Source: an uncultured Collinsella sp. (lineage in GTDB: Bacteria > Actinomycetota > Coriobacteriia > Coriobacteriales > Coriobacteriaceae). From it: 64,000 nucleotides of DNA. The notes beneath the pieces were generated by a model. The model saw nothing but the letters and a program-made list of their open reading frames with translations. It was not told the origin of the DNA and searched no databases. Within the stretch, counting starts at the first letter, position 1. Every line of letters starts with the position of its first letter. The stretch is taken from assembly GCA_905212545.1 (NCBI GenBank), contig CAJMEW010000001.1:21345-85344 (forward strand), given 5' to 3'. Positions 1-64,000 of this stretch are shown here, in pieces. Both the position numbers and the translations under genes were made by a program.

Positions 1-2
1 TC

Positions 3-2072
3 GTCCAGGTTGTCGACGCCACCAACCTCGAGCGTAACCTGTACCTGGCGCTTCAGGTTATCGAGACCGGCCTGCCCGTGGTCGTCGCCCTCAACATGGC
101 CGACCTGGTCGAGAAGAACGGCGATAAGATCGACACGGACAAGCTTTCCAAGAAGCTCGGCTGCCCGGTCATGATGATCTCGGCTCTTAAGAACAAGGGC
201 ATCAAGGAGCTGTTCGAGCAGGTCAAGAAGTCCGCTGCTTCTAAGGGCCAGGTGCCGGAGCACAAGTTCGATTCCTCCATCGAGGACGTTCTGGACCACA
301 TCGAGAATAACCTGCCTGCGAGCGTTCCCGCCAACAAGCGTCGCTACTACGCGGTCAAACTGTTTGAGCGCGACGCGGACGCCTGCAAGCTCATCAACCT
401 CACTAAGGAGAAGGCCGCTCGCGTGGAGCAGCTGGTCGCCCAGTGCGAGCAGGATTGCGACGACGACGCCGAGTCCATCATCACCGGCGAGCGTTACGGC
501 GTGATTGCCCACATCATTGACGAGTGCCTCACTAAGGCTCCGGCCAAGATGAGCACCTCCGAGAAGATCGATCGCGTGGTTACCAACCGTATTCTGGGCC
601 TGCCGATCTTTGTGGTCATCATGTTCTGCGTGTACTACATCGCCGTTTCCACCTTGGGCGGCACGGTGACCGACTTCACCAACGACCAGCTCTTCGGTAC
701 CGACGGTTGGTACGTGCTCGGTCAGGGCCGCGACGCTTACGACGCGGCTGTCGAGGCCGCAGGTGACGACGCCGACTCGGTCGACCCGGCACAGTACGGC
801 CCCTATGTCCCGGGTATCACCACCATGGTGCACGATGCCCTCGTGGCGGGTGGCACCGAGGACGGTGGCCTGGTCGATTCGCTGGTCTGCGACGGTATCG
901 TTGGCGGCCTGGGCGCCATCTTCGGCTTTGTGCCGCAGATGTTCCTGCTGTTCGTGATGCTGTCCTTCTTGGAGGACTGCGGCTATATGGCTCGCGTTGC
1001 CTTCATCATGGACCGCGTGTTCCGCCGCTTTGGCCTGTCCGGTAAGTCATTCATCCCCATGCTCGTGTCCTCGGGCTGCGGCGTCCCCGGCGTCATGGCC
1101 ACCAAGACCATCGAGAACGAGAAGGACCGCCGCATGACGGTCATGACCACCACGTTCATTCCTTGTGGTGCCAAGTTGCCGATCATCGCCCTGCTCATGG
1201 GTTCCATCATCGGCGATTCTTCCACCACCGCCGCGTGGATCAGCCCGCTCTTCTACTTCCTTGGCGTCTTTGCCGTCATCGCTTCGGGCCTTATGCTCAA
1301 GAAGACCAAGCTCTTCGCCGGCCGTCCGACGCCGTTTGTTATGGAGCTTCCTGCCTACCACTTCCCGGCGATCCGCTCTTGGGCGCTGCACGTGTGGGAG
1401 CGCTGCTGGGCCTTTATCAAGAAGGCCGGCACGGTCATCTTTGCCTCCACTGTCGTGGTTTGGTTCCTGTCCAACTTTGGTAGCTACAACGGTTCCTTTG
1501 GCTTCCTGCCTGCGATGGACGGCATCCCCGAGGAGTTCATGGACTACTCCGTGCTTGCCATGCTCGGCAACCTGGTCGCTTGGATCTTCGCCCCGCTCGG
1601 CTTTAGCACCTGGCAGGCAACAGCACTGTCCGTCTCGGGTCTTGTCGCCAAGGAGAACGTCGTCGCCACCGCCGGCTCGCTGCTGTCCGTTGCCGATGCC
1701 GCCGAGACCGATCCGAGCCTGTGGACCGCGTTTGCCGGCATGTTCCCGACCATGGGCGCTTGCGTTGCCTTTGGCGCTTTCAACCTGCTGTGCGCTCCGT
1801 GCTTTGCCGCTATGGGTACCATCCGCAACCAGATGGACTCCGGCAAGTGGACCGCGATTGCCCTCGGCTACGAGTGCGCCTTTGCTTGGGTGATCGGCCT
1901 GTTCATCAACCAGTTCTACAACCTGCTTGTCCTTGGGCAGTTTGGCTTCTGGACGGTTGTGGCTATCGTGCTGCTGGTCGCGATGCTCTTCCAGATTTTC
2001 CGTCCTATGCCCAAGCACGCTTGGACCGACGAGGACGAGACCAACACTGCTTCCGCTGCAGTTTCCGCCTAA
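3..2072 (+). CDS. feoB: Ferrous iron transporter FeoB, 5'-truncated by window edge
   Basis: Reading frame is open from the window start (VQVVDATNLERNLYLALQVIETGLPVVVALNMADL is the FeoB G-domain G4/G5 region). It is followed by a ~450 aa polytopic membrane domain. Stop codon at 2070-2072. Confidence 0.9.
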   Translation, partial: VQVVDATNLERNLYLALQVIETGLPVVVALNMADLVEKNGDKIDTDKLSKKLGCPVMMISALKNKGIKELFEQVKKSAASKGQVPEHKFDSSIEDVLDHIENNLPASVPANKRRYYAVKLFERDADACKLINLTKEKAARVEQLVAQCEQDCDDDAESIITGERYGVIAHIIDECLTKAPAKMSTSEKIDRVVTNRILGLPIFVVIMFCVYYIAVSTLGGTVTDFTNDQLFGTDGWYVLGQGRDAYDAAVEAAGDDADSVDPAQYGPYVPGITTMVHDALVAGGTEDGGLVDSLVCDGIVGGLGAIFGFVPQMFLLFVMLSFLEDCGYMARVAFIMDRVFRRFGLSGKSFIPMLVSSGCGVPGVMATKTIENEKDRRMTVMTTTFIPCGAKLPIIALLMGSIIGDSSTTAAWISPLFYFLGVFAVIASGLMLKKTKLFAGRPTPFVMELPAYHFPAIRSWALHVWERCWAFIKKAGTVIFASTVVVWFLSNFGSYNGSFGFLPAMDGIPEEFMDYSVLAMLGNLVAWIFAPLGFSTWQATALSVSGLVAKENVVATAGSLLSVADAAETDPSLWTAFAGMFPTMGACVAFGAFNLLCAPCFAAMGTIRNQMDSGKWTAIALGYECAFAWVIGLFINQFYNLLVLGQFGFWTVVAIVLLVAMLFQIFRPMPKHAWTDEDETNTASAAVSA

Positions 2073-2102
2073 GTCCGAATAAGGATCAACCCCTTTCCAC
2101 GA

Positions 2103-2135
2103 GCCCGGGTGTCTCAGTGACACTCGGGCTTTTTG
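2103..2135 (+). terminator. Rho-independent terminator after feoB
   Basis: GCCCGGGTGTC-tcagt-GACACTCGGGC hairpin followed by TTTTT. Confidence 0.55.
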
Positions 2136-2278
2136 ACGCAATGGGGGGGACAGATTGCTTTGCTCCAGAAGTAAGATGTGGCGTTTCCGCAGATAAAACC
2201 GACCAAAATAAACCTGTCCCTATTTGGTAGGTGGAGAATGGGGTAAAGTAAGTGATGGTTAACTAGAGGAGGCTTGCT

Positions 2279-2479
2279 ATGGCACCTATCGATATTGTTG
2301 TACTGGCTGTTATCGGTATTGCGTTTGTCGCCGTGTGCGTGCGCATCTACCGCAAGGGCACCTGCGCCGACTGCGCTCAGGGTGGCGTTTGCACGGGGCA
2401 TTGCTCCAACAAAAAGACGTGCGCCGCACTTAAGGGCGTGGACAAAATCGCCGAAGACTTGGGCCGCGGTATCAAATAA
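2279..2479 (+). CDS. FeoB-associated Cys-rich small membrane protein
   Basis: 66 aa with an N-terminal TM helix and a C-terminal CxxC...C...C cluster (CADCAQGGVCTGHCSNKKTC). GGAGG lies 7 nt upstream of the ATG. Position is directly downstream of feoB. Confidence 0.7.
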   Translation: MAPIDIVVLAVIGIAFVAVCVRIYRKGTCADCAQGGVCTGHCSNKKTCAALKGVDKIAEDLGRGIK

Positions 2480-2623
2480 GGTCCAGACATCCAAGCGCCT
2501 CGCGAGCATCCGTTCGCGGGGCGCTTTGCGCATTTGGGCGCGAGCGCGGCGAGTTGAAGAGTATTTTTGGGGTATCGTTAACTGAACTGTAAATTGGCAA
2601 CTTATCTATAACGGAGTAATCCC

Positions 2624-3703
2624 ATGAGCGCTCGTGTAACCATGAAGGACATAGCCGCCGAGCTTGGCGTTTCCATCAATACCGTGCACAAGGCCCTGAC
2701 GGGTAAGGCCGGCGTGAGCGAATCCGTGCGCTCCAAGGTGAATGCTAAGGCCGAGGCCATGGGTTACCATCGCAATACGAGTGCCTCGAGCCTGCGCCGC
2801 AAGGATATCAACCTGGTGTTTTGCCTGCCCCGCGCATCGCGCGAGGGAGCGTACTTTTTCCGTTACCTGTGGGAAGGCTGCAATCGCTTTGAGCAAGAGG
2901 TCATCGACCAGGGCATTACCGTTGAACGCGTTGAATTTGGCGTGGGCGGCTACGCTGATGCACTCGAGCAAATCGACGAGCGTCTGCAGGTGGGCGAGAA
3001 GATTGATGGCTTGCTCGCCTATGCGCCGGGCGACGATCGTGCGACTGAGCTTTTGGGGCAGATCGCCGAGGCAGGCGTGACGATTGAGCTCGTTGACGGC
3101 GACCGCCCTCACCTCGATCGTCTGGGCGCTAGTTTGGCCGACTACTCCACGGCGGGTAGCCTGATGGCCGAGCAGGCAGCCAACCTGGTTCACGCTTCTG
3201 GGACCGATACCCGCGTGCTTTTATTGGCGGGCGACCCCTATACCGACTCGCACTATTTGACCGCTCGCGCCTTCCACAATTACCTTCGCGAGCACAATGT
3301 TCCCTGGCAGGTCGAGGATCTGACCGGTGCTCATGCCCAGGTCAAGCAGCTCGAGCACGAGCTCAACCAGCGTCTAAAGTCATCGGAAGCCCCCGAGTTG
3401 ATCTGCAGCGTGTTCGCCGTGGGCTCTGAGCTGATTGCCGATGCGCTTGTCTCGGCTAACAAGGCCGGCGAAGTAATGGTGATTGGCAACGACCTGTTCC
3501 CAGAAAGTGCGCTGGCTTTGCGTCGGGGCATCTTTACCAACATCGTCTACAAGGACCCGGTGAGTTTGGCATATCGTGGCGCCAAGACCTTAGGCGATTA
3601 CCTGCTGTGGGGAAAGACACCGGCGGAGCCTGTGCAAAAGGGGGCTGTTGAGATGGTGTTTGCCAGCAACGTCGATCGTTACTGCGAGCTCGCCGGAATC
3701 TAA
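2624..3703 (+). CDS. LacI-family transcriptional regulator (candidate hexuronate-operon repressor)
   Basis: N-terminal HTH_LacI signature (MKDIAAELGVSINTVHKALTG), a periplasmic-binding-protein-like effector domain, 359 aa. Located immediately upstream of uxaC. Confidence 0.85.
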   Translation: MSARVTMKDIAAELGVSINTVHKALTGKAGVSESVRSKVNAKAEAMGYHRNTSASSLRRKDINLVFCLPRASREGAYFFRYLWEGCNRFEQEVIDQGITVERVEFGVGGYADALEQIDERLQVGEKIDGLLAYAPGDDRATELLGQIAEAGVTIELVDGDRPHLDRLGASLADYSTAGSLMAEQAANLVHASGTDTRVLLLAGDPYTDSHYLTARAFHNYLREHNVPWQVEDLTGAHAQVKQLEHELNQRLKSSEAPELICSVFAVGSELIADALVSANKAGEVMVIGNDLFPESALALRRGIFTNIVYKDPVSLAYRGAKTLGDYLLWGKTPAEPVQKGAVEMVFASNVDRYCELAGI

Positions 3704-3766
3704 TGCGTTTAGGGAGTTCCCTACTTGCCGCGTATTTTTTGGCAGGGGATCGAAAAATTGTTTCGA

Positions 3767-3806
3767 AGGCCGCTGATGGCGAATCTGCCGTCAGCGGCCT
3801 TTCTTT
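3767..3806 (+). terminator. Rho-independent terminator after LacI gene
   Basis: AGGCCGCTGAtggcgaatctgccGTCAGCGGCCT hairpin followed by TTCTTT. Confidence 0.5.
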
Positions 3807-3881
3807 GTGCCGCTTCAACGCAGGATCCATGGCTCGGCAACCGTTAATCGGTCAAAACCTACCGTTTACCCCATGGTAGTT

Positions 3882-3897
3882 AGGTGAACGTTCACCT
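3882..3897. promoter_or_regulatory. LacI-type operator AGGTGAACGTTCACCT (box 1)
   Basis: Perfect 16-bp palindrome with central CG, 100 bp upstream of the uxaC start. Confidence 0.6.
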
Positions 3898-3920
3898 TTT
3901 GAGTCGTAATGGATTAGTAT

Positions 3921-3934
3921 GGTGAACGTTCACC
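3921..3934. promoter_or_regulatory. LacI-type operator GGTGAACGTTCACC (box 2)
   Basis: Second perfect palindrome 38 bp from box 1. It creates the spurious ATG at 3919. Confidence 0.6.
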
Positions 3935-3984
3935 TAGAGGATGACGAGCGTATTGTGCGCCCGCTCCGCAAACAAAGGGGTTGT

Positions 3985-5415
3985 TTGATGAAAAACTTCA
4001 TGGACGATCAGGATTTCCTGCTGAGCACCAAGACCGGCGAGGAACTGTTCCACAGCTTTGCCGAGGGCATGCCCATCGTCGACTACCATTGCCACATTTC
4101 TCCCAAGGAGATCTGGGAGGACAAGCGTTTCGAGAACATCACCGAGGTTTGGCTGGGCGGCGACCACTACAAGTGGCGCCTGATGCGCGCCAACGGCGTC
4201 GACGAGCGTTTTATCACTGGCGACGCCCCTGCTCGCGAGAAGTTCCAAAAGTGGGCCGAGACCCTGGGTCGCTGCGTCGGCAATCCCGTCTTTGAGTGGA
4301 GCCACCTGGAGCTTAAGCGCTACTTTGGCTACGAGGGCGTCCTCAATGGCAAGACCGCCCAGGAGGTCTGGGACCTTGCCAACGCCAAGCTCGCCGAGGC
4401 CAGCTTTACCTGCCGCAACCTGATCAAGCAGTCCAACGTCCGCATGATCTGCACTACCGACGACCCCGCCGACAGCTTTGAGTGGCACAAGAAGATTGCC
4501 GCCGATGACAGTTTTGACGTTCAGGTCGTTCCCGCCATGCGCCCCGACGCCGCTCTGCGCATCGAGCGCGGCCAGGAGTTCGCCGACTACTGCAAGCATC
4601 TTTCCGAGGTTGCTGGCGTTGAGGTCGGCGACTTTGAGGGCATGAAGTCTGCCATCTCCAAGCGCTACGACGTTGCTCACGAGCTGGGCTGCCGCGCCTC
4701 CGACCACGCACTCGATTACGTTATGTACGTCCCGGCTACCGCCGATGAGATCGAGGCCATCTTTGCCAAGGGCCTGGCTGCCGAGCCGCTCACCGAGGAA
4801 GAGGTCCTCAAGTACAAGACCGCCTTTATGCAGTTTGTCGCCGGTGAGTATGTCCGCCTGGGCTGGGCCATGCAGCTGCACTTTGGCTGCAAGCGCGACA
4901 ACAACCGCGCCATGTTTGCCAAGCTCGGCCCCGATACCGGTTATGACTGCATCTCCAACTACACGCCGTCCGACCAGCTCGCCGATTTCCTCAACTCCAT
5001 CCAGGAGACCTGCGGCTTGCCCAAGACCATCCTGTACAGCTTGAATCCCATCGACAACACCATGATCGATACCGTGATGGGCTGTTTCCAGGAGGCTCCG
5101 ACTGCCGGTAAGATCCAGAACGGTTCCGCCTGGTGGTTCAACGACAACGAGGTCGGTATGCGCGAGCAGCTCACGGCTCTGGCTAACGAGGGCGTCCTGG
5201 GCAACTTTGTCGGCATGCTCACCGACTCCCGCTCCTTCTTGTCCTACCCGCGCCACGAGTATTTCCGTCGCGTGCTGTGTAGCGTGATCGGCGAGTGGGT
5301 TGAGCAGGGCAAGTATCCGGCCGACATGGAGCTGCTGGGCACCATCGTGCGCGATATCAGCTACAACAATTCCGTTCGCTACTTTGGCTTCGATCTGGAC
5401 ACTGCCGAGGCATAG
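3985..5415 (+). CDS. uxaC: Glucuronate/galacturonate (uronate) isomerase
   Basis: Strong family signature DYHCH, WLGGDHYKWRLMRANGV, GNPVFEWSHLELKRYFG, ~476 aa. AAAGGGG RBS before ATG 3985. The track ORF starting at 3919 is an operator artefact. Confidence 0.9.
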   Translation: MMKNFMDDQDFLLSTKTGEELFHSFAEGMPIVDYHCHISPKEIWEDKRFENITEVWLGGDHYKWRLMRANGVDERFITGDAPAREKFQKWAETLGRCVGNPVFEWSHLELKRYFGYEGVLNGKTAQEVWDLANAKLAEASFTCRNLIKQSNVRMICTTDDPADSFEWHKKIAADDSFDVQVVPAMRPDAALRIERGQEFADYCKHLSEVAGVEVGDFEGMKSAISKRYDVAHELGCRASDHALDYVMYVPATADEIEAIFAKGLAAEPLTEEEVLKYKTAFMQFVAGEYVRLGWAMQLHFGCKRDNNRAMFAKLGPDTGYDCISNYTPSDQLADFLNSIQETCGLPKTILYSLNPIDNTMIDTVMGCFQEAPTAGKIQNGSAWWFNDNEVGMREQLTALANEGVLGNFVGMLTDSRSFLSYPRHEYFRRVLCSVIGEWVEQGKYPADMELLGTIVRDISYNNSVRYFGFDLDTAEA

Positions 5416-5465
5416 ATCTGTATGTGCTCCGATTGGTGAAATCGGTTGCAAAGGGGAGGGACCAT

Positions 5466-6971
5466 ATGGGAACAGGGCAACAGAAAAACGAGCAGATCGT
5501 GTCTGCTCAGGCGGATTCGAGATCTATGCAGAGCTCGCAGGATATCAAGCTGAGCTGGCGTGAGAAAATCTGCTATGGCTTTGGCGATTTGGGCAATGGA
5601 TTCATGTTCGATCTTGGTCAAGCCTATCTGACCAAGTTCTACACTGACATCTGTCTGATTTCGCCGGGCGTAGTGAGCCTGATTTTCGCCGTCACCAAGA
5701 TTTTCGATGCGTTCATGGACCCGATTGCCGGTGCATTCGTCGACGGTAGAAAGAAGATTGGCAAGCACGGTCGGTTTCGTCCGGTCATGATGGTTTCGGC
5801 CGTGATCCTTGCCGTTCTAACCGTGGTGACCTTCACTGCGCCCGATATTCCCATGGCAGGTAAAATTGCCTATGCGCTGATAACTTACATGATCTGGGGC
5901 GTCGTATACGGCTTCACCAACGTGCCGTACGGATCTCTGGCCACGGTAATGACGCGTGACGTCGATGACCGCGCGCACATGGCGTCAACGCGCCAGGCCG
6001 GTTCGCTTTGCGCACAGCTCATCACGGGCGTAGCGTTCATCCCATTGGTCCTGTTCTTTGCGGGTGGCGACACGCTCGACGGCAATCCGCACGGCTATAC
6101 GATTGCAGCTGTCGTCATGGGACTGTGCGGCATCGCCGGATTCGCCATCTGCTTTTTGGGAACGCGCGAGCATATCCGTATCGATCGACAGGCCGAGGAG
6201 AAGGCTGCGGGAAAGGCCGGCAAGAAGTCGAGCGCATTCAGCACGTATTTCAAGGTCGTTTTCACCAACAAGAACCTGGGAGCAGTTATCCTGCTTACGC
6301 TGTTTACCATTTCGGCCATGAACACCAACAACACCATGATGGTGTATTTCTGCCAGTACAACCTGGGTAACATCGCGTTGCAGCCCGTTGTCAACGGCAT
6401 CATGATCGGAACGTCGGTTGTCGCCATTCTCGCCATCCCGACGCTCGTCAAGCATTTTGGCAAGAAGCGCACGTGCGTCGCCTGCTTTATCGTCGGCGCT
6501 GTGGCAAACGGCCTCAACTTCATCCTGCCGACCAATACCGTGACGTTCATCATCTTCGTCACCATCGGCTACGTCGCGCTTGCCATCCCCAACGGTATCA
6601 CCTGGAACCTGGTTTCCGATGTTATCGATTACGGTGAATGGCACACGGGAATCCGCAAGGAGGGTACGACCTACGCCGCGTTCAACTTTTCTCGTAAGCT
6701 TGCGCAATCCCTTGCCGCGATCATTTCCGGCGGCATCCTTGCCCTTACCGGATATGTGGCAAATAAGCCCCAGACGGCCGCCACGCTGCTTGGCATCAAG
6801 GGCGCTCTGACGATTTATCCCGCTTGCGCCCTTCTGGTGGCAGCCTTGATCATCTTCGCTCTCTACGACATTACCGAGAAGAAGTTCAATTCCATTTCCA
6901 ACGACCTGTCGAATGGTCGCTGGGAGCGCGGCAAGATCGGCGAGAGCACTATCGAGACGATCGATAAATAG
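5466..6971 (+). CDS. GPH-family sugar(uronide):cation symporter (MFS)
   Basis: 12-TM protein. N-terminal KLSWREKICYGFGDLGNGFMFDLGQAYLTKFYTD is typical of the glycoside-pentoside-hexuronide family. GGAGGGA RBS before ATG 5466. Confidence 0.8.
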   Translation: MGTGQQKNEQIVSAQADSRSMQSSQDIKLSWREKICYGFGDLGNGFMFDLGQAYLTKFYTDICLISPGVVSLIFAVTKIFDAFMDPIAGAFVDGRKKIGKHGRFRPVMMVSAVILAVLTVVTFTAPDIPMAGKIAYALITYMIWGVVYGFTNVPYGSLATVMTRDVDDRAHMASTRQAGSLCAQLITGVAFIPLVLFFAGGDTLDGNPHGYTIAAVVMGLCGIAGFAICFLGTREHIRIDRQAEEKAAGKAGKKSSAFSTYFKVVFTNKNLGAVILLTLFTISAMNTNNTMMVYFCQYNLGNIALQPVVNGIMIGTSVVAILAIPTLVKHFGKKRTCVACFIVGAVANGLNFILPTNTVTFIIFVTIGYVALAIPNGITWNLVSDVIDYGEWHTGIRKEGTTYAAFNFSRKLAQSLAAIISGGILALTGYVANKPQTAATLLGIKGALTIYPACALLVAALIIFALYDITEKKFNSISNDLSNGRWERGKIGESTIETIDK

Positions 6972-7049
6972 TCCCGCTGTTTAAACAATCATGAATGCAA
7001 CTCGGTGCGGCGATGCCGTACCGGGACTTGAGTTGAGAGGAAAACCTCT

Positions 7050-8564
7050 ATGAATAACATCAGCTACGAGACGCTCGAGGAGATCGGCTACGAGGGCTAC
7101 GTGCTGCCCAAGGACGCCCCCGAGAAGGTCCTGCAGTTTGGCGAGGGCAATTTCCTGCGCGCCTTCGTCGATCGTTTCTTCGATATGGGCAACGAGGCCA
7201 CCGGTTGGAACGGCAAGGTCGTCATGGTGCAGCCCATCAGCGGCGCCTTCGATTTCGCCGATGGTATCAATGCCCAGGATGGCCTGTACACCGTACTGGT
7301 GCGCGGCAAGGAGAACGGTGACACGGTTGACGATTCCCGCGTGATCAGCGCCTGCAGCCGTTGCCTCAATCCGTATCGCGAGGCTGACTACCGTGCCATG
7401 ATGGAGGTCGCCGTTTCCGACGACCTGGAGATTATCGTCTCCAACACCACCGAGGCCGGTATCGCCTACGATCCGTCCTGCAAGGCCGACGACATGCCCC
7501 CCGCGAGCTTCCCTGCCAAGCTTGCCCAGGTGCTCCATGCCCGCTGGGCTGCCGGCAAGCAGGGCGTCATCGTGCTCGCCTGCGAGCTCATCGACCATAA
7601 CGGCGAGGAGCTGCTGCGCATCATGAACCAGTACGTGAGCGACTGGGGCTGGGAGGACGAGTTTTCGCAGTGGATGGCCAACGACTGCACCGTCTGCACC
7701 ACGCTCGTCGACACCATCGTTCCGGGTCGCATCCGCGATCCCAAGGAGGCCGCTGCCGTGGCCGAGCGCTTGGGCTATGAAGATCCGTTCTTGGCCGTGC
7801 GTGAGCCCTTCCAGATGTGGGGCATCCAGGGTGACGAATCGCTCAAGGAGCGTCTGCCCTTCGTGAAGGCCGGTCTGCCGGGTGTCTTTGTGACCCTCGA
7901 CGTCACCCCGTACAAGAAGCGCAAGGTCCGCATCCTCAACGGCGCCCACACTGCCTTTGTCCCGGGTTCCTGGGTTGCCGGCTTTGATATCGTGCGCGAT
8001 TGCATGCACGACGAGACCGTCCGCGGCTTCATGAACACTATGCTCTACGACGAGGTCATTCCGACGCTTGCCGCCGACCTGGATGTCGAGGACTGCAAGG
8101 CCTTTGCCGCCGCTGTTGAGAACCGCTTCGACAACCCGTTTATCGACCACGCGCTGCTCTCCATCTGCCTCAACTCCACGGCTAAGTGGCGTGCCCGCGA
8201 CCTGCCTACGCTCAAGGACTACGCTGCCGAGACCGGCAACCTGCCCAAGTGCCTGGCGACGAGCCTGGCCACGCTCATCTCCTTCTACACGCAGGAGCTC
8301 GTGTCCCGCGAGGGCGACGGCCTGCACCTGCGTCGCTCCGACGGCACCGAGTACACCGCTCAGGACGACGCCTTTGTGCTCGACTTCTACGCTGCTCACG
8401 CCGGCGCCGACGACGCCGAGCTGGTGCACGATGTGCTCTCCAACGAGCAAATGTGGGGCGAGGATCTTACGCAGATCGCCGGCCTGGAGGAGTTTGTCGT
8501 CAACGTTCTCGCCGTCGTGCGCTCCGAGGGCGTCAAGCAGGCGTTCGCGAACGCTCAGGCCTAA
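7050..8564 (+). CDS. uxaB: Altronate oxidoreductase (tagaturonate reductase), mannitol dehydrogenase family
   Basis: QFGEGNFLRAFVD, SNTTEAGI, KPYKKRKVRILNGAHT motifs. 504 aa. GAGAGGA RBS. Confidence 0.85.
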   Translation: MNNISYETLEEIGYEGYVLPKDAPEKVLQFGEGNFLRAFVDRFFDMGNEATGWNGKVVMVQPISGAFDFADGINAQDGLYTVLVRGKENGDTVDDSRVISACSRCLNPYREADYRAMMEVAVSDDLEIIVSNTTEAGIAYDPSCKADDMPPASFPAKLAQVLHARWAAGKQGVIVLACELIDHNGEELLRIMNQYVSDWGWEDEFSQWMANDCTVCTTLVDTIVPGRIRDPKEAAAVAERLGYEDPFLAVREPFQMWGIQGDESLKERLPFVKAGLPGVFVTLDVTPYKKRKVRILNGAHTAFVPGSWVAGFDIVRDCMHDETVRGFMNTMLYDEVIPTLAADLDVEDCKAFAAAVENRFDNPFIDHALLSICLNSTAKWRARDLPTLKDYAAETGNLPKCLATSLATLISFYTQELVSREGDGLHLRRSDGTEYTAQDDAFVLDFYAAHAGADDAELVHDVLSNEQMWGEDLTQIAGLEEFVVNVLAVVRSEGVKQAFANAQA

Positions 8565-8642
8565 ATCCTTCTGTACGCCCGCTGGGTAACTGGCGGGCGT
8601 CACTCGACTTCTGCTCAACCTGTAGGGTTAGGACTCTTTGTA

Positions 8643-10127
8643 ATGAACACTATCCAGATCAATCCGGCCGACAACGTCATCGTTGCGCTGTCGCCGCTCG
8701 CCAAGGGTGCTGCCGTCGAGGTTCCCGGCGTGGGCGAGGTCGTTGCCGCGGAGGATATCCCGCAGGGTCACAAGATGGCCGTGCGCGCCATTGCAGCCGG
8801 TGAGGATGTCATCAAGTACGGTCTTCCCATCGGCCACGTGACGAAGGACATTCAGCCCGGCCAGTGGCTGCACACGCACAACGTGAAGACCAACCTCTCG
8901 GGTGAGATCGAGTACGCCTACAATCCGACACATCCGGTCGTTGAGCCGGTCGAGGCCGAGACCTTTATGGGCTTCCGCCGTGCCGACGGTCGTGCCGCCA
9001 CGCGCAATGAGCTTTGGATCATTCCCACCGTCGGTTGCGTCAACGAAGTCGCTCGTGCCATGTGCGAGCAGGCTCAGGACCTGGTCGAGGGCTCGTTGGA
9101 GGGCGTCTATTACTTCCCGCATCCGTTCGGTTGCTCACAGACCGGCGCCGACCATGCCCAGACCCGTCGTCTGCTGGTGGCGCTGTCGCGTCATGCAAAC
9201 GCCGCGGGCGTGCTGTTCTTGTCGCTCGGTTGCGAGAACTGCACGCATCAGCAGGTGCTCGACGAGCTCGGTGACTTCGATCACGAGCGCGTTCGTTTTC
9301 TCACCTGCCAGGATGTAGCCGACGAGCAGATCGAGGGCCACAAGATTCTGTCCGAGCTGGCTGGCCTGGCCAAGCAGGCCAAGCGTGAGCCCATTCCGGC
9401 CTCAGAGCTGGTTATTGGTCTTAAGTGCGGCGGCTCTGACGGTCTTTCGGGCATTACCGCCAACCCCACGATCGGTCGCGTGAGCGATATGGTCGTCGCC
9501 CGTGGCGGCACGTCGGTGCTCACCGAAGTGCCCGAGATGTTTGGCGCGGAGAGCATCCTGCTCGATCGCTGCGAGAACGAGCAGGTCTTTAACGCTGCCT
9601 CTGGCATGCTTAACGGTTTTAAGGATTACTTTATTAGCCATGGTGAGGTGGTCTACGAGAACCCGAGTCCCGGTAACAAGGACGGTGGCATCACCACGCT
9701 CGAGGACAAGAGTTGCGGCTGCGTGCAAAAGGGCGGCTCCGCACCCATCGTCGACGTGCTGCCGTATGCCGGTCAGGTCACCAAGCATGGCCTGAACATG
9801 TTGTGCGGCCCGGGCAACGACATGGTATCCACCACGGCGTTGACGGCTGCTGGCTGTCACGTGATTCTGTTCTCGACTGGACGCGGCACGCCGTTTGGTG
9901 CACCGGCGCCCACCCTCAAGGTGTTCACCAATCAGCGTCTGTGCGACCACAAGGCCAACTGGATGGACTTTAACGCCGGCGTGATTGCCACAGGCGAACG
10001 CACACTCGACGAGGCTGCCCGCGACCTGTATCAGCTGGTACTGGATACAGCGAGCGGTAAGCTAACGAGTGCCGAGCGCCGCGGCTGCCACGAGATCAGT
10101 ATCTGGAAAGACGGCGTCTGCCTGTAG
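8643..10127 (+). CDS. uxaA: Altronate dehydratase
   Basis: SAF N-terminal domain (PADNVIVAL...GHKMAV), ELWIIPTVGCVN, LSLGCENC, GGSDGLSGITANP, PSPGNKDGGITTLEDKSCGC. 494 aa. Confidence 0.9.
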   Translation: MNTIQINPADNVIVALSPLAKGAAVEVPGVGEVVAAEDIPQGHKMAVRAIAAGEDVIKYGLPIGHVTKDIQPGQWLHTHNVKTNLSGEIEYAYNPTHPVVEPVEAETFMGFRRADGRAATRNELWIIPTVGCVNEVARAMCEQAQDLVEGSLEGVYYFPHPFGCSQTGADHAQTRRLLVALSRHANAAGVLFLSLGCENCTHQQVLDELGDFDHERVRFLTCQDVADEQIEGHKILSELAGLAKQAKREPIPASELVIGLKCGGSDGLSGITANPTIGRVSDMVVARGGTSVLTEVPEMFGAESILLDRCENEQVFNAASGMLNGFKDYFISHGEVVYENPSPGNKDGGITTLEDKSCGCVQKGGSAPIVDVLPYAGQVTKHGLNMLCGPGNDMVSTTALTAAGCHVILFSTGRGTPFGAPAPTLKVFTNQRLCDHKANWMDFNAGVIATGERTLDEAARDLYQLVLDTASGKLTSAERRGCHEISIWKDGVCL

Positions 10128-10129
10128 AG

Positions 10130-10163
10130 AGATTCGCCATTCGTAGGGGTGGCGAATCTTTTG
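10130..10163 (+). terminator. Rho-independent terminator after uxaA
   Basis: AGATTCGCCattcgtaggggtGGCGAATCT followed by TTTT. Confidence 0.6.
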
Positions 10164-10334
10164 ATCTCGATGACGGGGCTGCACAGTGGCTCCGTGCGAG
10201 GGAAGGGTTGCTACTGCGCGTTTGTGAGATGCTTTTCGGTGCCCTTTTCCGCACTGTTGACGTATCTATGGTTATTAATTCGGGCAAATTGGTTTAAGAA
10301 GCCGATTTCGTCCAGGTCGATAGAGGGGAATTGC

Positions 10335-11552
10335 GTGCCTATCCACATCGTTGAGGAAGCAAATCGCTGTCTGGGCTGCAAAAAGGCGTTCTGTCAAATC
10401 AAGGGCTGTCCGGTGCAGACGCCCATTCCGCAGGTTATCGACCTCTTTAAGCAGCGCCGTCTGCAAGAGGCGGGCGAGCTGCTGTTCCAGAACAATCCCA
10501 TGAGCGCGGTCTGCTCCGTGGTGTGCAACCATTCGGGCCAGTGCGAGGGTGCTTGCATCCAGGGCCGCAAGGGCACACCCGTGCATTTCTCGAGCATCGA
10601 GAACTATATCTCCACGGCGTATTTGGACCGCAAAGAGTGGAGACCCGCGCCGTCGCGCGGCAAGCAGGTCGCCGTGGTCGGCTCCGGCCCAGCCGGCATT
10701 ACCGTGGCAATTAAGATGGCGCAGCTGGGTTGCGCCGTCACTGTTTTTGAGCAGCGGCCCGAGATCGGCGGTGTGCTGGAATACGGTATCCCCGAGTTCC
10801 GCCTGCCCCGTGCGCTCGTGCAAAAGTACCGTCATGTGATGTGCTCGCTTGGCGTGCGCGTGCGCCCCTCGACCACCATCGGCGGTGCGCTCCACATCGA
10901 CGACCTGCTGCGCGACGGCTACGATGCGGTCTTTGTCGGTACTGGTACCTGGCGAGCTCGAAAGCTGGGTATTCCCGGCGAGTCGCGCGGCAACGTGCTG
11001 TTTGGCATCGACTACCTCGTTGACCCCACGAGCGTGGCGATCGGGCAGAACGTGGCGGTTATCGGCGCCGGCAATGTGGCCATGGATGTTGCCCGCACGG
11101 CCCTGCGCTCGGGTGCTCGCAAGGTTACCGTGTACGCCCGATCGCGCCATATCTCTGCCATCGATGACGAGGTGGAGCTGACCGAGCTTGACGGTGCCGA
11201 GATTGTGTGCGGCAAGGCGATCTGCGCCATCGACGACAACGGTCCGGTGTTCGAGACGGCTATCTTTGACGAGGACAACAACGTGGTGGGCTACGAGGAA
11301 GAACTCGACCACGTGTCCGCCGACACGGTTGTGATTGCGGCGTCTCAAGTGCCCAAGGACAAGCTCGTGCTTACAACGGGCGGTCTGGAGACCGACCATC
11401 GCGGCCTGCTTTCGGTCGACGAGTATGGCATGACTACCGTGCCTGGCGTCTTTGCCGCCGGCGACGTGGTCAACGGCCCGCTCACCGTGGTTCATGCCGT
11501 AGCTGGTGCCAAACTCGCCGTCGAAGGTATGATTGCCTACCTGGGCCTCTAA
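10335..11552 (+). CDS. GltD-like FAD/NAD(P)H oxidoreductase (glutamate synthase small-subunit / DPD PreT-like) with N-terminal 2x[4Fe-4S] motifs
   Basis: CLGCKKAFCQIKGCP and CSVVCNHSGQCEGACIQG cysteine clusters, GSGPAG and GAGNVAMD Rossmann motifs. Start chosen at GTG 10335 after GAGGGGAA; the start is uncertain. Confidence 0.7.
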   Translation: MPIHIVEEANRCLGCKKAFCQIKGCPVQTPIPQVIDLFKQRRLQEAGELLFQNNPMSAVCSVVCNHSGQCEGACIQGRKGTPVHFSSIENYISTAYLDRKEWRPAPSRGKQVAVVGSGPAGITVAIKMAQLGCAVTVFEQRPEIGGVLEYGIPEFRLPRALVQKYRHVMCSLGVRVRPSTTIGGALHIDDLLRDGYDAVFVGTGTWRARKLGIPGESRGNVLFGIDYLVDPTSVAIGQNVAVIGAGNVAMDVARTALRSGARKVTVYARSRHISAIDDEVELTELDGAEIVCGKAICAIDDNGPVFETAIFDEDNNVVGYEEELDHVSADTVVIAASQVPKDKLVLTTGGLETDHRGLLSVDEYGMTTVPGVFAAGDVVNGPLTVVHAVAGAKLAVEGMIAYLGL

Positions 11553-11567
11553 CTCCATCCCGCCCAT

Positions 11568-11639
11568 CAGTTGCGGTGAAATACGGACTGTTTTGGCTGT
11601 CAAAGGCCTTATCTACTCCGTATTCCGCCGCAACTTTTT
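11568..11639. repeat. Family-1 hairpin repeat (arms AGTTGCGGTGAAATACGGA / TCCGTATTCCGCCGCAACT), copy 1
   Basis: ~20-bp inverted arms with a single wobble, 30-nt loop, T5 tail. Sits after the GltD-like gene. The same arm sequence recurs at 27784 and 28642. Confidence 0.8.
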
Positions 11640-11752
11640 GTGGGAATTGGATTAAAGGCGGGGGAGTGCGAGCGGGTACGGACGCGGCGGTTGCTGATAC
11701 GATAAGTACGTTAGCAACTGCCGCCGAGCGGCTTAAACGAAAGGAAGCCTGT

Positions 11753-13702
11753 ATGGAGTCATCCGCCTACCCGATGCTCTTTAGCCCGATCAAGGTCGGT
11801 ACGACCGAGGTCAAGAACCGCGTCTTTATGCCGCCGGTGTCCACCAACCTGGCCGATCATGGCTATGTGACTGACGACTTGGTCGATCATTACCGTGCCC
11901 GTGCCAAGGGCGGCGTGGGCCTCATCATCACCGAGGTCGTGACGGTCGAGCCTACCTATACCTATCTGCCGGGTGACATGTGCTGCTACGACGACACGTT
12001 TATCCCCGGCTGGGAAAAGCTCGCCGCGGCCGTCCACGAGTACGGCTGCAAGATCATGCCGCAGCTCTTCCACCCCGCCTACATGGCCTTTAACATTCCG
12101 GGCACGCCGCGCCTGATCGCTCCGTCTTTTGTGGGCCCGTCCTATGCCCGCGAGGCACCGCGCCCCATCACGGTCGATGAGATCCACGAGCTCACGCACC
12201 AGTTTGGCGACGCTGCCGTGCGTATGCAGAAGGCCGGCGTCGATGGCGTCGAGGTCCATGCGGCGCACGCCCACGGTATGCTCGGCGGCTTTTTGACTCC
12301 GCTCTACAACAAGCGCACCGACGAGTACGGCGGCTCGCTCGACGCCCGCATGCGCTTCCTGCTCGAGGTCATCGCCGAGATTCGCGAGCGCTGCGGCAAG
12401 GACTTTATCATCGACGTCCGCATCTCGGGCGATGAGTACACCGATGGCGGCCTGACCCTCAACGACATGATTTACGTCTCGCGTCGCCTGGAGAAGGCCG
12501 GCGTCGACATGATTCACGTGTCGGGCGGCACCACCATCAAGCGTGGCTCCGCGATTCCCGCCGCCGGTACCCAGCAGGCCTCGCACGCCGCCTGCTCGCG
12601 CGAGATCAAAAAGCACGTCAACATTCCCGTCGCCACGGTCGGTCGCATTAACGAGGCCTGGATTGCCGAGGAGCTGATCGAGGACGGTGCCGCCGACATC
12701 TGCATGATGGGCCGCGCCAATCTGTGCGATGCCGAGTTCTGCAACAAGGCCGCTGCCGGCAACGCCGACGACATCCGCCCCTGCATTGGCTGCCTGCGCT
12801 GCCTGAACGGCATTATGTTTGGCAAGCGTATCTCCTGCACCGTCAACCCCGATGTTGAGCGCGACGAGGCCGGTTACGAGCCTGCCGCCGAGGCCAAGAA
12901 CGTACTGGTTGTGGGCGCCGGTCCTGCGGGCATGGAGGCAGCCTACATTGCCGCCAAGCGCGGTCACAACGTAGTGCTCGTGGATAAGCAGGATGAGCCG
13001 GGCGGCGAGATGCGTATCGCGGCCGTTCCGCCAGCAAAGCAGGAGCTCACCCGCGTGATCAAGTATCAGTACCGTCGTCTGGCCGAGGCGGGCGTGAAGT
13101 GCATATTTGGCACCGAGCTTACTGCCGAGGACATTCAGCGCGACTATGCCGGCTATGAGGTCGTCCTGGCTTATGGCGCCGAGCCCATCGCTCCGGCCTT
13201 CATGCAGGGCTTTAAGCAGGTTATGACGGCTGACGACCTGCTTGGTGGCAAGGCTTTCCCGGGCAAGAAGATCGTCATTGTGGGCGGCGGCACCGTTGGC
13301 TGCGAGACGGCAGATTACCTGGCCCCGCTGGTCAACGACCTGTCGCCGGCCAATCGCGATGTCACCGTCATCGAGATGACCAAGACGCTCGCCGCCAACG
13401 AGGGCGGTGCTGGTCGCGCGGTGCTCATCACGCGCATGCTCTCAAAGGGCGTCCACGTGCTGACCGAGGCCAAGGTGACCGAGATTACCGAGGACGCCAT
13501 CAGCTACGAGAAGGATGGCGAGGTCCACACCATCGCCGCTGCCGATACGCTGGTGCTTGCCATGGGCTATCGTCCCAATACCAAGTTGGCCGACGACCTT
13601 GCCGCTGCCGGTGTTGCCACCCACGTGTTGGGTGACGCCAACAAGTGCGGCAACATTCGCGACGCCATCGGCGACGGCTACAAGGTTGCCTGCGAACTCT
13701 AG
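11753..13702 (+). CDS. Old-Yellow-Enzyme-family NADH:flavin oxidoreductase fused to an FAD/NAD(P)-binding domain (enoate reductase / 2,4-dienoyl-CoA reductase-like)
   Basis: N-terminal TIM-barrel OYE motifs (GLIITE, HAAHAHGML), a CxxC..C cluster (CIGCLRCLNG), and C-terminal GAGPAG and GGGTVG dinucleotide-binding motifs. AAGGAAG RBS before ATG 11753. Confidence 0.8.
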   Translation: MESSAYPMLFSPIKVGTTEVKNRVFMPPVSTNLADHGYVTDDLVDHYRARAKGGVGLIITEVVTVEPTYTYLPGDMCCYDDTFIPGWEKLAAAVHEYGCKIMPQLFHPAYMAFNIPGTPRLIAPSFVGPSYAREAPRPITVDEIHELTHQFGDAAVRMQKAGVDGVEVHAAHAHGMLGGFLTPLYNKRTDEYGGSLDARMRFLLEVIAEIRERCGKDFIIDVRISGDEYTDGGLTLNDMIYVSRRLEKAGVDMIHVSGGTTIKRGSAIPAAGTQQASHAACSREIKKHVNIPVATVGRINEAWIAEELIEDGAADICMMGRANLCDAEFCNKAAAGNADDIRPCIGCLRCLNGIMFGKRISCTVNPDVERDEAGYEPAAEAKNVLVVGAGPAGMEAAYIAAKRGHNVVLVDKQDEPGGEMRIAAVPPAKQELTRVIKYQYRRLAEAGVKCIFGTELTAEDIQRDYAGYEVVLAYGAEPIAPAFMQGFKQVMTADDLLGGKAFPGKKIVIVGGGTVGCETADYLAPLVNDLSPANRDVTVIEMTKTLAANEGGAGRAVLITRMLSKGVHVLTEAKVTEITEDAISYEKDGEVHTIAAADTLVLAMGYRPNTKLADDLAAAGVATHVLGDANKCGNIRDAIGDGYKVACEL

Positions 13703-13726
13703 TCAACCCCTTTGCGCCAATCGATT

Positions 13727-13776
13727 GCAAAAAGCGGCGGCTGCCCTGTGTGTTGGGCAGCCGCCGCCTGCGTTTT
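13727..13776. terminator. Bidirectional terminator between the OYE gene and GntR gene
   Basis: A-run, then GCGGCGGCTGCCC-tgtgtgtt-GGGCAGCCGCCGC, then CGTTTT. Located between convergent genes. Confidence 0.65.
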
Positions 13777-13801
13777 GCCAAAGAAAGATTATTGTCGGGC
13801 C

Positions 13802-14494
13802 CTAAATGCCTTTTGCTTCTGCTCCCTCCGCAATCATGTTGCGGTTATACACCAGGTGCAGATACATCGCGTCGTGCGCCGCGGTGGGATTGCGCGAGGC
13901 GATGGCGTCGGCCACATCGCGGTGCGTGCGGATAGTTTCCTCGACGAGCTTTTTGCCGGTCACGTCGATAAAGAGGGGGACGGATGCCTTGAACACGCCC
14001 ATCAGGCGGGGAACGACGAGGTTTCCGGAGCTCTCGGCAATGGCATTGTGGAACGCGGTGTCGGCGGCGGAGTAATCCTCACCGGCCTCGGCCAGGCGCT
14101 CGGATTCGTCGCAGAGCTCTTTGATACAGGCGACCTGGTCGTTGGTTGCGTGTTCGGCCGCCATGCGTGCTATCTGCGGCTCGATCATAAAGCGCACCTC
14201 GAGTAGGTCGCGCGCCAGACGCTGCTTGTCGTCGATAAAGGTAAAGCCCAGCGGGTCGTCGGCAACGCCGGGGTTTGACGCCACATAGGTGCCCGAACCC
14301 TGCTTAATGCGCACGATATTGCGCGACTGCAGCAACTTCATGGCCTCGCGCACGGTGCTCCTGCCGGCGCCCAAGCGCTCGACCAGCACGGTTTCCTTGG
14401 GCAGGCGATCGCCTTGCTCAAGGTGTTCATCCAGAATCAATTGAATGATTTTCTCCGATATTTGCTCGGGGAGTCCCGATTCGGCGCGGGCCAT
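13802..14494 (-). CDS. GntR-family (FadR/FCD subfamily) transcriptional regulator
   Basis: N-terminal wHTH (ISEKIIQLILDEHLEQGDRLPKETVLVERLGAGRSTVREAMKLL) and C-terminal FCD domain. Divergent from the gntP-dehydratase operon. ATG 14494 preferred over 14521 because of an AAAGG RBS. Confidence 0.8.
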   Translation of the reverse strand: MARAESGLPEQISEKIIQLILDEHLEQGDRLPKETVLVERLGAGRSTVREAMKLLQSRNIVRIKQGSGTYVASNPGVADDPLGFTFIDDKQRLARDLLEVRFMIEPQIARMAAEHATNDQVACIKELCDESERLAEAGEDYSAADTAFHNAIAESSGNLVVPRLMGVFKASVPLFIDVTGKKLVEETIRTHRDVADAIASRNPTAAHDAMYLHLVYNRNMIAEGAEAKGI

Positions 14495-14619
14495 AACTAT
14501 ACCTTTCATTACAAAATTCATCTGAGCTATTTTAGCGCACCACGGATGCGATATTGGCCGCTGGATTTGAGTCGGGCGGCTTAGATATACCGTTCGCAGC
14601 GCAAATACGACCGTTTACC

Positions 14620-14638
14620 AAATACATCAGATGTATTT
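14620..14638. promoter_or_regulatory. Perfect palindrome AAATACATC-A-GATGTATTT (candidate GntR operator)
   Basis: 9-bp perfect arms in the AT-rich divergent intergenic region between the GntR gene and gntP. Confidence 0.45.
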
Positions 14639-14687
14639 CGAACAAATTCCAAAATGAAACATCAGACCTTTCCAAAACACGCTATAG

Positions 14688-14716
14688 TCATCAGACGAAT
14701 TCAAAAGGTCTGATGA
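14688..14716. promoter_or_regulatory. Inverted repeat TCATCAGAC-n11-GTCTGATGA overlapping a TATAGT -10-like hexamer
   Basis: 9-bp perfect IR. A third direct ACATCAGAC copy lies at 14659. The repeat sits 13 bp upstream of the gntP start. Confidence 0.45.
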
Positions 14717-14728
14717 ATTGGAGGAAAG

Positions 14729-16090
14729 ATGTCAGACCCAACGTTTATGGCCGACCCCACCAGGCTGGTCATCGCCGCTATCGTGGGCATCGCGCTGCTG
14801 CTTGCGCTCATCATTAAGTTCAAGCTGCATCCTGTGCTTTCGATGATGGTCTCGGCGCTCGCGATCGGCATCGGCGCCGGTATGCCGCTCGACCTGGTGG
14901 CGGACACTGTCACCAAGGGCGTGGGAACCACGCTGCAAAACATCGCCCTGCTCATTGGCCTCGGCTCGATGTTTGGCCAGATTCTTGAGGAGAGCGGCGG
15001 CGCCAAGAAGATCGCCCAGACCTTCATCGATACCTTTGGGCAGGGTCATTCCAGCTGGGCGCTGGGCATTACCGGTCTGGTTATCGGCACTACGGTGTTC
15101 TTTGAGGCGGGCGTAGTCGTTTTGATTCCGCTTGCGTTTAGCGTGGCATCGCAGACCAAAAAGTCGACGCTCTACTACGGCATCGCGCTGCTCGCAGGAC
15201 TTGCCGCTGGCTATGCGTTTGTGCCGCCATCGGCCGGTTCGGTTCTGGTCGCCGGCACGCTCGGTGTCGACCTGGGCACCATGATTCTCGTTGGTATCCC
15301 TACCGCCTTCATCGCCATGGCGATCGCCGGCGTCATCTGGGGTCGCAACGTGGGCGGTCGCATTTTTACCGATGTTCCGGAGCACTTTACCTCTGCCGAG
15401 GGTGCGAGCGACGAAAAGGAGCTTCCCTCCTTTGGCATGGTGCTTGCCATCGTGCTCACGCCGCTTTGTCTGATTTTGCTGGGCACGTTGTCCTCTTATA
15501 TCCCCATGCCCGCCGAGCTCGCCTCGATTCTCGCCTTCCTGGGCAAGCCGTTCGTCGCTTTGACGCTCGCCACGCTCGTCGCGATGTATCTGCTGGGCGC
15601 GCGCCGCGGCTACTCCGGCGCCGAGCTCAAGGCCCTGCTCGACCGCTCTCTTAAGCCCGTCGGCATGATCTTGTTGGTTATTGCCTGTGGCGGCGTCATT
15701 CGCTGGATGCTGCAAGACTGCGGCTTGGGCCAGGTTATCGGCCCTATGCTCGAGGCCTCACCGCTGCCTTTGGTGGTCGTTGCCTTTTTGATTGCCGTCA
15801 TGGTGCGTGCCTCTGTCGGCAGCTCCATCGTCGCTATGACCATGGCATCGGGCATTATGGCCGCCATGCCTGCGGTCGCTGGTGCTTCGGTGCTCATGCG
15901 TGCCGCTATCTGTCTTGCCATCTGCGGCGGTGCCACGGCCCTCTCGCACGTCAACGATGCCGGTTTTTGGATGTGCTCCTCGTTCCTGGAGATTGACGAG
16001 AAGACCACCCTCAAGTCCTGGACCGTTATGGAGACGCTCATCGGCCTTTCGGGTCTTGTCTGCGCCTTGGTGATTTCGTTCTTCGCCTAG
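14729..16090 (+). CDS. gntP: GntP-family gluconate/sugar-acid:H+ symporter
   Basis: 453 aa, ~12-14 TM, characteristic GntP N-terminus (LLLALIIKFKLHPVLSMMVSALAIGIGAGMP). GGAGGAAAG RBS. Confidence 0.85.
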   Translation: MSDPTFMADPTRLVIAAIVGIALLLALIIKFKLHPVLSMMVSALAIGIGAGMPLDLVADTVTKGVGTTLQNIALLIGLGSMFGQILEESGGAKKIAQTFIDTFGQGHSSWALGITGLVIGTTVFFEAGVVVLIPLAFSVASQTKKSTLYYGIALLAGLAAGYAFVPPSAGSVLVAGTLGVDLGTMILVGIPTAFIAMAIAGVIWGRNVGGRIFTDVPEHFTSAEGASDEKELPSFGMVLAIVLTPLCLILLGTLSSYIPMPAELASILAFLGKPFVALTLATLVAMYLLGARRGYSGAELKALLDRSLKPVGMILLVIACGGVIRWMLQDCGLGQVIGPMLEASPLPLVVVAFLIAVMVRASVGSSIVAMTMASGIMAAMPAVAGASVLMRAAICLAICGGATALSHVNDAGFWMCSSFLEIDEKTTLKSWTVMETLIGLSGLVCALVISFFA

Positions 16091-16189
16091 TCGGGCTATT
16101 TACGCCGGGCCGTGCGCCCGGCACCAACAAACACAAGATTCATTAACCAACGATTGGTACAACCGTTCAAACCAAAAGAGGAGAACATC

Positions 16190-17968
16190 ATGGACGAAAA
16201 GACCAAGGCACAGATTCAGCAGGAGGCCGCCGACTTGGTTGCCAAGCTGCAGCCGCGTTCCGGCAAGTTCCGCACCATCAGCCCCGAGATGGACCCGCTG
16301 CGTCTGGGGTCTGGCTGGACCATCGAGGATCTGGACAAGCCGCAGGTCATTATCGAGTCGACGTTTGGCGACTCGCACCCGGGTTCTGCTGGCCTGTTTG
16401 AGCTGGTCGAGGAGGTCCGTGCTGGCGTTGCCGAGGCTGGTGGCCACGGTGCCCGTTACTTCTGCACCGATATCTGCGACGGCGAGGCCCAGGGCCACGA
16501 TGGCATCAACTACTCGCTGCCCAGCCGCGACATGATCGCCAACATGATCGAGATTCATGCCAAGGCCACCCCGTTCGACGCCGGCGTCTTTGTCGCCAGC
16601 TGCGATAAGGGCCTGCCTGCGAACCTCATGGCCATGGGCCGCATCAACATCCCCTCCATTGTCGTTACCGGCGGTGTCATGGATGCCGGCCCCGATCTGT
16701 TGACCCTGGAGCAGCTCGGCGCGATTTCTGCTCGCTACGAGCGCGGCGAGATCTCCCGCGAGGAGCTCGAGTTCGCCAAGCACAACGCCTGCCCCAGCTG
16801 CGGCGCCTGCTCCTTTATGGGCACCGCCTCGACCATGCAGGTTACCGCCGAGGCCCTGGGCCTCATGCTCCCCGGTACCGCCCTGCTGCCCGCTACCAGC
16901 TCCGACCTGCGCGAGTTTGCCCGCGAGGCCGGCCGCCAGTCCGTGTGGCTCTCCGAGCACAACCTGTGCCCGCGCGACATCGTGACCAAGGAGTCCTTCG
17001 AGAACCTCATCATGGTCCACGGTGCCATCTCCGGCTCAACCAACTCGCTGCTGCACATCCCCGCGATCGCCCGCGAGTTTGGCATCGAGATGTCCGCCGA
17101 CGATTTCGATCGCCTGCACCGTGGCGCCCACTACCTGCTCAACGTTCGCCCCGCAGGCGAGTGGCCGGCGCAGTTCTTCTACTATGCGGGCGGCGTGCCG
17201 CGCATCATGGAGGAGATCAAGTCGATGCTTCACCTCGATGTTATGACCGTCACCGGCAAGACTCTCGGCGAGAACCTCGAGGACCTCAAGAACAACGGCT
17301 ATTACGAGAAGTGCGGTCGTTACCTTGAGAAGTGGAATCTCAAGCGCGAGGACATCATCCGTCCGTTTGACCAGGCCTTCGGCACCGACGGCTCTATCGC
17401 CATCCTCCACGGCAACCTTGCCCCCGAGGGCGCGGTCGTCAAGCACACGGTTGTTCCGCGCGAGATGTTCCAGGCCACGCTTAAGGCTCGCCCGTTCGAT
17501 TGCGAGGAGGATGCTATCCACGCCGTCCTGACGCACGAGGTCAAGCCCGGCGATGCCGTCATCATTCGCTATGAGGGCCCCAAGGGTTCCGGTATGCCCG
17601 AGATGTTCTACACCACCGAGGCTATCGCCAGCGACCCCGAGCTGGGCGCGAGCATTGCCCTGATCACCGACGGCCGCTTCTCCGGCGCCTCCAAGGGCCC
17701 GGCTATCGGTCATGTCTCGCCCGAGGCTGCCGTGGGCGGCCCGATTGCCCTGATCGAGGAGGGCGACCTTATCCAGATCAACATCCCCGAGCGCTCGCTG
17801 TCCATCGTGGGCATCGCCGGCAAGGAGATGGAGCCGGCCGAGGTCGACGCCGTCCTGGCCGAGCGCCGAGCCGCTTGGAAGCCCAAGGCTAATCGCTATA
17901 CCTCCGGCACGCTCAAGTTCTTTACCGAGCATGCAGTTTCCGCCATTCAGGGTGGCTACATGGAGTAG
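16190..17968 (+). CDS. IlvD/EDD-family sugar-acid dehydratase (probable gluconate/aldonate dehydratase)
   Basis: Fe-S ligand motif CPSCGACSFMGTASTMQ, CDKGLPANLMA, C-terminal GPKGSGMPEM. 592 aa. Co-oriented 99 bp downstream of gntP. Confidence 0.8.
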   Translation: MDEKTKAQIQQEAADLVAKLQPRSGKFRTISPEMDPLRLGSGWTIEDLDKPQVIIESTFGDSHPGSAGLFELVEEVRAGVAEAGGHGARYFCTDICDGEAQGHDGINYSLPSRDMIANMIEIHAKATPFDAGVFVASCDKGLPANLMAMGRINIPSIVVTGGVMDAGPDLLTLEQLGAISARYERGEISREELEFAKHNACPSCGACSFMGTASTMQVTAEALGLMLPGTALLPATSSDLREFAREAGRQSVWLSEHNLCPRDIVTKESFENLIMVHGAISGSTNSLLHIPAIAREFGIEMSADDFDRLHRGAHYLLNVRPAGEWPAQFFYYAGGVPRIMEEIKSMLHLDVMTVTGKTLGENLEDLKNNGYYEKCGRYLEKWNLKREDIIRPFDQAFGTDGSIAILHGNLAPEGAVVKHTVVPREMFQATLKARPFDCEEDAIHAVLTHEVKPGDAVIIRYEGPKGSGMPEMFYTTEAIASDPELGASIALITDGRFSGASKGPAIGHVSPEAAVGGPIALIEEGDLIQINIPERSLSIVGIAGKEMEPAEVDAVLAERRAAWKPKANRYTSGTLKFFTEHAVSAIQGGYME

Positions 17969-18145
17969 CGCCCATGCGCATCAAATATCTCCTCTCATAG
18001 ATGCGCGGCACAAAGAGCCTCGAGTTCAGCCACGTCACCGGGGCGCGTTGTTCAGCGCCGCCGGGGCGCTCCACTCAAACGACAAGAGACGTCTTACGCA
18101 AGCGCCCGCGTCCGTGGATAAAACCACGGGCGTGGGCGCTTCACT

Positions 18146-18487
18146 TTATTCCCAGCCCTTCCACACGTCAGGCTCGTAGCCAACGGTTGCCTGGCGGCCG
18201 TTGCGAACGATGGGCTCACGAAGAATCTGCTGGTTATCGAGCACCTTTTCGAACTTCTGGTCGGCAGCAAGATACTGTACGAGCGCAACCGTGTCGGCAT
18301 CTTTCGCCTTTGGATCGATCACAGCGTCGATCCCGCCGACGGCGCGCGCCACGCTTTCGAGCTCGCCTTTGCTCATCCCCTTTTCCTTCAAGTCGATGAA
18401 CTGGAACTTCACACGACGTTCCTTGAAATAGCGCTGCGCCTTCTTAGTATCGAAGCTTTTCTTCGTGCCGAATATCTGGATGTTCAT
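18146..18487 (-). CDS. ArsC/Spx-family protein (YffB-like thioredoxin-fold)
   Basis: 113 aa. MNIQIFGTKKSFDTKKAQRYFKERRV N-terminus with the family's signature layout. GAAGGCGG RBS. Confidence 0.7.
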   Translation of the reverse strand: MNIQIFGTKKSFDTKKAQRYFKERRVKFQFIDLKEKGMSKGELESVARAVGGIDAVIDPKAKDADTVALVQYLAADQKFEKVLDNQQILREPIVRNGRQATVGYEPDVWKGWE

Positions 18488-19007
18488 ACGTACCGCCTTC
18501 GCTCAATTCTCGTCCGTCCATGATACGACAAGGGAGCCGAGCAAAATCAGAGCAGGCGGAGATGGAGGAGGACGGCGACCGACCGTCGGCAAGAGTCGGC
18601 CGGATCGGACTGGCGCCCAGCGCGCGCCGGCGACACGCTCGCAGCTGCACACATAGCCGATGTACAAGCTCGCCGCGGCGTTCCCTCGCCCCGCGGTGTG
18701 GCGATAGAGAAGCACGCCACCCGTCAACGATGGCGCCTCGGTGAAGAAAATCAACGTCTGGGTTACATCCCTTGAAAGGGGCGAAGACGGCTGCTAGAAT
18801 GCCTCCCCGCTATGAAGGATTTGACCAAAGCATACATCGCAATTCGGCGGCCCCTGGTATACGGGGCCTCTCCTGTTGTTCCCCAAGTGCGCTCTGAGCA
18901 GCCGCTTTCTTCCTGTCGTATCTGATGCACGCATAGCACGTGCATGTTATTTCGCCCGTGGGCCGGCGCGCCTTCGGCGAAGAATCGAATAGATACGAAG
19001 GAAGCTT

Positions 19008-20447
19008 ATGTCTGATAATTGTACGGTCGCGCCCGCCAATGGGCGCATTACCGGTACCCAGATCCGCATCGTCGCGGTCGTCGTCCTGGGTGCCTTCTTG
19101 GCGCTACTGAACCAAACGGTGATGTCGCCTGCGCTGCCGGTCATCATGTCCGATTTCGCCACCGATGCCTCGACTGCCCAGTGGATCATGTCCATATACC
19201 CGCTGGTGAGCGGCATCATGGTCCCCGTTTCGGCGTTCCTTATCGACAAGTTCAGCACCCGCGCGCTATTCTTCGGGGCGACGCTGGTGTTCGCGCTGGG
19301 CACGCTGCTGTGCGCCGCAGCCCCTGATTTCCTGTTCCTCATCATCGGTCGCGTGTTGCAAGCGGCGGGCTCAGGCGTGCTCATGCCGCTTGTCTCGGTG
19401 GTTCCCATGCTGGTGTTCCCCGTCGAGAAACGAGGAACGGCTATGGGCATGGCGGGCATCGTCATGTCGGCGGGTCCCGCGGTCGGCCCCGTCGTAGGCG
19501 GCGCGGTGATCGACACGTACGGCTGGCGCACCATGATCGGCGCCATCGTCCCCCTCGCAATTCTCGTGCTGGTGCTGGGCGTGTTCATGCTGAAAAACGT
19601 GGGCGAGCTGAAGAACCCCAAGCTCGACCTGCCCTCGGTCGTCCTCTCCACCATCGCCTTCGGCGGACTTCTCTACGGGTTCTCGAGCGCCTCGTCGATG
19701 GGTTGGGGCAACCCCGTGGTGCTCGGCTCGATCGTCGCGGGTGTCGTGTGCTTGGTGCTGTTCGTCGTACGCCAGGGCAAAATCGAGGACCCGCTGCTTC
19801 AACTGGGCACGCTCAAGACGCGCGAGTTCCGCGTGGCCGCCATCATCGTCACGCTCATCAACGCCGCATGCCTGGTCACCAACACGCTGTTGCCGTTGCT
19901 GCTGCAAACCTCGCTTGGCGCTTCGGCCTTCGAAACCGGCATGGCCATGCTTCCCGCCGCGGCGGTGGGCATCATCATCAGCCCTATCTCCGGCGTGGTG
20001 TTCGACAAGTTCGGTCCGCGTGCCATCTCGATCGTCGGCCTGGCCCTCATGACCGGCGCCCTGTTCCTGCTCTCGCTTTCGACGGTAAACACGCCCATCT
20101 TGGTGGTTGCGCTGTTCTGCATGCTGCAGTCCGCCGGCCAGTCGCTCGCGAACATGCCGGTGAACACATGGGGTGTCAATGCCTTGAAAAATGACATGAT
20201 CGCCCACGGCAACGCCATCGCGAACACCGGCCGCCAGGTCGCCGGCGGTTTGTGCACGGCGCTCATCATCACGGTCATGACAAGCGTCACCGCGTCGGCC
20301 GGCGTCGATGCGAGCATCCAAGTAGCCACCGCCGTGGGCGCGGGCGTCGCTTACAAGGTGTGCGCGGCAATCGGCCTCGTTTCCCTTATCTGCGCCATAT
20401 TCAGCGTGCGCACCAAGAAAACCGCACCGAAAACGAAGGAGGCATAA
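19008..20447 (+). CDS. MFS transporter, DHA2 (EmrB/QacA-like, 14-TM) drug:H+ antiporter family
   Basis: 479 aa. LALLNQTVMSPALPVIMSDF N-terminus and motif-A-like GRVLQAAG. GAAGGAAG RBS. Confidence 0.8.
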   Translation: MSDNCTVAPANGRITGTQIRIVAVVVLGAFLALLNQTVMSPALPVIMSDFATDASTAQWIMSIYPLVSGIMVPVSAFLIDKFSTRALFFGATLVFALGTLLCAAAPDFLFLIIGRVLQAAGSGVLMPLVSVVPMLVFPVEKRGTAMGMAGIVMSAGPAVGPVVGGAVIDTYGWRTMIGAIVPLAILVLVLGVFMLKNVGELKNPKLDLPSVVLSTIAFGGLLYGFSSASSMGWGNPVVLGSIVAGVVCLVLFVVRQGKIEDPLLQLGTLKTREFRVAAIIVTLINAACLVTNTLLPLLLQTSLGASAFETGMAMLPAAAVGIIISPISGVVFDKFGPRAISIVGLALMTGALFLLSLSTVNTPILVVALFCMLQSAGQSLANMPVNTWGVNALKNDMIAHGNAIANTGRQVAGGLCTALIITVMTSVTASAGVDASIQVATAVGAGVAYKVCAAIGLVSLICAIFSVRTKKTAPKTKEA

Positions 20448-20450
20448 GCG

Positions 20451-20957
20451 ATGTCCGAGATTCTGTCCGAGCGCATCCCGCTCGAGCTCGAGGGGACGCC
20501 CGTTTCGAGCATCATGATTGAAGAGCCGTTCACCTGCACGCAGGATTGCACGATTTCCGACGTGGTGCGCATGCTCGCCGAAAACGAGGTGAGCAGCATG
20601 CCCGTAATCGATGAGCGCAACCAGGTGGTCGGGTTCATCTCCGACGGCGATGTCATGGGAGCCATCGCGCAGCATCGCGCTCACACCATCTTCACGGGCG
20701 GCGACGCGTCCATGCTGTACTTCGACGATCAGAGCCTTGAGCAGCGCATCGAAGACCTGAAGGATCGCTGCGTCATGGATTTCGCGACGCGCCAGGTAGT
20801 GTGTGCCCGTCCCGAGCAGAGCATCGCCCGCGTCGCCGCGCTGCTGGCGAAGAAGAAGTTCAAGAAGCTTCCTGTGGTTGATGACGAGGGCAAACTCGTG
20901 GGGGTCATCCGCCGCTCCGCCATCACCAAATACATCTTCGGCATCCTTTTCCAATAG
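20451..20957 (+). CDS. CBS-domain pair protein
   Basis: Two CBS repeats (VSSMPVIDERNQVVGFISDGDVM and KKLPVVDDEGKLVGVIRRSAI). Begins 4 nt after the MFS gene, so likely co-transcribed. Confidence 0.7.
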   Translation: MSEILSERIPLELEGTPVSSIMIEEPFTCTQDCTISDVVRMLAENEVSSMPVIDERNQVVGFISDGDVMGAIAQHRAHTIFTGGDASMLYFDDQSLEQRIEDLKDRCVMDFATRQVVCARPEQSIARVAALLAKKKFKKLPVVDDEGKLVGVIRRSAITKYIFGILFQ

Positions 20958-21131
20958 GGGCAGGTCGCACTTGAGGCGAACATCTCGAGGCATCGAGCCA
21001 GCAACTGGACTAGACAACCTTGACACGCACGCGCTTTCCCTCGATGCTTCGGTAAGGGGAGCTGCGAAAATCGCAGCACGGGTGATCGGCGCCGCGCCCC
21101 CGAAGGCAAAAGCGAACACGGGAGCGATACG

Positions 21132-21440
21132 ATGGGAAAAGTCCTGGACGAAGATTTGGTTTATGAGATTCTCTCCGTCGTGGCAGAGATTCCGGCGGGA
21201 TGCGTCGCCTCGTACGGTCAGATAGCGCGCCTCATCGGCAGGGAGAAAAACTCTCGCCTGGTCGGAGCGGTGCTGAGCGAGGCGGATCGCTACGGCGATT
21301 ATCCCTGCCACCGCGTCGTCAACCACGCGGGACGCCTCGCGCCAAACTTCCCCGACCAGCGAGCACTACTGACGGAGGAAGGAGTCGCCTTCCGAGACAA
21401 CGGCTGCGTCGACATGAAAAAGCACCAGTGGAACGAGTAG
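21132..21440 (+). CDS. MGMT-family (methylated-DNA-protein-cysteine methyltransferase DNA-binding domain) protein
   Basis: 102 aa stand-alone C-terminal Ogt-like domain with PCHRVV active-site motif and HTH (YGQIARLIG). Confidence 0.6.
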   Translation: MGKVLDEDLVYEILSVVAEIPAGCVASYGQIARLIGREKNSRLVGAVLSEADRYGDYPCHRVVNHAGRLAPNFPDQRALLTEEGVAFRDNGCVDMKKHQWNE

Positions 21441-21657
21441 CCAGGCAGCGTAGCGTCGAAAGGAGCGACGCCACGGGGAACGACCTGCGCCCCGCCGCCG
21501 GACAACCTATGGCAAAGTGACACGTCCCACAAAGAGCGGCGCACCAGTACGAGACACGACCGCGACGTAAAAAGACCCTATGATACTCGTAAGCATCTAT
21601 CTGATTGCCCGCCTCGAGGTACCCAAAGAACGAGAGATGCCGAAACCCCTAGACAAA

Positions 21658-21689
21658 GAAAAAGGTCGGGAGCTTTTATGCTTCCGACC
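21658..21689 (-). terminator. Rho-independent terminator of the (former) tRNA-Met gene
   Basis: On the minus strand: GGTCGGAAGC-ataaaa-GCTCCCGACC followed by TTTTT, immediately 3' of the tRNA fragment. Confidence 0.6.
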
Positions 21690-21699
21690 TGAAGTTTCA

Positions 21700-21744
21700 T
21701 GGTCGCGGGGGGCGGATTTGAACCACCGACCTTCGGGTTATGAG
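21700..21744 (-). other. 3' half of a tRNA-Met(CAU) gene (anticodon loop to CCA, 45 nt) with no 5' half: integration attachment-site remnant
   Basis: Minus strand reads CTCATAACCCGAAGGTCGGTGGTTCAAATCCGCCCCCCGCGACCA (CAU anticodon loop, T-arm GGTTCAAATCC, acceptor 3' strand, CCA). No matching acceptor 5' strand (TCGCGGGG), D-arm, or anticodon-stem 5' strand upstream. Confidence 0.65.
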
Positions 21745-22025
21745 GTCGCTACGACGTTGTTTCATTCAGACATTTCGACCCAAATTGAAGTCAATATAAC
21801 TCCAGGTCATTTGATGTTTTCATAGATTTACGAAAGAAAAGTACGCGGAATAATTCGACCCAAATTCGACCCACAACGAGCTTGAAAGCGGTCAGGCGGA
21901 GCATTACCCTTGGGGTGTGACCCCACGCAGGGCCCACCACCAAGGGTAATGCCCACCCGCCCCAGCCCTTTGCGCCATTCCGCGCAACCGAGCGCGATTC
22001 TCAGGCACTTCAGGCAAGGAACACG

Positions 22026-22658
22026 ATGAACGACCGACCTCTCGTCATAGGCAAAGGAACGAAGCAACGCCGCGACAAATACACGTGGCGCTACCGTCAC
22101 AGCCTCGGCAAGGATCCGGTCACGGGCAAATACCGCTATTCGCCGTGGCAGACCATACATACCACCAAAAGCCGAGAGGTCGACGCCGCACTCGAAGCCT
22201 ACAAGGCAGAACTCAACAGCGGCACCTACGTCCAAAAATCGAGGGACACCGTCGGCTCGTACGCAAAAAAGTTCCACGACAACCGCGAAGGAACCATCAC
22301 GCCGCTCGCCTACTCGACATCCTACTCAATCGAGAACCGGACGCGCACATCACATGCGTGATGCTCATGCTCGACACCGACATGAGAAGGGCAGAAGCCC
22401 TCGGGATGACGTGGTCCGATGTCTCCGTCGAGAACAGAAGCATCCTCATTGAGCAGCAGTTCGCGGCCGATCGAAGCGTTCGCTCGCCCAAAAGCAAGAA
22501 AAGCGTGCGGAGGATCTCGATAAGCGAGACGCTGACGTCGTATCTCGAATTCTGGAAAAAGGAGCAGGCCCGCGAAATGGAAGCCTTCGGCCTGGAACAA
22601 GTCAAAGGCACTCCGCTCGTCCACTCATTCGAACGAACGAAAGACAGGCATCCCCAAG
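22026..22658 (+). pseudogene. Tyrosine recombinase (phage/ICE integrase) remnant, frameshifted and C-terminally truncated
   Basis: Arm-binding N-domain in one frame (YTWRYRHSLGKDPVTGKYRYSPWQTIHTTKSREVDAALEAYKAEL). The start of the catalytic domain, with the first conserved Arg, is in another frame (DMRRAEALGMTWSDVSVENRSILIEQQF...PKSKKSVRRISISETL). No HxxRHT...Y motif follows. Confidence 0.6.
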
Positions 22659-23467
22659 TCAACTTCATGGACCTGAATGGGTTTTCGCGCTGGTTCAGAA
22701 ACTTCAGCGTCGAGAACGGGTTCGGCAAGTTCGAAGGCGTTCGAACATACCATTATGTGAAGGAAACTGTCGACGGGGAAACGATTTCGAAGCGTTATGA
22801 GCATAAAGAGTGGCTCGAATTGAGGGATTACCTCAGGAAGCATCCCAAGGTTCGCGAGGCGAGGCATATCAGCACATATGAGAGCGAGCACCTTCCTTAC
22901 GGATATTCGGGCCTATCGAGCCACACCGCTACTGCCGCTACTGCCCGCTACTGCCCGCCAGCTTCCGAACCAGCGGGCGGTAGCAGCACCCCGAACATCT
23001 CGCCGACAGCGCAGAGAGTCGTCGACCTGGCGGCCAAGGCCGACATCGAGGACGTGATGCTGTGCGACCTGCCCGGCGTCCTGTCCTTCCTAGGGCTGCC
23101 ACCTGAGACGGAGATGCCGCCGGGCAACAAGGGGAAGACGAAGCTCAAGAAGCTCTACAGGAAGGTGGCGCCGAACAAGGCATACCACTCCGGCGAGCGC
23201 GCCAAGGATTTGATCTCGCACCTCGACATGGCAGAGATCAGGGCATCGGCGCCCGTCCAAGAATTGGGATGCAGTTCAATACGAGCTCGGGGCTCTTTTC
23301 GTCTAGATTGGGGACGCATGGCCGGACGAAAACAATTTGCGTCTGGTAATAAGCGTACGAAAGCGCAATTTACGTCTTAATTCCGTACGCAAATCAAGAC
23401 GAAAATCGTTTACGTCTGCTTTAATCCGTACGAAAACGGTTTTCGTCTTGCAGGGCAGTTGCCGTTT

Positions 23468-24559
23468 CTACAGTTCAACTTCCAGTTCGGCTTTGTGCTC
23501 GTAGAGGTAGTCGCGCATGTAGGGGATGGCAAATGAGACCTTGCCGTACGAGGGAGCCTCGATAATCGATTCTCTTAACAGGCGGCTGCGGACGGAACTC
23601 ACCTGTTGAGGCGTTTTGTTTAGGGCATCGGCAACCATGCTGGTCGAGCTCGTCTGCCCCAAAGATGCCATGCTCAGCAGATAAGCGATGCACGTGGGCG
23701 GAATGCGCTGTAGCGCGGGCTCAATCACCATGGCACAGAAGCGTTCGCGTGCCGTTGCAATGCCGCGCTCAGCTTCTTCTTCTCCAATAATCGGTGTATG
23801 TGCGCGTCTTGCCAACTGCCATGCGTAGTATCCAACGAGTTGGATCATGAAAGGATAACCTTGCGTTGCCTCGGCAAGTTGGCCGGCAATACCTGGCTGC
23901 AACTCCATGCCAGACGCTTCAATGGTTTCCTCGAGGGAGTACGACACTTCGGTTACTGCCACAGCCTTCAGGTCAAAGGGGAGGGCACGGCGCAAAAACG
24001 TAAGTGTCTTTCCGTTGATGATGCTTTCAATCATCGAAGGCAGCCCCGCAAAAACAAAGGCGATATCAAGGTCTTCGCCGATAACCTGCTGAATCGCAAT
24101 GGAGAGCGTTCGGACCTCATCGAGCTCTGCGTCTTGAACCTCGTCGAGAGTGATGAGCAGGCCATTTTCATTCTTGGATATTGTCTGTCTCATGGCGTCG
24201 CGTAGCGATGGACCGATTCGCTCAATGTCTATGCTGCCGATGGATATGCCAGCTACGGTGGGCTCAAATCTGGCGTGTTTGGCCTGGAATTTGGGCTGCA
24301 GCTGTTCGAGAATGCGTTGGCAAAGTCCCTCGGTTGCGACCTCTTTTATGACCGTCCAGCCACGGCTTTGCGCCAAACGTGAGCACTCGTCAAGGAGGAC
24401 CGTCTTGCCCGTTCCACGGACGCCGGCTATGCGCATTAGGCGCCCCGGGGCACCAGGCCCGTTGATGAGGCCTTCATTGAATTCTTCGAGTACATCTTCG
24501 CGGCCGATAATCGTGGGGGGTGTTTTACCTGCTGTGGGCTTAAAAGGGTTTGTTTGCAT
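23468..24559 (-). CDS. AAA-family ATPase with C-terminal winged-helix domain (ORC/Cdc6-like ATP-binding protein)
   Basis: Walker A GVRGTGKT, Walker B LLITLDEVQ, C-terminal wHTH-like region. ATG 24559 is preceded by AAAGGTGG. Confidence 0.7.
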   Translation of the reverse strand: MQTNPFKPTAGKTPPTIIGREDVLEEFNEGLINGPGAPGRLMRIAGVRGTGKTVLLDECSRLAQSRGWTVIKEVATEGLCQRILEQLQPKFQAKHARFEPTVAGISIGSIDIERIGPSLRDAMRQTISKNENGLLITLDEVQDAELDEVRTLSIAIQQVIGEDLDIAFVFAGLPSMIESIINGKTLTFLRRALPFDLKAVAVTEVSYSLEETIEASGMELQPGIAGQLAEATQGYPFMIQLVGYYAWQLARRAHTPIIGEEEAERGIATARERFCAMVIEPALQRIPPTCIAYLLSMASLGQTSSTSMVADALNKTPQQVSSVRSRLLRESIIEAPSYGKVSFAIPYMRDYLYEHKAELEVEL

Positions 24560-24578
24560 GTGAGCCACCTTTGCTCAA

Positions 24579-24650
24579 GATATAGCAAGATATAGCAAAG
24601 TATAGCAAGATATAGCAAAGTATAGTGAGATATAGCAACGTATAGCGCTG
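24579..24650. repeat. Tandem 9-10 bp direct repeats (rTATAGCAAr) x7, iteron-like
   Basis: gatatagcaa gatatagcaaa gtatagcaa gatatagcaaa gtatagtga gatatagcaac gtatagcgctg. Located 20 bp upstream of the ATPase start codon. Confidence 0.85.
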
Positions 24651-24672
24651 TTTGCGGGTTCTTACGGTGGTG

Positions 24673-25353
24673 CTATTTCCTGAATGCCGCGCGCACAAAG
24701 CGCTGAGCGAACAGCTTATTAGCGATGTTGATGACATGGCCCAAGAACAGCGCCGAGATGGCGGTGGTCACGCCAAAGCCGCCCAGGTTGTGCATGAGCG
24801 CGAGCGACAGAACGAGAGACACGGCGACATGCGAGCAGTCGAACACGACTTTTACGTCGCCAAAGCGGCGTTTAATCTTTTCGGCAATGACCTGCACCAG
24901 GCCGTCGGGCGCGTTGGGGACAACGCCCATGTTGACGACGAGACTTACGCCAAATGCAGTGACAGCGAGGGAGAGCAGCATGGTCTCAACCTGTATGGGG
25001 AGTACTGCGGGATGCAGCGGGTTGACCGCCGTGAAGAAGTCGGTGAAGCCGCCGATGAGCGTTGAGAAGCACAGCTCGAGCAGGATGCGCGGCTGGAACT
25101 CGCTTCGCAAGATGGCTAATTGCGCCACGATGTAGGCGACGTAGGCCGCGGTGATCCAAAAGCCGAGCGTCTTGCCCTTGAGCATGGATAGGGTTGTGGC
25201 AAAGCACGTGAGCGCGACGACGCCCAGGCCGGATGCCGTCTGGAGACTCATACCGAGTGCCAGTACTGCAACGCCCACCAGATACATCAGCATCCCGATG
25301 ACGATATGGAACCAATCGATCTTCTCGCCATTCATGATGATGAGCGGTCGCAT
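24673..25353 (-). CDS. YczE/YyaS/YitT-family integral membrane protein
   Basis: 226 aa, 5-6 TM helices, family-like composition. Function unknown. Confidence 0.55.
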   Translation of the reverse strand: MRPLIIMNGEKIDWFHIVIGMLMYLVGVAVLALGMSLQTASGLGVVALTCFATTLSMLKGKTLGFWITAAYVAYIVAQLAILRSEFQPRILLELCFSTLIGGFTDFFTAVNPLHPAVLPIQVETMLLSLAVTAFGVSLVVNMGVVPNAPDGLVQVIAEKIKRRFGDVKVVFDCSHVAVSLVLSLALMHNLGGFGVTTAISALFLGHVINIANKLFAQRFVRAAFRK

Positions 25354-25407
25354 GTTGCTACCCGTCCTTTCGGTTGTGTGAAAAAACTGACCCGGACCGG
25401 CAAAAGA

Positions 25408-25495
25408 GGGTTATCGGAGGCACTGCTGTTAAAGCAGAAAAGCCGGCCCCACGGTCAGTTGTCTAGGAAGTGTCTCGCTGTGCCGGAATGGGACT
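25408..25495. repeat. Family-5 conserved leader element, copy A (GGTTATCGGAGGCACTGCT ... CCGGC ... CCGGAATGGGACTG)
   Basis: The 19-mer and 14-mer are identical to those at 29736-29830, with similar spacing. Lies in the 5' region of the minus-strand yitT-like gene. Confidence 0.75.
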
Positions 25496-25538
25496 GAAGG
25501 GCCAGCGAGACGGGAGGAAAGCAAATGACATTGCGTGG

Positions 25539-25625
25539 GCAATAGGATGCCAAGATGGTAGGGTGCGTCTTAGCATCCTATTGCTCACGCTCGACGAAAT
25601 CGGTTTCGTTTGAGCCTTAGTATAC
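25539..25625. promoter_or_regulatory. Family-4 module, copy A: hairpin (12-bp stem GCAATAGGATGC, 22-nt loop CAAGATGGTAGGGTGCGTCTTA), LacI-type box CGAAATCGGTTTCG (25595-25608), then TAGTATAC
   Basis: Same architecture and loop sequence as 31004-31110, but with an unrelated compensatory stem. Confidence 0.75.
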
Positions 25626-25662
25626 GCACGGGATTCTATTTGCAAAGAGAAAAACAATAAAA

Positions 25663-25677
25663 AGTGAACGTTCACCT
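25663..25677. promoter_or_regulatory. LacI-type operator AGTGAACGTTCACCT (box 3, same as uxaC operators)
   Basis: 12-bp core GTGAACGTTCAC identical to 3884-3895 and 3922-3933. Lies 165 bp upstream of the HIT-gntP2 operon. Confidence 0.6.
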
Positions 25678-25709
25678 AATCGTAACAACTCGTTGGCTGT
25701 ATCATGGCG

Positions 25710-25743
25710 GTAGTCGATACGAAACCGATTTCGTATCGACTAC
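25710..25743. promoter_or_regulatory. 34-bp near-perfect palindrome GTAGTCGATA-CGAAACCGATTTCG-TATCGACTAC (KdgR-type box with extended arms)
   Basis: The core 14-mer is the reverse complement of the CGAAATCGGTTTCG boxes at 25595 and 31079. Lies 98 bp upstream of the HIT start. Confidence 0.65.
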
Positions 25744-25840
25744 GCATGCGTTGTATCTGTCCATTATCTGGTGGTGTAAACGAGGGGTTACACCTGCCGC
25801 AAAAGCGGCATTCATCATTGTCCAGATTGAAAGGATCACC

Positions 25841-26275
25841 ATGGAACAGCATACCGATTGCTCGTACTGCATGTGCGGGACCGACAACACGCTCGTCGAT
25901 GCCTTTGGCATCCCCATGCTTGACCTGCCTGCCAGCAAGCTCATCTTGTTTAAGGAGCAGAGTCATAAGGGCCGCGTAATCGTGGCCTCCAAGCAGCACG
26001 TCGATGACATCTCCTGCATGTCCGAGGAAGACGCCGCCGCCTTTATGGCCGATGTCCGCCACGTCGCGGCAGCGCTGCACAAGGCGTTCAATCCCGACAA
26101 GATTAACTTTGGTGCCTACGGCGACACCATGCATCACCTGCACGTGCATATCGTCCCCAAGCACAAGGACGACCCGTTTGAGTTTGGCGACGTGTTTGCC
26201 ATGAACCCCGGTCGCGTCACGCTCGAGTCGGCTCAGTACGACGAGATCGCCCAGGCAATTGTCGCCAACCTGTAA
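25841..26275 (+). CDS. HIT-family (histidine triad) protein
   Basis: 144 aa with a HHLHVHIVPK histidine triad. AAAGGA RBS before ATG 25841. Confidence 0.8.
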   Translation: MEQHTDCSYCMCGTDNTLVDAFGIPMLDLPASKLILFKEQSHKGRVIVASKQHVDDISCMSEEDAAAFMADVRHVAAALHKAFNPDKINFGAYGDTMHHLHVHIVPKHKDDPFEFGDVFAMNPGRVTLESAQYDEIAQAIVANL

Positions 26276-26342
26276 GCGAGTAAAAGCGGCTATTTCGAAT
26301 AGAAGCACTTGGCTTCATTGCCAGTTAAAAAGGAGCTTATCT

Positions 26343-27677
26343 ATGAATGCGGGAGTTGTTTCACTCCTTTGGGTGCTGGTGGGCGTAGTCCTGCTGGTCG
26401 CCATGATCGTTAAGTTTAAAATCAACAGCATCATTGCGCTTATTCTTTCCGCCATTTTTATCGCCCTTGCCGACGGCATCTCTGTGGGCGACCTTGTCAC
26501 CACCATGGAAGATGGACTGGGCGGAACGCTTAAGTCGCTTGCGCTGATCATTATCTTTGGCGCAGCCATCGGAAAACTGATGACCGATTCGGGTGCCTCG
26601 CAGCAGATTGCCGACACTATCGTTGACAAGCTCGGTATTAAGCTGCTGCCTGTTGCGCTTCTGATCATCGGCGTTATCTTTGGTATGAGCATGTTCTACG
26701 AGGTGGCGTTCCTTATCGTTACGCCGCTCGTTATCAGCATCGCCAAAGAGGCCGACATCCCCTATATGCGCCTGATTATCCCGGCTGTTTCTGGTACCAC
26801 GATGGGCCATTCTCTTTTTCCGCCGCAGCCTGGTCCTATGGCGCTGGTGAGTGCCTTTGGTGCCGAGGTTCCGCCGGTCTACATCTTCGGTCTGATCGTC
26901 ACGATTCCGACACTTATCTGCTCTGGTCTTTTGCTGTGCCATTTCATCCCCGGTCTCGATGACATGCCGCTTGGCAATGTTATGAAGCCGGCGGAGCGCA
27001 GGCCCGCGGACGAGCTTCCGCCGTTCTGGCTTTCCATTCTGGTGCCGCTGTTCCCGGCAATCATCATGATTGGGGCTTCGATTATCAAGAACACGGTGGG
27101 CGAGGGTTGCTTTGCATACGATCTTGCCAGCTGCATCGGTAGCGCAGATATCACTATGCTCATCACGATGATTCTTGCCATGGTTGCGTATGGTTATACG
27201 CGCGGCATGGATGGCGGAGAGATCTCTAGCTCTATGTCCGATGCTATCAAGGGCGTCGCGAACGTGCTGCTCGTTATCGGTGCCGGCGGCATCATGAAGC
27301 AGGTCATCATTACTTCTGGCGTTGGCGCGACGCTTGCCGACATGGTGAGCCTCATGCCGGTGTCGCCGCTGATTTTGGCTTGGGTGATCACGGTGGTCCT
27401 GCGCCTACTCACCGGCCAGGGTACCGTCTCGGCCATCACCGCCGCCGGCGTCGTGGCGCCTATGGTTACGCAGTTTGGCATCAACCCGGTGCTTGCAGTA
27501 CTGGTCTGCGCCTGCGCATCCAATACCATCACGCCTATGTATGACGGCGGCTACCTGCTGTTCCAGCAGTCGTTTGGCCTGTCGATGAAGGATACCTATA
27601 AGACATGGGGCCTGTTGGAGCTCGTCAACTCCGTTGTCGGCCTCATCATGGTTCTAATCCTGAGCCTGTTTATCTAG
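26343..27677 (+). CDS. GntP-family permease (second copy)
   Basis: 444 aa. N-terminus LLWVLVGVVLLVAMIVKFKINSIIALILSAIFIALADG is paralogous to 14729-16090. AAAAGGAG RBS. Confidence 0.85.
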   Translation: MNAGVVSLLWVLVGVVLLVAMIVKFKINSIIALILSAIFIALADGISVGDLVTTMEDGLGGTLKSLALIIIFGAAIGKLMTDSGASQQIADTIVDKLGIKLLPVALLIIGVIFGMSMFYEVAFLIVTPLVISIAKEADIPYMRLIIPAVSGTTMGHSLFPPQPGPMALVSAFGAEVPPVYIFGLIVTIPTLICSGLLLCHFIPGLDDMPLGNVMKPAERRPADELPPFWLSILVPLFPAIIMIGASIIKNTVGEGCFAYDLASCIGSADITMLITMILAMVAYGYTRGMDGGEISSSMSDAIKGVANVLLVIGAGGIMKQVIITSGVGATLADMVSLMPVSPLILAWVITVVLRLLTGQGTVSAITAAGVVAPMVTQFGINPVLAVLVCACASNTITPMYDGGYLLFQQSFGLSMKDTYKTWGLLELVNSVVGLIMVLILSLFI

Positions 27678-27783
27678 GCGAGAAACGCATAAGACAAGCG
27701 TGTCTCACCGCAAGCCCGCGGACAGTTGCCTATCAAACTGTCCGCGGGCCTTTGCTTTTAATACCACCGCCATGTCGCACCCG

Positions 27784-27870
27784 CCCCCCCCATAAGTTGC
27801 GGTGGAATTGTCCCTGTTTTTGCTGCTTACGGCTTTTAGCAGGAACTATTCCACCGCAACTTATGGGGGG
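27784..27870. repeat. Family-1 hairpin repeat, copy 2 (CCCCCCCATAAGTTGCGGTGGAAT ... ATTCCACCGCAACTTATGGGGGG)
   Basis: Perfect 24-bp inverted arms including C7/G6 clamps, 39-nt loop. Lies between gntP2 and gntR2. Confidence 0.85.
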
Positions 27871-27933
27871 ACGGGGGATGCGATAGTATTGCATGGTGGT
27901 ATTCGACTAACCGAGGGTTTATCCGAGGGCTTT

Positions 27934-28626
27934 ATGGAACAGCACCAGCATTATCAGAGCCTGCAAGACCAGGCGTACAACGCATTGCGGTCCAAGATCA
28001 TCTATGCCGAGCTCAAGCCCGGCACGCGCCTTTCGGCGATTGGTCTGGAAAAAGAGACGGGAATCGGGCGCACGCCCATTCGCGAGTCCTTTGTGCGTCT
28101 GCGCGAGCAGGAGCTGGTGGAAACGCGTCCCAAAAGCGGTACCTATGTCTCAAAAATCAGCATGGAGCGTGCCGAGAACGCCTGTTTCTTGCGCGAGAAA
28201 CTCGAGAGAAGCGTACTCATTAAATGCTGTTCTGCCGCCACGCCCGAACAAAAGCATCGGCTCGAGCAGATTCTTGCCGAGTCCGAGTCGCTCGACCATA
28301 GCGAAACGCGTCGCTTTTTCGATCTGGACAACCTGTTCCATGAGACATGTTTTGAGATTGCCGGTCGTCACATGTTGTGGGATTGGATGAAGAGCATCAA
28401 CACGCATTTTGAGCGATACAACTGGTTGCGTATGGTGTCGCAGGATCTGGATTGGGAGCCGATTCGTCGGCAGCATCGCCGGATTCTCGAGGCCATTAAG
28501 AGGGGCGATACCGACGCGGCGAGCTATCTGGCAGAGACGCACCTGCACCTGATGCCCGAAGAGCAGGGCCCGGTTATCGCCTTGCATCCCGACTATTTTG
28601 AGCTGTCCAAAGACTCGGCCATCTAA
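27934..28626 (+). CDS. GntR-family (FadR/FCD subfamily) transcriptional regulator (second copy)
   Basis: wHTH (LQDQAYNALRSKIIYAELKPGTRLSAIGLEKETGIGRTPIRESFVRL) plus FCD domain. 230 aa. GAGGGC RBS. Confidence 0.8.
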   Translation: MEQHQHYQSLQDQAYNALRSKIIYAELKPGTRLSAIGLEKETGIGRTPIRESFVRLREQELVETRPKSGTYVSKISMERAENACFLREKLERSVLIKCCSAATPEQKHRLEQILAESESLDHSETRRFFDLDNLFHETCFEIAGRHMLWDWMKSINTHFERYNWLRMVSQDLDWEPIRRQHRRILEAIKRGDTDAASYLAETHLHLMPEEQGPVIALHPDYFELSKDSAI

Positions 28627-28641
28627 CTCGTCCCCTTCATT

Positions 28642-28708
28642 AGTTGCGGTGAAATAGGGATTGTTTTGCGGCTCTGATGGTGTAAACAGTCCGTATCTCA
28701 CCGCAACT
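28642..28708. repeat. Family-1 hairpin repeat, copy 3 (AGTTGCGGTGAAATA ... TATCTCACCGCAACT)
   Basis: 15-bp arms with one mismatch, 37-nt loop. Lies 16 bp after the gntR2 stop. Confidence 0.8.
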
Positions 28709-28734
28709 GCCGGGGTACTATCGGGGCACAAAAA

Positions 28735-28806
28735 AGCTGCGGCGCCGCTTGGAGGAAAAGACCGGAAGCAAGGGTCCATTCCTCCAGACGGCGCCGCAGC
28801 TGTTTT
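28735..28806. repeat. Nested compound hairpin (outer AGCTGCGGCGCCG/CGGCGCCGCAGCT, inner TGGAGGAA/TTCCTCCA) with T-tail
   Basis: 13-bp perfect outer stem enclosing an 8-bp inner stem-loop, followed by GTTTTGG. Confidence 0.6.
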
Positions 28807-28965
28807 GGTGGCTCGGCTTTTGTCGAAGTGTCTCAGTTGAGCGCGGTTGCCAGCCGAGTAGGCAAAGCGGCTCGGGGGCGTGTCGCTTCCGTCACGTTCT
28901 ATCAGCATACAAGACGGTTTTGGTTCTTGTTCGTGACGGAAACGGCGCGCTTCCGAGCCGCTTTA

Positions 28966-29003
28966 AAAGAAAGGGGGCGAGGTCTAGGGCACGCCCCCTT
29001 TCA
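28966..29003. terminator. Terminator downstream of eda (minus strand)
   Basis: AAAGGGGGCG-aggtctagg-GCACGCCCCCTTT. Confidence 0.6.
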
Positions 29004-29019
29004 CGATAGAGAGCTAAAC

Positions 29020-29661
29020 CTAGTCGCGGACCTTCTTGACGACGTCCATGGCCTCGCGGGCGATCTGCTCGACCTTGGAGAAGTCGCCGTCGGCAAACAG
29101 GGCCGGCTTGACCATCCAGGTGCCACCGCAGGCGATGATGGCGGAGGAGCTCAGGTACTCCTCGACGTTGGCGGCGCTCACGCCGCCAGTGGGCATAAAG
29201 CGGTGACCGACAAACGGAGCTGCGAGGGCCTTGATGGTGTTCAGGCCGCCATACTGGGACGCGGGGAAGAACTTGGTGACCTTGAGGCCCAGGTTCTCGG
29301 CTGCGGTGACCTCGGAGGGGGTCACGGTGCCGGGAAGGACAGGCAGGTCGATGTCGATGCAGTGCTTCACGACGTCCTCGTTGTAACCCGGGGAGACGAT
29401 GAACTTGGCACCGGCTGCGCGGCCCTGCTCAACCTGCTCGACGGTCAGGACGGTGCCGGCGCCAACGCACATCTCGGGCTCGGCCTCGGCCATAGCGGCG
29501 ATGCACTCGGCGGCGCAGGCGGTGCGGAAGGTGACCTCGGCGGACTTCATGCCAGCTGCCATAAGGGCGTGGGCGAGCGGAGCAGCGTCCTCGACTTTGT
29601 CGAGCACGACGACCGGCACGATACCCAGGGACTCAAGCGTGGTGTAGAACTGATCGAACAT
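29020..29661 (-). CDS. eda: 2-dehydro-3-deoxyphosphogluconate (KDPG) aldolase / KHG aldolase
   Basis: GIVPVVVLD, active-site region GAGTVL, KFFPA..GG motifs. 213 aa. ATG 29661 with AAAGGA RBS. Confidence 0.85.
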   Translation of the reverse strand: MFDQFYTTLESLGIVPVVVLDKVEDAAPLAHALMAAGMKSAEVTFRTACAAECIAAMAEAEPEMCVGAGTVLTVEQVEQGRAAGAKFIVSPGYNEDVVKHCIDIDLPVLPGTVTPSEVTAAENLGLKVTKFFPASQYGGLNTIKALAAPFVGHRFMPTGGVSAANVEEYLSSSAIIACGGTWMVKPALFADGDFSKVEQIAREAMDVVKKVRD

Positions 29662-29735
29662 AATGTTCCTTTCGATGTATGGCGCGCATAGGCGCGTGAT
29701 TGCCAAATATGCTGGTCAGGAGCCGATTTTGGATT

Positions 29736-29830
29736 GGTTATCGGAGGCACTGCTTGGGGTTCAAGCAATTCCAAAACCGGCTGCTCGACCAGTCGTGTAG
29801 GGAATGCCAGACAAAACCGGAATGGGACTG
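29736..29830. repeat. Family-5 conserved leader element, copy B (between kdgK and eda)
   Basis: GGTTATCGGAGGCACTGCT at 29736-29754 and CCGGAATGGGACTG at 29817-29830, matching 25408-25495. Confidence 0.75.
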
Positions 29831-29914
29831 GTGGTTTTGCCCGGCCGGAGGAATCGGGGAGCGGGCCGCAGGGGTATGGGATTGGAAAGCTGCGGCCCGC
29901 GGAATGGAGACGGA

Positions 29915-30952
29915 CTAGCGCGCGACGCGGGTGCCACCGTCGGCGGCGGATGCCACGGCTGCGATCTCGTCTGCGGTCACCAAGTTGGAATCGCCCTTGA
30001 TGGTGAGCTTGAGGATCGAGGCTGCAATCGCGTAGTTGACGGCGTCCTGCGGGTCAAAGTCGTTGATGAGGGCATGGACGAAGCCGGCGTTGAAAGCGTC
30101 GCCGGCGGCAACGCCCTCGAGCACGTGCACATCGTGAGCAGGGGAGAACCAGTACTCGCCGCTCTCGGCGTCAAAGAGCATGCCCATCCAGATGGAGCGC
30201 TCGACGCAAGAGATGTTGCGGACGACCGAGGCGACCTTTTTGCAGCCGTACTCGGCGCAGATCTGACGGGCCATCTCGACGTAGGTGTCGCGCTCCTCGA
30301 TGCCATGGGCAAGGGAACCAGAGACGCAGGTCATGCCGAGGCCGGCGGGCGCATCCTCGTCGTTGGCGATGCAGATGTCGACGAGCGGCAGGAGTTCTTT
30401 CATGGTGGCCTGCGACTTCTCGGGCGACCACATCTTGCCGCGATAGTTCACGTCGCACACGGTGGTGATGCCCTTGGCGCGGCAGGCGGCGAGTGCCTCC
30501 TTGCAGGCGGCGGCCATCTCATCGGAGACGGCGGGGGTCACGCCGGAGAAATAGAAGACATCGATGCCCTTGAGGATCTCGTCCCAGTCAAAGACGTCGC
30601 GTTTGGCCATGTTGATGGCAGAGAACTTGCGGTCGTAGACGCAGCCGTTGCCGCGCTGCGAGGCGCCGACCTCAAACACATAGGAGCCAAGACGGTCGCC
30701 CTGACGCACGACGCGCGTTGTGTCGACGCCGTAGGCCTTCAGCGAGCGCAGCGCGCACTCGCCTAGGCGGTTGGCCGGGACAACGGAGACGTAAGCGGCC
30801 TTGTCGCCTTGGTAAGCCAGGGAAAGCGCGGTGTTTGCCTCGGCGCCGCCGTAGCGGACGTCAAACTCGGTTGCCTGCTCAATGCGCAGATGATCTTTGG
30901 GCGAGAGCCTCATCATGATTTCGCCGAAGGTAAGAACCGTTTTACCCATGGT
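29915..30952 (-). CDS. kdgK: 2-dehydro-3-deoxygluconokinase (PfkB family)
   Basis: N-terminal GEIMMRLSP and GGAEANTALSLA, C-terminal GAGDAFNAGF. 345 aa from ATG 30952. Confidence 0.85.
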   Translation of the reverse strand, partial: TMGKTVLTFGEIMMRLSPKDHLRIEQATEFDVRYGGAEANTALSLAYQGDKAAYVSVVPANRLGECALRSLKAYGVDTTRVVRQGDRLGSYVFEVGASQRGNGCVYDRKFSAINMAKRDVFDWDEILKGIDVFYFSGVTPAVSDEMAAACKEALAACRAKGITTVCDVNYRGKMWSPEKSQATMKELLPLVDICIANDEDAPAGLGMTCVSGSLAHGIEERDTYVEMARQICAEYGCKKVASVVRNISCVERSIWMGMLFDAESGEYWFSPAHDVHVLEGVAAGDAFNAGFVHALINDFDPQDAVNYAIAASILKLTIKGDSNLVTADEIAAVASAADGGTRVAR

Positions 30953-31003
30953 CGCGCAGCTCCTTCTTGCTCGTGCGTACACCTTTGATATGGCGTTGGC
31001 GCG

Positions 31004-31110
31004 GAGGTGCCAAGACGGTAGGGTACATCTTTGCACCTCCGCGCCAACGCTTGCCGAAATCGGTTTACGAAATCGGTTTCGTTTCGAGTTGTAGTATACT
31101 CACCTACAAC
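31004..31110. promoter_or_regulatory. Family-4 module, copy B: hairpin (18-bp stem GCGTTGGCGCGGAGGTGC, loop CAAGACGGTAGGGTACATCTTT), tandem boxes CGAAATCGGTTTACG / CGAAATCGGTTTCG (31066-31092), then TAGTATAC
   Basis: Divergent region between kdgK and the KdgR-like gene. Loop and boxes match copy A; stems are compensatory. Confidence 0.75.
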
Positions 31111-31184
31111 GTTTTGCAAGCGAGATTTTTAAAAAAATGCCTAAAATGGCTCAGACTGCTGACAATTGGGAAACGGGGTGCGCC

Positions 31185-32207
31185 ATGGCGCAGATGAGAA
31201 TCAAGGACATTGCCGCCGAGGCGGGCGTGAGCCCGGCCACGGTCTCGCGCTATCTCAACAACCGCCCCGGGCAGATGACCGAGGAAACCCGCGCTCGCAT
31301 CGCGGCGGTTATCGAGCGCACCGGCTATCGCCCACGTGCTGCCGCGCGCAATCTGCGCAGCTCGCGCACCAACCTCATCGGCGTGATCCTGGCCGACATC
31401 GCCAACCCGTTCTCCAGCGCTATGCTCGAGGACCTTTCCGCCAGCGCCGCCGCGCGCGGCTGCTCGCTCATGACGGCCATTAGCGGCAACGATCCCGCCA
31501 AGGAGGCCGAGTCGCTCACCAGACTTATCGATGCCGGCGTGGACGGCCTGGTCGTCAACACCTGCGGAGGCAATGACGAGGCGATCGCCGCGGCAGCGGG
31601 ACGTCTGCCCGTCGTGCTGCTCGACCGCGACGTTGCCGACGGCGGTGTCGATCTGGTGACATCTAACAACCGTGAGCTGGTCGCCGGCTTGGTAGACGCC
31701 TTGGCAGCTGCGGGCAGCGAGCGTCTGTGCCTGCTCACCGAGGCAAGCGACGATAGCCCCGTGCGTCGAGAGCGCGCCGAGGCCTTTGCCGACGAGCTTT
31801 CGCGCCGCGGCCTTGCGGGCGAGGTCGTCACCCTGGCCGACGGTGGCGCCACGGGCGTTGGCCGTTTGGACAAGACCATCCGCGACTACGCGGGCAAAAG
31901 GCTCGGCCTTATCGCCGTCAACGGCCTGGTTTTCCTGCGTCTGACCGAGGCGCTGGCGCAGCTTGGTCCCTCGCTGCCGGCGGGGCTCAAGATCGCGACG
32001 TTTGACGACTACCCCTGGAACCATGTGCTCTTTGGCGGCGTCACCACGGCCGCGCAGGACACCCTCACCATTGCCGAGCGCGTAGTCGAGCGCCTTTCCG
32101 AGCGCATCGACGTCGTTACCACCACCGTGGGCGAGGCCGCAAAGCTGGCGCCCAAACGCATCGAGATCCCCGGCCACATCGAACACCGCGCCTCGACCTC
32201 GCGCTAG
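31185..32207 (+). CDS. LacI-family transcriptional regulator, KdgR-like (candidate repressor of kdgK-eda)
   Basis: HTH_LacI (MRIKDIAAEAGVSPATVSRYLNN) plus a sugar-binding domain. Divergent from kdgK. Its own promoter carries the CGAAATCGGTTTCG boxes. Confidence 0.8.
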   Translation: MAQMRIKDIAAEAGVSPATVSRYLNNRPGQMTEETRARIAAVIERTGYRPRAAARNLRSSRTNLIGVILADIANPFSSAMLEDLSASAAARGCSLMTAISGNDPAKEAESLTRLIDAGVDGLVVNTCGGNDEAIAAAAGRLPVVLLDRDVADGGVDLVTSNNRELVAGLVDALAAAGSERLCLLTEASDDSPVRRERAEAFADELSRRGLAGEVVTLADGGATGVGRLDKTIRDYAGKRLGLIAVNGLVFLRLTEALAQLGPSLPAGLKIATFDDYPWNHVLFGGVTTAAQDTLTIAERVVERLSERIDVVTTTVGEAAKLAPKRIEIPGHIEHRASTSR

Positions 32208-32341
32208 CCGCTCGTTCGCAACTGCCTGTTCGCACACGTTTTTTGGGCGCTTGATACGCTTTAACCCTGCGGAAACATTTTTCTGCGATAGTATCTGCGA
32301 TATAGACCAGTCGAAACCCGCCCGAAAGAAAGGGGAGCGAC

Positions 32342-33679
32342 ATGAACCAGCAGAACATCGATTACGTACTCCGCTCCGTAGAGCAGCGTGACATCCGCTT
32401 TGTGCGTCTGTGGTTTGTCGACATTCTCGGCCGCCTCAAGAACTTTGCCATTAGCCCCGAGGACCTCGAGGTCGCTTTTGAGGAGGGTATTGGCTTTGAC
32501 GGCTCCGCCATCGAGGGCTTTGCCACGCCCGAGGAAGCCGACATGCTGGCGTTTCCCGATGCTTCGACCTTCCAGATCCTGCCGTGGCGCCCGAGCCACA
32601 ACGGCGTCGCCCGCGTGTTCTGCGACGTGTGCACTCCCGATTGCAAGCCCTTTGCCGGCGATCCACGCGATGCGTTGCGCCGCATGTTCTATAAGGCCGA
32701 GAAGGCCGGCTACCTGCTCAACGTTGGTGCCGAGCTGGAGTATTACTACTTCCCCGACGAGCACACGCCCGAGCCGCTCGACAACGTGGGCTACTTCGAT
32801 CTTTCGGTGAGCGATGCCGCCCGCGACCTGCGCCGCAACACGGTCCTCACACTCGAGAAGATGTCCGTGCCCGTGGAGTACACCTTCCACGCCGCCGGCC
32901 GCTCGCAGCACGGCATGAGCCTGCGCCACGCCGAGGCCCTGAGCATGTCAGACGCCATCACCACGGCCAAACTCATCATTAAGCAGCAGGCTTACGAGAG
33001 CGGTTGCCACGCCTCCTTTATGCCCAAGCCGTTGGCGGGCGAGGACGGCAGCGCCATGTTTTTGCATCAGTCGCTGTTCGACCACGACGGCAACAACGTC
33101 TTTTGGGGCGAGGACGACGAGAAGTACCATCTCTCCGATATCGCCAAGCACTATATGGCCGGCATCTTGGCGCACGCACGCGAAATCAGCGCCATCACCA
33201 ACCCCACGGTCAACTCGTACAAGCGCATCACCACGGGCGGCGACTCCGTGCCGCAGTACGCCACGTGGGGCCTGCGTAACCGCGCGAGTATGGTCCGCAT
33301 CCCGGTCTACAAGCCCGGCAAGCAGCTGTCCACGCGCATCGAGCTTCGTAGCCCCGACCCCATGGCCAATCCGTACCTGGTCAACGCCGTCACGCTGGCG
33401 GCTGGTCTCGATGGCATCGAGCGCAAGCTGGAGCTCCCGCCCGAGGCCACGGCCGAGACGCTCAAGCTCACCGACCGTCAGATGCTCGAGGCCGGCTACA
33501 CGCCGCTGCCGCGCTCGCTCAAAGAGGCGCTCGACGTGTTTGAGGACTCGCAGTTTATGAAGGATGCCCTCGGCGAGCACATCCACAGTTTCTTCCTTAA
33601 AAAGAAGCGCGACGAGTGGCATAAGTTTGAGTCCACGATCACCGAGTGGGAGATCAAGCACTACCTGGCGAACTCCTAA
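32342..33679 (+). CDS. glnA: Glutamine synthetase, type I
   Basis: GS beta-grasp and catalytic motifs (FDGSAIEGF, NVGAELEYY, KPLAGEDGSAMFLHQS, SVPQYATWGLRNRASMVRIP). 445 aa. Confidence 0.9.
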   Translation: MNQQNIDYVLRSVEQRDIRFVRLWFVDILGRLKNFAISPEDLEVAFEEGIGFDGSAIEGFATPEEADMLAFPDASTFQILPWRPSHNGVARVFCDVCTPDCKPFAGDPRDALRRMFYKAEKAGYLLNVGAELEYYYFPDEHTPEPLDNVGYFDLSVSDAARDLRRNTVLTLEKMSVPVEYTFHAAGRSQHGMSLRHAEALSMSDAITTAKLIIKQQAYESGCHASFMPKPLAGEDGSAMFLHQSLFDHDGNNVFWGEDDEKYHLSDIAKHYMAGILAHAREISAITNPTVNSYKRITTGGDSVPQYATWGLRNRASMVRIPVYKPGKQLSTRIELRSPDPMANPYLVNAVTLAAGLDGIERKLELPPEATAETLKLTDRQMLEAGYTPLPRSLKEALDVFEDSQFMKDALGEHIHSFFLKKKRDEWHKFESTITEWEIKHYLANS

Positions 33680-33729
33680 TCGCGCTGGCTTGTTCCAGTA
33701 CGATTGAGCTCATTTCTTTGGAGGCCGAT

Positions 33730-34392
33730 ATGTCCGAAAAGAGTGCCCTGTTCATGGCGCGCACGACGCGCTTCCACGAGTTTGCCCGCAGCTTGACGAC
33801 CACCCTGGGTGTCGAGGTGAGCCTGGCAACCCCCGATTCGCCGACTGCGGCGCACGACTTTGACCTGCTGATCCTCGACTCCGACGGCATCCGCAGCGAC
33901 CGCATCGATCAGATTGCCAAGTGGCTTGACGATCGCGGCGGTGTCCCCATGTTGGTGATCGTCGACGACGAGGCGCTCGGTACCTTGCGCCTGCCCAATC
34001 ACGCGCATGCCGACTTTGTATGCCCCACGGCGACGCCCAACGAGCTTAAGGCTCGTGCGCAGCGCCTGATGGGCGAGGAGGAGACCGTCGCCGCCGACGA
34101 TGTGCTCAACATCGACAACCTCGAGATTAACCTGGCTACCTACCAGGTGACGCTCGATAACGAGCCCATCGACCTGACGCTGATGGAGTACTCGCTGCTG
34201 AGCTTTTTGGCGACGCATCCCAACCGTGCCTACAGCCGCGAGGTGCTGCTGCACCGCGTGTGGGGCTTTGAGTACTGCGGCGGCACGCGCACCGTCGACG
34301 TGCACATTCGACGCATCCGCTCCAAGGTGGGCCCGCAGATCGCGGCGCACATCACCACCGTCCGTGGCGTGGGTTATCTGTTTAAGGACTAG
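33730..34392 (+). CDS. OmpR/PhoB-type winged-helix regulator with atypical receiver domain (GlnR-like orphan response regulator)
   Basis: C-terminal trans_reg_C (LTLMEYSLLSFLATHPNRAYSREVLLHRVWGFEY...TVRGVGYLF). N-terminal receiver lacks the canonical acidic pocket. Located immediately downstream of glnA. Confidence 0.65.
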   Translation: MSEKSALFMARTTRFHEFARSLTTTLGVEVSLATPDSPTAAHDFDLLILDSDGIRSDRIDQIAKWLDDRGGVPMLVIVDDEALGTLRLPNHAHADFVCPTATPNELKARAQRLMGEEETVAADDVLNIDNLEINLATYQVTLDNEPIDLTLMEYSLLSFLATHPNRAYSREVLLHRVWGFEYCGGTRTVDVHIRRIRSKVGPQIAAHITTVRGVGYLFKD

Positions 34393-34396
34393 ATTT

Positions 34397-34433
34397 CCAC
34401 CACAAAGGGGACAGGCATCTTTGTGGTGGTTTT
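34397..34433 (+). terminator. Family-2 terminator hairpin CCACCACAAAGGGG-acaggc-ATCTTTGTGGTGG plus T4
   Basis: Near-identical hairpin recurs at 50373, 51964, 52936 and 62878. Confidence 0.7.
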
Positions 34434-34598
34434 GACGCAGGCCGGGTCCTTTTGGGCCTGCAACAGAACTTAAGCCTTCCTAAAAGATTGCGTTCTCATA
34501 CACGTGCACCCGCATATTGGGGTACAACTCAACGTGAACAATGATGGCCCGCCACATGTTTGGCGGGCCTTTGGTTATTTGACGAAAGGATCGCAGCT

Positions 34599-36059
34599 AT
34601 GAGCGAGAACGATTCCCAGCGCCCCCAGGATGCGGGCAACGCCGGCGAGACCCAGCAGCAGCCGCGCGTGCAGGTGGAGTCGACGCCTGCCGACGGCAAC
34701 ATTCCCTACGTGCAGGCCTACGACACGCAGACCGGCAAGCCGCTGGGCGGCCAACAGGTCGTGAACAAGCACACGGTGGTCAAGACCAAGACCAAAAAGC
34801 TGCCGATCTTTATTACGGCGCTCGCCGGCTGCGCATGCGGTGCCCTGCTGGTCATCGCGCTCATTATGAGCGGCACGCTCGATATCGGCGGCGGCAGGAA
34901 CGCCGTGACGGCGGGTGCTTCGGGTTCATCGACGCAAAAGATCACCATCGACTCTGAGGACACCACGCTGGCTGAGGCCGTTTCTGCCAAGGCCTTGCCC
35001 TCCGTCGTTTCCATCACTGCTACTTCGAGCGGTAGCCAGAATGGCTCGCTTTCGCAGTCTGCCGACGAGTCGGACGGCTCGGGCAGCGTCGGCTCGGGCG
35101 TTGTGCTCGATACCGAGGGCCATATCCTCACCAACAACCATGTGGTCGATGGCTATGACCAGTACGTGGTGACCATGGATGACGGCACCACCTACGAGGC
35201 CGAGTTCGTGGGCAACGATGCCTCGAGCGACCTGGCCGTCATCAAGCTCAAGGACGCCGATGCTTCCAAGCTCACCCCGATCGAGATCGGCGACTCCTCC
35301 AAGCTCAACGTGGGCGAGTGGGTCATGGCGATCGGCTCGCCGTTCGGCAACGAGCAGTCTGTCTCCACGGGCATTGTGTCGGCGCTGTATCGCTCCACGG
35401 CCATGAGCTCTACCAGCGGCAACACCATCTACGCCAACATGATCCAGACCGATGCCGCCATCAACCCGGGCAACTCCGGTGGCGCACTCGTCAACGACAA
35501 CGGTGAGCTCGTGGGTATTAACTCGCTTATCGAGAGCTATTCGGGCTCCAGCTCGGGCGTGGGCTTTGCTATTCCCGTTAACTACGCCAAGAACATTGCC
35601 GACCAGATTATCGACGGCAAGACGCCGGTACATCCGTACATGGGCGCTACGCTTTCGAGCGTCAATGCGCTTAACGCCCGCACCAACAAGCTGAGCACCG
35701 ATAGCGGCGCGTATGTGGCAAGCGTCGTCGAGGACGGTCCTGCCGCCAAGGCTGGCATCCAAGAGGGCGATGTCATTACCAAGCTGGGCGACGACGAGAT
35801 TACGAGTGCCGATGGCCTGATCATCGCCCTGCGCAGCCACGAGGTGGGCGAGAAGGTCGAGATCACGCTCATGCGCGGCAAGGAAGAGAAGAAGGTCACC
35901 GTCGAGCTGGGCTCCGATGAGGAGCTGCAGAACCAGCAGCAGGATGACAGCGCGACCGACACCGGCAACGGCGGTATTACCGACGAGCAGCTGCGCCAGT
36001 ATCTGGAGGAGCTGTTGGGCCAGCAGGGCCAGGGTCAAGGCTACGGTCAGGGCTACTAG
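34599..36059 (+). CDS. htrA: HtrA/DegP-family trypsin-like serine protease with PDZ domain
   Basis: Catalytic triad context (HILTNNHVV, DLAVIK, GNSGGALVN), a PDZ domain, and an N-terminal TM anchor. 486 aa. AAGGA RBS. Confidence 0.85.
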   Translation: MSENDSQRPQDAGNAGETQQQPRVQVESTPADGNIPYVQAYDTQTGKPLGGQQVVNKHTVVKTKTKKLPIFITALAGCACGALLVIALIMSGTLDIGGGRNAVTAGASGSSTQKITIDSEDTTLAEAVSAKALPSVVSITATSSGSQNGSLSQSADESDGSGSVGSGVVLDTEGHILTNNHVVDGYDQYVVTMDDGTTYEAEFVGNDASSDLAVIKLKDADASKLTPIEIGDSSKLNVGEWVMAIGSPFGNEQSVSTGIVSALYRSTAMSSTSGNTIYANMIQTDAAINPGNSGGALVNDNGELVGINSLIESYSGSSSGVGFAIPVNYAKNIADQIIDGKTPVHPYMGATLSSVNALNARTNKLSTDSGAYVASVVEDGPAAKAGIQEGDVITKLGDDEITSADGLIIALRSHEVGEKVEITLMRGKEEKKVTVELGSDEELQNQQQDDSATDTGNGGITDEQLRQYLEELLGQQGQGQGYGQGY

Positions 36060-36087
36060 CGAGCCGTATCGCGTATATCGAGGCCAG

Positions 36088-36129
36088 AGGGGGCTGTCCC
36101 ATCAACGTGGGGCAGTCCCCTCTTTTCTT
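36088..36129 (+). terminator. Rho-independent terminator after htrA
   Basis: AGGGGGCTGTCCC-atcaacgt-GGGGCAGTCCCCT followed by CTTTTCTT. Confidence 0.65.
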
Positions 36130-36276
36130 ATTGATCCGTTGGGGATGGAGGAAAATGGATCATTTAGAGTTGATAAGAGCATGGTTTAATCGTGCAATCC
36201 ATCCCGGTTCGTCGACTGCCGATTCGATGCGGTTCGAAAGGGTTATTCGGCGCCATGGTGACCGGTGGTACTCTAG

Positions 36277-38538
<2,262 letters not shown>

Positions 38539-38544
38539 TGATTT

Positions 38545-38579
38545 GTTGAGGAACTGCGCAGAGGCTCAGTTCCTCAACA
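38545..38579. terminator. Hairpin between convergent ligA and the lipoprotein gene
   Basis: TGTTGAGGAACTG-cgcagaggct-CAGTTCCTCAACA, 13-bp perfect stem. No strong T-run on either side. Confidence 0.45.
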
Positions 38580-38960
38580 TCTCCTTATAGTGTTTGCCTG
38601 TTCAATTTCGATATCGTTTCCCTCGTATGATCCAGATGCGTCTACCGACTCAAAGCGTGAGTAGGAAACTCTTGTCCCAACTTTGATTTGGGAAAGCTTG
38701 TCTTTGATTCGGCCAGATGAGGGGAATGTAATCCGGGTTTGCTTTCCAGCGTCGGTGTAGCGGGGACTGTTGTCTGTTTGGATTACGAGTTCCGTTCCCT
38801 CAATAGAATGAACGCTGCCGGCTCCAAAGACAAGGTAATCATCTCCTCCGCTATAGCGGGCTCTATCTGTGCATGAAGAAACGGATGCAAACATAGCGAA
38901 AATCACCAATATCGTAACCAGGGCAAAGGCCGTGGTGCCATAGCATTTTGATGGTGCCAT
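38574..38960 (-). CDS. Small lipoprotein, hypothetical (candidate cognate inhibitor of the adjacent peptidase)
   Basis: 128 aa. Signal peptide with lipobox-like ...FAMFASVSSC. ATG lies 5 nt after the upstream gene's stop, suggesting translational coupling. AT-rich. Confidence 0.5.
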   Translation of the reverse strand: MAPSKCYGTTAFALVTILVIFAMFASVSSCTDRARYSGGDDYLVFGAGSVHSIEGTELVIQTDNSPRYTDAGKQTRITFPSSGRIKDKLSQIKVGTRVSYSRFESVDASGSYEGNDIEIEQANTIRRC

Positions 38961-38965
38961 CCGGT

Positions 38966-40138
38966 CTACCAAAAGACTGTTCCGTTCAATTTGACCATAT
39001 TGGGCGTTGCATAGTTAATCGCTCGGGGATAAGTGTTCCATCCGTCGAATACTTCGAGCCACTGCAGTTCGATGCCAGAGCTTCCATTATGCCCAGTAAA
39101 ATAGCCAGTTACCGTGACCGTATGACCTGATAGCTCGACGGATCCTTCACTGTTCCGGCTGTTGATCCACATATGATACAAGCCGATATTCCCTTGATCG
39201 ATAGTTGCTCTGTACTGAGCGAATTGAGGCTGATAACCGAAAAATTGAGTATTAAGTGCTCTACCCTTTTGAGCGGCAAGACTTTTAAACGGAACAATTC
39301 CATCTGGGATGATCGTGCTTCCGTACTCGACGCCCTGATCATTGGTCTTATACGTTGTTGTGCCAGTGACGTTCCATATTTCTTTATAATAATCGGGATT
39401 AAATTGATTAGCGTTTGAACTGGTGAGACCGTAATGCATTGATACAGCGTACAAGGCAGAAACGACGCATGCATACTTATTAGTGCGGGCTTCAACTAAT
39501 GATTCCGAGACTCCTCGGAACGGTATTCCGTTTAAATCGTCTATTTGGAAATGCAACATCAAGTCATCTTCATTGATAATGACTGCATCCCATGAAGTTG
39601 GGTTATTGCTTTGAGGTGCTATACCCTTTTTGGTGACAATCGGGACAGACCGTATATTGTTATAGTTGGTTACACAGTCTCTAGTTCCTGGCACCAAAGT
39701 TCCATATTCAATATCGTTGTACGAAATTAGTACGGTTGGGTTTGTGGCCTGTTGGCCGGAATAAGTTGAAATGGCGTTTGATAGAGAAGCTGAAATCGGA
39801 AGAATGGTATCGCCGAGGGTTATCTCCTTCAGAAGCCCAGGATATGATGCGTCAAGTATTAAATAACCGTAAGGGCTTCCTTCCCTTGTGACACTGATTT
39901 CATAGCCACAGATAAGGCCGATTTGTTGGCATACGGGAACGATTTGCTCGATCTCTAAGTTCGCGGATCCGTCGACGATGGGCAACAGGGAAAGCGCGTA
40001 GTCTTGTGCTAGGTCTGAAGTAAAAGCGACGGATGAGTTTGAGTCGGCAGCGAATACTCTTGTTGGGCGTGACGCGGATAAGCCGATGATCGAGGCTAGG
40101 CCGAGAAGAAACGAGCGACGTGATTGAACTCTGGGCAT
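38966..40138 (-). CDS. Tat-secreted papain-fold cysteine peptidase, streptopain-like (family C10-like), with ~130 aa pro-region
   Basis: Twin-arginine signal (SRRSFLLGLASIIGLSA). Putative catalytic Cys context NKYACVVSALYAVSMHYG and His context SGHTVTVTGYFTGHNG...LQWLEVFDGWN resemble the SpeB Cys/His/Trp motifs. AGGAG RBS. AT-rich. Confidence 0.5.
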   Translation of the reverse strand: MPRVQSRRSFLLGLASIIGLSASRPTRVFAADSNSSVAFTSDLAQDYALSLLPIVDGSANLEIEQIVPVCQQIGLICGYEISVTREGSPYGYLILDASYPGLLKEITLGDTILPISASLSNAISTYSGQQATNPTVLISYNDIEYGTLVPGTRDCVTNYNNIRSVPIVTKKGIAPQSNNPTSWDAVIINEDDLMLHFQIDDLNGIPFRGVSESLVEARTNKYACVVSALYAVSMHYGLTSSNANQFNPDYYKEIWNVTGTTTYKTNDQGVEYGSTIIPDGIVPFKSLAAQKGRALNTQFFGYQPQFAQYRATIDQGNIGLYHMWINSRNSEGSVELSGHTVTVTGYFTGHNGSSGIELQWLEVFDGWNTYPRAINYATPNMVKLNGTVFW

Positions 40139-40246
40139 AATGTCTCCTGCCTATGGGGGGCAATATGCTGTCATTTTATTTGCTACAAAATACAATCTAA
40201 TTCGGATTAAGGTAAATGGATGGAATTGCTCGATAAATGGTAGTGA

Positions 40247-41086
40247 TTAGCGGACCGGTATCGCGATCCTCGTCACATACGCTCCCGGGTCGTCGCTGAT
40301 GATGTCGTCGATGAGGGCGATTTCGCGCGAGGGACCGGCGGGGGACAGGTCGCGCTCGTGCATGTAATCGAGTAAGCGCTCATAGCGCGGGGCCGCCTGA
40401 CCGTGCGTGCCGCGGAAGCTGACCGTCAGACACCGCGCGGCGGGACGTACTTCGACATCGCCCAGGTAATCGTCCGTGTCATCCAGCAGCAGAAAGACCT
40501 CGTCGTAGCCATCAAAGTCGCCGGCGGCAAAGCGTTCGGGCGCGATCCCGACGCCCAAGTTGCCCAGAAAAACAAACGTCTCGTGCTGGCCTTTCTGCAG
40601 CTGACGAATCTGCCACTCCAGCGCATAGGCGTCGGTAGGGTTGACGCGTTCGCGCAATACGGCGCAACGAAGCTCGGGCGCATCGATTGCGCAAATAGCA
40701 TCGAGCTCGGTGTTCAACGCATCGTGCAGCAGAGCAAGCCGGTTATCGATCTTGCGCGACACACGCTCCAACTCGCGGCGCTTGCGCTCGATGAGCTTTT
40801 GCTGCTGAGCCAGCTGGCGCTGCATAAGGTTCACGTCGCGCGTGGTCACAAACTCACGGATTTGTGCCAACGGCAAGTCGAGAACACGCAGGTGGCTGAT
40901 GGTGTTGAGGGTGGAGAGCTGCCGAGATCCGTAGTAGCGGTATCCACTCGCCGAATCGATGTGCGCCGGGTCCAGCAATCCCATCTGCTCGTAATGGCGC
41001 AACGTGCCCACACTCAGGTTGAACAAGCGCGCCACCTCGCCAATGCGGAGCAGGCCCTCGGTATGTTCAGTTGGCGAGTCGGTCAT
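40247..41086 (-). CDS. MerR-family regulator with GyrI-like effector domain (BmrR/Mta-like multidrug sensor)
   Basis: N-terminal HTH_MerR (LRIGEVARLFNLSVGTLRHYEQMGLL), coiled coil, and a C-terminal GyrI-like domain. 279 aa. Confidence 0.8.
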   Translation of the reverse strand: MTDSPTEHTEGLLRIGEVARLFNLSVGTLRHYEQMGLLDPAHIDSASGYRYYGSRQLSTLNTISHLRVLDLPLAQIREFVTTRDVNLMQRQLAQQQKLIERKRRELERVSRKIDNRLALLHDALNTELDAICAIDAPELRCAVLRERVNPTDAYALEWQIRQLQKGQHETFVFLGNLGVGIAPERFAAGDFDGYDEVFLLLDDTDDYLGDVEVRPAARCLTVSFRGTHGQAAPRYERLLDYMHERDLSPAGPSREIALIDDIISDDPGAYVTRIAIPVR

Positions 41087-41142
41087 GGGACCGCTCCTTT
41101 CGGTAAAAAGCAGGGGAGAAGTGCCAGGCCTGCGTCGCCTCG

Positions 41143-42489
41143 CTACGCCATCAGTTTGTCAAAAGCTCCGCGGCGGTTGAGCATGGTAAATGCCATCACG
41201 CAAATAACCGCCGACAGAATTGACCCGCACGGCGAGGCGATGCCCATGGGAAACAACGTATCGGAATAGGCGTTCGACAGCAGCCACGCGCCGGGCACGC
41301 GAATGAGCGCCACGGCCAGCACGTTGTGCGCAAAGCCGATGTAGCTCTTGCCGTATGCAGCGAAAAAGCCGCTAAAGCAAATGTGGATGCCGGCAAAAAT
41401 CGCGTCGAAAATGTAGCTGCGCATATAGCCGGTGCCGGCCGCGACCACCGCGGCGTCCTTGGCAAAAAAGCCGATAAATGCCGGCGCCACCAGCCACATC
41501 AGCGCCGTGATCAGGCAGCCGTACACCACCGAGATGGTCATGGCGTCCTTGAGCACCTGACGTGCGCGGTCGCCCTTGCCCGCGCCGGCGTTTTGCGCCG
41601 TGAGCGCGCTGACGGTGGCACCCATGGAACTCGGCACAATGAACAAAAAGCTGATCATCTTTTCGACCAGGCCCACGGCGGCGGCGTCGACGAGCCCTCG
41701 GTGGTTGGCGATGACGGTGATAAACATAAACGCCACCTGGATGCAGCCGTCCTGCACGGCCACGGGCACGCCGATTTTAAGGATGCTGCCGAGCACCTCG
41801 GGCTGGGGGCGCAGGTCGCTACGCTTAACGTGGATGTTCGTGCGGCGGCTCTTGAGCCACACGAGCGCGAGGGCAACGCTGGCCGTCTGGGCGGTCACCG
41901 TGCCGAGCGCCGCACCCACGGGGCCGAGCCCCATGTGGCCGATAAACAGAAAGTCGAGCGCGATGTTGATGATGCATGCCACGCCGATCACGTACATGGG
42001 CGAGCGCGAATCTCCCAGCCCGCGAAAGATGGCCGAAAGAATGTTGTACGCGGCGATAAAGGGGATGCCCATAAAGCAGATACGCAGGTAGGCGGCGGTG
42101 CCTTCGACTGCCTCGGCCGGCGTGCCAATGAGTGCCACGATCTGCGGGCACAGTGTGAGCAGGACGGCGGCCAGTACTACCGAGACGCCCATAAAGAGCG
42201 TGATGGTGTTGCCGATGGCGGTCTCGGCGCGATCGAAGCGACGCGAGCCCACGGCGTGGCCGACGACCACCGTCGTTCCCATGGCCAGGCCCACGAGTGC
42301 CACGGTGATCATATAGAGCGTCTGAGCGCCATTTGCCACGGCGGTGATGCCGGCGGCGCCGCTAAACTGCCCCATCATGTACAGGTCGGCCATGCCGTAG
42401 AGCATCTGCAAAAAGTACGAGAGCATATAGGGCAGGGCAAAGACCGCGATGGTCTTAAGGACATTGCCGCGTGTGAGGTCGTGTTCCAT
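41143..42489 (-). CDS. MATE-family multidrug efflux transporter
   Basis: 449 aa, 12 TM. LKTIAVFALPYMLSYFLQMLYGMADLYMMGQ is typical of the MATE N-terminus. Start chosen at MEHDLTRG. Confidence 0.8.
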   Translation of the reverse strand: MEHDLTRGNVLKTIAVFALPYMLSYFLQMLYGMADLYMMGQFSGAAGITAVANGAQTLYMITVALVGLAMGTTVVVGHAVGSRRFDRAETAIGNTITLFMGVSVVLAAVLLTLCPQIVALIGTPAEAVEGTAAYLRICFMGIPFIAAYNILSAIFRGLGDSRSPMYVIGVACIINIALDFLFIGHMGLGPVGAALGTVTAQTASVALALVWLKSRRTNIHVKRSDLRPQPEVLGSILKIGVPVAVQDGCIQVAFMFITVIANHRGLVDAAAVGLVEKMISFLFIVPSSMGATVSALTAQNAGAGKGDRARQVLKDAMTISVVYGCLITALMWLVAPAFIGFFAKDAAVVAAGTGYMRSYIFDAIFAGIHICFSGFFAAYGKSYIGFAHNVLAVALIRVPGAWLLSNAYSDTLFPMGIASPCGSILSAVICVMAFTMLNRRGAFDKLMA

Positions 42490-42682
42490 GAGCGGGGGCA
42501 CTTTCTGACTGGGTTTGTTTACGTACCAGTGTAGTGAAAACCCTATAACGATTGTAGAGTCAAGGTTTGTGTTGGCAGTGGGGCGAAAAAAGTCACGCGC
42601 ACCATTATTCCGAGTGAATATGGACACACGTCACGAGAATTCGCCGCCGGCGTTAACCTTGCAGAAAACGATTTCGGAATAC

Positions 42683-42712
42683 TTGACACCATTATTCGGC
42701 GCGCAATAATAC
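42683..42712 (+). promoter_or_regulatory. Candidate promoter (TTGACA ... TAATAC) with internal imperfect palindrome ATTATTCGGCGCGCAATAAT (candidate MerR-family operator)
   Basis: -35 hexamer at 42683-42688. The palindrome lies between the -35 and -10 elements, 40 bp upstream of the ABC exporter start. Confidence 0.4.
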
Positions 42713-42751
42713 GTGCGTTTGCGAACAACGTTTGATGGGGGTTGAACCTGC

Positions 42752-44581
42752 GTGCGCAATCTCAAAATACTGTTTTCTTATCTAGGGGCATACCGTCGCG
42801 ATGCCATTCTCGGCGTGTTCTTTGTGTCGGTCGAGACGGTGCTCGAGCTGTTTATCCCGGTCATCATGGCCGACATCATCGATGTGGGCGTGCCTGCGGG
42901 TGATATCAACTACATGCTGCTGCAGGGCGCGTACATGTTGGTGTGCGCTGCGCTTTCGCTGGTACTGGGCTTGGGTTATGCACACACGTCCGCCCGCGTT
43001 GCCTCGGGCCTAGGCGCTAACCTGCGCGAGGCCGAGTACAAAAAGATTCAGACGCTCGCTTTTGGTAACCTGGACAACTACGACGCCAGCTCGCTCGTCA
43101 CTCGCATGACCACGGACATCACCGTTATCCAAAATGCTGTGAGCAACGGCTTTCGCCCTATGGTGCGCGGCCCGGTGACGCTTGTCGTCGGCCTTATCTA
43201 CGCGCTGATGCTGTCGCGCCCGCTCGCCACCGTCTTTGCGATCATCTTGCCCGTGCTGGCAATCGTGCTGGGTGTCATCACCTATCGCGTCAGTCCGCTC
43301 TACCGCCAACTCCAGACCTCGATGGACCACCTTAACGGCGTGGTGCAAGAGGACCTTACCGCCGTGCGCGCCGTGAAGGCTTACGTGCGCGCCGAGCACG
43401 AGTGCGACAAGTTTGACACCGTCAATACCGAGCTCGCCGGCACGGCGACCAAGACCTTCGGCACCGCCGTGCTCAACCTGCCGGTGTTTCAGCTGTCGAT
43501 GTACGTGGCTGCGCTCTCCATCCTGTGGATTGGCGGCCGCATGATTCTCGCCGGCAAGCTGGGCGTGGGCTCGCTCACGGGCTTTATGAGCTACGTGCTG
43601 CTGATCATGAACTCGCTCATGATGATTTCCAACGTGTTTTTGCTGCTCACGCGCGCTCTCACGAGTGTGGGCCGTATCGCAGAGGTGCTCGATGAGGAGC
43701 CCTTTATCGCCAACCCTGCGGGAGACCTCGCGACTGCGGCGCCAGCGGACGGCAGTGTCGAGTTTCGCGACGTTTCCTTTAAATACCGCGCGGATGCAGC
43801 CGAGGATGTGCTCGAGCATATCGACCTTCGCGTCGAGAGCGGCTCGACGGTGGGCATCCTCGGCGGCACGGGCTCGGGTAAGAGCTCGATTGTGCAGCTG
43901 ATTGCGCGTCTGTACGACGCCACCGAGGGCGTCGTACTTGTGGGCGGACACGACGTGCGCGACTACGACCTGGTCGCCTTGCGCGACGCCGTGGGCATTG
44001 TGCTGCAAAAGAACGTGTTGTTCACGGGCACCGTGCGCGAGAACCTGCAGTGGGGCAATCCGCAGGCGTCGGACGATGAGCTCCTCGCGGCTTGCCGCGC
44101 AGCGTGCGTGGACGAGTTCCTTGATCGCATCGGCGGGCTGGACGGCGAGTTGGGCCAAGGCGGCGCCGGTGTCTCGGGTGGTCAGAAGCAACGTCTGTGC
44201 ATCGCGCGCACGCTGCTCAAGCATCCGCGCGTGCTCATTTTTGATGACTCCACCAGCGCGGTCGATATGGCGACCGACACTAAGATTCGCGAGCACATCG
44301 CTCGGATCCCTGATACGACCGTGCTCATCATCGCCCAGCGCATCGCGAGCGTTATGGATGCCGATCGCATTGTGGTGCTGGACGACGGTCGTGTCCACGG
44401 CGTGGGCACGCACGAGGAACTGCTAGCGGGCGACAACATCTACCAGGAGATTTACGCCTCGCAGATGGAGTTTGCGGGGAACGTAGACGTCGGCGACGGC
44501 AGCGACGATGGCTGCGCGAATAATCCGTTTTCCTCCGTCCCCAGCAGATTACCCTTGGAAGGGGGCGAGCGCCATGCCTAA
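42752..44581 (+). CDS. ABC transporter permease/ATPase (type I exporter, heterodimer subunit A)
   Basis: 6-TM domain plus NBD (Walker A GGTGSGKS, signature VSGGQKQRLCIAR, Walker B VLIFDDSTSAVD). GTG start. Confidence 0.85.
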   Translation: MRNLKILFSYLGAYRRDAILGVFFVSVETVLELFIPVIMADIIDVGVPAGDINYMLLQGAYMLVCAALSLVLGLGYAHTSARVASGLGANLREAEYKKIQTLAFGNLDNYDASSLVTRMTTDITVIQNAVSNGFRPMVRGPVTLVVGLIYALMLSRPLATVFAIILPVLAIVLGVITYRVSPLYRQLQTSMDHLNGVVQEDLTAVRAVKAYVRAEHECDKFDTVNTELAGTATKTFGTAVLNLPVFQLSMYVAALSILWIGGRMILAGKLGVGSLTGFMSYVLLIMNSLMMISNVFLLLTRALTSVGRIAEVLDEEPFIANPAGDLATAAPADGSVEFRDVSFKYRADAAEDVLEHIDLRVESGSTVGILGGTGSGKSSIVQLIARLYDATEGVVLVGGHDVRDYDLVALRDAVGIVLQKNVLFTGTVRENLQWGNPQASDDELLAACRAACVDEFLDRIGGLDGELGQGGAGVSGGQKQRLCIARTLLKHPRVLIFDDSTSAVDMATDTKIREHIARIPDTTVLIIAQRIASVMDADRIVVLDDGRVHGVGTHEELLAGDNIYQEIYASQMEFAGNVDVGDGSDDGCANNPFSSVPSRLPLEGGERHA

Positions 44582-46472
44582 GACCGCAGCCCAAGCGCGC
44601 CCGGCCGACCTCAAGCGCACTGTGCGCCGTTTGCTCTCTTACATGGGCCATGCCAAGTTCTCGCTGCTGGCGGTTGGTATGCTTGCCTCCGTCGCGGCCA
44701 TCGCGAGCCTCGCCGGCACCTACATGGTGCGCCCCATCGTCAACGGCCTGGCCACGGGCGGTGAGGAGCTGCTCGCCAAGCAGGTCATCGTAACGGCGAT
44801 CATCTACGCCGCGGGCGTGCTCTCGGCCCTAGGCTACTCGCAGATTATGGTGCGCGCGGCCCAACGCGTGGTGTCCGACATCCGTCGCGACCTGTTCGCG
44901 CACATTCAGACGCTGCCGCTCAGCTATTTCGACAGTACGCGCTCGGGCGACATCATGAGCTTTTTCACCAACGACGTCGACACCGTCTCCGAGGCGCTCA
45001 ACAACAGCTTTGCCAACGTGATTCAGGCGACCATTCAGGTGATCGGCACCACGGCCATGCTCATCATCCTCAACTGGCAGCTCACGATTATCACGCTCGT
45101 GTGCGACGCGGCCATCGTGCTGTACGCGCGCTACTCGGGTATCCGCTCCAAGCGCTTTTTTGCCGCCCAGCAGGCATCGCTCGGCGACTTGGACGGATAT
45201 GTCGAGGAGATGGTTTCGGGCCAAAAGGTCATCAAGGTCTTCAACCACGAGCAGGCCAACGTGGCAGGTTTTGACGCGCGCAACCAGGAGCTGCGCCGCA
45301 CCGGTGGCGCCGCGCAGACCTACGCCAACTCGATGGTGCCCATGACCGTGGTGATCGGCTACGTCAACTACGCCATCGTCGCCGTGGCGGGCGGCATGCT
45401 CTGCATCAAGGGACTTGCCGACGTGGGTGCACTCGCGAGCTACCTGGTCTTTGTGCGCCAGGCGGCCATGCCCATCAACCAGTTTACGCAGCTGGGCAAC
45501 TTCTTACTCAACGCGCTGGCCGGTGCCGAGCGCCTGTTTGCCGCGATGGACCTTAAGCCCGAGGTGGACGAGGGCTGCGTGGAGCTGGTGCAGACGGGCG
45601 ACGCCGCGTGGGCGTGGAAGATTCCCGAGGGCAAGGGCGTGGGCGCCTATGGGCATCTGCACGACGTGGCTGCCGTTGACGAGTCGGGCCGTGCGGTGGC
45701 GGCCGGCGGCACCGAGCTCACGTGCGGCCTCGTCCCGCTTGCCGGCGATGTGCGCTTCCATGCCGTGGACTTTTCCTACGTGCCGGGAACGCGCGTGCTC
45801 ACGGACCTCAACCTGTTCGCCAAGCCGGGGCAAAAGATCGCCTTTGTTGGCTCGACGGGCGCCGGAAAGACGACCATCACTAACCTCATCAACCGCTTCT
45901 ACGAGGTCGATGATGGTGAGATCACGTACGACGGCATCGACGTCAAGCACATTGCCAAGGCCAGCTTGCGCGGGTCGCTCGGCATTGTGCTGCAGGATAC
46001 GCACCTGTTTAGCGGCACCATTGCGCAGAACATCCGCTTTGGCAAGCTCGACGCGACCGACGAGGAGGTGCGTGCCGCCGCCGAGGCCGCCTGCGCCGAC
46101 TCGTTTATCCGTCGCCTGCCGCAAGGCTACGACACGCCGGTCACGGCCGATGGCGCCAACTTGTCTCAGGGCCAGCGCCAGTTGCTCGCCATCGCGCGCG
46201 TGGCCGTGGCCGACCCGCCGGTGCTTATCCTGGACGAGGCAACAAGCTCCATCGACACGCGCACCGAAAAGCTCATCGAGCGCGGCATGGACCGCATCAT
46301 GCGCGGCCGCACCACATTTATGATTGCGCACCGCCTGTCCACCGTCCGCGACGCCGATGCGATCATGGTCCTCGAGCACGGTCGCATCATCGAGCGCGGC
46401 ACCCATGAGGAATTGCTCGCCCAGCGCGGCGAGTACTGGCAGCTAGCGCATGGCTTAAAAGAGCTGGATTAG
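44574..46472 (+). CDS. ABC transporter permease/ATPase (type I exporter, heterodimer subunit B)
   Basis: Overlaps subunit A by 8 nt. Walker A GSTGAGKT, signature LSQGQRQLLAIAR, Walker B ILILDEATSSID. Confidence 0.85.
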   Translation: MPKTAAQARPADLKRTVRRLLSYMGHAKFSLLAVGMLASVAAIASLAGTYMVRPIVNGLATGGEELLAKQVIVTAIIYAAGVLSALGYSQIMVRAAQRVVSDIRRDLFAHIQTLPLSYFDSTRSGDIMSFFTNDVDTVSEALNNSFANVIQATIQVIGTTAMLIILNWQLTIITLVCDAAIVLYARYSGIRSKRFFAAQQASLGDLDGYVEEMVSGQKVIKVFNHEQANVAGFDARNQELRRTGGAAQTYANSMVPMTVVIGYVNYAIVAVAGGMLCIKGLADVGALASYLVFVRQAAMPINQFTQLGNFLLNALAGAERLFAAMDLKPEVDEGCVELVQTGDAAWAWKIPEGKGVGAYGHLHDVAAVDESGRAVAAGGTELTCGLVPLAGDVRFHAVDFSYVPGTRVLTDLNLFAKPGQKIAFVGSTGAGKTTITNLINRFYEVDDGEITYDGIDVKHIAKASLRGSLGIVLQDTHLFSGTIAQNIRFGKLDATDEEVRAAAEAACADSFIRRLPQGYDTPVTADGANLSQGQRQLLAIARVAVADPPVLILDEATSSIDTRTEKLIERGMDRIMRGRTTFMIAHRLSTVRDADAIMVLEHGRIIERGTHEELLAQRGEYWQLAHGLKELD

Positions 46473-46685
46473 CCCGTCGGAGTGCGGCTTGCTCTGGCCC
46501 TCCGACCTCTCACCTCGCCCCAAACCGTCCCAATAATCGATGTTTTTCTCGATATTGAAGAAAAGCATCGATTTTTGGGACGGTTTTTCTGTCGCTCGTA
46601 CGGGTGGAATGCTTTCTTGTACGTGGAAGTGTGCGAATCCGTGAGCAGGGGAATAAGGTTGGTTATCCGACCCATTGGAGAGCTC

Positions 46686-47723
46686 ATGGACTTGCCGATC
46701 GTCCTGTCCCATAAGACTGCCTGGCTGTACCACAACGCGGCGCGCCCGTTAGAGCCGCTCTCACGGGCAAGCAGCCTATACGACGAAGGCTCATTTGCTG
46801 GCGAGGTGGAGCCGACTGCGAGCCTCCCCAAATTGGGGCTCGATGCCAAGGGATTGAGGATATCTGCAGCGGTCGAGATTGTCGCCGACTATCTGGTCTC
46901 ACTTGGTATTCCTCAAGAGGAACTCGGCCGTATTGATACGCTGGTTAGCTTCGATTTTGAACGCTCTCGGCCGGCGGGTCTCCGACGCCATGTGTTTGGG
47001 GCGCCCATACCTTCGGATCATCTTATCGAGGTTGCAGAGGGTCTTCTGGTGGTTGATGAGGCCATGTGCCTTGTCCAGGCGGGCTCGTGGATGAGCGAGC
47101 TCGAGCAGCTTGAGTACGGATTTGAAGTGTGTGCTCGGTATCACCTTAACCATCTGTCGAGCGATGATTATGTTGAGGCCTCGCAACGATATGCCGTCGC
47201 CGACCTGCGTGCTTTTTGCGAGCAGAATCCTTCGCGTCGAGGCGTGAAACGCGCGGCCTCGTTGCTCAAGCGTGTAAAGGACGCTGCTCGTTCGCCTATG
47301 GAGACGGCCACCGCAATCATGGTCGTCGCGAAGCGTTCTCAGGGCGGGCTAGGGTACACCAGGGTCGAGTTCAACCATCGGGTCGATGTTCCCAACGAGT
47401 TCAAATATCTCGCTAAGGCCGGGTATTTCGAGATTGATGTATATGCGCCTGCGAGCGGTACGGGGATTGAATACAACGGTTCGGACCATCTTGATAAACA
47501 GCGCAGCGCGTCGGATGCGGAGCGTATGACCGTGCTGAGCGCGCTGGGCTTTAGGATGATTGTCCTCACCGGGACTCAGTTTGCCCATCAGCTGCAATTG
47601 CACCGGGCGATGAACGCCATCGCACTCGCTTTGGGTCTCAAGTGCGACCGAAGCGAGACATTCCAGAAACGTCAGAATGACCTGCGAGAATTCGTGATTC
47701 GACACTGGGACGGCGGCCTTTAG
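46686..47723 (+). CDS. DUF559 (Vsr/PD-(D/E)xK endonuclease-like domain) protein, hypothetical
   Basis: C-terminal region FEIDVYAPASGTGIEYNGSDH...RMTVLSALGFRMIVL matches the DUF559 pattern. 345 aa. Confidence 0.5.
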   Translation: MDLPIVLSHKTAWLYHNAARPLEPLSRASSLYDEGSFAGEVEPTASLPKLGLDAKGLRISAAVEIVADYLVSLGIPQEELGRIDTLVSFDFERSRPAGLRRHVFGAPIPSDHLIEVAEGLLVVDEAMCLVQAGSWMSELEQLEYGFEVCARYHLNHLSSDDYVEASQRYAVADLRAFCEQNPSRRGVKRAASLLKRVKDAARSPMETATAIMVVAKRSQGGLGYTRVEFNHRVDVPNEFKYLAKAGYFEIDVYAPASGTGIEYNGSDHLDKQRSASDAERMTVLSALGFRMIVLTGTQFAHQLQLHRAMNAIALALGLKCDRSETFQKRQNDLREFVIRHWDGGL

Positions 47724-47765
47724 GGGCGCTTTGGTCCTTCTACGGGGCGCTGCGGCAGGCAAACT

Positions 47766-47822
47766 ATCACAACATTCGACGTTTTTTGCCAAAATCGGGA
47801 AAAGCATCGAATGTTGTGATGG
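47766..47822. repeat. Family-3 palindromic repeat (ATCACAACATTCGA ... TCGAATGTTGTGAT), copy 1
   Basis: 14-bp perfect arms with a 27-nt A/T-rich spacer. Copies at 51870 and 62925. Confidence 0.8.
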
Positions 47823-47957
47823 TTTGTATGCTGAGGATGGGCTTGGGAAGCCGTTCTTGCTCGCAAAGGCCTTTCGTGTCGTACGTATGTCGACCCATTC
47901 TTCCCGTGCGGTACTATATTCCCCGAAGAATAAAGGCCAGCGCGAGGGGAGGGCTGC

Positions 47958-49013
47958 GTGGACGGGCCCGTGCAACATGACGGTTTTGGCCGCGATATCA
48001 ACTACCTGCGCATTGCCGTTACCGACAAGTGCAATTTCCGCTGCATTTACTGTATGCCGGCCGATGGCGTGGCGCCCCGCGCGCACGACGAGCTACTCAG
48101 TGCCGAGGAAATCGCTCGCTTTGTGCGCCTGGTGGCGGGGGAGGGCATTCGCCGCGTGCGCCTGACGGGTGGCGAGCCGTTGGTCAGCCGCCGTATTATT
48201 CCGCTTATTCGTGACATCCGCGCGATCCCGCAGATCGAGGACATCTCGCTTACCACCAACGGCGCCCTGCTGCCCAAGCTGGCGCCGCAGCTCAAAGATG
48301 CCGGGCTTAACCGCGTCAATATCTCGCTCGACACACTCGACCCTACGCTGTTTGGAAAGATCACGCGCCTGGGCCGGCTCGAACAGACCATGGCTGGCAT
48401 CGACGCGGCGCTGGCTTGGGGCTTTGAGCCCGTTAAGGTGAACTGCGTTGTTGTGCGCCGGCTCAACCAGGATGTGGCGGCCCTCGCACGGCTGACCGTC
48501 GACCGCCCCATCCACCTGCGCTTTATCGAATACATGCCCATCGGCGACGAACACACGAGCTCGCATTGCGCTGTGGACCCGCATGCGCCCGCGCTCAATC
48601 CCGAGCTGTGGGACGCGAGCGATACCGTGCCGAGCGACGAGCTGCGGGCGCGCATCAATGCCGGGGCCGCCGCGGCGGGACTGGGCGAGCTCGAGCCGCT
48701 CGACATCAACGACGCTCCTGCCGGCGCGGGCCCTGCGCGCTATTGGCACTTTCCGGGCGCGGCGGGAACGGTCGGCTTCATTAGCGCCATGTCCAATCAT
48801 TTTTGCGCGAGCTGCAACCGTCTGCGCCTGACGGCAGACGGCAACGTGCGTCCGTGCCTGTTCAGCGATGCCGAGTATTCGGTGCGTGAGGCGCTGCGCC
48901 GTGGTGATGATATGCAGGTACTTTCGATTTGGCGCGATGCCGTGGCCCACAAACCGCAGGAACACGCGATAATTGAGGGCACGCAACGATTTATGTCCCA
49001 AATCGGAGGATGA
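47958..49013 (+). CDS. moaA: GTP 3',8-cyclase (radical-SAM molybdenum cofactor biosynthesis protein A)
   Basis: CNFRCIYCMP radical-SAM motif and a C-terminal second-cluster cysteine triad. 351 aa. GTG start after GAGGGGAGGG. Confidence 0.9.
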   Translation: MDGPVQHDGFGRDINYLRIAVTDKCNFRCIYCMPADGVAPRAHDELLSAEEIARFVRLVAGEGIRRVRLTGGEPLVSRRIIPLIRDIRAIPQIEDISLTTNGALLPKLAPQLKDAGLNRVNISLDTLDPTLFGKITRLGRLEQTMAGIDAALAWGFEPVKVNCVVVRRLNQDVAALARLTVDRPIHLRFIEYMPIGDEHTSSHCAVDPHAPALNPELWDASDTVPSDELRARINAGAAAAGLGELEPLDINDAPAGAGPARYWHFPGAAGTVGFISAMSNHFCASCNRLRLTADGNVRPCLFSDAEYSVREALRRGDDMQVLSIWRDAVAHKPQEHAIIEGTQRFMSQIGG

Positions 49014-49017
49014 TCAT

Positions 49018-50316
49018 ATGGCCAAGAGCAGGTACGCCGATGCCACCAAGGCCGCTCGCGGGGCCGCGATGTCTGCCCATGCGGCCGCGGTGAATGCCGA
49101 CAACGCCGACGCGTCCGCGCAGCCGACTGCCAGTGCTGCCATCGAGCCCGCCCGTGACGCCCGTCGCGACGAGCTGACGCACGTGGACGCCAAGGGCGAG
49201 GTACGCATGGTCGACGTGTCCGACAAGGCCGAGACCCATCGCATTGCCATCGCCGAGGGCACCATCCTCATGCACCCCGAGACGCAGACCATGGTGCTGC
49301 AGGACCGCGCCAAAAAGGGCGATGTGCTTGCCTGCGCGCGCGTGGCGGGCATTATGGCCATCAAGCGCACGAGTGACATCATCCCCATGTGCCATCCGCT
49401 GCTCATTACCAAGAGCAAGTGCGACATTGCACCCATCGCTCCGGCGGGGACGCCGGCCGAGGACGTGCCCGAGGGCTGGGCACCGGCGCGTGCAGACGGG
49501 CAGGTTGGCTTTCACGTGCTGGTCACGGCCGGCGTGACGGGCAAGACAGGTATCGAGATGGAGGCCTTGACCGGCGCGAGTGCCGCGTGTCTGACCATCT
49601 ATGACATGTGCAAGGCGGTCGATCGCGGCATGGAGATCGTCGACGTGCGCCTGCTGCACAAGGAGGGCGGCCGCTCGGGCGTGTGGGATCGTGCAGAGCG
49701 TCAGGCCGCTGCTGTTGAGGCCGTGGGAGCCGCGGGCGACGCACCCGCGAGCGCACCCGTCGCCGTCGCGCCCGCAACTCCGGCACCGGCCGTCCCCGCG
49801 ATCGCGTTTATCGGCTACCAAAACTCGGGCAAGACAACGCTCGTCGAGAAGGTTATCGCCGAGCTCACCCGCCGCGGCCTGCGCGTGGGTTCGCTCAAGC
49901 ATCATGGGCATCACGGCTTTGATATCGATGTGCCCGCTAAGGACACCTGGCGCCATCACCAGGCCGGATCCAAGCACGTGGGCCTCATCTGCGCCACGCG
50001 CTGGGCGGAGTACGCCGACACGCGCGAGGAGGACGAGATGCCCGCGCGCGAGCTGCTGTCGCGCTACAACGATGTCGACGTGGTGATCATCGAGGGCTAC
50101 AAGACCGAGGGCTTCGACAACATCGTGGTCGCGCGCTCCGGTGTCGACCGTCTGCGCGGCAAGAGCTCGCTTGACCTAGTCGACGGTCGCACGCTGGCCC
50201 TTGCCTGCAACGAGGCCCTAGCGCGTCAGGCCTTCGATGCCGGCTTTGCGACCCGAGCCGTCAACATCAATGACGCTCGAGCCATCTGTGATCTTATCCA
50301 AGACCATCTGGCCTAA
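49018..50316 (+). CDS. moaC: MoaC (cyclic pyranopterin monophosphate synthase) fused to MobB (molybdopterin-guanine dinucleotide biosynthesis adapter)
   Basis: N-terminal MoaC motifs (THVDAKGEVRMVDVSDK, MCHPLLITKSK). C-terminal MobB P-loop (GYQNSGKTTLVEK). The two are joined by an Ala/Pro-rich linker. 432 aa. Confidence 0.8.
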   Translation: MAKSRYADATKAARGAAMSAHAAAVNADNADASAQPTASAAIEPARDARRDELTHVDAKGEVRMVDVSDKAETHRIAIAEGTILMHPETQTMVLQDRAKKGDVLACARVAGIMAIKRTSDIIPMCHPLLITKSKCDIAPIAPAGTPAEDVPEGWAPARADGQVGFHVLVTAGVTGKTGIEMEALTGASAACLTIYDMCKAVDRGMEIVDVRLLHKEGGRSGVWDRAERQAAAVEAVGAAGDAPASAPVAVAPATPAPAVPAIAFIGYQNSGKTTLVEKVIAELTRRGLRVGSLKHHGHHGFDIDVPAKDTWRHHQAGSKHVGLICATRWAEYADTREEDEMPARELLSRYNDVDVVIIEGYKTEGFDNIVVARSGVDRLRGKSSLDLVDGRTLALACNEALARQAFDAGFATRAVNINDARAICDLIQDHLA

Positions 50317-50353
50317 AACCTGCCAAAAAAGACAGGTTAATTTGGCAGGTTTT
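50315..50353. terminator. Hairpin AAAACCTGCCAAA-n13-TTTGGCAGGTTTT after moaC-mobB
   Basis: 13-bp perfect arms with A/T runs on both flanks. Confidence 0.55.
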
Positions 50354-50372
50354 ATCTGGGCAAACGTCACTT

Positions 50373-50410
50373 CCACCACAAAGGGGACAGGCACCTTTGT
50401 GGTGGTTTTT
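50373..50410 (+). terminator. Family-2 terminator hairpin CCACCACAAAGGGG-acaggc-ACCTTTGTGGTGG plus T5
   Basis: Same sequence family as 34397. Confidence 0.7.
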
Positions 50411-50579
50411 GCTTTGGTAGATGTGTGGGACATGCCTTACAATCTACCAAGTAGTTCATGACGGGCGAAAAACGGAGAGAAGGGGCTTGATGCGTCCTTA
50501 ATGTTTCATGCGGATAGATTGATTTGACAGACAGTGGCGAATGCCCACCGTCCGCATTCGTATGAAACAAGGAGTCTCC

Positions 50580-51866
50580 ATGCTCGCCTCTCTTTTCTCA
50601 AAGCCTCAATCATCGCTGTCCGCGCAGGCCAAGCGCCTGGTGGCGATGCGCTTTCTCATCTACACCGGCTTTCAGACCAGCTACTTTATCGGCGTTATCG
50701 GAACACTCACCTATGCGGACGGCGCTTCGGTCGTCGCGACATCGCTGGCCGTCCTCTTTATGAACGTCTTTGTGATCCTGGGGTCCTTTGCGGGCGGTGC
50801 GGCGCTCGACGCCTGGGGTCCGTGCCGGCATTTCCGGGCGAGTATCGTCGGCACGTTGGCAACCGGCGCGGCAATTCTCGCCTTTGGCAGCGCGACCGGA
50901 ACAGTCCTTGCCGGCGCGGTACTCCTGGGCTTTGTGATGGGATTCGCCCAGCCCATCGCCACGTCCTATCCGGCGTATCTCACCGACGACCCTGTCGAGC
51001 TCAAAGACATCAACTCCGCCATAACCATGTTCTCCAACGTGAGCATTATCGTCGGCCCCACACTGGGCGGCTTTGTCGCGGCGGCTGCATCGTCACGCGC
51101 GGTGTTCGTGCTCATGATGATCTTTACCGTACTGGCGCTCGTCGCCGGTTGGGGCTTTAGGCCGCAAGCAAGTCGCGTCGCCGCGCGCGAAAGTACTCCC
51201 GCGGATAGCAGCACAACGGCAAGTACTGCCAATCAAAGCCCCGACTCCAGTAAATCCACCCGCGCAACCTTCGCGACCAGCATCAAGACAGTCTTTACCA
51301 ACAGCGTCCTCGCCCTACTGTTCTGCATTATCTTTCTTTCGAACTTTGGCTATGGCGCCTTTGACCCGCTGGAGTCGTTCTTCTACCGCGATATTCTGCA
51401 TGTCGGTGTTGAGTGGATGGGCTGGCTCTCGTCGGCCTCGGGTGCGGGCGCGGTGTTGGGCGCCGTGGTCGCGCTCCGTTTGCCGCCGCACCTGGTCAAC
51501 CCTAAAACCCTGCTCGTGGCGCTTATGTCCGTGGGCCTGGGAAGTATGCTCTATGTGGGGACGCCGTACGTGGGCGTGGCCCTCGTCGGTCAGATCGCCT
51601 TGGGCATAGCCTGGGGTGTCGTCAACCCGCTCCACAACACCATTGTGCAGACGACGGCACCGCTCGAGCAGCTCGGCCGCGTTAACTCGGTCATGGGCTT
51701 CGGCAATATGTTCGCTGGCGTGGCCCCGCTGGCGATTGCCCCCTGGCTGGCGGCGACGTTTGGTGTGCAGCAGACGCTCGTCGGGGCGGGTATGGTCGTG
51801 ACGGCGGTTCCCGCGGCGTTGCTGCTGTTTGGCCGCCGGCATTTTGATCGTGCCGCGAGGCGGTAA
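50580..51866 (+). CDS. MFS transporter
   Basis: 428 aa, 12 TM. CAAGGAG RBS before ATG 50580. Confidence 0.75.
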   Translation: MLASLFSKPQSSLSAQAKRLVAMRFLIYTGFQTSYFIGVIGTLTYADGASVVATSLAVLFMNVFVILGSFAGGAALDAWGPCRHFRASIVGTLATGAAILAFGSATGTVLAGAVLLGFVMGFAQPIATSYPAYLTDDPVELKDINSAITMFSNVSIIVGPTLGGFVAAAASSRAVFVLMMIFTVLALVAGWGFRPQASRVAARESTPADSSTTASTANQSPDSSKSTRATFATSIKTVFTNSVLALLFCIIFLSNFGYGAFDPLESFFYRDILHVGVEWMGWLSSASGAGAVLGAVVALRLPPHLVNPKTLLVALMSVGLGSMLYVGTPYVGVALVGQIALGIAWGVVNPLHNTIVQTTAPLEQLGRVNSVMGFGNMFAGVAPLAIAPWLAATFGVQQTLVGAGMVVTAVPAALLLFGRRHFDRAARR

Positions 51867-51869
51867 AAA

Positions 51870-51928
51870 CCATCACAACATTCAGCGAAAATCGCGATTT
51901 TGCCGAAAAACGTCGAATGTTGTGATGG
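51870..51928. repeat. Family-3 palindromic repeat, copy 2
   Basis: CCATCACAACATTCagcGAAAATCGCGATTTTgccgaaaaacgTCGAATGTTGTGATGG. Confidence 0.8.
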
Positions 51929-51963
51929 TTTGCGCTCCGGACTAGGCCATCCTGCGAGTTCGG

Positions 51964-52000
51964 CCACCACAAAGGGGCCAGGCTCCTTTGTGGTGGTTTT
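51964..52000 (+). terminator. Family-2 terminator hairpin CCACCACAAAGGGG-ccaggc-TCCTTTGTGGTGG plus T4
   Basis: Same family. Follows Family-3 copy 2. Confidence 0.7.
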
Positions 52001-52089
52001 GCGCCAAAGCGCCCCGTGTGCGCTTTGGTATACCATGAACGCCACTTCCAGATACACCCCACACCGCCGCACAACCCAGAAAGGCCCCC

Positions 52090-52911
52090 ATGGACACCAC
52101 CTTCAGCCACGTCAAAGCCGTGTTCTGCGATATCGACGGCACGCTGCTCACGAGCCAGCACACGGTGTCCCCGCGCACCGTGGCGGCGATCCGCGCCCTG
52201 CGCGAGCGCGGCGTGCTCTTTGGCCTGTGCACCGGGCGCGACGCCCACGCGACCGAGGCCATGTACGAGCTCTGGGGCATCGAAGGCCTGGTAGACGTGA
52301 TGGTGGGCTGCGGTGGCGCCGAGGTCATCGACCGCGCGCACGACATCAACGAGCTGAGCTATCCGCTGCCGGGCGAGACCATCGCGCGCATCTGCAAGCA
52401 CATGGCGGACCTTCCGGCAACGCCCGTCTGCCCCCGAGACGGCGTGTTCTACGTGCCCGAGAGCAACGCGTGTGTCGAGCATCTGTCGCGCGTCGACGGC
52501 GTGCCCTACCAGGTGGTCGATTTTGCCGAGTTTTTGCGCGAGCCTCAACCCAAGGTGATGTTTACCATGGCGCCCGAGGTAATGCCGCAGGTCATCGAGC
52601 GGGCGTCGACGTTTGCCGATGACACCGTCAAGGCGGCGGCTCTGCAAACCACGCAGCGACTCTACGAGTTCATGGATCCGCGCGTGTCCAAGACGCGCGG
52701 CCTTGTGCGCGTGGCGGAGCTCAACGACATGGAGCTCCAGAACATCTGCGTGTTTGGCGATGCGGACAACGACACCTGCATGGTGGCCGACGCCGGCGTG
52801 GGTGTGGCCATGGCAAACGGAAGCGACGCCACCCGTGCCGCCGCCGATTTTGTAACCGCCAGCAACGACAAAGACGGCATCGCGATCTTTATCGAGGAGC
52901 ATCTGCTGTAG
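52090..52911 (+). CDS. HAD-superfamily hydrolase, Cof-type (HAD-IIB) sugar phosphatase
   Basis: Motif I FCDIDGTLL, motif II LCTGR, motif IV GDADNDTCM. 273 aa. Confidence 0.8.
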   Translation: MDTTFSHVKAVFCDIDGTLLTSQHTVSPRTVAAIRALRERGVLFGLCTGRDAHATEAMYELWGIEGLVDVMVGCGGAEVIDRAHDINELSYPLPGETIARICKHMADLPATPVCPRDGVFYVPESNACVEHLSRVDGVPYQVVDFAEFLREPQPKVMFTMAPEVMPQVIERASTFADDTVKAAALQTTQRLYEFMDPRVSKTRGLVRVAELNDMELQNICVFGDADNDTCMVADAGVGVAMANGSDATRAAADFVTASNDKDGIAIFIEEHLL

Positions 52912-52935
52912 CGCAGGGGGAGAACCGCCACAAAG

Positions 52936-52967
52936 GGGGCAGGCGCCTCTGCGGCGGCCTCAGGCGA
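52936..52967. repeat. Degenerate Family-2 hairpin (CCGCCACAAAGGGGG-caggcg-CCTCTGCGGCGG)
   Basis: Two stem mismatches and no T-tail. Confidence 0.5.
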
Positions 52968-53414
52968 TTTGGGCGAATTGATGCCTACAATCTGCGCGCA
53001 AATACAAATATGGTTGTCTGAACATTACGCTTCTAACCACCGATGAGTTAAAGATATTCTCATCAGTTTGGTAGGGTATTCCTCCCGGTAAATGACCTAC
53101 TGCTCACGGTCGATTTCGACCGTTCGCAGGATGTTTGCTCTTGAGCAAAATGTTGTGCAAATAAATTAAATGCTATTAAAAAACTAATAACTAACTTAAT
53201 TACCAGTAGAAACAGATATTTTATAGCGAATAAACGAAAGTAAATCTGAGTAAATGTCAAGAGAATTGAGAATTCGCTAAAAACTATCGGTATTTTTGCT
53301 TAGATGTTCAAACAATCGTTACAATATGTACTACAAGCGTGCGCAATTACAGATTGCGCAGATACGTTTGATAGTGAAAGAGCAAGATCGCGGTCTCTTG
53401 GGGAGGAGACATCG

Positions 53415-56400
53415 ATGAAAGCGAATTCAGAAAAAACTAAGCAGAGTAAAAAAGCGAGGCGCCGTGTACTGGCAGGCGTTTTGTGCGGAGCCTCCGTGTT
53501 GAGCCTGGTACTGTCGCTCGTCATGCCTCCGATCTCGCAGGCCATTGCCAACGATGTCCAGACCGAAGAAACTGTGACGGGTGATTCCTCAACTAAGTCT
53601 ACTGATGTAGACAACACCAACAACGGGGATACCAAAAAGCTGAATAGTGACGATGCCGGGAATGGCGCGGGCGAAGACGCCGCTGCCGCAGGCCTGCCGT
53701 CCGACGACACGGAGGCCGAGGGCGACACGCAGCCTTCCGACGTACAGCCTGCGGATGATGAAAATAACGATGAAAACGCTCCCGCCACCGTCAGTGCCGA
53801 TGACTATACCGAGGTAAGCGGCGATGTTTCTGAGGCATTTACCATTGGCGGCAAGTTCCGACTGACGGATTATGCCTATTCGGATAAGCGGATCACTATC
53901 AACAAAGATACCACCATCGATCTTAACGGCAACATGCTCTGTAACCATTCTGGCGGCTTAGACTCCTTCTTTGTGGTCGAAAACAAAGCCACGCTCACTA
54001 TCGAGGATTTAAGCAAAAAAACAAATGATGTACCAAGACCGGTCGATACGGCCAAGACGCCGGCGGGTCAGCTTGCGAGTATGGAGTGGGAAAGGGGAAG
54101 CGACTCTAATAAAGGCACTCCTAAGAGTCTTACTTACTATGAGACTAAGAGCACGCCCAGTACAACAGATGGACTTGGCACCACCGAGACTACGTACGAG
54201 CATGTTGTTACGGGTTTCGGCGCTATCGATGCGGCGTCGGACAGCGGTTCCGTAAAGTATGTGGTCAACGTTGAAGCGGGCAGCACACTCAATCTCGAGG
54301 GCGGCATGATTACCACGGCTGCCAATCTGAGCCCCGGCGGCCATGTGATTTATTCCGAGGGTACGGTCAAAATCGCGGGCGGTTACGTCACCAACGGCAA
54401 CGGCGGTGGCTGGGGCGGTGGCCTGTGCATAGGGGGCACGAATCCCAAACTCGAAATGACGGGCGGTGTGGTCGCGGGAAACAAGGCGGCTGCTGGCGGC
54501 GGCGTCTTTGCTGACTTTGGAGCCACCCTGAATCTTGCAGGCGGAATTATCACTGGCAACGCTACGTATGGAAATACCATCAACAATGGTGACGACACCA
54601 ACGCCGGTGGCTACGGTGGCGGTGTTTATACCAAGCGCGCAAACGTTACCATTAGCGGCTCTGCCTGTATAACAAACAACCGAGTCAACGATTGCGTCAC
54701 TGATAACCTTTACAACAATGGCGTGCTCAGTGGCGGCGGCATTGCATGCACACACGACGGCACACTAACTATGACGGGTGGCTCCGTTACTGCCAATTAT
54801 TCCCATGAGGCCGGCGGCGGAATCTACGCTGGCTTTTGGAACCAGGCGATTAAGTTTAAAATGACGGGCGGCATTATTGCAGGCAATATGTCCGAAAACG
54901 CCGAGGGCGGTGGTCTCCGTATTTCCACCGGTACTACCGGCGATATTGGGACTGAGCCGGGCAAGCCCAACAAGGTTTACATCACCAACAACAAGACCAT
55001 GACGGGCAGCACTAACGGTCGCGGGGGCGACTGGGGCGGCGGCGGCATCTTTATCCAGCAGGGCGGCAAGCTCAATATCGTACAGACGTTGATTACCAAC
55101 AATGAGGCCGGCGGCTGGGGTGGCGGCGTTGGTGCTTGCCCTACGGGCGAGACGATTGTCTCTCACTCAAATGGTGCTGCAATCTACAACAATGCGGATC
55201 ACGGTGAGCACTTCTCTGCCGGTGGTCATGATAAGGATTTGGACAAAAATACTAATTACATTACTTCAACCTTCAAAGAAGAGGGTCATAAGGATTTCTT
55301 CTTGGTACGCAAGGACGACAGCCAAAATACGGTTGCGGTCGTTCTTGGCAAGATGCTCGGCGGTGGCTCGGCTGGCTGGAAGGGCACATGCGATCGTGAG
55401 AAGATAACCATCGATGCCAACGGCGGTGCCGAGGCTAAGTACATGTTTGGTCTTGAGGCTCATCCGACCAATGATGCCAAGACCGCTGCCCAAAACGCTG
55501 CGACCACTGTCATCAGTGGCAACTACTCATACACCCACGGCGGCGGCATCATGACCAACGGCGATCTTGTCGTTGGCAAGGTCGAGGCTTTGAACGCGTA
55601 TCCTGCAATCAAAGTCAAGGCAAATAAAGTCCTTATGAAGGACGGTGCTAAGCGGAGTCTCAAAGAACATCCCTATCAGTTTAAGCTGTTGGGCGCACCT
55701 GCCAATTCAAAGAAGGCACCATGCTGGAATGAGAACGGCACGCTTAACGAAAACGGATGCGAGGCTATGCCCGCGGTTACCGTCGATGAAAACGGAGACA
55801 TTCTCATTGATACGGGCGCGAACTACCAGTCGGGCAATTACGACCTCTACCTTGTTGAAGTTCCCCCTGACCCTGATAAAGTTCCTGTCAACGAAAAAGG
55901 AACAAAGTTTGATAAGTCTATTTACAAAATACATGTAGAGGTTAGCGATCAGCCAGTTGAAACAACGAATTTCTTGGGAATTGAGATTAAACGTTTTTCG
56001 GTCAATACAAGCGCTTCCATAGTCACCGTCAAAAGGAAAAACGAAAAGTCTTTCACTGATCCCGGTGCAGGCTTCTATAGCTGGAGTGAAGATCCGAAAG
56101 ATAAAACCATCTCGACCGTAAGAATCGGCAATGAATCCAAACCTGCGTTTAAGAACGAACTTGCGCCCTACCAGGCTTCAGGCACTTGGACACCTCAGGT
56201 GACCAAGAAGGTCGATGGCGGCGAGATGAAGAAGTTCAAGTTCGAGCTGTACACCAAGGATGCCAGTGGCAATGAGAAGGTGCTCAATACCCAATGCACT
56301 AGTAAGGGGACGGGCAATGAGGCAACGGTGACGTTTGCTGAGCAGACAATTGGCCCACTTGGCGTCAAAGATCTCACTGAAGGCAAAGCAACAGTCACCT

Positions 56401-56744
56401 ACTATATCCGTGAATGTGCCGCCAAAGAGAACGAAGGCACCGAGCACGAAGGCTACAAGAACGACACCAAGAGGTTCAAGGTCGTGGTAACGGCAACGGA
56501 CAACGGTGACGGCACGCTGAAATGCACGCCGGTCTACTACGAGGTCGACGCCAACGATAATGTGAGCGCGAATTCAACCCCTAACCCCACCTTCACCAAC
56601 ACCTACTCCACCTCTTTGCCCCTTTCTGGTATGTCGGGCGTCACTCTGACGTACCTTGCCGGCGCGGCGGTGCTTTGCGCTGCTGCAGCCTGGATGCACA
56701 TTCGTCGCAAGGCGAATGCGAAGGGAGGTAAGCGTCGTGAATAA
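53415..56744 (+). CDS. Cell-wall-anchored surface adhesin: signal peptide, acidic linker, right-handed beta-helix with Pmp-type GGA[ILV]/FxxN repeats, C-terminal pilin-like isopeptide (CnaB-type) domains, LPLSG sorting signal
   Basis: SP MKANSEKTKQSKKARRRVLAGVLCGASVLSLVLSL. More than 10 GG[GA][IVL] repeat units. E-box-like YYIRECAAKENEGTEHEGY. Ends LPLSG followed by a hydrophobic stretch and RRKANAKGGKRRE. Confidence 0.75.
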   Translation: MKANSEKTKQSKKARRRVLAGVLCGASVLSLVLSLVMPPISQAIANDVQTEETVTGDSSTKSTDVDNTNNGDTKKLNSDDAGNGAGEDAAAAGLPSDDTEAEGDTQPSDVQPADDENNDENAPATVSADDYTEVSGDVSEAFTIGGKFRLTDYAYSDKRITINKDTTIDLNGNMLCNHSGGLDSFFVVENKATLTIEDLSKKTNDVPRPVDTAKTPAGQLASMEWERGSDSNKGTPKSLTYYETKSTPSTTDGLGTTETTYEHVVTGFGAIDAASDSGSVKYVVNVEAGSTLNLEGGMITTAANLSPGGHVIYSEGTVKIAGGYVTNGNGGGWGGGLCIGGTNPKLEMTGGVVAGNKAAAGGGVFADFGATLNLAGGIITGNATYGNTINNGDDTNAGGYGGGVYTKRANVTISGSACITNNRVNDCVTDNLYNNGVLSGGGIACTHDGTLTMTGGSVTANYSHEAGGGIYAGFWNQAIKFKMTGGIIAGNMSENAEGGGLRISTGTTGDIGTEPGKPNKVYITNNKTMTGSTNGRGGDWGGGGIFIQQGGKLNIVQTLITNNEAGGWGGGVGACPTGETIVSHSNGAAIYNNADHGEHFSAGGHDKDLDKNTNYITSTFKEEGHKDFFLVRKDDSQNTVAVVLGKMLGGGSAGWKGTCDREKITIDANGGAEAKYMFGLEAHPTNDAKTAAQNAATTVISGNYSYTHGGGIMTNGDLVVGKVEALNAYPAIKVKANKVLMKDGAKRSLKEHPYQFKLLGAPANSKKAPCWNENGTLNENGCEAMPAVTVDENGDILIDTGANYQSGNYDLYLVEVPPDPDKVPVNEKGTKFDKSIYKIHVEVSDQPVETTNFLGIEIKRFSVNTSASIVTVKRKNEKSFTDPGAGFYSWSEDPKDKTISTVRIGNESKPAFKNELAPYQASGTWTPQVTKKVDGGEMKKFKFELYTKDASGNEKVLNTQCTSKGTGNEATVTFAEQTIGPLGVKDLTEGKATVTYYIRECAAKENEGTEHEGYKNDTKRFKVVVTATDNGDGTLKCTPVYYEVDANDNVSANSTPNPTFTNTYSTSLPLSGMSGVTLTYLAGAAVLCAAAAWMHIRRKANAKGGKRRE

Positions 56745-58404
56745 GAAAGTTTGCTCCTTCCCGATCTTGTTTGCGCTGCTTGCCCTCCTGATCGGCACCT
56801 GCGCGGTTGTGTTCCCCGCTTCCGCGCAGGCCGCGCCGACCTCGACCGGTTCCATCACGGTGAGCGGCACCGTGGCGAGCAGCTACGACGCCTACCAGAT
56901 CTTTAGCGCCAACGTCGTCGACGGCGGCAACGACGCCAAGATCGCCACCGACCTCACCTGGGCAAGCGACGCCGCGCGCGACGCCGCACTGCCTGTGCTG
57001 TACAGCGCCGGCATGCCCAATTCCCAGACCACCGCGCAGGAAGCTGCCGAGTGGCTCAACACCGATTCCCACCTTACGAGCGCGCTGAGCGCACAGCTCG
57101 CACGTTCCCTCCAGAGCTCTGGCCCCGTGTCCATGGCCCTTAACGCGGGCAGGGCGGCCGAGCTGTCCTGTGGCTACTGGCTCATCGTCGCCGACGACGC
57201 CATCGCCCAAGGCGAGGCCGGCACCGCGCCAATCATGGCCCTGGTGGGCGGCAGTGCCGTCACCGTCAAGCCCAAGGCCGCGACGCCCAAGGTCCAAAAG
57301 CATGTGCTGGAGGACAGCACCGCCGCATGGCAGAAGGCCGCCGACGCCACGGTCGCCGACGACCTGTACTGGCGCCTCTCTGCCACGGTCCCGGCGGGTC
57401 TTACCGCCTACGACACCTATACGGTACGGTTCGTCGACACCATGAGCGCGGGGCTCGACCCCTCCAAGGTGGCCGCGAGCATGCGCGTGTACGTGGCGGC
57501 GGGCGCGGACGGCGGCTTCGACGCCGTCTCGGCCGGCAGGGACGGCCGCGCCGGCACCGAGCCCGCGAAGGGCTGGACCGACATCACGGCCCAGTGCGCC
57601 ACCAAGGTAGCGGCCGACGGCAAGACCTTCACCGTGCGCACCGGCGACCTCATCGCCGCGCTCGGCGGGGCCGACGCCTTTACCGCGGGCGCCCGCGTGG
57701 TCGCCGTGTACAATGCGCCGCTCACCAGCGCATGCAACCACGGCATCGCGAAGGGCAACCCCAACGAGGTCTACCTGCGCTACCCGCGCTCTCCCTTTGC
57801 CGACCAGTCCGGCGACGCCGGCTTCACCCGCACGCCGAGCGACGATGCGTGCGCCTACACCTGGGATCTCGCGCTCACCAAGCGCGGCAGCGACGGCGAC
57901 AAGCCGCTTGCCGGGGCGGTCCTGAGCATCGCCGACGACCGCGGTCGCACGCTGGCGGCCGACGGCACGTGGGATGCGGAGGGCAAGGCCACCGTCACCA
58001 CGGGCGAGGACGGCCGCGTGACCGTCTCGGGCGTGGACTCGGGCAAGCTGGAGGTCCGCGAGCTCAAGGCGCCCAAGGGCTACACCGCCTTTGAGGGTAC
58101 GCGCTCCGTGACGGTCAAGGCCGAGGGTCTGGACGTCGACCAGGTGGCCGCCGCCAAGCCCAAACTCACCATCACGGCCGAGTCGCCCCTGCGCGCCGAC
58201 AGCGCGGACGGGTCGACGGGCAGCCTGGAGGCGTCGCTCATCAACACGCCCACCGGCACACCCCCTAGCATTACCACCGGAGGCTTTATGCCCTCGACTG
58301 GCGATATGGCAATGTACGCCGCGGCCGCCGCAGCGGTCGCCGGAGCCGCGCTCATCGTGGTCGCGCTCCTGGTCAAGCGGGGAGGTGGCAGCCATAAAGA
58401 GTAG
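56737..58404 (+). CDS. Sortase-assembled pilin subunit (paralogue A, GC-rich), non-canonical sorting motif MPSTG
   Basis: GTG start overlapping the adhesin stop. SP plus AQA cleavage region. E-box-like LEVRELKAPKGY. C-terminal FMPSTG, hydrophobic stretch, then KRGGGSHKE. N-terminus homologous to the next gene. Confidence 0.7.
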   Translation: MNKKVCSFPILFALLALLIGTCAVVFPASAQAAPTSTGSITVSGTVASSYDAYQIFSANVVDGGNDAKIATDLTWASDAARDAALPVLYSAGMPNSQTTAQEAAEWLNTDSHLTSALSAQLARSLQSSGPVSMALNAGRAAELSCGYWLIVADDAIAQGEAGTAPIMALVGGSAVTVKPKAATPKVQKHVLEDSTAAWQKAADATVADDLYWRLSATVPAGLTAYDTYTVRFVDTMSAGLDPSKVAASMRVYVAAGADGGFDAVSAGRDGRAGTEPAKGWTDITAQCATKVAADGKTFTVRTGDLIAALGGADAFTAGARVVAVYNAPLTSACNHGIAKGNPNEVYLRYPRSPFADQSGDAGFTRTPSDDACAYTWDLALTKRGSDGDKPLAGAVLSIADDRGRTLAADGTWDAEGKATVTTGEDGRVTVSGVDSGKLEVRELKAPKGYTAFEGTRSVTVKAEGLDVDQVAAAKPKLTITAESPLRADSADGSTGSLEASLINTPTGTPPSITTGGFMPSTGDMAMYAAAAAAVAGAALIVVALLVKRGGGSHKE

Positions 58405-58512
58405 CTGGCAGCCCCACAGAGAGCGGGGCGAGACGTAGCGAAGTAGATGCTAAGACACAGACAGATGATGATCGATCGAATGAGAACCAACCGGAAAACG
58501 GAGGAAAAGAAG

Positions 58513-60321
58513 ATGAGCATGAGCAAGAACATCGCACGCCTGGCAGTAACCGCCGGCCTCACGGCGGCGTTGAGCTTCGGCGGCGTCATGGCCCCGGTGA
58601 CCATGGCGTTTGCTGAGGGCACGCCTGTGGCTACGACGAGCGGCAATGTGACGATCAAAGATGACGGCTACGCGGGTACGACTTTTAAGGGCATCAAGAT
58701 TTTCTCCGCTACCGTTACGCAGGATCAGACAGGCACCGATGTTTGGGATTCTACCGATGAGAAGACGCTGTCCGATATTACGTGGGCATCGACTGAGGTG
58801 AAGGCCGCCGTCATGGGCGCGTTTACTGCTGATGACGGCAAGCCGGAGGGTGATAACGCACAGACGTGGGCAGAATGGATTAAAACTAAGACCGCGGGTG
58901 AGTATGAGGGTAGCACCGACCAGACTACCAAACTGAATGTGGGTACGACGCTCGACAGAATCGCCAGAGCGCTTGAAAACGAGAAGTGGACTAATCCAGA
59001 GAGCGGTACTGCGGGAACATTCAAGGGTATTGGTGCGGGCTACTGGCTCTTTGAAACGCAGCAGGTCGGCACTGGAGCAGATGGAAGCCATGACGCCTAT
59101 ACCTCGCCGATCTTCACTGTCGTCGGTGGTGAAGACGTAAATCCGGAGCCAAAGAAGAGCGTCCCCACGGTCGAGAAGAAGATTCTCGATGATAGCAAGG
59201 TGGCGAAAGACCTCAAGGCCGTGTCCGAGGGTGATTGGAAAGACGTTGCCGACTCCCAGATCGGCCAGGAGGTGAACTACAAGCTCACCGGCACGATTGC
59301 GGACAACTACGCCAGCTACGACTCCTATTCCTACGAGTTCACCGACACCCTTACTAAAGGCCTCAGCTATGTTGATGGTCAAACTAAAGTTTATGCTGTG
59401 AACAAAGATTCGAGCAACAAAGATAAATATATCGATATTTCCAGTTACTTTGATGTGAATTCAACCAACAATGCTGACGAAACTACCACCTTGACTGTTG
59501 TAGCTAAAGCGGGGGAGCACGGTAAGCACCTCAAGGAGATTTCAGACGTAAATGCCAACACTAAGATTGTTGTCTTCTACAAGGCGAAGCTCAACGCAAG
59601 CGCGGTAATTGCGGGAGCAAACAACCAGCTGAATGGCAACCTCAACACCGTTACGCTCAAGTATTCCAACAACCCCATGGTCGAAGGTACTGGCACCTCG
59701 GCACCCGATACGGTCAAGGACTACACCTACGGCCTCAAGATCAACAAGGTTGACCTTGGCACTGAGGAAGCGCTGAAAGATGCTAAGTTCACCATTACAA
59801 CTAACGGTGACGAGAAAAGCACAGAAGTTAAATATGTCATGAAAAACGGTGCTCTGAGCGACGACGTGGTCGAACTATCGACGGGCGCCGATGGTGTCAT
59901 TAAGCTTACCGGTCTCGATGCTGGCGTCTATACGGTCACGGAAACTTCTGCTCCCGAGGGTTACACCAAGGTCGAACCCTTCACCTTCGAGATTAAGCCA
60001 ACCATGAACACCAATGATCCGGGTGCTGGCCTTGCTAACCTCACTGGCACGCTTGATGACAAGAATCAGGGTGACAAGGTCATCGCTGGCCTTACCGATA
60101 AGCTTGCCGGTGATAACAAGCTAACGGTGCGGACCGGCTCGGAGAAGGACACCGATGGCTACTTCAACATCACCGTCGGCGATACCAAGCAGGTTGGCCT
60201 CCCCCTCACCGGTCTTAACGGCGTGACCTTCACTTGGATCGCTGGTGGCGCGGTGCTGTGCATCGGCGTGGCTCACCTCATCCGCAGCCGTAAGCAGGCT
60301 GAGGAGTCCGAGCAGGAGTAA
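58513..60321 (+). CDS. Sortase-assembled major pilin (paralogue B), LPLTG sorting signal
   Basis: SP plus AFA cleavage region. Canonical E-box VYTVTETSAPEGY. LPLTG followed by a TM stretch and RSRKQAEESEQE. GGAGGA RBS. Confidence 0.8.
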   Translation: MSMSKNIARLAVTAGLTAALSFGGVMAPVTMAFAEGTPVATTSGNVTIKDDGYAGTTFKGIKIFSATVTQDQTGTDVWDSTDEKTLSDITWASTEVKAAVMGAFTADDGKPEGDNAQTWAEWIKTKTAGEYEGSTDQTTKLNVGTTLDRIARALENEKWTNPESGTAGTFKGIGAGYWLFETQQVGTGADGSHDAYTSPIFTVVGGEDVNPEPKKSVPTVEKKILDDSKVAKDLKAVSEGDWKDVADSQIGQEVNYKLTGTIADNYASYDSYSYEFTDTLTKGLSYVDGQTKVYAVNKDSSNKDKYIDISSYFDVNSTNNADETTTLTVVAKAGEHGKHLKEISDVNANTKIVVFYKAKLNASAVIAGANNQLNGNLNTVTLKYSNNPMVEGTGTSAPDTVKDYTYGLKINKVDLGTEEALKDAKFTITTNGDEKSTEVKYVMKNGALSDDVVELSTGADGVIKLTGLDAGVYTVTETSAPEGYTKVEPFTFEIKPTMNTNDPGAGLANLTGTLDDKNQGDKVIAGLTDKLAGDNKLTVRTGSEKDTDGYFNITVGDTKQVGLPLTGLNGVTFTWIAGGAVLCIGVAHLIRSRKQAEESEQE

Positions 60322-60421
60322 CGCTCACTCACCCATCCCTTTGGCAGGTGGGATGTGATGGCCATGAGACTTGCGGACACTTTTCTCGTCCATCTACGTT
60401 CTTGCTTTGCCATTCTCTTTT

Positions 60422-60459
60422 CGGGGCAGACTCCGCAATGGAGTCTGCCCCGTTTTTTT
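60422..60459 (+). terminator. Strong Rho-independent terminator after the pilin B gene
   Basis: CGGGGCAGACTCC-gcaat-GGAGTCTGCCCCG followed by T7. Confidence 0.8.
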
Positions 60460-60604
60460 GGACAACGCAGCCAGGCTCCATCGTCTGATGCGGGCACGTT
60501 CGTCATCGCGTTTCTTGACTCGTATGAGGTTCGGTTTAAGGTCCGTAGGCGCACGCGCGGTGCGGACGGTAGAAGGCATTTGCGCCGCAACAAGCGCAAA
60601 TAAG

Positions 60605-60633
60605 AATGCCCGGGGGTCGGATCCCGGGCATTT
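60605..60633 (+). terminator. Second hairpin AATGCCCGGG-ggtcggat-CCCGGGCATT
   Basis: 10-bp perfect stem with a weak T-tail. Lies 145 nt after the first terminator. Confidence 0.45.
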
Positions 60634-60781
60634 AACAAAAGCTGAAAACTAGGCCGCCCGCGCTCTCGTACACTTACGCGGGGTGCGTCGTTTTCTATTG
60701 ACATTGTATCCCGAATCGCTCTGCCGATTCGGGACATTTTGAAAACGCAAATGCTGGCTTATGCACGAAAGGAATCTCGTT

Positions 60782-60822
60782 AATTCCGAAAATTATGTAT
60801 AATTCCAATATAAACCGGAATT
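60782..60822 (+). promoter_or_regulatory. Promoter with extended -10 TGTATAAT (60796-60803) embraced by inverted repeat AATTCCG ... CGGAATT
   Basis: AT-rich. Lies 30 bp upstream of ATG 60834. Confidence 0.45.
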
Positions 60823-60833
60823 AAACGAAAACG

Positions 60834-61802
60834 ATGGAAATGAACGAAGCGCTAATCTACTTACAAGAAGCACTAGGCCTTTCCGCCAAGACCAAAACTT
60901 GGCCTGGATCCGCACGCTTGCCGCTGCATCTGCGGGCGATTGAGGTCCGCGCTGTTGACGCAAACGGTTTTTCGTTTTTGCTTGCAAGTTTGCCTACTGG
61001 CGTCGGGCTTCCCGAGGCTAAGAGAGTCTATAGCCAGCTAGCCTTGCGCGCGGAGACTCCTGTTGTCGTTTCGTTTCCTGATGCCGATGCACGTCAGCGC
61101 AAAGCATTGATCGCACAAGGGATTCCCTTTGTCTGCCCAGGTAGACAGGCTTTTCTTCCATTTATGGGCACAGCCTGCACGGAGAGGGGCGGTGCCCGGT
61201 TTCACAATAACGCGACCAAGATGTCACCCAACGCGCAGGCTGCCGCAATCTGGGGAGCAGCCCAGGAGCCATATCGTCCCTATGACCTTTGTCGTGCGCT
61301 TGGGATTTCGGCAAGCCGTGCGAGTGAGGCCATAACCGAGCTTGTCGACAGGGGGCTCGCGAGGCGCGAGCGTTGCGAGCGACGTGTCGTCGTGCTCCCT
61401 GTCGCCGTTGATCTTTTGCTCAGTGAGCACATGGCAGAGCTCTCCTCGCCAGTCTCGAAGGTCTGTTTTGCAAGGAAGACGCCGCAGATCGACTATCTTG
61501 CTGACGCCGGGGAGACGGCGCTCGCTGCGCGTTCGATGCTCGCTGCGCCGGGCATGGAACAAAAGGCCGTCTTAAGAAGTGCATGGCGTCAACTAAGCGA
61601 CCTAGAAGTCACAGACGGGGAGTTGCCGGATAACGAGACGGCGATGATCCAAGTGTGGCGCTATGCGCCCGTGTTTGCCGACTCCTCCCGTGTCGACGAC
61701 ATTTCGCTTGCGCTATCTTTGGCGGCCATCGACGATGAGCGAATTCAGCTCGAAGTCGATCGCATGTTTGGAAAGGAATATCCATGGCAAGAAGCGCTGT
61801 AG
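60834..61802 (+). CDS. Hypothetical protein with central winged-helix (MarR-like) segment, embedded in the pilus locus
   Basis: 322 aa. wHTH-like DLCRALGISASRASEAITELVDRGLARRE. No strong RBS. Confidence 0.4.
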   Translation: MEMNEALIYLQEALGLSAKTKTWPGSARLPLHLRAIEVRAVDANGFSFLLASLPTGVGLPEAKRVYSQLALRAETPVVVSFPDADARQRKALIAQGIPFVCPGRQAFLPFMGTACTERGGARFHNNATKMSPNAQAAAIWGAAQEPYRPYDLCRALGISASRASEAITELVDRGLARRERCERRVVVLPVAVDLLLSEHMAELSSPVSKVCFARKTPQIDYLADAGETALAARSMLAAPGMEQKAVLRSAWRQLSDLEVTDGELPDNETAMIQVWRYAPVFADSSRVDDISLALSLAAIDDERIQLEVDRMFGKEYPWQEAL

Positions 61803-61924
61803 AAGGTCTTCAAGAATTCGAAACGTAGGCGGTGCTTCGGTCCTAGCTGCGTTGTCCGGCGCGGAAGCTCGCTAATCGGCTATTATTTGTTTAGACAACT
61901 TGAGTTGTAGAGGAGTGACCGGCG

Positions 61925-62863
61925 ATGGTGCAGGGCGCCAAACATATGAAGAACAATAACGCCGCGGCCAACGGCGGCTCAAGCCCTCAGCCCAAACCTC
62001 AACCAAAGCCCAAGCGCCGTCGCAAGCGACTGCCGCGTTGGGCCGACCGGCTCATCACCATTGTCATCATCCTTATTGGCGTGGGCCTTATGACCTGGCC
62101 GTGGATCTTGGACCGACTCGAGGCCTCGGGCGTGTTCAACCAGATCAGCACCGTGTCCAGCACCGTGGACGCACTGTCTGCCGAGGAGCGCGAGCGCATC
62201 CTGCTCCAGGCGCGCTCCTTTAACGAGCAGCTAGCGGGCGAGGTCACCGAGCTTCCCGCCGACCAGATCGAGCCCTACGCTCAGCAGCTCATCTTTGACC
62301 GCGACCCCATGATGAGCTGGATCGAAATCCCCTCCATCGACGTGAGCATGCCCATCTACCACGGCACGAGCGAGGAGGTCCTCATGGCGGGCGTCGGCCA
62401 CCTGGAGGGCACGAGCCTGCCGGTGGGTGGCACCTCGACGCATTGCGTGCTCACCGCGCACTCGGGCATGCGCAACCTGAGCATGTTCGACGACATCCAT
62501 TCGCTGGAGCCCGGCGACTTGGTGCTGCTGCACACCATGAACAAGACGCTCGCCTACAAGATGGTGGACTCCGAGGTGGTACTGCCCGAGGAGATGGAGT
62601 CGCTGACCATAGAGCCCGGCGCCGACAAGGTGACGCTCGTCACCTGCACGCCCTACGGCGTGAACGACCATCGTCTGCTGGTGCATTGCGTGCGCACCAA
62701 GTACAACAAGAAGGACGTCGACAAGCAAAAGTCGCTGGCCGGCCGCCACTGGGGCAAGCGTGAGTTTGCCGTGCTCATCGTGGTCGTGGCCATTGTGCTG
62801 TTGCTGCTGGACATCGTGATCCACGCGGTCCGCAAGCGCCGCAAGGCCAAGGCCTCGGCATAA
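61925..62863 (+). CDS. Class C (pilus-assembly) sortase
   Basis: N-terminal TM, catalytic His (TAHSG), TLVTCTPYGVNDHRLLVHCVR (TLxTC motif and Arg), and a C-terminal hydrophobic anchor plus basic tail. GAGGAGTGA RBS. Confidence 0.85.
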   Translation: MVQGAKHMKNNNAAANGGSSPQPKPQPKPKRRRKRLPRWADRLITIVIILIGVGLMTWPWILDRLEASGVFNQISTVSSTVDALSAEERERILLQARSFNEQLAGEVTELPADQIEPYAQQLIFDRDPMMSWIEIPSIDVSMPIYHGTSEEVLMAGVGHLEGTSLPVGGTSTHCVLTAHSGMRNLSMFDDIHSLEPGDLVLLHTMNKTLAYKMVDSEVVLPEEMESLTIEPGADKVTLVTCTPYGVNDHRLLVHCVRTKYNKKDVDKQKSLAGRHWGKREFAVLIVVVAIVLLLLDIVIHAVRKRRKAKASA

Positions 62864-62877
62864 GGCATCGTTTAGAA

Positions 62878-62910
62878 CCACCACAATGGGGACAGGCACC
62901 TTTGTGGTGG
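62878..62910. repeat. Family-2 hairpin CCACCACAATGGGG-acaggc-ACCTTTGTGGTGG (no T-tail)
   Basis: Same family. Immediately followed by Family-3 copy 3. Confidence 0.65.
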
Positions 62911-62924
62911 TCGGGACTTCCGAA

Positions 62925-62982
62925 CCATCACAACATTCGATGAAAATCGCGATTTTGGCGAAAAGCGTCGAATGTTGTGATG
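62925..62982. repeat. Family-3 palindromic repeat, copy 3
   Basis: CCATCACAACATTCGAtgAAAATCGCGATTTTggcgaaaagcgTCGAATGTTGTGATG. Confidence 0.8.
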
Positions 62983-62993
62983 CTTTTCGTTTC

Positions 62994-63077
62994 GGGCGGG
63001 ACGGTTTTCGTTGTGGTCGAGACGGTCTTCGTTGTGGTCGAGACGGTTTTCGCTATGGACGGTGCGGTTTCGCTGCA
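62994..63077. repeat. Tandem 21-bp direct repeats x4 (GGTCGAGACGGTyTTCGTTGT consensus)
   Basis: gggcgggacggttttcgttgt / ggtcgagacggtcttcgttgt / ggtcgagacggttttcgctat / ggacggtgcggtttcgctgca. Confidence 0.8.
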
Positions 63078-63210
63078 GAACCGCCGGCTCGCCGCCTGCC
63101 AGTCCGCGTCCCTCGTTACGTTTTCGCTGCATTTGGGTAAAGCGCCTGCTCCAAGCCGGCGTTGCCTTGTATACTAGAGCGGTTTATCTGTTATGCGGAA
63201 GGGAGCGCCT

Positions 63211-63522
63211 ATGGCACTCAGCGAGAAAGACGTGCGCGGCATCGCCGAGTACGCAAAGATCGCACTGACCGATGACGAGCTCACCCAGATGACGTCCTAC
63301 ATGAACGACGCCGTCCAGATGCTCGAGCCCGTCTTGCAATATGACTTGCCCGACGTGGAGCCCACGTTCCATCCCATCGGAAGCCTGTCCAACGTGATGG
63401 GCGATGACCTGCGCGAGCCCGAGCGCGACCTGCCGCTCGACGTTGCGCTCGAAAACGCCGGCAGCGCGCGCGACCGCTACTTCCGCGTGCCGTCCATTTT
63501 GGGAGAGGGGGAGAGCGAGTAA
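63211..63522 (+). CDS. gatC: Asp-tRNA(Asn)/Glu-tRNA(Gln) amidotransferase subunit C
   Basis: 103 aa. LSEKDVRGIAEYAKIALTDDELTQMTSYMNDAVQMLEPVLQYDLPDVEPTFHPIG. GGAAGGGAG RBS. Confidence 0.85.
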   Translation: MALSEKDVRGIAEYAKIALTDDELTQMTSYMNDAVQMLEPVLQYDLPDVEPTFHPIGSLSNVMGDDLREPERDLPLDVALENAGSARDRYFRVPSILGEGESE

Positions 63523-64000
63523 TGGCGCTAAGCTTCGATTCCCTTACCGCTGCCCAGATCGCCGCGGGCGTTGCCGCCGGCGACTTTACCGCTACCGAGG
63601 TGGCCCAGGCCTCCCTTGCCGCTATCGAGGCGCGCGAGGGCGGGGTCCAGGCATTCCTTCAGGTGGCGCCCGAGCTTGCGCTCGAGGCCGCCGCGCGCGT
63701 GGATGCCGACCGTGCCGCAGGCAAGCCGCTGCCCCCGCTCGCGGGCGTGCCGCTGGCAATTAAGGACAACATGAATCTCGTGGGCACGCGCACCACCTGC
63801 GCTTCCCGCATGCTCGAGAACTACCAGAGCGTCTACACCGCCACCTGCGTCCAGCGCATGCTCGACGCCGGCTGCCTGCCCATGGGCAAGGCCAACATGG
63901 ACGAGTTTGCCTTTGGCAGCTCCACCGAGAGCTCGGCGTTCCACCGCACTAACAACCCCTGGGATACCGAGCGCGTGCCCGGCGGCTCTTCGGGCGGCTC
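63522..64000 (+). CDS. gatA: Glutamyl-tRNA(Gln) amidotransferase subunit A, 3'-truncated by window edge
   Basis: ATG overlaps the gatC stop (TAATG). Amidase-signature N-terminus LAGVPLAIKDNMNLVGTRTTCASRMLENY...GGSSGG. No stop before the window end. Confidence 0.8.
   Translation, partial: MALSFDSLTAAQIAAGVAAGDFTATEVAQASLAAIEAREGGVQAFLQVAPELALEAAARVDADRAAGKPLPPLAGVPLAIKDNMNLVGTRTTCASRMLENYQSVYTATCVQRMLDAGCLPMGKANMDEFAFGSSTESSAFHRTNNPWDTERVPGGSSGG

Follow-up and report, generated by a model that had tools for sequence, protein, structure and literature searches.

A probable transplanted attachment-site scar, with half a tRNA-Met gene and a decayed integrase, in a Collinsella terminator loop

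Integration into tRNA genes is a classic pattern, and integrases in decay are common. Tandem direct repeats are familiar as the iterons of plasmids and ICEs, which go with Rep initiators, and also make up the centromeres of type II partition systems (parC of R1 or pSK41, for example). Among insertion sequences, IS1397 and ISKpn1 of the IS3 family target palindromic units and insert in their loops (PMC1525189 and references therein).

The window (the whole 64-kb stretch of Collinsella DNA that was analysed) contains half a tRNA-Met gene, a broken integrase, an AAA+ ATPase gene and a tandem repeat array, which a sequence-only reading had joined into one degraded integrative element. The dead scar is real, but it does not lie in situ: it belongs to a fragment that occupies the terminator loop between ilvD and the ATPase gene. 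In window coordinates, the features are as follows.

18012–18027 (no strand): left arm of the split terminator (AAAGAGCCTCGAGTTC), a bidirectional hairpin between ilvD and the ATPase gene
18030–21699 (+): block X, native chromosomal flank downstream of the tRNA-fMet gene (Pfam; L003, L126)
18146–18487 (−): ArsC-like gene of block X (Pfam)
19008–20447: MFS gene of block X (Pfam)
20451–20957: CBS gene of block X (Pfam)
21132–21440: ATL/MGMT-like DNA-binding gene of block X (Pfam)
21664–21689: tRNA terminator, in block X
21700–21744 (−): displaced 3' half of an initiator-type tRNA-Met, anticodon loop to CCA; core of the att junction
21745–22025 (+): element-derived (attP-type) att arm, 95.6% identical to the L118 arm
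22026–22313 (+): integrase pseudogene, piece 1, arm-binding domain, codons 1–96
about 22314–22925 (+): integrase pseudogene, piece 2, codons about 191–394, in a different frame from piece 1
22926–23252 (+): junk fusion, three copies of CCGCTACTGC (22926–22955) followed by the 3' part of a P0179-like gene
23253–23278 (no strand): 26-bp IS remnant (CCGTCCAAGAATTGGGATGCAGTTCA), terminal inverted repeat of a 1.45-kb IS3-family element; right boundary of the fragment
23279–23298 (no strand): right-hand part of the split terminator, ATAC loop and then arm GAGCTCGGGGCTCTTT; start of the resident ATPase block
23468–24559 (−): resident AAA+ (AAA_16) ATPase of 363 aa (start codon ATG at 24559), with a predicted C-terminal winged helix
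24576–24646 (−): tandem array of seven 10-bp units (TTGCTATAYY in gene orientation; TRF)

A probable 5.25-kb insertion in the ilvD/ATPase terminator loop

We compared 80 species-level related Collinsella genomes at this locus (as loci, not as whole genomes); the sample came from a genome-contig scan with an ATPase alignment that returned only near-identical Collinsella, which suits it to presence and absence and not to family diversity. Positions 18029–23278 were absent from about half of the 80. In insertion-free genomes (e.g., L027 and L062), the two arms that border the block in the window are joined via a 4-nt loop, and the resulting terminator, with a 16-bp stem, links ilvD (stop codon at 17966–17968) and the ATPase gene. 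This hairpin has a folding energy of −30.6 kcal/mol (z −6.4); neither junction in the window folds (z +0.2 and +0.3). The hairpin was intact and the ATPase present in the 34 insertion-free genomes, 27 junctions were window-like, 8 were of the L119/L010 type, in which the IS has been lost imprecisely, and five genomes carried further deletions. Synonymous diversity was 0.007–0.032 for the inserted genes vs. 0.050 for the ATPase gene, which fits a later, single insertion.

The fragment comprises the block X genes and the half tRNA, followed by the integrase remnant, a piece of a P0179-like gene and the 26-bp IS3-family end. Its left junction lies at 18028/18030, where GAGTTCAG is followed directly by CCACGTC, with no trace of an IS. 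Block X adjoins an intact tRNA-Met gene in L003 and L126, and the native order is block X (ArsC-like, MFS, CBS and ATL genes), terminator, tRNA-fMet and CmpB; look-ups of CmpB, which adjoins the intact tRNA gene, yielded native-locus examples, none of them from a genome known to bear the insertion. We conclude that the 5.25-kb block entered the ilvD/ATPase terminator loop in its entirety and that the tRNA terminator and its flank are foreign to this locus. The terminator had been called native, which is correct for the tRNA gene, as seen in L003, but not for its present position. The claim that the region is poorer in GC than its flanks held on the left only (0.52–0.57 in 21.5–25 kb vs. 0.60–0.66 leftward); low GC runs on to about 28.7 kb, and GC therefore does not delimit the element.

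The tRNA-Met half, the att arm and the integrase pseudogene

The minus strand at 21700–21744 reads CTCATAACCCGAAGGTCGGTGGTTCAAATCCGCCCCCCGCGACCA. This 45-mer occurs once in the window (chance expectation 0) and matches the 3' end of an intact tRNA-Met(CAT) gene of a related Collinsella contig (L003 10554–10631) at 45 of 45 positions. Homology between the window and this unoccupied tRNA locus ends at 21744, the 5' edge of the 45-mer in the anticodon loop. The half is accompanied by the terminator (hairpin at 21664–21689 and a T-run; −16.3 kcal/mol, z −2.9), and no tRNA 5' half is present in the window, as the sequence-only reading had stated. ARAGORN found no tRNA in the whole 64 kb, in agreement with the earlier statement that no intact tRNA-Met end lies in the obvious downstream intergenic regions, and Rfam gave no match at E ≤ 1 in 20500–26500, as a half tRNA would predict; no cloverleaf can therefore be formed, including from 21700–21780. 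None of the 80 related loci contained a tRNA, and no second core copy with a reconstituted tRNA, such as would close the element at its far side, was found in the 64 kb.

A mobilizable element in L118 occupies the same tRNA junction elsewhere and carries an intact 454-aa integrase that is 95% identical to the pseudogene. The tRNA half that its arm adjoins, at the same nucleotide as in the window, is of a different tRNA-fMet variant. The arm in the window contains three TTCGACCCA(AAT) direct repeats (at 21774, 21854 and 21865), candidate arm-type integrase sites that are conserved in the L118 arm, and a 13-bp perfect inverted repeat (21901–21913 / 21940–21952) upstream of int. An identical 3' tRNA copy, a stop of homology at the core edge and an adjoining tyrosine recombinase are thus found together, as in an att scar. 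The comparison supports the proposal, already made from the window, that the 45-mer is a displaced tRNA-Met 3' half and marks where a tyrosine-recombinase element formed its att junction.

The integrase had been described as decayed, split between frames and without its HxxR...Y region, and the alignments bear this out. Piece 1 is 38% identical to the L009 Int and about 95% identical to L118 and to P0146, an intact protein of 454 aa (PF00589, E 1e-20) to which the pseudogene as a whole is ~95% identical. It is followed by a 283-bp deletion at a 13-bp microhomology (22301–22313), by which the core-binding domain was lost and the frame shifted. Piece 2 (95.5% identical to L118 6970–7594) holds the box I Arg and the Lys strand and stops just short of HxxR, so that PF00589 is matched only in part (E 1e-7, profile positions 24–86 only). 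P0146 goes on with ILRHTQ...GH...TYSH, a stretch missing in the window; by this comparison the last 60 codons are gone, and with them HxxR, the second His and the catalytic Tyr. Both deletions were mapped to the nucleotide by alignment with L118. WLELRD was considered as a degenerate HxxR and rejected, since P0146 places it in a subfamily-specific insertion, with the true HxxR after GLSSH; this insertion of ~60 aa ahead of HxxR characterizes the integrase subfamily (P0146, P0148–P0151). A functional tyrosine integrase has R...K...HxxR...H/W...Y in one frame, which the 283-bp deletion breaks. Judged from its sequence, the scar is in all likelihood inert today: its integrase should be unable to recombine, and it has no second att site.

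Beyond piece 2, the P0179-like part of the junk fusion corresponds to codons 123–208 (22997–23254). In Adlercreutzia, P0179 lies directly 3' of an ABC ATPase matching the HEC-01A, AbiLi and AriA defence models, and the pair is situated within a toxin-antitoxin-rich island.

The boundary IS and the origin of the fragment

The sequence-only reading had left the far boundary of the element undefined; the IS remnant at 23253–23278 sets it. The remnant agrees with the ends of the IS at 23 of 26 and 22 of 24 positions, and L048 has a complete IS at exactly this place. The IS had at least 120 metagenome matches, with a conserved interior and diverse flanks, and its transposase contains the HTH_21, rve and rve_2 domains. 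Full copies have the properties of the IS3 family: an HTH and a DDE (rve) domain, imperfect TG...CA inverted repeats at the ends and, at 1.45 kb, a size within the usual range of about 1.2–1.5 kb. An IS110 (bridge-RNA) or IS200/IS605 element was considered as the hairpin-targeting element and rejected on account of the HTH_21 + rve transposase and the TG...CA inverted-repeat ends. The flanks of the IS pair as hairpin arms in about 18 of 25 distinct copies, and we infer from these flanking sequences that the element may preferentially insert into the loops of terminator hairpins. In L053, an IS copy meets block X at a point 5 nt inward of the window's left junction, a position that fits the model only loosely.

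We consider it likely that 18029–23278 is a transplanted fragment of 5.25 kb in which an integrative mobilizable element that targets tRNA-fMet has left an old att junction. In the course of events that the alignments demonstrate, an element of the P0146/L118 type integrated into the tRNA 3' half and left the displaced native half beside its arm and int; int then lost its core-binding domain through the 283-bp deletion at microhomology, and its last 60 codons (HxxR, His and Tyr), which are replaced by a piece of another gene. The same comparisons place the fragment, ending in 26 bp of an IS, in the loop of the bidirectional terminator common to ilvD and the AAA+ ATPase gene, and derive the window form from an L048-like state with a full IS by loss of 1.5 kb through a CCCGTCC microhomology. 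Copies of the IS may have mediated the move, either by IS–IS recombination or by composite transposition; since the left junction bears no trace of an IS, we infer this route rather than read it from the junctions. The fragment may have come from elsewhere in the genome or by import. A further observation counts against our preferred explanation: in their old frames, the integrase pieces have pN/pS values of 0.28–0.29, below the expectation for a long-dead pseudogene.

The sequence-only reading had instead placed a degraded integrative element in situ, with the ATPase as its cargo, the repeats as its iterons and the intact tRNA at a far end beyond the window. The integrase, the ATPase and the repeats are indeed adjacent in a region of lower GC than the left flank, and an Orc1/Cdc6-like fold with a winged helix would be an initiator-like architecture. 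However, the 34 insertion-free genomes have the ATPase and its array without the scar and with the junction terminator intact, and the fragment stops in the IS remnant before it reaches the ATPase block (23279–24717). Neither an integrase nor a tRNA lies near the ATPase homologues of 40–67% identity, whose neighbours are FeoB/GlnA, PTS operons or PucR/MFS genes; int in P0146/L118-type elements is followed by a 418-aa protein and by DnaB-like, NikA-like and TraG-type coupling proteins, and the part of the intact element present in L118 is without such an ATPase, which itself matches no Rep or partition family. This explanation is very improbable. We give still less credence, practically none, to a local deletion of the 5' half of a tRNA-Met gene with no integrative element involved. 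The lack of a second 45-mer or an intact tRNA in the window would suit it, but the 5' neighbour of the 45-mer is the arm that in L118 stands beside an intact integrase, and that arm abuts another tRNA-fMet variant at the same nucleotide, which already refutes a local deletion. Nor do the related genomes show this arrangement with no element and with an integrase-like frame that lacks recombinase homologues.

The direction of change could also be reversed, with the insertion-bearing arrangement ancestral and the insertion-free genomes produced by deletion of 18029–23278. AGTTCA is present at both junctions (18023–18028 and 23273–23278), so that deletion between these 6-bp repeats would yield the insertion-free sequence, and other deletions are frequent in the region (endpoints at 14027, 13774 and 13712). 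Yet unrelated junctions would need a chance complementarity of 16 bp to create the ilvD/ATPase terminator, the right AGTTCA belongs to the IS, as the last bases of its inverted repeat, and not to target sequence (for which reason we also rejected the pair as a target-site duplication), the left end of block X falls in the loop of a different hairpin that is intact in L003, and the synonymous diversity of the inserted genes is below that of the ATPase gene. We regard an ancestral insertion as unlikely, and the transplanted fragment remains our preferred account. A native-looking att junction can accordingly be a passenger, with half a tRNA, its terminator and 3.7 kb of flank moved to another locus, and island boundaries drawn from the tRNA fragment alone would here misassign both the element and its cargo. 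As a scar it is routine; the IS3-family element, in an abundant gut bacterium, appears to go for terminator loops and to reshape the hypervariable feoB-glnA region.

The ATPase-plus-array module and comparison with described systems

The AAA-ATPase gene proposed as cargo does match AAA_16, and its model has the winged helix that had been read from the sequence, but by genome comparison it is a resident chromosomal gene. It is intact in 92 loci (pN/pS 0.125). Translation starts at the ATG at 24559, which explains why a version with a GTG start had no exact-protein match. Only AAA_16, AAA_22 and AAA_14 were matched among family profiles: PADLOC, NCBIfam and PDB sequence searches assigned no family (best PDB hit E 0.037, a channel protein), Pfam, NCBIfam and PADLOC gave no Rep or Par match, and the Cdc6/Orc1 and PF01637 profiles did not recognize the protein. 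The model (pLDDT 83, pTM 0.72) shows a predicted AAA+ core and C-terminal winged helix, with 1fnn, 2qby, 2v1u, 2qen and 2fna as the top PDB matches in Foldseek (E down to 2e-11, probability 1.0, TM 0.5–0.66). The family is large (a sequence search gave >2,000 clusters), one related contig has two copies 5 kb apart, and no description of the family was found in the literature. Palindromic motifs in the 3' trailer of the gene are not conserved among homologues.

The repeats are likewise real and are not element iterons. TRF reported 7.1 copies of a 10-bp unit with a 20-bp super-period, ending about 15 nt ahead of the ATPase ribosome-binding site, and a sigma-70 scan called no promoter in the array. 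Copy number ranged from 3 to 9 among 89 Collinsella loci, and comparable arrays precede every ATPase homologue examined, including those in unrelated chromosomal contexts. An iteron module would have its repeats inside a mobile element beside a Rep or Par protein; here, array and ATPase occur without the fragment. The array therefore reads as a variable-number feature of the ATPase gene, and both merely adjoin the insertion point.

The scar is ordinary, and it is the ATPase-plus-array module that is the unexplained part; no described family or system for it was found. As a tentative idea, it might be a self-contained, family-wide module in which the Orc1/Cdc6-fold ATPase recognizes its own 10-bp-phased TATA-type array (the motif differs by subfamily), with gain and loss of repeats tuning or switching expression or nucleating ATP-dependent oligomers on DNA. 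The pair would provide a concrete, testable protein–DNA pairing from a large uncharacterised family.

Compared with tRNA-targeting tyrosine-recombinase elements (P4-like and actinobacterial, with N-terminal arm-binding integrases), the scar is alike in its use of the tRNA 3' part as the site, in a crossover near the anticodon loop that leaves a displaced 3' half and the native terminator on one side, in arm-type direct repeats adjoining int, in decay through deletions and in the DnaB-like, NikA-like and TraG-like transfer and replication genes of its intact relative. It differs in that the junction is off the tRNA locus, having moved with 3.7 kb of tRNA flank into a terminator loop; its particulars are the initiator tRNA-Met as target and the integrase subfamily with the ~60-aa insertion. 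The boundary IS resembles IS1397 and ISKpn1 as an IS3-family element found between two hairpin arms, although its targets look like ordinary Collinsella intrinsic terminators and not a dispersed REP/BIME family; 26 bp of it survive in the window, and its target preference is read from flanks.

With iterons and type II centromeres, the array shares tandem direct repeats spaced by the helical turn, a 20-bp super-period and an overlap with the promoter region of the neighbouring gene, but there is no Rep, ParM, ParR or ParA homologue, and the array goes with a conserved family of chromosomal genes, off the element, with 3–9 copies among near-identical strains. The ATPase is predicted to share with archaeal Orc1/Cdc6 and PF01637-type ATPases an AAA+ core (Walker A/B), a lid and a C-terminal winged helix, and its adjoining short direct-repeat array recalls cdc6 genes beside ORB repeats. 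It differs from them as a bacterial family with 14–16% identity, for which Pfam, NCBIfam and PDB sequence searches gave nothing beyond AAA_16, and its repeats are 10-bp units in tandem that adjoin the ribosome-binding site.

The tRNA-fMet scar and its intact relative

On the minus strand, positions 21700-21744 read CTCATAACCCGAAGGTCGGTGGTTCAAATCCGCCCCCCGCGACCA, a 45-mer present in one copy in the window (chance expectation 0). ARAGORN found no tRNA in the 64-kb window, and Rfam gave no match around the 45-mer at E ≤ 1. In L003, a related Collinsella contig encoding an ATL protein identical to that of the window, the last 45 nt of an intact tRNA-Met(CAT) are identical to the 45-mer and are followed by the same terminator (-16.3 kcal/mol, z -2.9) and then by the same ATL gene. 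BLAST homology between L003 and the window ends at position 21744, precisely where the 45-mer has its 5′ edge. Judged by the L003 sequence and the known rules of initiator identity, the half tRNA is probably of initiator type, because three G:C pairs close the anticodon stem and the 1:72 pair is weak.

Using the repaired integrase sequence as query, we recovered the closest intact protein, P0146 (454 aa), which is ~95% identical to the integrase remnant. Its contig, L118, contains a variant tRNA-fMet 3′ half with its terminator and an arm that starts at the same nucleotide as in the window. This arm is 95.6% identical to window positions 21745-22025 and includes three TTCGACCCA repeats and an inverted repeat upstream of int. 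The genes after int encode, in order, a 418-aa protein, a DnaB_C protein, a NikA-like protein, and a TraG-type coupling protein; the L118 element is an integrative mobilizable or conjugative element targeting tRNA-fMet.

L009, another compared locus, carries a second, unrelated element in a different variant tRNA-fMet half (about 12057-12101). The genes of this element include those for AbiEi/AbiEii and a relaxase, and its 405-aa integrase shares 38% identity with the remnant. L118 itself has a further half-tRNA copy 2.3 kb off (halves at 3782-3821 and 6086-6130). Given these separate elements in L009 and L118 and the extra half copy, tRNA-fMet is an integration hot spot, at which accretion occurs in Collinsella relatives. 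The two L118 halves flank an AlbA_2/HATPase_c_4 gene, and in the compared locus L126 an 8-kb island with a serpin gene (1430-9416) precedes the intact tRNA.

The sequence-only reading had described a likely degraded integrative element, decaying in situ. Every component that it listed (half tRNA, terminator, integrase fragments, ATPase, and repeat array) was found in the window, and the stop in L003 homology and the intact relative in L118 show that the scar is real, but the extent, cargo, and location assigned to the element were wrong. The scar itself is of a familiar, ordinary type, although its history is unusual.

Decay of the integrase

Lesions in the integrase were mapped relative to L118.

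Integrase features in the window
22026-22313: int codons 1-96
22301-22313: 13-bp microhomology at which 283 bp are deleted
up to 22925: int codons about 191-394, breaking off just before HxxR

The core-binding domain is lost through the 283-bp deletion, which also causes a frameshift. The remnant further lacks the last 60 codons of P0146 (ILRHTQ...GH...TYSH), in whose place stand three CCGCTACTGC copies and a 3′ portion, codons 123-208, of a gene like that for P0179. In Adlercreutzia, P0179 is encoded directly after an ABC ATPase matching the HEC-01A, AbiLi, and AriA defence models, within a toxin-antitoxin-rich island. The three CCGCTACTGC copies are in tandem within 22926-22990, exactly at the end of integrase homology, with an inverted copy, GGCGGTAGCAG, ~20 nt further on. 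The same CCGCTACTGC sequence stands ahead of the P0179-like tail in P0160, an unrelated fusion protein.

None of the loci has a longer int. Those bearing the fragment align to the window over both lesions, small indels aside, and both lesions are common to them wherever this could be checked. Strain differences consist of extra frameshifts or of a fortuitous, continuous 423-aa in-frame open reading frame (P0124) that lacks the catalytic Tyr. The pseudogene (22026-22925; proteins P0122-P0130) is less neutral than expected of a dead gene, with a pN/pS of 0.28-0.29 for the integrase pieces in the old frame vs. 0.9-2.1 in the other frames. Gene conversion from live copies may have lowered this ratio, as may a third-position mutation bias, or the low value may reflect residual constraint.

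An inserted fragment between two hairpin arms

We scanned species-representative genomes with an alignment of the ATPase and obtained 80 Collinsella loci. In an alignment with the window, all 80 contain the ATPase block (about 23279-24717), but the sequence to its left is variable. At 34 loci, an intact hairpin, AAAGAGCCCCGAGTTC-ATAC-GAGCTCGGGGTTCTTT, with a 16-bp stem (-30.6 kcal/mol, z -6.4) and a fold matched by none of 200 shuffles, connects the block to ilvD or, where more has been deleted, to points further left.

Boundary features of the fragment in the window
18012-18027: left arm of the hairpin
23283-23298: right arm of the hairpin, 5.25 kb from the left arm
23253-23278: last 26 bp of the insertion, CCGTCCAAGAATTGGGATGCAGTTCA, remnant of an insertion sequence (IS) end

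Neither junction of the split hairpin in the window showed any folding. Chance alone would not make two unrelated sequences complementary over 16 bp; it follows that the hairpin represents the older arrangement and that 18029-23278 was inserted. The limits of the fragment are not marked by GC content. Junctions in the 80 genomes include 27 of the window type, 8 IS-less, 34 with no insertion, and 5 with a deletion into the ATPase trailer. Homology of L003 or L009 with the window starts at 18026-18027, the same left boundary, which in L003 falls within the loop of a separate hairpin that follows another gene. The flank carrying ArsC-like, MFS, CBS, and ATL genes and the terminator is thus native to the tRNA gene and foreign to this place; the native order in L126 is this flank, the island, intact tRNA-fMet, and CmpB.

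The 26-bp end CCGTCCAAGAATTGGGATGCAGTTCA was found again at the contig ends of two other loci (L053 and L054), and a metagenome scan with it gave at least 120 matches, conserved on one side and diverse on the other. The conserved side is a 1.45-kb IS with inverted repeats TGAACTGCC...GGTGCAGTTCA, which we place in the IS3 family on the strength of the HTH_21, rve, and rve_2 domains of its transposase. It is common in human-gut metagenome contigs, many of which break at IS ends, and full copies also occur in L133, L150, L215, and other loci. Of 25 distinct full copies, about 18 have left and right flanks that pair as terminator-like hairpin arms (z down to -13.6), so that the 1.45-kb IS mostly occupies the loops of such hairpins. 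The same behavior on palindromic units is known for IS1397 and ISKpn1 (PMC1525189).

One locus, L048, holds a complete IS (7289-8740) at exactly the right-boundary site of the window, in the order full P0179-like 3′ end, GAGCCCCGA-TTTT, IS, ATAC-GAGCTCGGGGCTC, ATPase. The window form is the L048 state less 1.5 kb, lost via CCCGTCC microhomology; at loci of the L119 and L010 types, the IS was lost imprecisely in two different ways. No IS trace was seen at the left junction. IS-IS recombination or composite transposition would be the likeliest route of arrival, because both fragment ends lie in terminator loops, a target favored by the IS, and L048 keeps the IS at one end.

The scar sits in the variable feoB-glnA region (feoB, window 1-2135), and the window is ~97% identical to C. 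aerofaciens ATCC 25986 (CP048433.1, locus L001), a closed genome that, like CP084004.1, bears the insertion. The feoB-glnA interval as a whole is a plasticity zone. Left of the scar, presence/absence blocks span 2473-11678 (a 9-kb block after feoB) and 13713-18028 (GntR/GntP/ilvD), with microhomology at some deletion junctions, e.g., GGAAAC at 14027. The right side of the ATPase block varies too (24718-27876 and 25702-27794): the DUF6198 gene (24673-25353) is missing from many strains (junction 24717|27877), and the HIT and GntP genes (25702-27794) occur in only a subset.

A resident ATPase with its own repeat array

The ATPase gene (23468-24559, minus strand) is intact in 92 loci, with a pN/pS of 0.125 in frame vs. 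1.8-2.5 out of frame, and is more diverse at synonymous sites (0.050) than the inserted genes (0.007-0.032). L011 has a 67%-identical homologue in its feoB-glnA interval, without integrase or tRNA; other homologues lie between PTS and glycosidase operons (L013) and between a PucR-like regulator and an MFS gene (Gordonibacter, L017-L020). The 10-kb portion of the intact element that L118 covers contains no such ATPase. The ATPase had been read as cargo, a role contradicted by its presence at scar-free loci and in unrelated contexts and by its absence from this portion of the element. Its 3′ trailer (23296-23450, minus strand) has, from stop codon to terminator, 4-5 spaced copies of the partly palindromic AGACGnAAAnnGnTTTCGTC, kept in all Collinsella loci and absent behind homologues of other genera.

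A tandem array of its own, with a period of 9-10 bp, precedes the gene in all 10 copies examined (about six independent lineages), at most about 110 bp upstream of the start and mostly abutting the ribosome-binding site. The association extends down to 40% identity and across unrelated genomic contexts, with a motif that differs by subfamily.

Array motifs upstream of ATPase genes
Window 24576-24646 (7.1 x 10 bp) and L011b: TTGCTATAnn
L011a: TTTCTAnnnn (L011 arrays at 1918-1950 and 7926-7991)
L013 7953-7981: TTnTTATACT
L017 7892-7918: nnnTATAnnn
L101 group (40% identity), L101 4957-4981: ATTATAAnT
L113 group, L113 4912-4952: TTTTAGAnnn

The 171 kb scanned contain about 15 further arrays of comparable size, so that the pairing of gene and array goes far beyond what chance would produce. 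In 89 Collinsella loci whose proteins are 98-100% identical, the array has 3 to 9 copies and differs only by whole 10-bp units. Its presence at all gene copies examined and its varying repeat number make the array a conserved but unstable cis element of the ATPase family; it belongs to this gene family and not, as iterons, to an integrative element as had been proposed. Variation of the TTGCTATAYY array (L001-L010, L021-L100, L119-L122) is contingency-locus-like. Most simply, the array would be a putative promoter or operator read by the ATPase's own winged helix.

One search gave >2,000 clusters of related sequences, about 365 aa long, that share an invariant N-terminal NPFKPTAG, Walker A GxxGxGKT, and Walker B LITLDEVQD. 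Pfam assigned AAA_16 only, searches of NCBIfam, PADLOC, and PDB sequences gave no match, and we found no described family or system matching the ATPase plus array, the module that deserves follow-up. The protein has an Orc1/Cdc6-like fold: the best Foldseek matches to its AlphaFold model (pLDDT 83) were all archaeal, namely Cdc6/Orc1 and the AAA+ ATPases 2qen and 2fna (E down to 2e-11, TM 0.5-0.66), which have in common with the model an AAA+ core and a C-terminal winged helix.

Follow-up and report, generated by a model that had tools for sequence, protein, structure and literature searches.

A conserved palindromic box predicted to serve as a LacI-family operator at KDG-related genes of a Collinsella aerofaciens-group genome

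In Bacillus subtilis, the LacI-family protein KdgR, encoded by the first gene of its operon, controls the kdgRKAT/kduID regulon. Among the operators of LacI-family repressors, lacO1 has its centre at about +11, shortly past the start of transcription, and in the PurR and LacI structures the Leu of the hinge helix inserts at the central CpG. The consensus of the cre sites, many of which are distributed over diverse catabolic operons, is TGWAANCGNTNWCA, and their architecture is used below for comparison. KDG-type LacI-family regulons are an ordinary kind of gene switch. Here, we describe a candidate of this kind for sugar-acid (KDG/gluconate) genes of a gut Collinsella, yet one in which the control regions also bear an undescribed folded RNA element.

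The stretch of DNA analysed in full (64 kb, "the window") derives from a Collinsella aerofaciens-group genome. We consider it likely that the LacI-family repressor encoded next to kdgK uses the palindrome ACGAAAyCGrTTTCGT as its operator, and that this site controls kdgK-eda, a YczE-like gene, and HIT-gntP2 (Table 1). Besides these genes, the window carries uxaC, a uxaB-like gene, uxaA, a first GntP gene (GntP#1), and an ILVD_EDD dehydratase gene, all of which feed KDG to KdgK/Eda, so that pathway logic supports a KDG regulon. The same island also holds another LacI-family gene (2624-3703) and two GntR/FCD genes, whose products are conceivable alternative binders of the box.

Table 1. Features of the proposed regulon and its surroundings (window coordinates; a dot marks features without assigned strand)
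Feature	Position	Strand	Details
Separate repeat family outside the regulon	23296-23448	.	Five imperfect palindromes ending in TTTNCGTCT
DUF6198 / YczE-like integral membrane protein	24673-25353	-	Pfam DUF6198; weak NCBIfam match to YczE
Structured RNA motif copy 2, YczE-like gene leader	25372-25523	-	Model R1 144 bits; fold z-score -7.1
YczE-like gene 5'-UTR hairpin, paralogue of kdgK hairpin	25533-25590	-	Six stem differences from kdgK copy, all compensated
Predicted operator of divergent YczE-like (DUF6198) gene	25594-25609	.	ACGAAATCGGTTTCGT; exact match
Predicted YczE-like gene promoter	25619-25645	-	-35 TTGCAA (25640-25645), 15-nt spacer, -10 TATACT (complement of 25619-25624)
Predicted HIT-gntP2 operator	25719-25734	.	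ACGAAACCGATTTCGT; exact match; centre of 34-bp palindrome 25710-25743
HIT-family gene (25841-26275) and GntP-family permease gene (~26343-27677)	25841-27677	+	One predicted operon; Pfam HIT, GntP_permease
eda, KDPG/KHG aldolase	29020-29661	-	Pfam Aldolase; NCBIfam eda subfamily score above cut-off
Structured RNA motif copy 1, between kdgK stop and eda start	29698-29857	-	Model R1 167 bits; covariation
kdgK, PfkB-family kinase, KDG-kinase-like	29915-30949	-	Pfam PfkB
kdgK 5'-UTR hairpin	30993-31050	-	23-bp stem, 12-nt loop with conserved ACCCUACC; compensatory stem changes
Auxiliary degenerate box, putative role	31054-31069	.	CCGAAATCGGTTTACG; 13 bp from main box and overlapping it
Predicted kdgK-eda main operator	31067-31082	.	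ACGAAATCGGTTTCGT; exact match; 16-bp palindrome, central CG
Predicted kdgK-eda promoter	31093-31119	-	-35 TTGCAA (31114-31119), 15-nt spacer, -10 TATACT (complement of 31093-31098)
LacI-family regulator, presumed box binder	31185-32207	+	Pfam LacI HTH and Peripla_BP domains

The palindromic box and its conservation

The 14-mer CGAAATCGGTTTCG extends to the 16-mer ACGAAAYCGRTTTCGT, of which the window holds exactly three copies. At up to two mismatches, nine strand-hits were observed versus a shuffle mean of 0.77, and none of 100 shuffles reached nine, which excludes chance as the source of the copies. As the original prediction had stated, the box has the shape of a LacI-family operator, being an even palindrome within the range of 14-20 bp and with a central CG (ACGAAAT-CG-GTTTCGT); it is also conserved across species at promoters of functionally linked genes adjoining a regulator gene. 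The repeated 16-base palindrome is thus a real, evolutionarily conserved, predicted binding site. The exact 14-mer or its reverse complement had been placed at 25595-25608 and 25720-25733, where it was indeed found, the second copy lying within the 34-bp palindrome described (16 of 17 pairs match). The coordinates given for the 31-kb region were off by 11-12 nt: the third copy, expected at 31079-31092, lies at 31068-31081, the former stretch reading TCGTTTCGAGTTGT, and the supposed one-base-insertion variant at 31066-31080 is a degenerate copy, CGAAATCGGTTTAC, at 31055-31068 with two substitutions and no indels.

A cluster near 23.3 kb, formerly read as three degenerate boxes and possible decoys, does exist, with GTACGAAAACGGTTTTCGTCT at 23428-23448, but comprises five TTTNCGTCT-ended units. 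These have the form ACGAAAA-N3-TTTNCGTCT or longer, with half-sites 5-6 nt apart instead of 4, and the 16-mer finds no match among the units at ≤3 mismatches. They belong to a different repeat family, located at a variable-DNA junction, and are not decoy copies of the box.

For comparison, 88 loci of relatives (1.48 Mb in total) were used; 56 of these keep kdgK, with regulators 56-100% identical. The box between kdgK-eda and the LacI gene, already noted in the original prediction, is present in all 56. Across divergent orthologous loci, in which regulator identity falls from 90% to 56%, the intergenic DNA diverges, and the box and AGTATA stay invariant at a distance of 10 nt; the spacing between box and -10 element is the same in loci L001, L002, and L004-L008. 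No other element of the module is as well conserved as the box when species with 56-90% regulator identity are compared. Where features were mapped in the 1.48 Mb, no box with ≤2 mismatches was found except beside kdgK, DUF6198, HIT or, in L004, a short-chain dehydrogenase gene. The latter is kduD-like and preceded by the third box of that locus in a similar TATACT-spacer-box layout with an 11-nt spacer. In 28 close relatives, kdgK-eda, the hairpin, the box, and the -10 element are deleted while the LacI gene is intact, and no box occurs within 10 kb of the regulator gene. The regulator surviving there either has further targets elsewhere or is not tied to the box.

Predicted target promoters and leader RNAs

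The kdgK and yczE-like promoters are consensus predictions. At 31 kb, the box begins 10 nt downstream of the predicted -10 element; the minus-strand TATACT is unchanged in all eight divergent loci, and plus-strand readings differ among loci. The conserved promoter adjacent to this box is therefore predicted to read the minus strand, toward kdgK. The promoter scan at 31 kb did not return the kdgK promoter, whose 15-nt spacer lies outside the range of the scan. With the TTGCAA-N15-TATACT promoter and its predicted transcription start as reference, the operator would span positions of roughly +5 to +20, and a counterpart of the auxiliary second site is retained in L001, L002, and L004 (ACGAAAGCGATTTACG). 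In L007, where a toxin-antitoxin cassette parts kdgK from the LacI gene, the box remains with kdgK, 100 nt upstream. For the kinase, KDPG-aldolase/kinase fusion and KDG/KDGal kinase models rank highest in NCBIfam, though none reaches its equivalog cut-off, and with this qualification the presumed targets include the KDG kinase and KDPG aldolase genes typical of a KDG regulon.

A module of about 81-125 nt with 72-76% identity is common to the regions upstream of kdgK and at 25.5 kb, and the YczE-like gene appears to be served by a paralogous copy consisting of promoter, operator, and hairpin. The box at 25594 begins 9 nt downstream of the YczE-like -10 element, a geometry matching that of kdgK, and the minus-strand YczE-like promoter was the sole site found by the promoter scan at 25.6 kb. 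Also, of 21 distinct DUF6198 upstream regions, 19 carry the box, among them regions from genomes that lack HIT-gntP. Judged from this arrangement, the predicted target of the box at 25594 is the divergent YczE-like gene and not HIT-gntP2. The earlier proposal that the boxes upstream of HIT-gntP2 indicate co-regulation thus holds for the box at 25719, which is conserved with HIT, but not for that at 25594, since its module points at the YczE-like gene and occurs without HIT-gntP.

The HIT box would act on the plus strand from a position some 107 nt ahead of the start codon, shortly past a candidate -10 element. Of 21 HIT loci, 20 conserve it, at about 107-114 nt upstream of the gene; the last one carries an 11-bp internal deletion. 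In 12 HIT-bearing loci the box is identical, including L002, which is without the extended palindrome, and the 14-mer core is retained in eight HIT loci that show no gntP after HIT in the sequence covered. The gntP2 product scores above the cut-off of the NCBIfam gluconate:H+ symporter subfamily.

Two of the three operators are followed by a 23-bp hairpin with a conserved loop; the kdgK hairpin is restricted to the aerofaciens group plus L001 and L002. Considered as intrinsic terminators, these hairpins were rejected, as a T-run after the stem is absent on both strands and the terminator scan found none. The same two transcripts contain a motif of about 150 nt with strong covariation: pairing holds in 98% of cells, and in 13 of 19 pairs both sides have changed. 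Variation in the stems is compensated, and loops and junctions do not vary (CAGUCCCAUUCCGG; GCAGUGCCUCCGAUAACC). The motif was assigned to the gene strand because G-U pairs are frequent, and copy 2 terminates in a stem followed by U6 in this genome. A search against Rfam (4227 families) gave no gathering-level match in the window and only noise at E≤10 for the two motif regions. The motif was confined to a Collinsella subclade in the loci covered, and there it occurred only before eda and the yczE-like gene. With a conserved covarying structure on the gene strand upstream of an ORF, as in riboswitches, this undescribed folded RNA may be a new cis-regulatory RNA.

The regulator and competing readings of the box

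The gene adjoining the 31-kb box encodes a full LacI-family protein, as originally proposed. Its HTH matches Pfam PF00356 (E=1e-16, residues 22-66 of the long ORF), and Peripla_BP_1, Peripla_BP_3, and Peripla_BP_4 all match its effector domain. It aligns full-length, from residue 5, with the solved LacI-family proteins 3bil and CcpA, and its putative hinge segment YRPRAAARNLRSS, with AARNL, aligns with YRANAQARALRSS of 3bil. Among NCBIfam models, it matched no equivalog; only generic LacI-family or other equivalog models were hit, all below cut-off. The HTH is nearly invariant among orthologues, which fits an invariant operator. The last residue of the protein is number 340, a C-terminal tetramerisation helix is not visible, and looping between the two 25.6-kb boxes, 125 bp apart, is therefore not expected.

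By co-localisation, this protein is most likely the partner of the box. Initiation or early elongation would be blocked by a repressor dimer sitting on the transcription start or immediately past it, and a sugar-acid intermediate, to judge from pathway position most plausibly KDG, would free it. Autoregulation of the LacI gene, part of the original prediction, is doubtful and not supported in this lineage, as the 28 close relatives mentioned above keep the gene intact without a box; a separate box at the LacI gene start is found only in the more distant species L002 and L006.

An unlikely alternative is that the boxes are operators of another LacI-family protein, with the neighbouring gene merely adjacent. 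A global CcpA-like binder is conceivable because the box has the general cre shape (xGAAAn-CG-nTTTCx), and CcpA occurs among the family matches of the regulator, so that the family is represented in this genome; the intact regulator in the 28 genomes lacking box and kdgK-eda points the same way. Against this, the box co-localises with the regulator orthologue in seven of seven divergent syntenic loci, and the extra boxes of L002 and L006 stand at the regulator's own start. Also, the three sites of the 64-kb sugar-acid island spare uxaC, gntP#1, and the dehydratase genes. The uxaC-linked paralogue (2624-3703) could be another such binder, but it is adjoined twice by a different palindrome, GGTGAACGTTCACC, and differs in its recognition helix.

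That the palindrome acts mainly as RNA, as a small 5'-terminal hairpin of the kdgK and yczE-like transcripts, in one leader with the 23-bp hairpin, and affects mRNA stability or processing rather than repressor binding, appears highly improbable. At the predicted 5' end, the box does fold into a 6-bp hairpin, and the covarying 23-bp hairpin directly follows it in two transcripts; L004-L008 nevertheless keep the box without that hairpin, and L002 and L006 have boxes ahead of the LacI gene, on the opposite strand, as well. Moreover, the box is invariant and does not covary, and central Y/R variation (e.g. TCGG, TCGT) breaks complementarity; an invariant, non-covarying sequence fits recognition by a protein. 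Scarcely credible is the reading that the promoter-box-hairpin module is just a duplicated or mobile sequence and that the box itself regulates nothing. The identity between the 25.5-kb and 31-kb regions and the insertion/deletion patchwork of the surroundings among strains would suit it, but the HIT box and the boxes of L004-L008 stand in otherwise unrelated sequence, and within the module it is the box that is best conserved across species.

Comparison with known systems

Like riboswitch-like cis-regulatory RNAs, the Collinsella motif is found in a leader or between cistrons, on the gene strand; unlike them, it is without an Rfam match, and a ligand-responsive role would be putative. The 14-mer shares the cre architecture, but the outer bases of the box are C..G instead of T..A. 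Tried as a cre site, the box departs from the consensus by CG...CG at the outer positions in all copies. Within the 64 kb, the three sites are confined to one pathway node (kdgK, yczE-like, HIT), and they are linked to a local regulator gene.

The site resembles lacO1 and PurR-type operators as an even-length palindrome with a central CpG just past the predicted start, and the protein has the HTH and a Leu-bearing putative hinge segment that aligns with solved family members, whereas a tetramerisation helix is not visible. A close parallel is KdgR of B. subtilis: in Collinsella, too, a LacI-family gene adjoins genes for a KDG-kinase-like protein and a KDPG aldolase, with a predicted palindromic operator at the promoter, and the box at the kduD-like dehydrogenase gene of L004 recalls the kduID part of that regulon. 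This likeness is one of gene content; the Collinsella regulator is divergently transcribed and not the first gene of the operon. Furthermore, the Collinsella regulon is predicted to take in a YczE-like membrane protein and HIT-gntP, and its host is an actinobacterium (Coriobacteriia).

Predicted operator copies and promoters

The regulon prediction is sound, conserved and ordinary, with corrections to the first reading of two coordinate sets, the promoter strand, the target of the box at 25594, autoregulation of the LacI-family gene and the repeats at 23.3 kb. The 14-mer at 25595-25608 and its reverse complement at 25720-25733 were both confirmed as exact matches, as was the 34-bp near-perfect palindrome surrounding the second one (25710-25743). 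The third copy, claimed at 31079-31092, actually lies at 31068-31081, and the supposed one-base-insertion variant (31066-31080) is a copy with two substitutions at 31055-31068. What is conserved is a 16-mer, ACGAAAYCGRTTTCGT, present without mismatch at three places in the window (starts at 25594, 25719 and 31067). Allowing ≤2 mismatches, nine strand-hits were observed, compared to a mean of 0.77 in dinucleotide-preserving shuffles (n = 100), none of which reached nine. A two-mismatch match at 10296-10311 was taken as chance, being one-sided and non-palindromic. The initial gene calls were upheld by Pfam and NCBIfam.

Genes and RNA elements around the predicted operators
Feature	Position	Strand	Basis or location
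Integrase remnant	22085-23380		Pfam/NCBIfam
AAA_16 ATPase	23468-24568	-	Pfam/NCBIfam
DUF6198/YczE-like membrane protein	24673-25353	-	Pfam/NCBIfam
Structured RNA motif, ~150 nt	25372-25523	- (gene strand)	yczE-like leader
Second hairpin copy	25533-25590		Start of yczE-like leader
HIT	25841-26275	+	Pfam/NCBIfam
GntP-family gluconate:H+ symporter	End at 27677	+	Pfam/NCBIfam
GntR/FCD regulator	27934-28626	+	Pfam/NCBIfam
Eda	29020-29661	-	Pfam/NCBIfam
Structured RNA motif, ~150 nt	29698-29857	- (gene strand)	Between kdgK and eda
PfkB kinase, KDG-kinase-like	29915-30949	-	Pfam/NCBIfam
Hairpin, 23-bp stem, 12-nt conserved loop	30993-31050		Between operator and kdgK ribosome-binding region
LacI-family regulator, complete	31185-32207	+	Pfam/NCBIfam

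The nearest relatives of the regulator encoded beside kdgK are Collinsella proteins. For comparison, we used eight orthologous loci (L001-L008; regulator identity 90-56%) and 80 loci of GTDB species representatives of the C. aerofaciens group (L009-L088; regulator identity 96-100%). The kdgK-eda genes are divergent from the regulator gene in L001, L002 and L004-L008, while L003 kept the regulator gene but lost synteny with kdgK-eda, and the box is absent. In the syntenic loci the intergenic DNA has diverged, yet the 16-mer was kept with 0-1 mismatch and at a fixed distance of 10 nt from an invariant AGTATA. On the minus strand this hexamer reads TATACT, and 15-16 nt before it TTGCAA, GTGACA or TTTACA was found in all but one of the eight divergent loci, the exception being L007, which has no clear -35 element. 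Together, TATACT and the upstream hexamer make a predicted sigma-70-type promoter directed at kdgK, whose geometry would place the operator at about positions +5 to +20, counted from an inferred start site of kdgK-eda transcription.

A promoter on the plus strand, with the box at the -35 position for the LacI gene or HIT, was rejected because its hexamers vary among the loci (TAGTAT, GAGTAT, CAGTAT and TATACT, TATAGT, TATACG), whereas TATACT on the minus strand is invariant. This reading is also countered by L007, in which an inserted YoeB/YefM cassette separates kdgK from the regulator gene, the box and the -10 element remaining beside kdgK. Among the 88 loci examined, all 56 that retain kdgK carry the box. 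In 1.48 Mb of related loci, no box (≤2 mismatches) was found among mapped features apart from those beside kdgK, DUF6198, HIT and, in L004, a short-chain dehydrogenase gene. This kduD-like gene is preceded by a third box (ACGAAATCGGTTTCAT; L004 356-371) with a minus-strand TATACT 11 nt away, a layout resembling that of kdgK, which would extend the predicted regulon in the L004 species.

The intergenic region at 25.6 kb is more than one regulatory unit. Positions 25526-25650 are paralogous to the DNA upstream of kdgK, with the order hairpin, box, 9 nt, AGTATA, 15 nt and TTGCAA, and the sole promoter found by scanning the region is on the minus strand, facing the DUF6198/YczE-like gene. Since 19 of 21 distinct DUF6198 upstream sequences, mostly from genomes without HIT-gntP, contain this promoter-operator module, box 25594 is predicted to regulate the membrane-protein gene. 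Both boxes had been assigned to HIT-gntP2, i.e. the HIT gene with the second GntP permease; box 25719 keeps this assignment as the predicted operator, and box 25594 was reassigned. A candidate TG-TATCAT -10 element precedes box 25719 by 13 nt, and the HIT start follows the box at 107 nt. Twelve HIT-carrying loci share the identical box, among them that of L002 (81%-identity species), where the flanks are unrelated to the extended palindrome of the window. In eight loci without gntP after HIT in the stretch examined, the 14-mer core of the HIT box was intact, with changes confined to the flanking A/T; decay of the box upon gntP loss was therefore not upheld.

The LacI-family protein as candidate binder

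The regulator comprises a LacI helix-turn-helix (HTH), a hinge segment AARNL aligned with solved family members, and a sugar-binding domain. Its HTH is almost invariant among the orthologues, like the operator. The box is kept in L002 and L004-L008, whose syntenic neighborhoods lack the GntR/FCD gene. A second LacI-family protein (2624-3703) differs from the regulator in the recognition helix, and between its gene and uxaC a palindrome, GGTGAACGTTCACC, occurs twice (3883-3896 and 3921-3934). With this different helix and a separate palindrome for the paralogue, co-localization favors the kdgK-linked protein as binder of the box, in line with the original prediction; binding itself remains a prediction. 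The hexuronate-linked LacI paralogue probably has GGTGAACGTTCACC as its operator, in which case there would be two overlapping regulons. GGTGAACGTTCACC is also present once at 25663-25676, between the yczE-like promoter and HIT, and in relatives at L001 4046 and at L004 430 and 3284; in L004 it is found just ahead of the kdgK-linked regulator gene, too.

In 28 of the 88 loci, all from the aerofaciens group (e.g. L015, L017 and L022), a clean deletion extends from the GntR/FCD stop codon to the -10 element. This deletion, equivalent to about 28627-31098 of the window, removes eda, kdgK, the hairpin, the box and the -10 element, and its junction ends exactly at ..CTCACCTACA. The regulator gene is intact in these 28 genomes, and no box was found within 10 kb. 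Thus, there is no autoregulation through the box in those strains, and the regulator presumably has targets elsewhere. Separate boxes at the regulator's own start were seen only in L002 and L006.

Hairpins, structured RNA and neighboring repeats

Both the kdgK and the yczE-like operator are directly followed by a hairpin with the loop ..ACCCUACC.. on the RNA strand (conserved-loop region on the plus strand: CCAAGAyGGTAGGGTrCrTCTT). Watson-Crick pairs filled 585 of the 644 stem cells in a set of 28 distinct variants. Six stem positions, each of them compensated, distinguish the kdgK from the yczE-like hairpin, and stem position 12 switches from G-C to C-G within the kdgK copies. A function as terminator was rejected, as no U-tract lies downstream. 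Integron attC-like sites (compared by eye) and dispersed MITE-like repeats were rejected because the loop motif occurs at two positions only, with no further occurrence in the window or in all relatives' loci examined. The hairpin is absent from L004-L008 and was seen only in the aerofaciens-group lineage, which makes it a lineage-specific addition. Possible roles are mRNA 5′-end stabilization, RNase III processing or protein binding.

The second RNA element precedes eda and the yczE-like gene. Its two copies have invariant loops and junctions in common (CAGUCCCAUUCCGG; UUCCCUA.AC; GCAGUGCCUCCGAUAACC), while the stem sequences differ. In the window, a covariance model detected no copies besides these two; its other matches were eda-leader copies in L001, L002 and L004 and a yczE-like-leader copy in L001, with none in the more distant L005-L008. 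Scanning of metagenomes yielded at least 119 human-gut contigs with the motif; of the 133 copies that were classified, 85 stand before eda and 48 before DUF6198, with no third gene context among them. In 69 distinct sequences, 98.1% of the cells pair (slid controls: 28-44%) and two-sided changes are seen at 13 of 19 modelled pairs. This covariation largely mirrors the two paralogue classes, so that independent events are modest in number. Frequent G-U pairs place the motif on the gene strand. There is good support for a genuine structure under selection. Comparison with Rfam gave no family match for the motif even at E ≤ 10 and, for hairpins and motif, spurious miRNA-type matches only; in the literature, no yczE- or eda-linked riboswitch was found described.

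The motif is a candidate new cis-regulatory RNA or riboswitch, and this unannotated structured RNA is the one element here that could be new biology. A U6 tract after the outer stem of the window's yczE-like copy hints at termination control; among the eda copies this tract is not conserved. Binding of a small molecule is speculation. We consider it rather unlikely that the motif is a new riboswitch class sensing an intermediate of KDG/KDPG metabolism (such as KDPG or a toxic 2-keto acid), as an RNA layer atop the LacI-type repressor. The conserved-loop hairpin may belong with the motif to one post-transcriptional system.

At 23.3 kb, three boxes had been claimed and considered as decoy or degenerate copies. 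Instead, five imperfect palindromes ending in TTTNCGTCT were counted (23296-23448), which form a separate family, (G/T)ACGAAAA-N3-6-TTTNCGTCT. Their half-sites are 5-6 nt apart, compared to 4 nt in the 16-mer, and none of the units matches the 16-mer at ≤3 mismatches, so the decoy reading was abandoned. The cluster is conserved beside the AAA_16 stop codon in many Collinsella genomes, with variable DNA on its left; four genomes keep just the right half of the last unit. Our tentative reading is a recombination or att-type junction adjoining the integrase remnant.

Further repeats were observed in this part of the window. Directly upstream of the AAA_16 start, a 10-bp tandem repeat (GATATAGCAA/AGTATAGCAA) has seven units at 24576-24650 and 3 to 9 copies across Collinsella genomes. 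The GntR/FCD gene is flanked by long hairpins (27786-27870 and 28642-28708) with common arms AGTTGCGGTG...CACCGCAACT; in genomes without HIT-gntP this element lies directly 3′ of the yczE-like module, and it may represent insertion/deletion scars or a repeat element. Between the converging 3′ ends of the GntR/FCD gene and eda, long inverted repeats at 28729-28807 (35-nt arms) and 28864-28964 (33-nt arms) are probably terminators or repeat elements.

Metabolic context and known systems

The remainder of the window is a sugar-acid island with the second LacI-family gene, uxaC, an MFS_2 transporter, a mannitol-dehydrogenase-type oxidoreductase, altronate dehydratase, a second GntR/FCD gene, the other GntP gene (GntP#1) and an ILVD_EDD dehydratase. 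The encoded routes all yield KDG, the substrate of KdgK, followed by Eda. In the 'alternative' gluconate pathway a dehydratase is followed by KDG kinase and the KDPG aldolase Eda, which constitute its lower half. A GntR/FCD regulator, GntP#1 and the ILVD_EDD-family dehydratase are clustered at 13802-17968 and form this pathway together with kdgK-eda. In commensals, the pathway was linked to gluconate competition with Klebsiella in a 2024 study (PMC11424487).

The point under control is the convergence of hexuronate and gluconate catabolism. Strain variation, such as loss of kdgK-eda with its operator or HIT loci with and without adjoining gntP2, implies that sugar-acid use and its control differ among Collinsella strains. 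No Collinsella KdgR-type regulon was found described in the literature, and NCBIfam gave no equivalog match for the regulator. The regulon is routine for the LacI family, but provides a first outline of such control in a common human-gut actinobacterium. Operator and regulator are predicted to behave like the standard case of LacI/GalR-family local repressors, and the logic of the gene set matches that of the LacI-type KdgR regulon of Bacillus. The box has the same architecture as cre sites, but differs from them in the outer bases and in its pathway-restricted distribution.

Follow-up and report, generated by a model that had tools for sequence, protein, structure and literature searches.

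What are the two long inverted repeats that stand in the leaders of the kdgK-eda operon and of a membrane protein gene in an uncultured Collinsella sp., and would they act as DNA or as RNA? The window analyzed here (the whole stretch of DNA, 64,000 nucleotides) was described in a first-pass annotation as carrying a regulatory module in two copies, one for each of these transcription units. The gene identities given in that annotation held: a DUF6198/YczE-like protein, HIT, GntP, GntR/FCD, eda, a PfkB KDG-kinase-like protein, and a LacI-family regulator. In the K operon, the kdgK-like PfkB sugar kinase gene (29915..30949, minus strand) lies between the leader hairpin and a second conserved element, Family 5, and eda (KDPG/KHG aldolase; 29020..29661, minus strand, start codon read from the sequence) lies directly 3' of the K copy of Family 5. 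The gene for the DUF6198 (YczE-like) membrane protein (24673..25353, minus strand) lies directly 3' of the D copy. In locus L130, the DUF6198 orthologue comes after a pectate-lyase-22 gene. The divergent gene for the LacI-family regulator (31185..32207, plus strand), the presumed repressor for the CGAAAYCGRTTTCG boxes, is syntenic in most orthologous loci examined, and loci L128 and L129 are without it.

First, the promoters and operators of the two leaders were compared. The putative kdgK promoter (31093..31119, minus strand) was read from the sequence, with a -10 TATACT at 31098->31093 and a -35 TTGCAA at 31119->31114 (or, alternatively, CTTGCA, shifted by 1 nt); a consensus promoter scan missed it because its spacer is 15-16 nt. 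The same scan found the DUF6198 promoter (25619..25646, minus strand) with 9/12 consensus matches (-35 TTTGCA, 16-nt spacer, -10 TATACT), and the two promoters align. The -10 TATACT is kept in all orthologues examined, and the arrangement TTGCNA...TATACT also occurs in loci L001, L003, L127, and L130. A conserved element beyond the LacI-type box had been noticed previously, and it is present, but it (TAGTATAC) is the -10 hexamer TATACT of the minus-strand promoter. In the window, CGAAAYCGRTTTCG is matched exactly at 25595, 25720, and 31068, and a copy at 31055 has 2 mismatches. According to PMC4052901, motifs of the LacI family have the form of an even palindrome centered on CG. CGAAAYCGRTTTCG has this form over 14 bp, adjoins the kdgK-eda promoter, and lies divergent from the LacI gene; its motif, its promoter position, and the adjoining LacI-family gene mark it as a probable LacI-family operator. 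Two overlapping LacI-type boxes, CGAAATCGGTTTAC and CGAAATCGGTTTCG (31055..31081), lie just downstream of the kdgK -10 and are kept in orthologues both with and without the hairpin. The DUF6198 promoter has box CGAAATCGGTTTCG at 25595..25608, found by motif search, and the extended palindrome GTAGTCGATACGAAACCGATTTCGTATCGACTAC (25710..25743, inverted repeat I9) would be the operator for the other, HIT-gntP, side of this divergent region. The sequence likeness to LacI-type hexuronate/KDG operators (KdgR, UxuR, ExuR) concerns the CGAAAYCGRTTTCG box and not the hairpin.

The leader hairpins were identified by inverted-repeat scan, folding, and covariation. Two are present in the 64-kb window, one K-type (30993..31050, minus strand, in the predicted kdgK 5' UTR) and one D-type (25533..25590, minus strand, in the predicted DUF6198 5' UTR), which rank second (I2) and fourth (I4), respectively, among the longest inverted repeats of the window. 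Each sits on the coding strand, 3' of the conserved promoter-operator and 5' of the SD sequence, and starts about 35-40 nt after the predicted transcription start. The hairpin architecture shared by the two leaders was confirmed, and the window has exactly two matches to the 21-nt loop pattern CAAGAYGGTAGGGTRCRTCTT (25551-25571 and 31011-31031; about 0.01 expected by chance). The K-type hairpin has a perfect 18-bp outer stem, then a 1x1 A·G mismatch, and a 10-nt apical loop, GUACCCUACC, on a 5-bp inner stem, AAGAU/GUCUU. The D-type stem, earlier given as 12 bp, is an 18-bp outer stem (25533-25550 paired with 25573-25590) with one A·C mismatch, followed by a U·G junction pair, an inner stem AAGA/UCUU, and the apical loop GCACCCUACC; in other genomes, the D-type stem is a perfect 15-19 bp. 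The 22 nt previously taken as a loop are indeed conserved, but they hold a further 5-bp helix, AAGAY/RTCTT, which closes a loop of 10 nt (GYACCCUACC as read in the mRNA). The whole helix has 24 positions with at most 23 standard pairs. The folding energy was -48.2 kcal/mol (z -10.7) for the K-type hairpin and -37.0 kcal/mol (z -9.4) for the D-type, and in the MFE folds the hairpin stays an isolated domain with no competing pairing; at -37 to -48 kcal/mol, it folds immediately and is too stable to exchange one fold for another. We also asked whether the hairpin is a Rho-independent terminator, which needs a GC-rich stem-loop with a U-run directly after it. The terminator scan found no intrinsic terminator at either hairpin, where CAUAUCAAAGG and AAUGUCAUUUGC follow on the 3' side. 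A leader-peptide uORF was likewise rejected: in the K copy of the window, GGAGGTGCAAAGATG could open a 28-codon ORF, but neither start nor frame is conserved, the candidate ATG being ACG in the commonest K haplotype and the D copy lying in a different frame.

Comparison of the two copies showed that they are paralogues. The stems GCGTTGGCGCGGAGGTGC and GCGTGAGCAATAGGATGC had been called completely different and without sequence similarity. They are in fact homologous, with 11/18 positions identical, and all 7 differences are changed on both arms, so that each is compensated. The loop region is identical at 18/22 positions between the K and D copies of the window, and the 20-nt loop core of another K haplotype differs from D at 1 position. 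The two leaders align through the -35, -10, operator, and hairpin and for about 14 nt further; the alignment resumes at TTCCTCC and runs through Family 5 to a shared SD context, YCGAAAGGA. This alignment from promoter to SD context bears out the proposal that the DUF6198 leader is a copy of the whole kdgK-eda control region from which kdgK has been lost, as judged from the aligned sequences.

Next, the distribution of the hairpin was examined. More than 119 Collinsella loci were found, all of two paralogous types in orthologous contexts, with no more than 2 copies per genome and always at the same two loci, which agrees with the earlier view that the module is not a mobile-element copy; a REP/MITE-like dispersed repeat was rejected on the same grounds. 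A covariance model run on the 64-kb window recovered 2 copies and no third. The third occurrence reported at 53081 is a bare, stemless 9-mer at 53071-53079, of which about 0.5 would be expected per 128 kb of both strands (an estimate). Comparison with orthologues that have no hairpin shows it as 58 nt cleanly inserted into the predicted 5' UTR. The related Collinsella leaders showed the loop conservation and compensatory stem changes whose absence the first-pass annotation had named as a refutation. Among 48 distinct hairpin sequences, 93.3% of cells pair, versus 84.0% in shuffles (reached by 0/500), 10/24 pairs have changed in both partners, and covariation scores 0.277 versus 0.122; when the partner was slid by 1-3 columns as a control, pairing was 32-42%. 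Leaders of the C. aerofaciens group are about 95% conserved over their whole length, with the loop no more conserved than the background, and the case is carried by the paralogue comparison and by a few diverged orthologues. In four of these (L001, L137, L136, and L146), extra compensated pairs are present and the flanks have diverged, and the 20-nt AAGAY…RTCTT inner stem and loop are kept within the allowed Y/R variation; in L001 and L137, the unpaired junction base alone is altered. The genome search demanded an exact loop match, which inflates the apparent invariance of the loop, and loops sampled free of this bias show rare single changes.

These data bear on whether the palindrome has a function at all. 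A functionless palindromic insertion, carried along in the duplication and kept symmetrical by template-switch (quasipalindrome) correction and recombination of arms, would be lineage-specific, as the hairpin is, and close outgroups regulate the same operon without it. About one third of K-type loci have 1-2 stem mismatches, often with "hybrid" arms from two haplotypes, and together with a rearranged copy (L053) these show recombination inside the palindrome; the mismatches are also without strand bias. However, both paralogues have retained the hairpin in many clusters of species, compensated at 10 positions and free of indel decay, the loop is kept in diverged orthologues despite changed flanks, and the hairpin co-occurs with Family 5, a selected RNA: 4 lineages have both a leader hairpin and Family 5, and 4 have neither. 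We consider such an insertion very unlikely.

The earlier proposal of a selected RNA structure or a protein-recognized cruciform stands as regards selection on pairing, but covariation does not choose between the two. In the outer stem, G·U (16) and A·C (15) mismatches are about equally frequent, and a DNA-level palindrome fits these counts equally well. Such an element, as an extrudable cruciform or as a long inverted repeat, would be a target of, for example, the GntR/FCD or LacI regulator and would modulate the adjoining promoter. It would account for the equally good folding of both strands of the window copies, the resemblance of the inner AAGAC-N10-GTCTT to a dimer site, and the two regulator genes nearby. 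However, the conserved core GYACCCTACC is asymmetric, and the arms vary freely as long as they pair, where a DNA-binding dimer that reads sequence would need the reverse. The element also lies downstream of the promoter, within the predicted transcribed leader. Loci L127 and L153 have a different, imperfect hairpin at the same position, with an inner stem that starts AAGG and ends CCUU and with a different loop sequence (10 nt and pyrimidine-rich in L127). These hairpins fold well on the sense strand alone (-30.0 versus -21.9 kcal/mol in L127, -22.9 versus -8.7 kcal/mol in L153). The reading as RNA is supported by the context and by these sense-strand folds of sister lineages, and a DNA-level element appears improbable to a high degree.

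Family 5, which had been named as a second conserved element, was confirmed: its 19-mer GGTTATCGGAGGCACTGCT has just two copies in the window, at 25409 and 29736 (0.02 expected). Motif search, folding, and covariation placed the K copy at 29712..29855 (minus strand) in the kdgK-eda intergenic region and the D copy at 25388..25520 (minus strand) between the hairpin and the DUF6198 start codon. It is a three-helix RNA on the kdgK-sense strand. In the K copy, P1 carries the loop CAGUCCCAUUCC, UUCCCUACACGAC lies in the junction, and both P3 (UUGCUU...AAGCAG) and an invariant single strand, UGCCUCCGAUAACC, lie inside a long P2 helix. In the alignment, 95.7% of cells pair, 14/25 pairs are compensatory, and the score was reached by 0/500 shuffles. 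Its non-canonical pairs are about 33 G·U versus about 5 A·C, and this excess shows that Family 5 is a sense-strand RNA. In Family 5, as in the hairpin, pairing is kept by compensatory substitutions, the generic mark of a structured RNA; both elements are real, selected, and confined to one genus. The C-rich single strands of Family 5 are AGUCCCAUUCCGG, CCCUAC, and UGCCUCCGAUAACC. A further hairpin, H1 (29861..29900, minus strand; MFE fold), starts 15 nt 3' of the kdgK stop codon and has an 11-bp stem and an 18-nt C-rich loop, CUUUCCAAUCCCAUACCC. H1 is kept in K-type loci and absent in the D leader, and an Rfam scan scored it only as a generic hairpin.

The form of Family 5 raises the question of whether it and the leader hairpin are a riboswitch-like sensor of a sugar-acid pathway metabolite (KDG, KDPG, or pyruvate, for example) that controls eda and DUF6198. 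Family 5 has a multi-helix fold with variable helices, invariant unpaired segments, and aptamer-like conserved junctions; eda and the DUF6198 gene are its only two contexts, and in each it lies immediately 5' of the coding sequence to be regulated; and its invariant strand includes the anti-SD-like CCUCC. The D copy of this genome ends in a GC-rich P2 followed by a U6 run (25382-25387), and a new class would fit the lack of an Rfam match. However, the U-run after P2 is not kept in other species and is missing from the K copy, and among the leaders compared no conserved terminator, SD-sequestering alternative, or alternative pairing was found. In the K operon, moreover, the hairpin is 1 kb from Family 5 and too stable for switching, and two gene contexts in one genus make ligand inference impossible. 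A sensor of this kind is in our judgment quite unlikely.

No match was obtained when the whole window was searched against Rfam 15 at gathering thresholds (including 6C, mini-ykkC, Collinsella-1, and known riboswitches), and permissive scans of 25300-25800 and 29600-31200 gave only sub-threshold microRNA-precursor- or snoRNA-like noise. A literature search found no description of the hairpin element, which is a new, narrowly distributed, and probably cis-regulatory RNA motif. Guanidine-II (mini-ykkC) and ANTAR-target hairpins are similar in being short cis hairpins with a conserved loop and covarying stems, found as pairs in leaders. However, their loops are 4-6 nt (ACGR tetraloops, A..G hexaloops) on short stems, with a second hairpin set against a terminator, whereas the Collinsella hairpin has a 10-nt C-rich loop on a static 24-position helix and no Rfam match. 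REP/BIME elements are also (im)perfect palindromes in intergenic or intercistronic RNA, and H1 resembles a REP-like 3' protector, but REPs have tens to hundreds of dispersed copies with conserved stems, in contrast to a hairpin at two fixed loci that conserves its loop and varies its stems. The actinobacterial 6C RNA (RF01066) and RoxS/RsaE share stable stems with C-rich apical loops and a high-GC Gram-positive setting. The C-rich loops of 6C/RoxS/RsaE-type sRNAs pair with G-rich sequences. 6C stands alone as an sRNA, with a terminator of its own and two loops that each hold at least 6 C, in contrast to the single GYACCCUACC loop of the Collinsella hairpin, which lies in a predicted mRNA leader and has no Rfam score.

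A purely structural role in the mRNA with no recognition of the loop was also weighed, as an RNase III processing site or as a barrier to 5'-to-3' exonuclease by which a stable 5' end is set. The 24 stacked positions of the hairpin come to about two A-form turns, the length canonical for substrates of RNase III. The ompA/ermC leaders, the rnc leader, and lambda N similarly have a long, stable, SD-independent stem of about two helical turns in the 5' leader. The hairpin is an extremely stable, static domain, H1 after the kdgK stop codon would leave the cistron bracketed by hairpins, and the sister lineages hold a hairpin at this position but not its loop sequence. However, classical stabilizers lie a few nt from the 5' end, unlike this hairpin, and their loops are not conserved. 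Under stability alone the loop would be unconstrained, but the asymmetric 10-nt loop is retained in paralogues and diverged orthologues as the stems drift. A purely structural element is thus unlikely, if not strikingly so.

The reading that we prefer, to which we give about an even chance, is that the hairpin is a static cis-acting 5'-UTR RNA element that presents its C-rich loop to a trans-acting factor and acts together with Family 5. Near-identical promoters under LacI-type (KdgR-like) repression would yield two mRNAs, one for kdgK-eda and one for the DUF6198 membrane protein. We infer that transcription begins a few bases past TATACT on the minus strand and crosses the operator and then the hairpin. 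The rigid stem would present the 10-nt loop GYACCCUACC to an RNA-binding protein or a G-rich RNA, and the hairpin may additionally shield the downstream mRNA. Family 5, directly before the eda or DUF6198 coding sequence, would display similar C-rich single strands, and the two elements would form a post-transcriptional layer (stability, processing, or translation) atop LacI-type repression.

A tentative and rather unlikely proposal is that the hairpin and Family 5 make up one RNA regulatory system in two parts, not described before and specific to Collinsella and close relatives. Such a system might be a riboswitch of a new class that responds to a metabolite of the sugar-acid pathway, or a binding platform for a novel RNA-binding regulator that reads C-rich loops. 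The C-rich motifs that such a regulator might read are CCCUAC, UCCCAUUCC, and CCUCCGAUAACC. If the proposal is true, the two-part RNA system would be a second, RNA-level control of the KDG regulon in an abundant human gut actinobacterium.

The minus strand carries two leaders built on the same plan. In the kdgK-eda operon (the K copy), the order was a -35 hexamer, the -10 hexamer TATACT, one or more operators, a hairpin, the gene for a kdgK-like PfkB kinase (29915-30949), a further hairpin named H1, the leader RNA Family 5, and eda (29020-29661). The leader of the gene for a DUF6198/YczE-like membrane protein (24673-25353; the D copy) had the same order without kdgK and H1, and ended at the DUF6198 gene. 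The plus-strand genes of this region encode a HIT protein (about 25841-26275), a GntP permease (26259-27677), a GntR/FCD regulator (27802-28626) and a LacI-family regulator (31185-32207). The operator box CGAAAYCGRTTTCG, which fits the LacI-family motif definition (PMC4052901), had exact matches at 25595, 25720 and 31068 in the window, and a degenerate copy overlapped it at 31055. The sequence TAGTATAC listed in the first-pass annotation was present, and its identity had to be revised to a minus-strand -10 hexamer, called as such by the scan in the D copy. Most of the orthologous kdgK leaders examined shared this -10 in the form (G)TATAC(T/A), with a TTGCNA- or TTGACA-like -35 in front of it, and promoter and operator were still present in the hairpin-less homologous loci L003, L005 and L130. 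The best reading is that both leader mRNAs are already under LacI-type repression through these predicted operators.

Other control sequences were seen nearby. A second palindromic, cre/LacI-like box, GTGAACGTTCAC, lies between the DUF6198 and HIT promoters (25665-25676), is duplicated at about 3.9 kb in the window (3881-3896/3921-3936), and is found again upstream of LacI-kdgK in sister lineages (L127, about 3795; L128, about 3836); a different regulator probably uses it as its operator. A conserved intergenic block with at least three operator-like boxes (AGACGTAAACGATTTTCGTCT..., TAAGACGTAAATTGCGCTTTCGTACG) was found a few kb from the D leader in L039, L012, L014, L063 and others, and no location was found for it in the window; it probably controls an adjacent sugar-acid operon, under a related LacI-type regulator. 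In the HIT-gntP divergent leader (25744-25840, plus strand), a hairpin of 7 bp whose loop is G-rich (GGUGUAA-ACGAGGGG-UUACACC) precedes a GC hairpin, UGCCGC-AAAA-GCGGCA, and the pair may be an attenuator. Complementarity between this G-rich loop and the C-rich loops was only 4 bp.

Both hairpin sites were present as first described. The loop pattern CAAGAYGGTAGGGTRCRTCTT had exactly two matches in 64 kb, against 0.01 expected. An inverted-repeat finder gave 23-nt arms for the K hairpin (30993-31050, minus strand; 30993-31015 with 31028-31050, 96% complementarity) and for the D hairpin (25533-25590, minus strand; 25533-25555 with 25568-25590, 91%). Each hairpin was made up of an 18-bp outer stem, one junction position, a 5-bp inner stem (AAGAY/RUCUU) and a 10-nt loop, which reads GYACCCUACC on the mRNA strand. 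The stem previously reported as 12 bp spans 18 bp and has a single A·C mismatch, and it was perfect over 15-19 bp in other genomes. Nor were the two stems dissimilar, as had been claimed: GCGTTGGCGCGGAGGTGC and GCGTGAGCAATAGGATGC were identical at 11 of 18 positions, so the stems are homologous, and all seven differences were matched on the opposite arm. A supposed third occurrence near 53081 was reduced to a lone, stemless 9-mer at 53071-53079, which is at chance level and is missed by the covariance model. In the haplotype of this genome, the left arm of the K hairpin (31004-31018, minus strand) has the sequence GGAGGUGCAAAGAUG, in which a perfect SD sequence precedes an AUG that would open a 28-codon ORF ending in UAA and overlapping the kdgK start (AUGGGUAA). 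A leader peptide was rejected since the AUG is not kept in the commonest haplotype, and this ORF is probably fortuitous. Two long inverted-repeat families with three copies each, AAACCATCACAACATTCGA/TCGAATGTTGTGATGGTTT and CCACCACAAAGG/CCTTTGTGGTGG, occupy the second half of the window (47755-47831, 51867-51931 and 62923-62985; also 50373-50405, 51964-51996 and 62877-62911), and are unrelated to the leader hairpins.

The window belongs to a Collinsella genome. The kdgK protein had relatives at 97-99% identity amounting to thousands of member sequences, and the named matches were Coriobacteriaceae. A loop-pattern scan of one genome per species, requiring the exact loop, found more than 119 loci, every one of them in Collinsella or in gut MAGs. 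Every match lay in a kdgK leader (K type) or a DUF6198 leader (D type), with at most two per genome, and these two fixed loci rule out a dispersed or mobile element. Stem covariation in related genomes, proposed as a check in the first-pass annotation, was found among the Collinsella loci. Over 48 distinct 64-nt hairpin sequences, 93.3% of cells paired, in comparison with 84.0 ± 0.6% after column shuffling (0 of 500 shuffles as high), and both-side changes occurred at 10 of 24 pairs. The covariation score was 0.277 against 0.122, a value that again none of the 500 shuffles reached, and sliding the partner by 1-3 columns lowered pairing to 32-42%. The two major K-type haplotypes differed by a compensated G-C to C-G change (GGAGG/CCTCC and GCAGG/CCTGC), and the K allele of the window differed from most others by a compensated G-C to A-U change (GCGCGG/CCGCGC and GCACGG/CCGTGC). 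The diverged loci L001, L137, L136 and L146 showed further compensated pairs and different downstream flanks, and retained the 20-nt AAGAY…RTCTT inner stem and loop within the allowed Y/R variation.

Invariance of the loop was partly built in because the scan demanded an exact loop; loops sampled without this bias showed rare single substitutions and one 1-nt deletion. A test of loop conservation inside the aerofaciens group was powerless, since conservation there was about 95% over the entire leader. Constraint on the loop is therefore argued from the diverged orthologues and from the window paralogues, in which the loop region was identical at 18 of 22 positions, compared with the 11 of 18 in the stems.

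Roughly a third of K-type loci had one or two stem mismatches, and this number is evidently tolerated in a helix of 24 positions. Some K hairpins (L021, L039, L054, L085, L107 and others) were hybrids of a left arm from the GGAGG haplotype and a right arm from the CCTGC haplotype, with mismatches exactly on the covarying positions; such arms point either to recombination that crossed over within the loop or to intermediate stages of compensatory evolution. In one MAG (L053, contig CAJJZM010000013.1, 2300-2360) the D hairpin was rearranged and lacked its left arm, the operator being followed at once by the loop in inverted orientation and then by the right arm, either from recombination within the palindrome or from an assembly artefact. 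Both the hybrid arms and this rearranged copy point to recombination within the palindrome, which would suit a hairpin that is only a neutral palindromic relic, a reading that is improbable in our judgement.

The strand could not be called from the mismatches of the outer stem (16 G·U and 15 A·C, which is uninformative), and both strands of the K and D hairpins fold equally well. An RNA on the kdgK-sense strand is favoured on indirect grounds, because the hairpin sits between the conserved promoter-operator and the SD sequence, because it is co-oriented with Family 5, itself a sense-strand RNA, and because L127/L150 (kdgK 86% identical) and L153/L154 (85%) have, at the same leader position, a different and imperfect hairpin that is stable only on the sense strand. 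The outer arms of these sister-lineage hairpins were GGUUGC/GCAACC or GGUUAC/GUGACC, and that of L127 had the inner stem AAGG/CCUU and a pyrimidine-rich loop. The L127 hairpin gave -30.0 kcal/mol (z = -4.1) on the sense strand and -21.9 kcal/mol (z = -1.1) on the antisense strand, and the L153 hairpin gave -22.9 (z = -3.5) and -8.7 kcal/mol (z = +1.0), respectively. This strand preference speaks against action at the DNA level, and a cruciform or protein-binding site in DNA has little probability.

The second element, Family 5, was borne out, but its reported extent was too small; the copies measured about 133-144 nt (25388-25520 and 29712-29855, minus strand), and a 19-mer of the family had two matches in the window against 0.02 expected. 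RNAalifold analysis of 16 representatives (<93% identical) gave a three-helix structure: P1, of 12 bp, with the conserved loop (Y)AGUCCCAUUCC(GG); a junction containing UUCCYWNAYGAC; P2, a long helix with the invariant single strand UGCCUCCGAUAACC in its multiloop; and P3, UGCUU...AAGCA. Both-side changes occurred at 14 of 25 predicted pairs, 95.7% of cells paired (0 of 500 shuffles as high), and there were about 33 G·U pairs against about 5 A·C pairs, which on comparative grounds points clearly to a sense-strand RNA. The outer part of P2 also covaried by eye (CUGACC/GGUCAG, CUGGUC/GACCAG, CUGGCC/GGCCA, CAGGCC/GGCCUG, and GGGACGGUUCCG/CGGAACCUCCC in L127), but a one-column shift of its 3' strand in the MAFFT alignment kept it out of the formal count. 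Downstream of Family 5 lay eda or DUF6198 in all loci; a metagenome scan for non-aerofaciens variants, avoiding the common ones, gave only more of these two contexts and seven chance matches on unrelated environmental contigs. A pseudoknot between CAGUC of the P1 loop and GACUG was rejected, as GACUG lies partly inside P2 and is not retained in L001 or L127. H1 (29861-29900, minus strand) starts 15 nt past the kdgK stop codon; its GC-rich stem of 11 bp closes a C-rich loop of 18 nt, which is CUUUCCAAUCCCAUACCC here and CCAUACCCAUACC in other species. The 12-mer GUCUCCAUUCCG, starting 4 nt past the same stop codon, is a near copy of the P1 loop of Family 5, AGUCCCAUUCCG.

Leader hairpin and Family 5 were both present in the window clade (kdgK identity ≥97%), in L001 (89%), in the diverged K-type locus L137 from the metagenome scan, and, with the different hairpin sequence, in L127/L150 and L153/L154. 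Both were absent from L128 (84%), L130 (83%), L003 (82%) and L005 (79%), and against L005 the hairpin stood out as a clean insert of about 58 nt. The two elements therefore arose together in one sub-lineage and stayed together. The K and D control regions aligned in two blocks, one from upstream of the -35 through operator and hairpin to about 14 nt beyond (75% column identity), the other from TTCCTCC through Family 5 to the common SD context YCGAAAGGA (70%). Together with the kdgK-eda adjacency, which is present in outgroups and thus ancestral, this alignment supports the earlier suggestion that the D leader is a kdgK-less copy. The simplest history, given that adjacency, would have two steps: the kdgK-eda operon would have acquired the RNA elements, and the whole control region would then have been duplicated upstream of DUF6198, kdgK and H1 being lost. 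In the hairpin-less L130 (6983-8989), DUF6198 immediately follows a pectate-lyase-22 (oligogalacturonide-lyase-like) gene, an arrangement that suggests a role for DUF6198 in pectin or hexuronate uptake or metabolism.

The hairpin folded as an isolated domain (-37 to -48 kcal/mol), and neither the minimum-free-energy nor the centroid folds offered a competing pairing; a composite riboswitch is unlikely, and in these modelled folds the hairpin cannot act as a switch. It is not an intrinsic terminator, because a U-run is absent after both hairpins. After Family 5 P2, the U6 run of the D copy in the window is unconserved (elsewhere CUUUUUC, ACAUUUCUCUUU or CCUAAUUUCUUAC), and the K copy has none. 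No cis partner was found for the asymmetric, conserved loop. Pairing with the SD/start regions of kdgK, eda or DUF6198 was at most 4-5 bp and unconserved by eye; GGGUGC, 3 nt before the LacI ATG in the window, would pair over 6-7 bp with the loop, but is absent in L001, which retains the hairpin. Similar C-rich unpaired strands occur in the same transcripts, namely the H1 and P1 loops, the junction CCCUAC and the strand GCCUCCGAUAACC. We give about an even chance to the following reading: the hairpin would be a static RNA element that offers its loop to a partner acting in trans, either a protein or a G-rich RNA, and that shields the message downstream, and with Family 5 it would set mRNA stability, processing or translation on top of LacI-type repression. 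A G-rich partner RNA could be marked by an intergenic GGUAGGGURC or GGAAUGGGACU.

RNase III sites and stabiliser stems are the known elements closest in size and position, guanidine-II riboswitches and ANTAR targets in logic (conserved loop, variable stem), and 6C and similar C-rich-loop RNAs in composition, but the leader element lacks the defining features of all these classes. That it is an RNase III site or stabiliser and nothing else has a small but appreciable chance. Three Rfam scans gave no family match to the hairpin or Family 5, our literature search found no paper describing the element, and the first 200 of 408 supplementary files of a human-microbiome structured-RNA catalogue contained no motif strings. 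The leader module is real, selected and duplicated, and its RNA motifs make up a new pair, restricted to a single genus and to two gene contexts.

Collinsella aerofaciens and its relatives rank with the most abundant Actinobacteria of the gut, and to our knowledge almost nothing is known of their post-transcriptional regulation. The module offers a compact, testable case: two paralogous leaders that share promoter and operator, a hairpin that covaries around a fixed C-rich loop, and a well-supported three-helix RNA, absent from Rfam, that precedes eda and a membrane protein of unknown function. If the hairpin is a stabiliser only, the finding would be ordinary, yet would cleanly illustrate how a duplicated control region evolves by compensatory change. 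If a common factor reads the C-rich loops, they would form a new RNA-protein or RNA-RNA layer of control over hexuronate/KDG catabolism, and would tie DUF6198 to that pathway.
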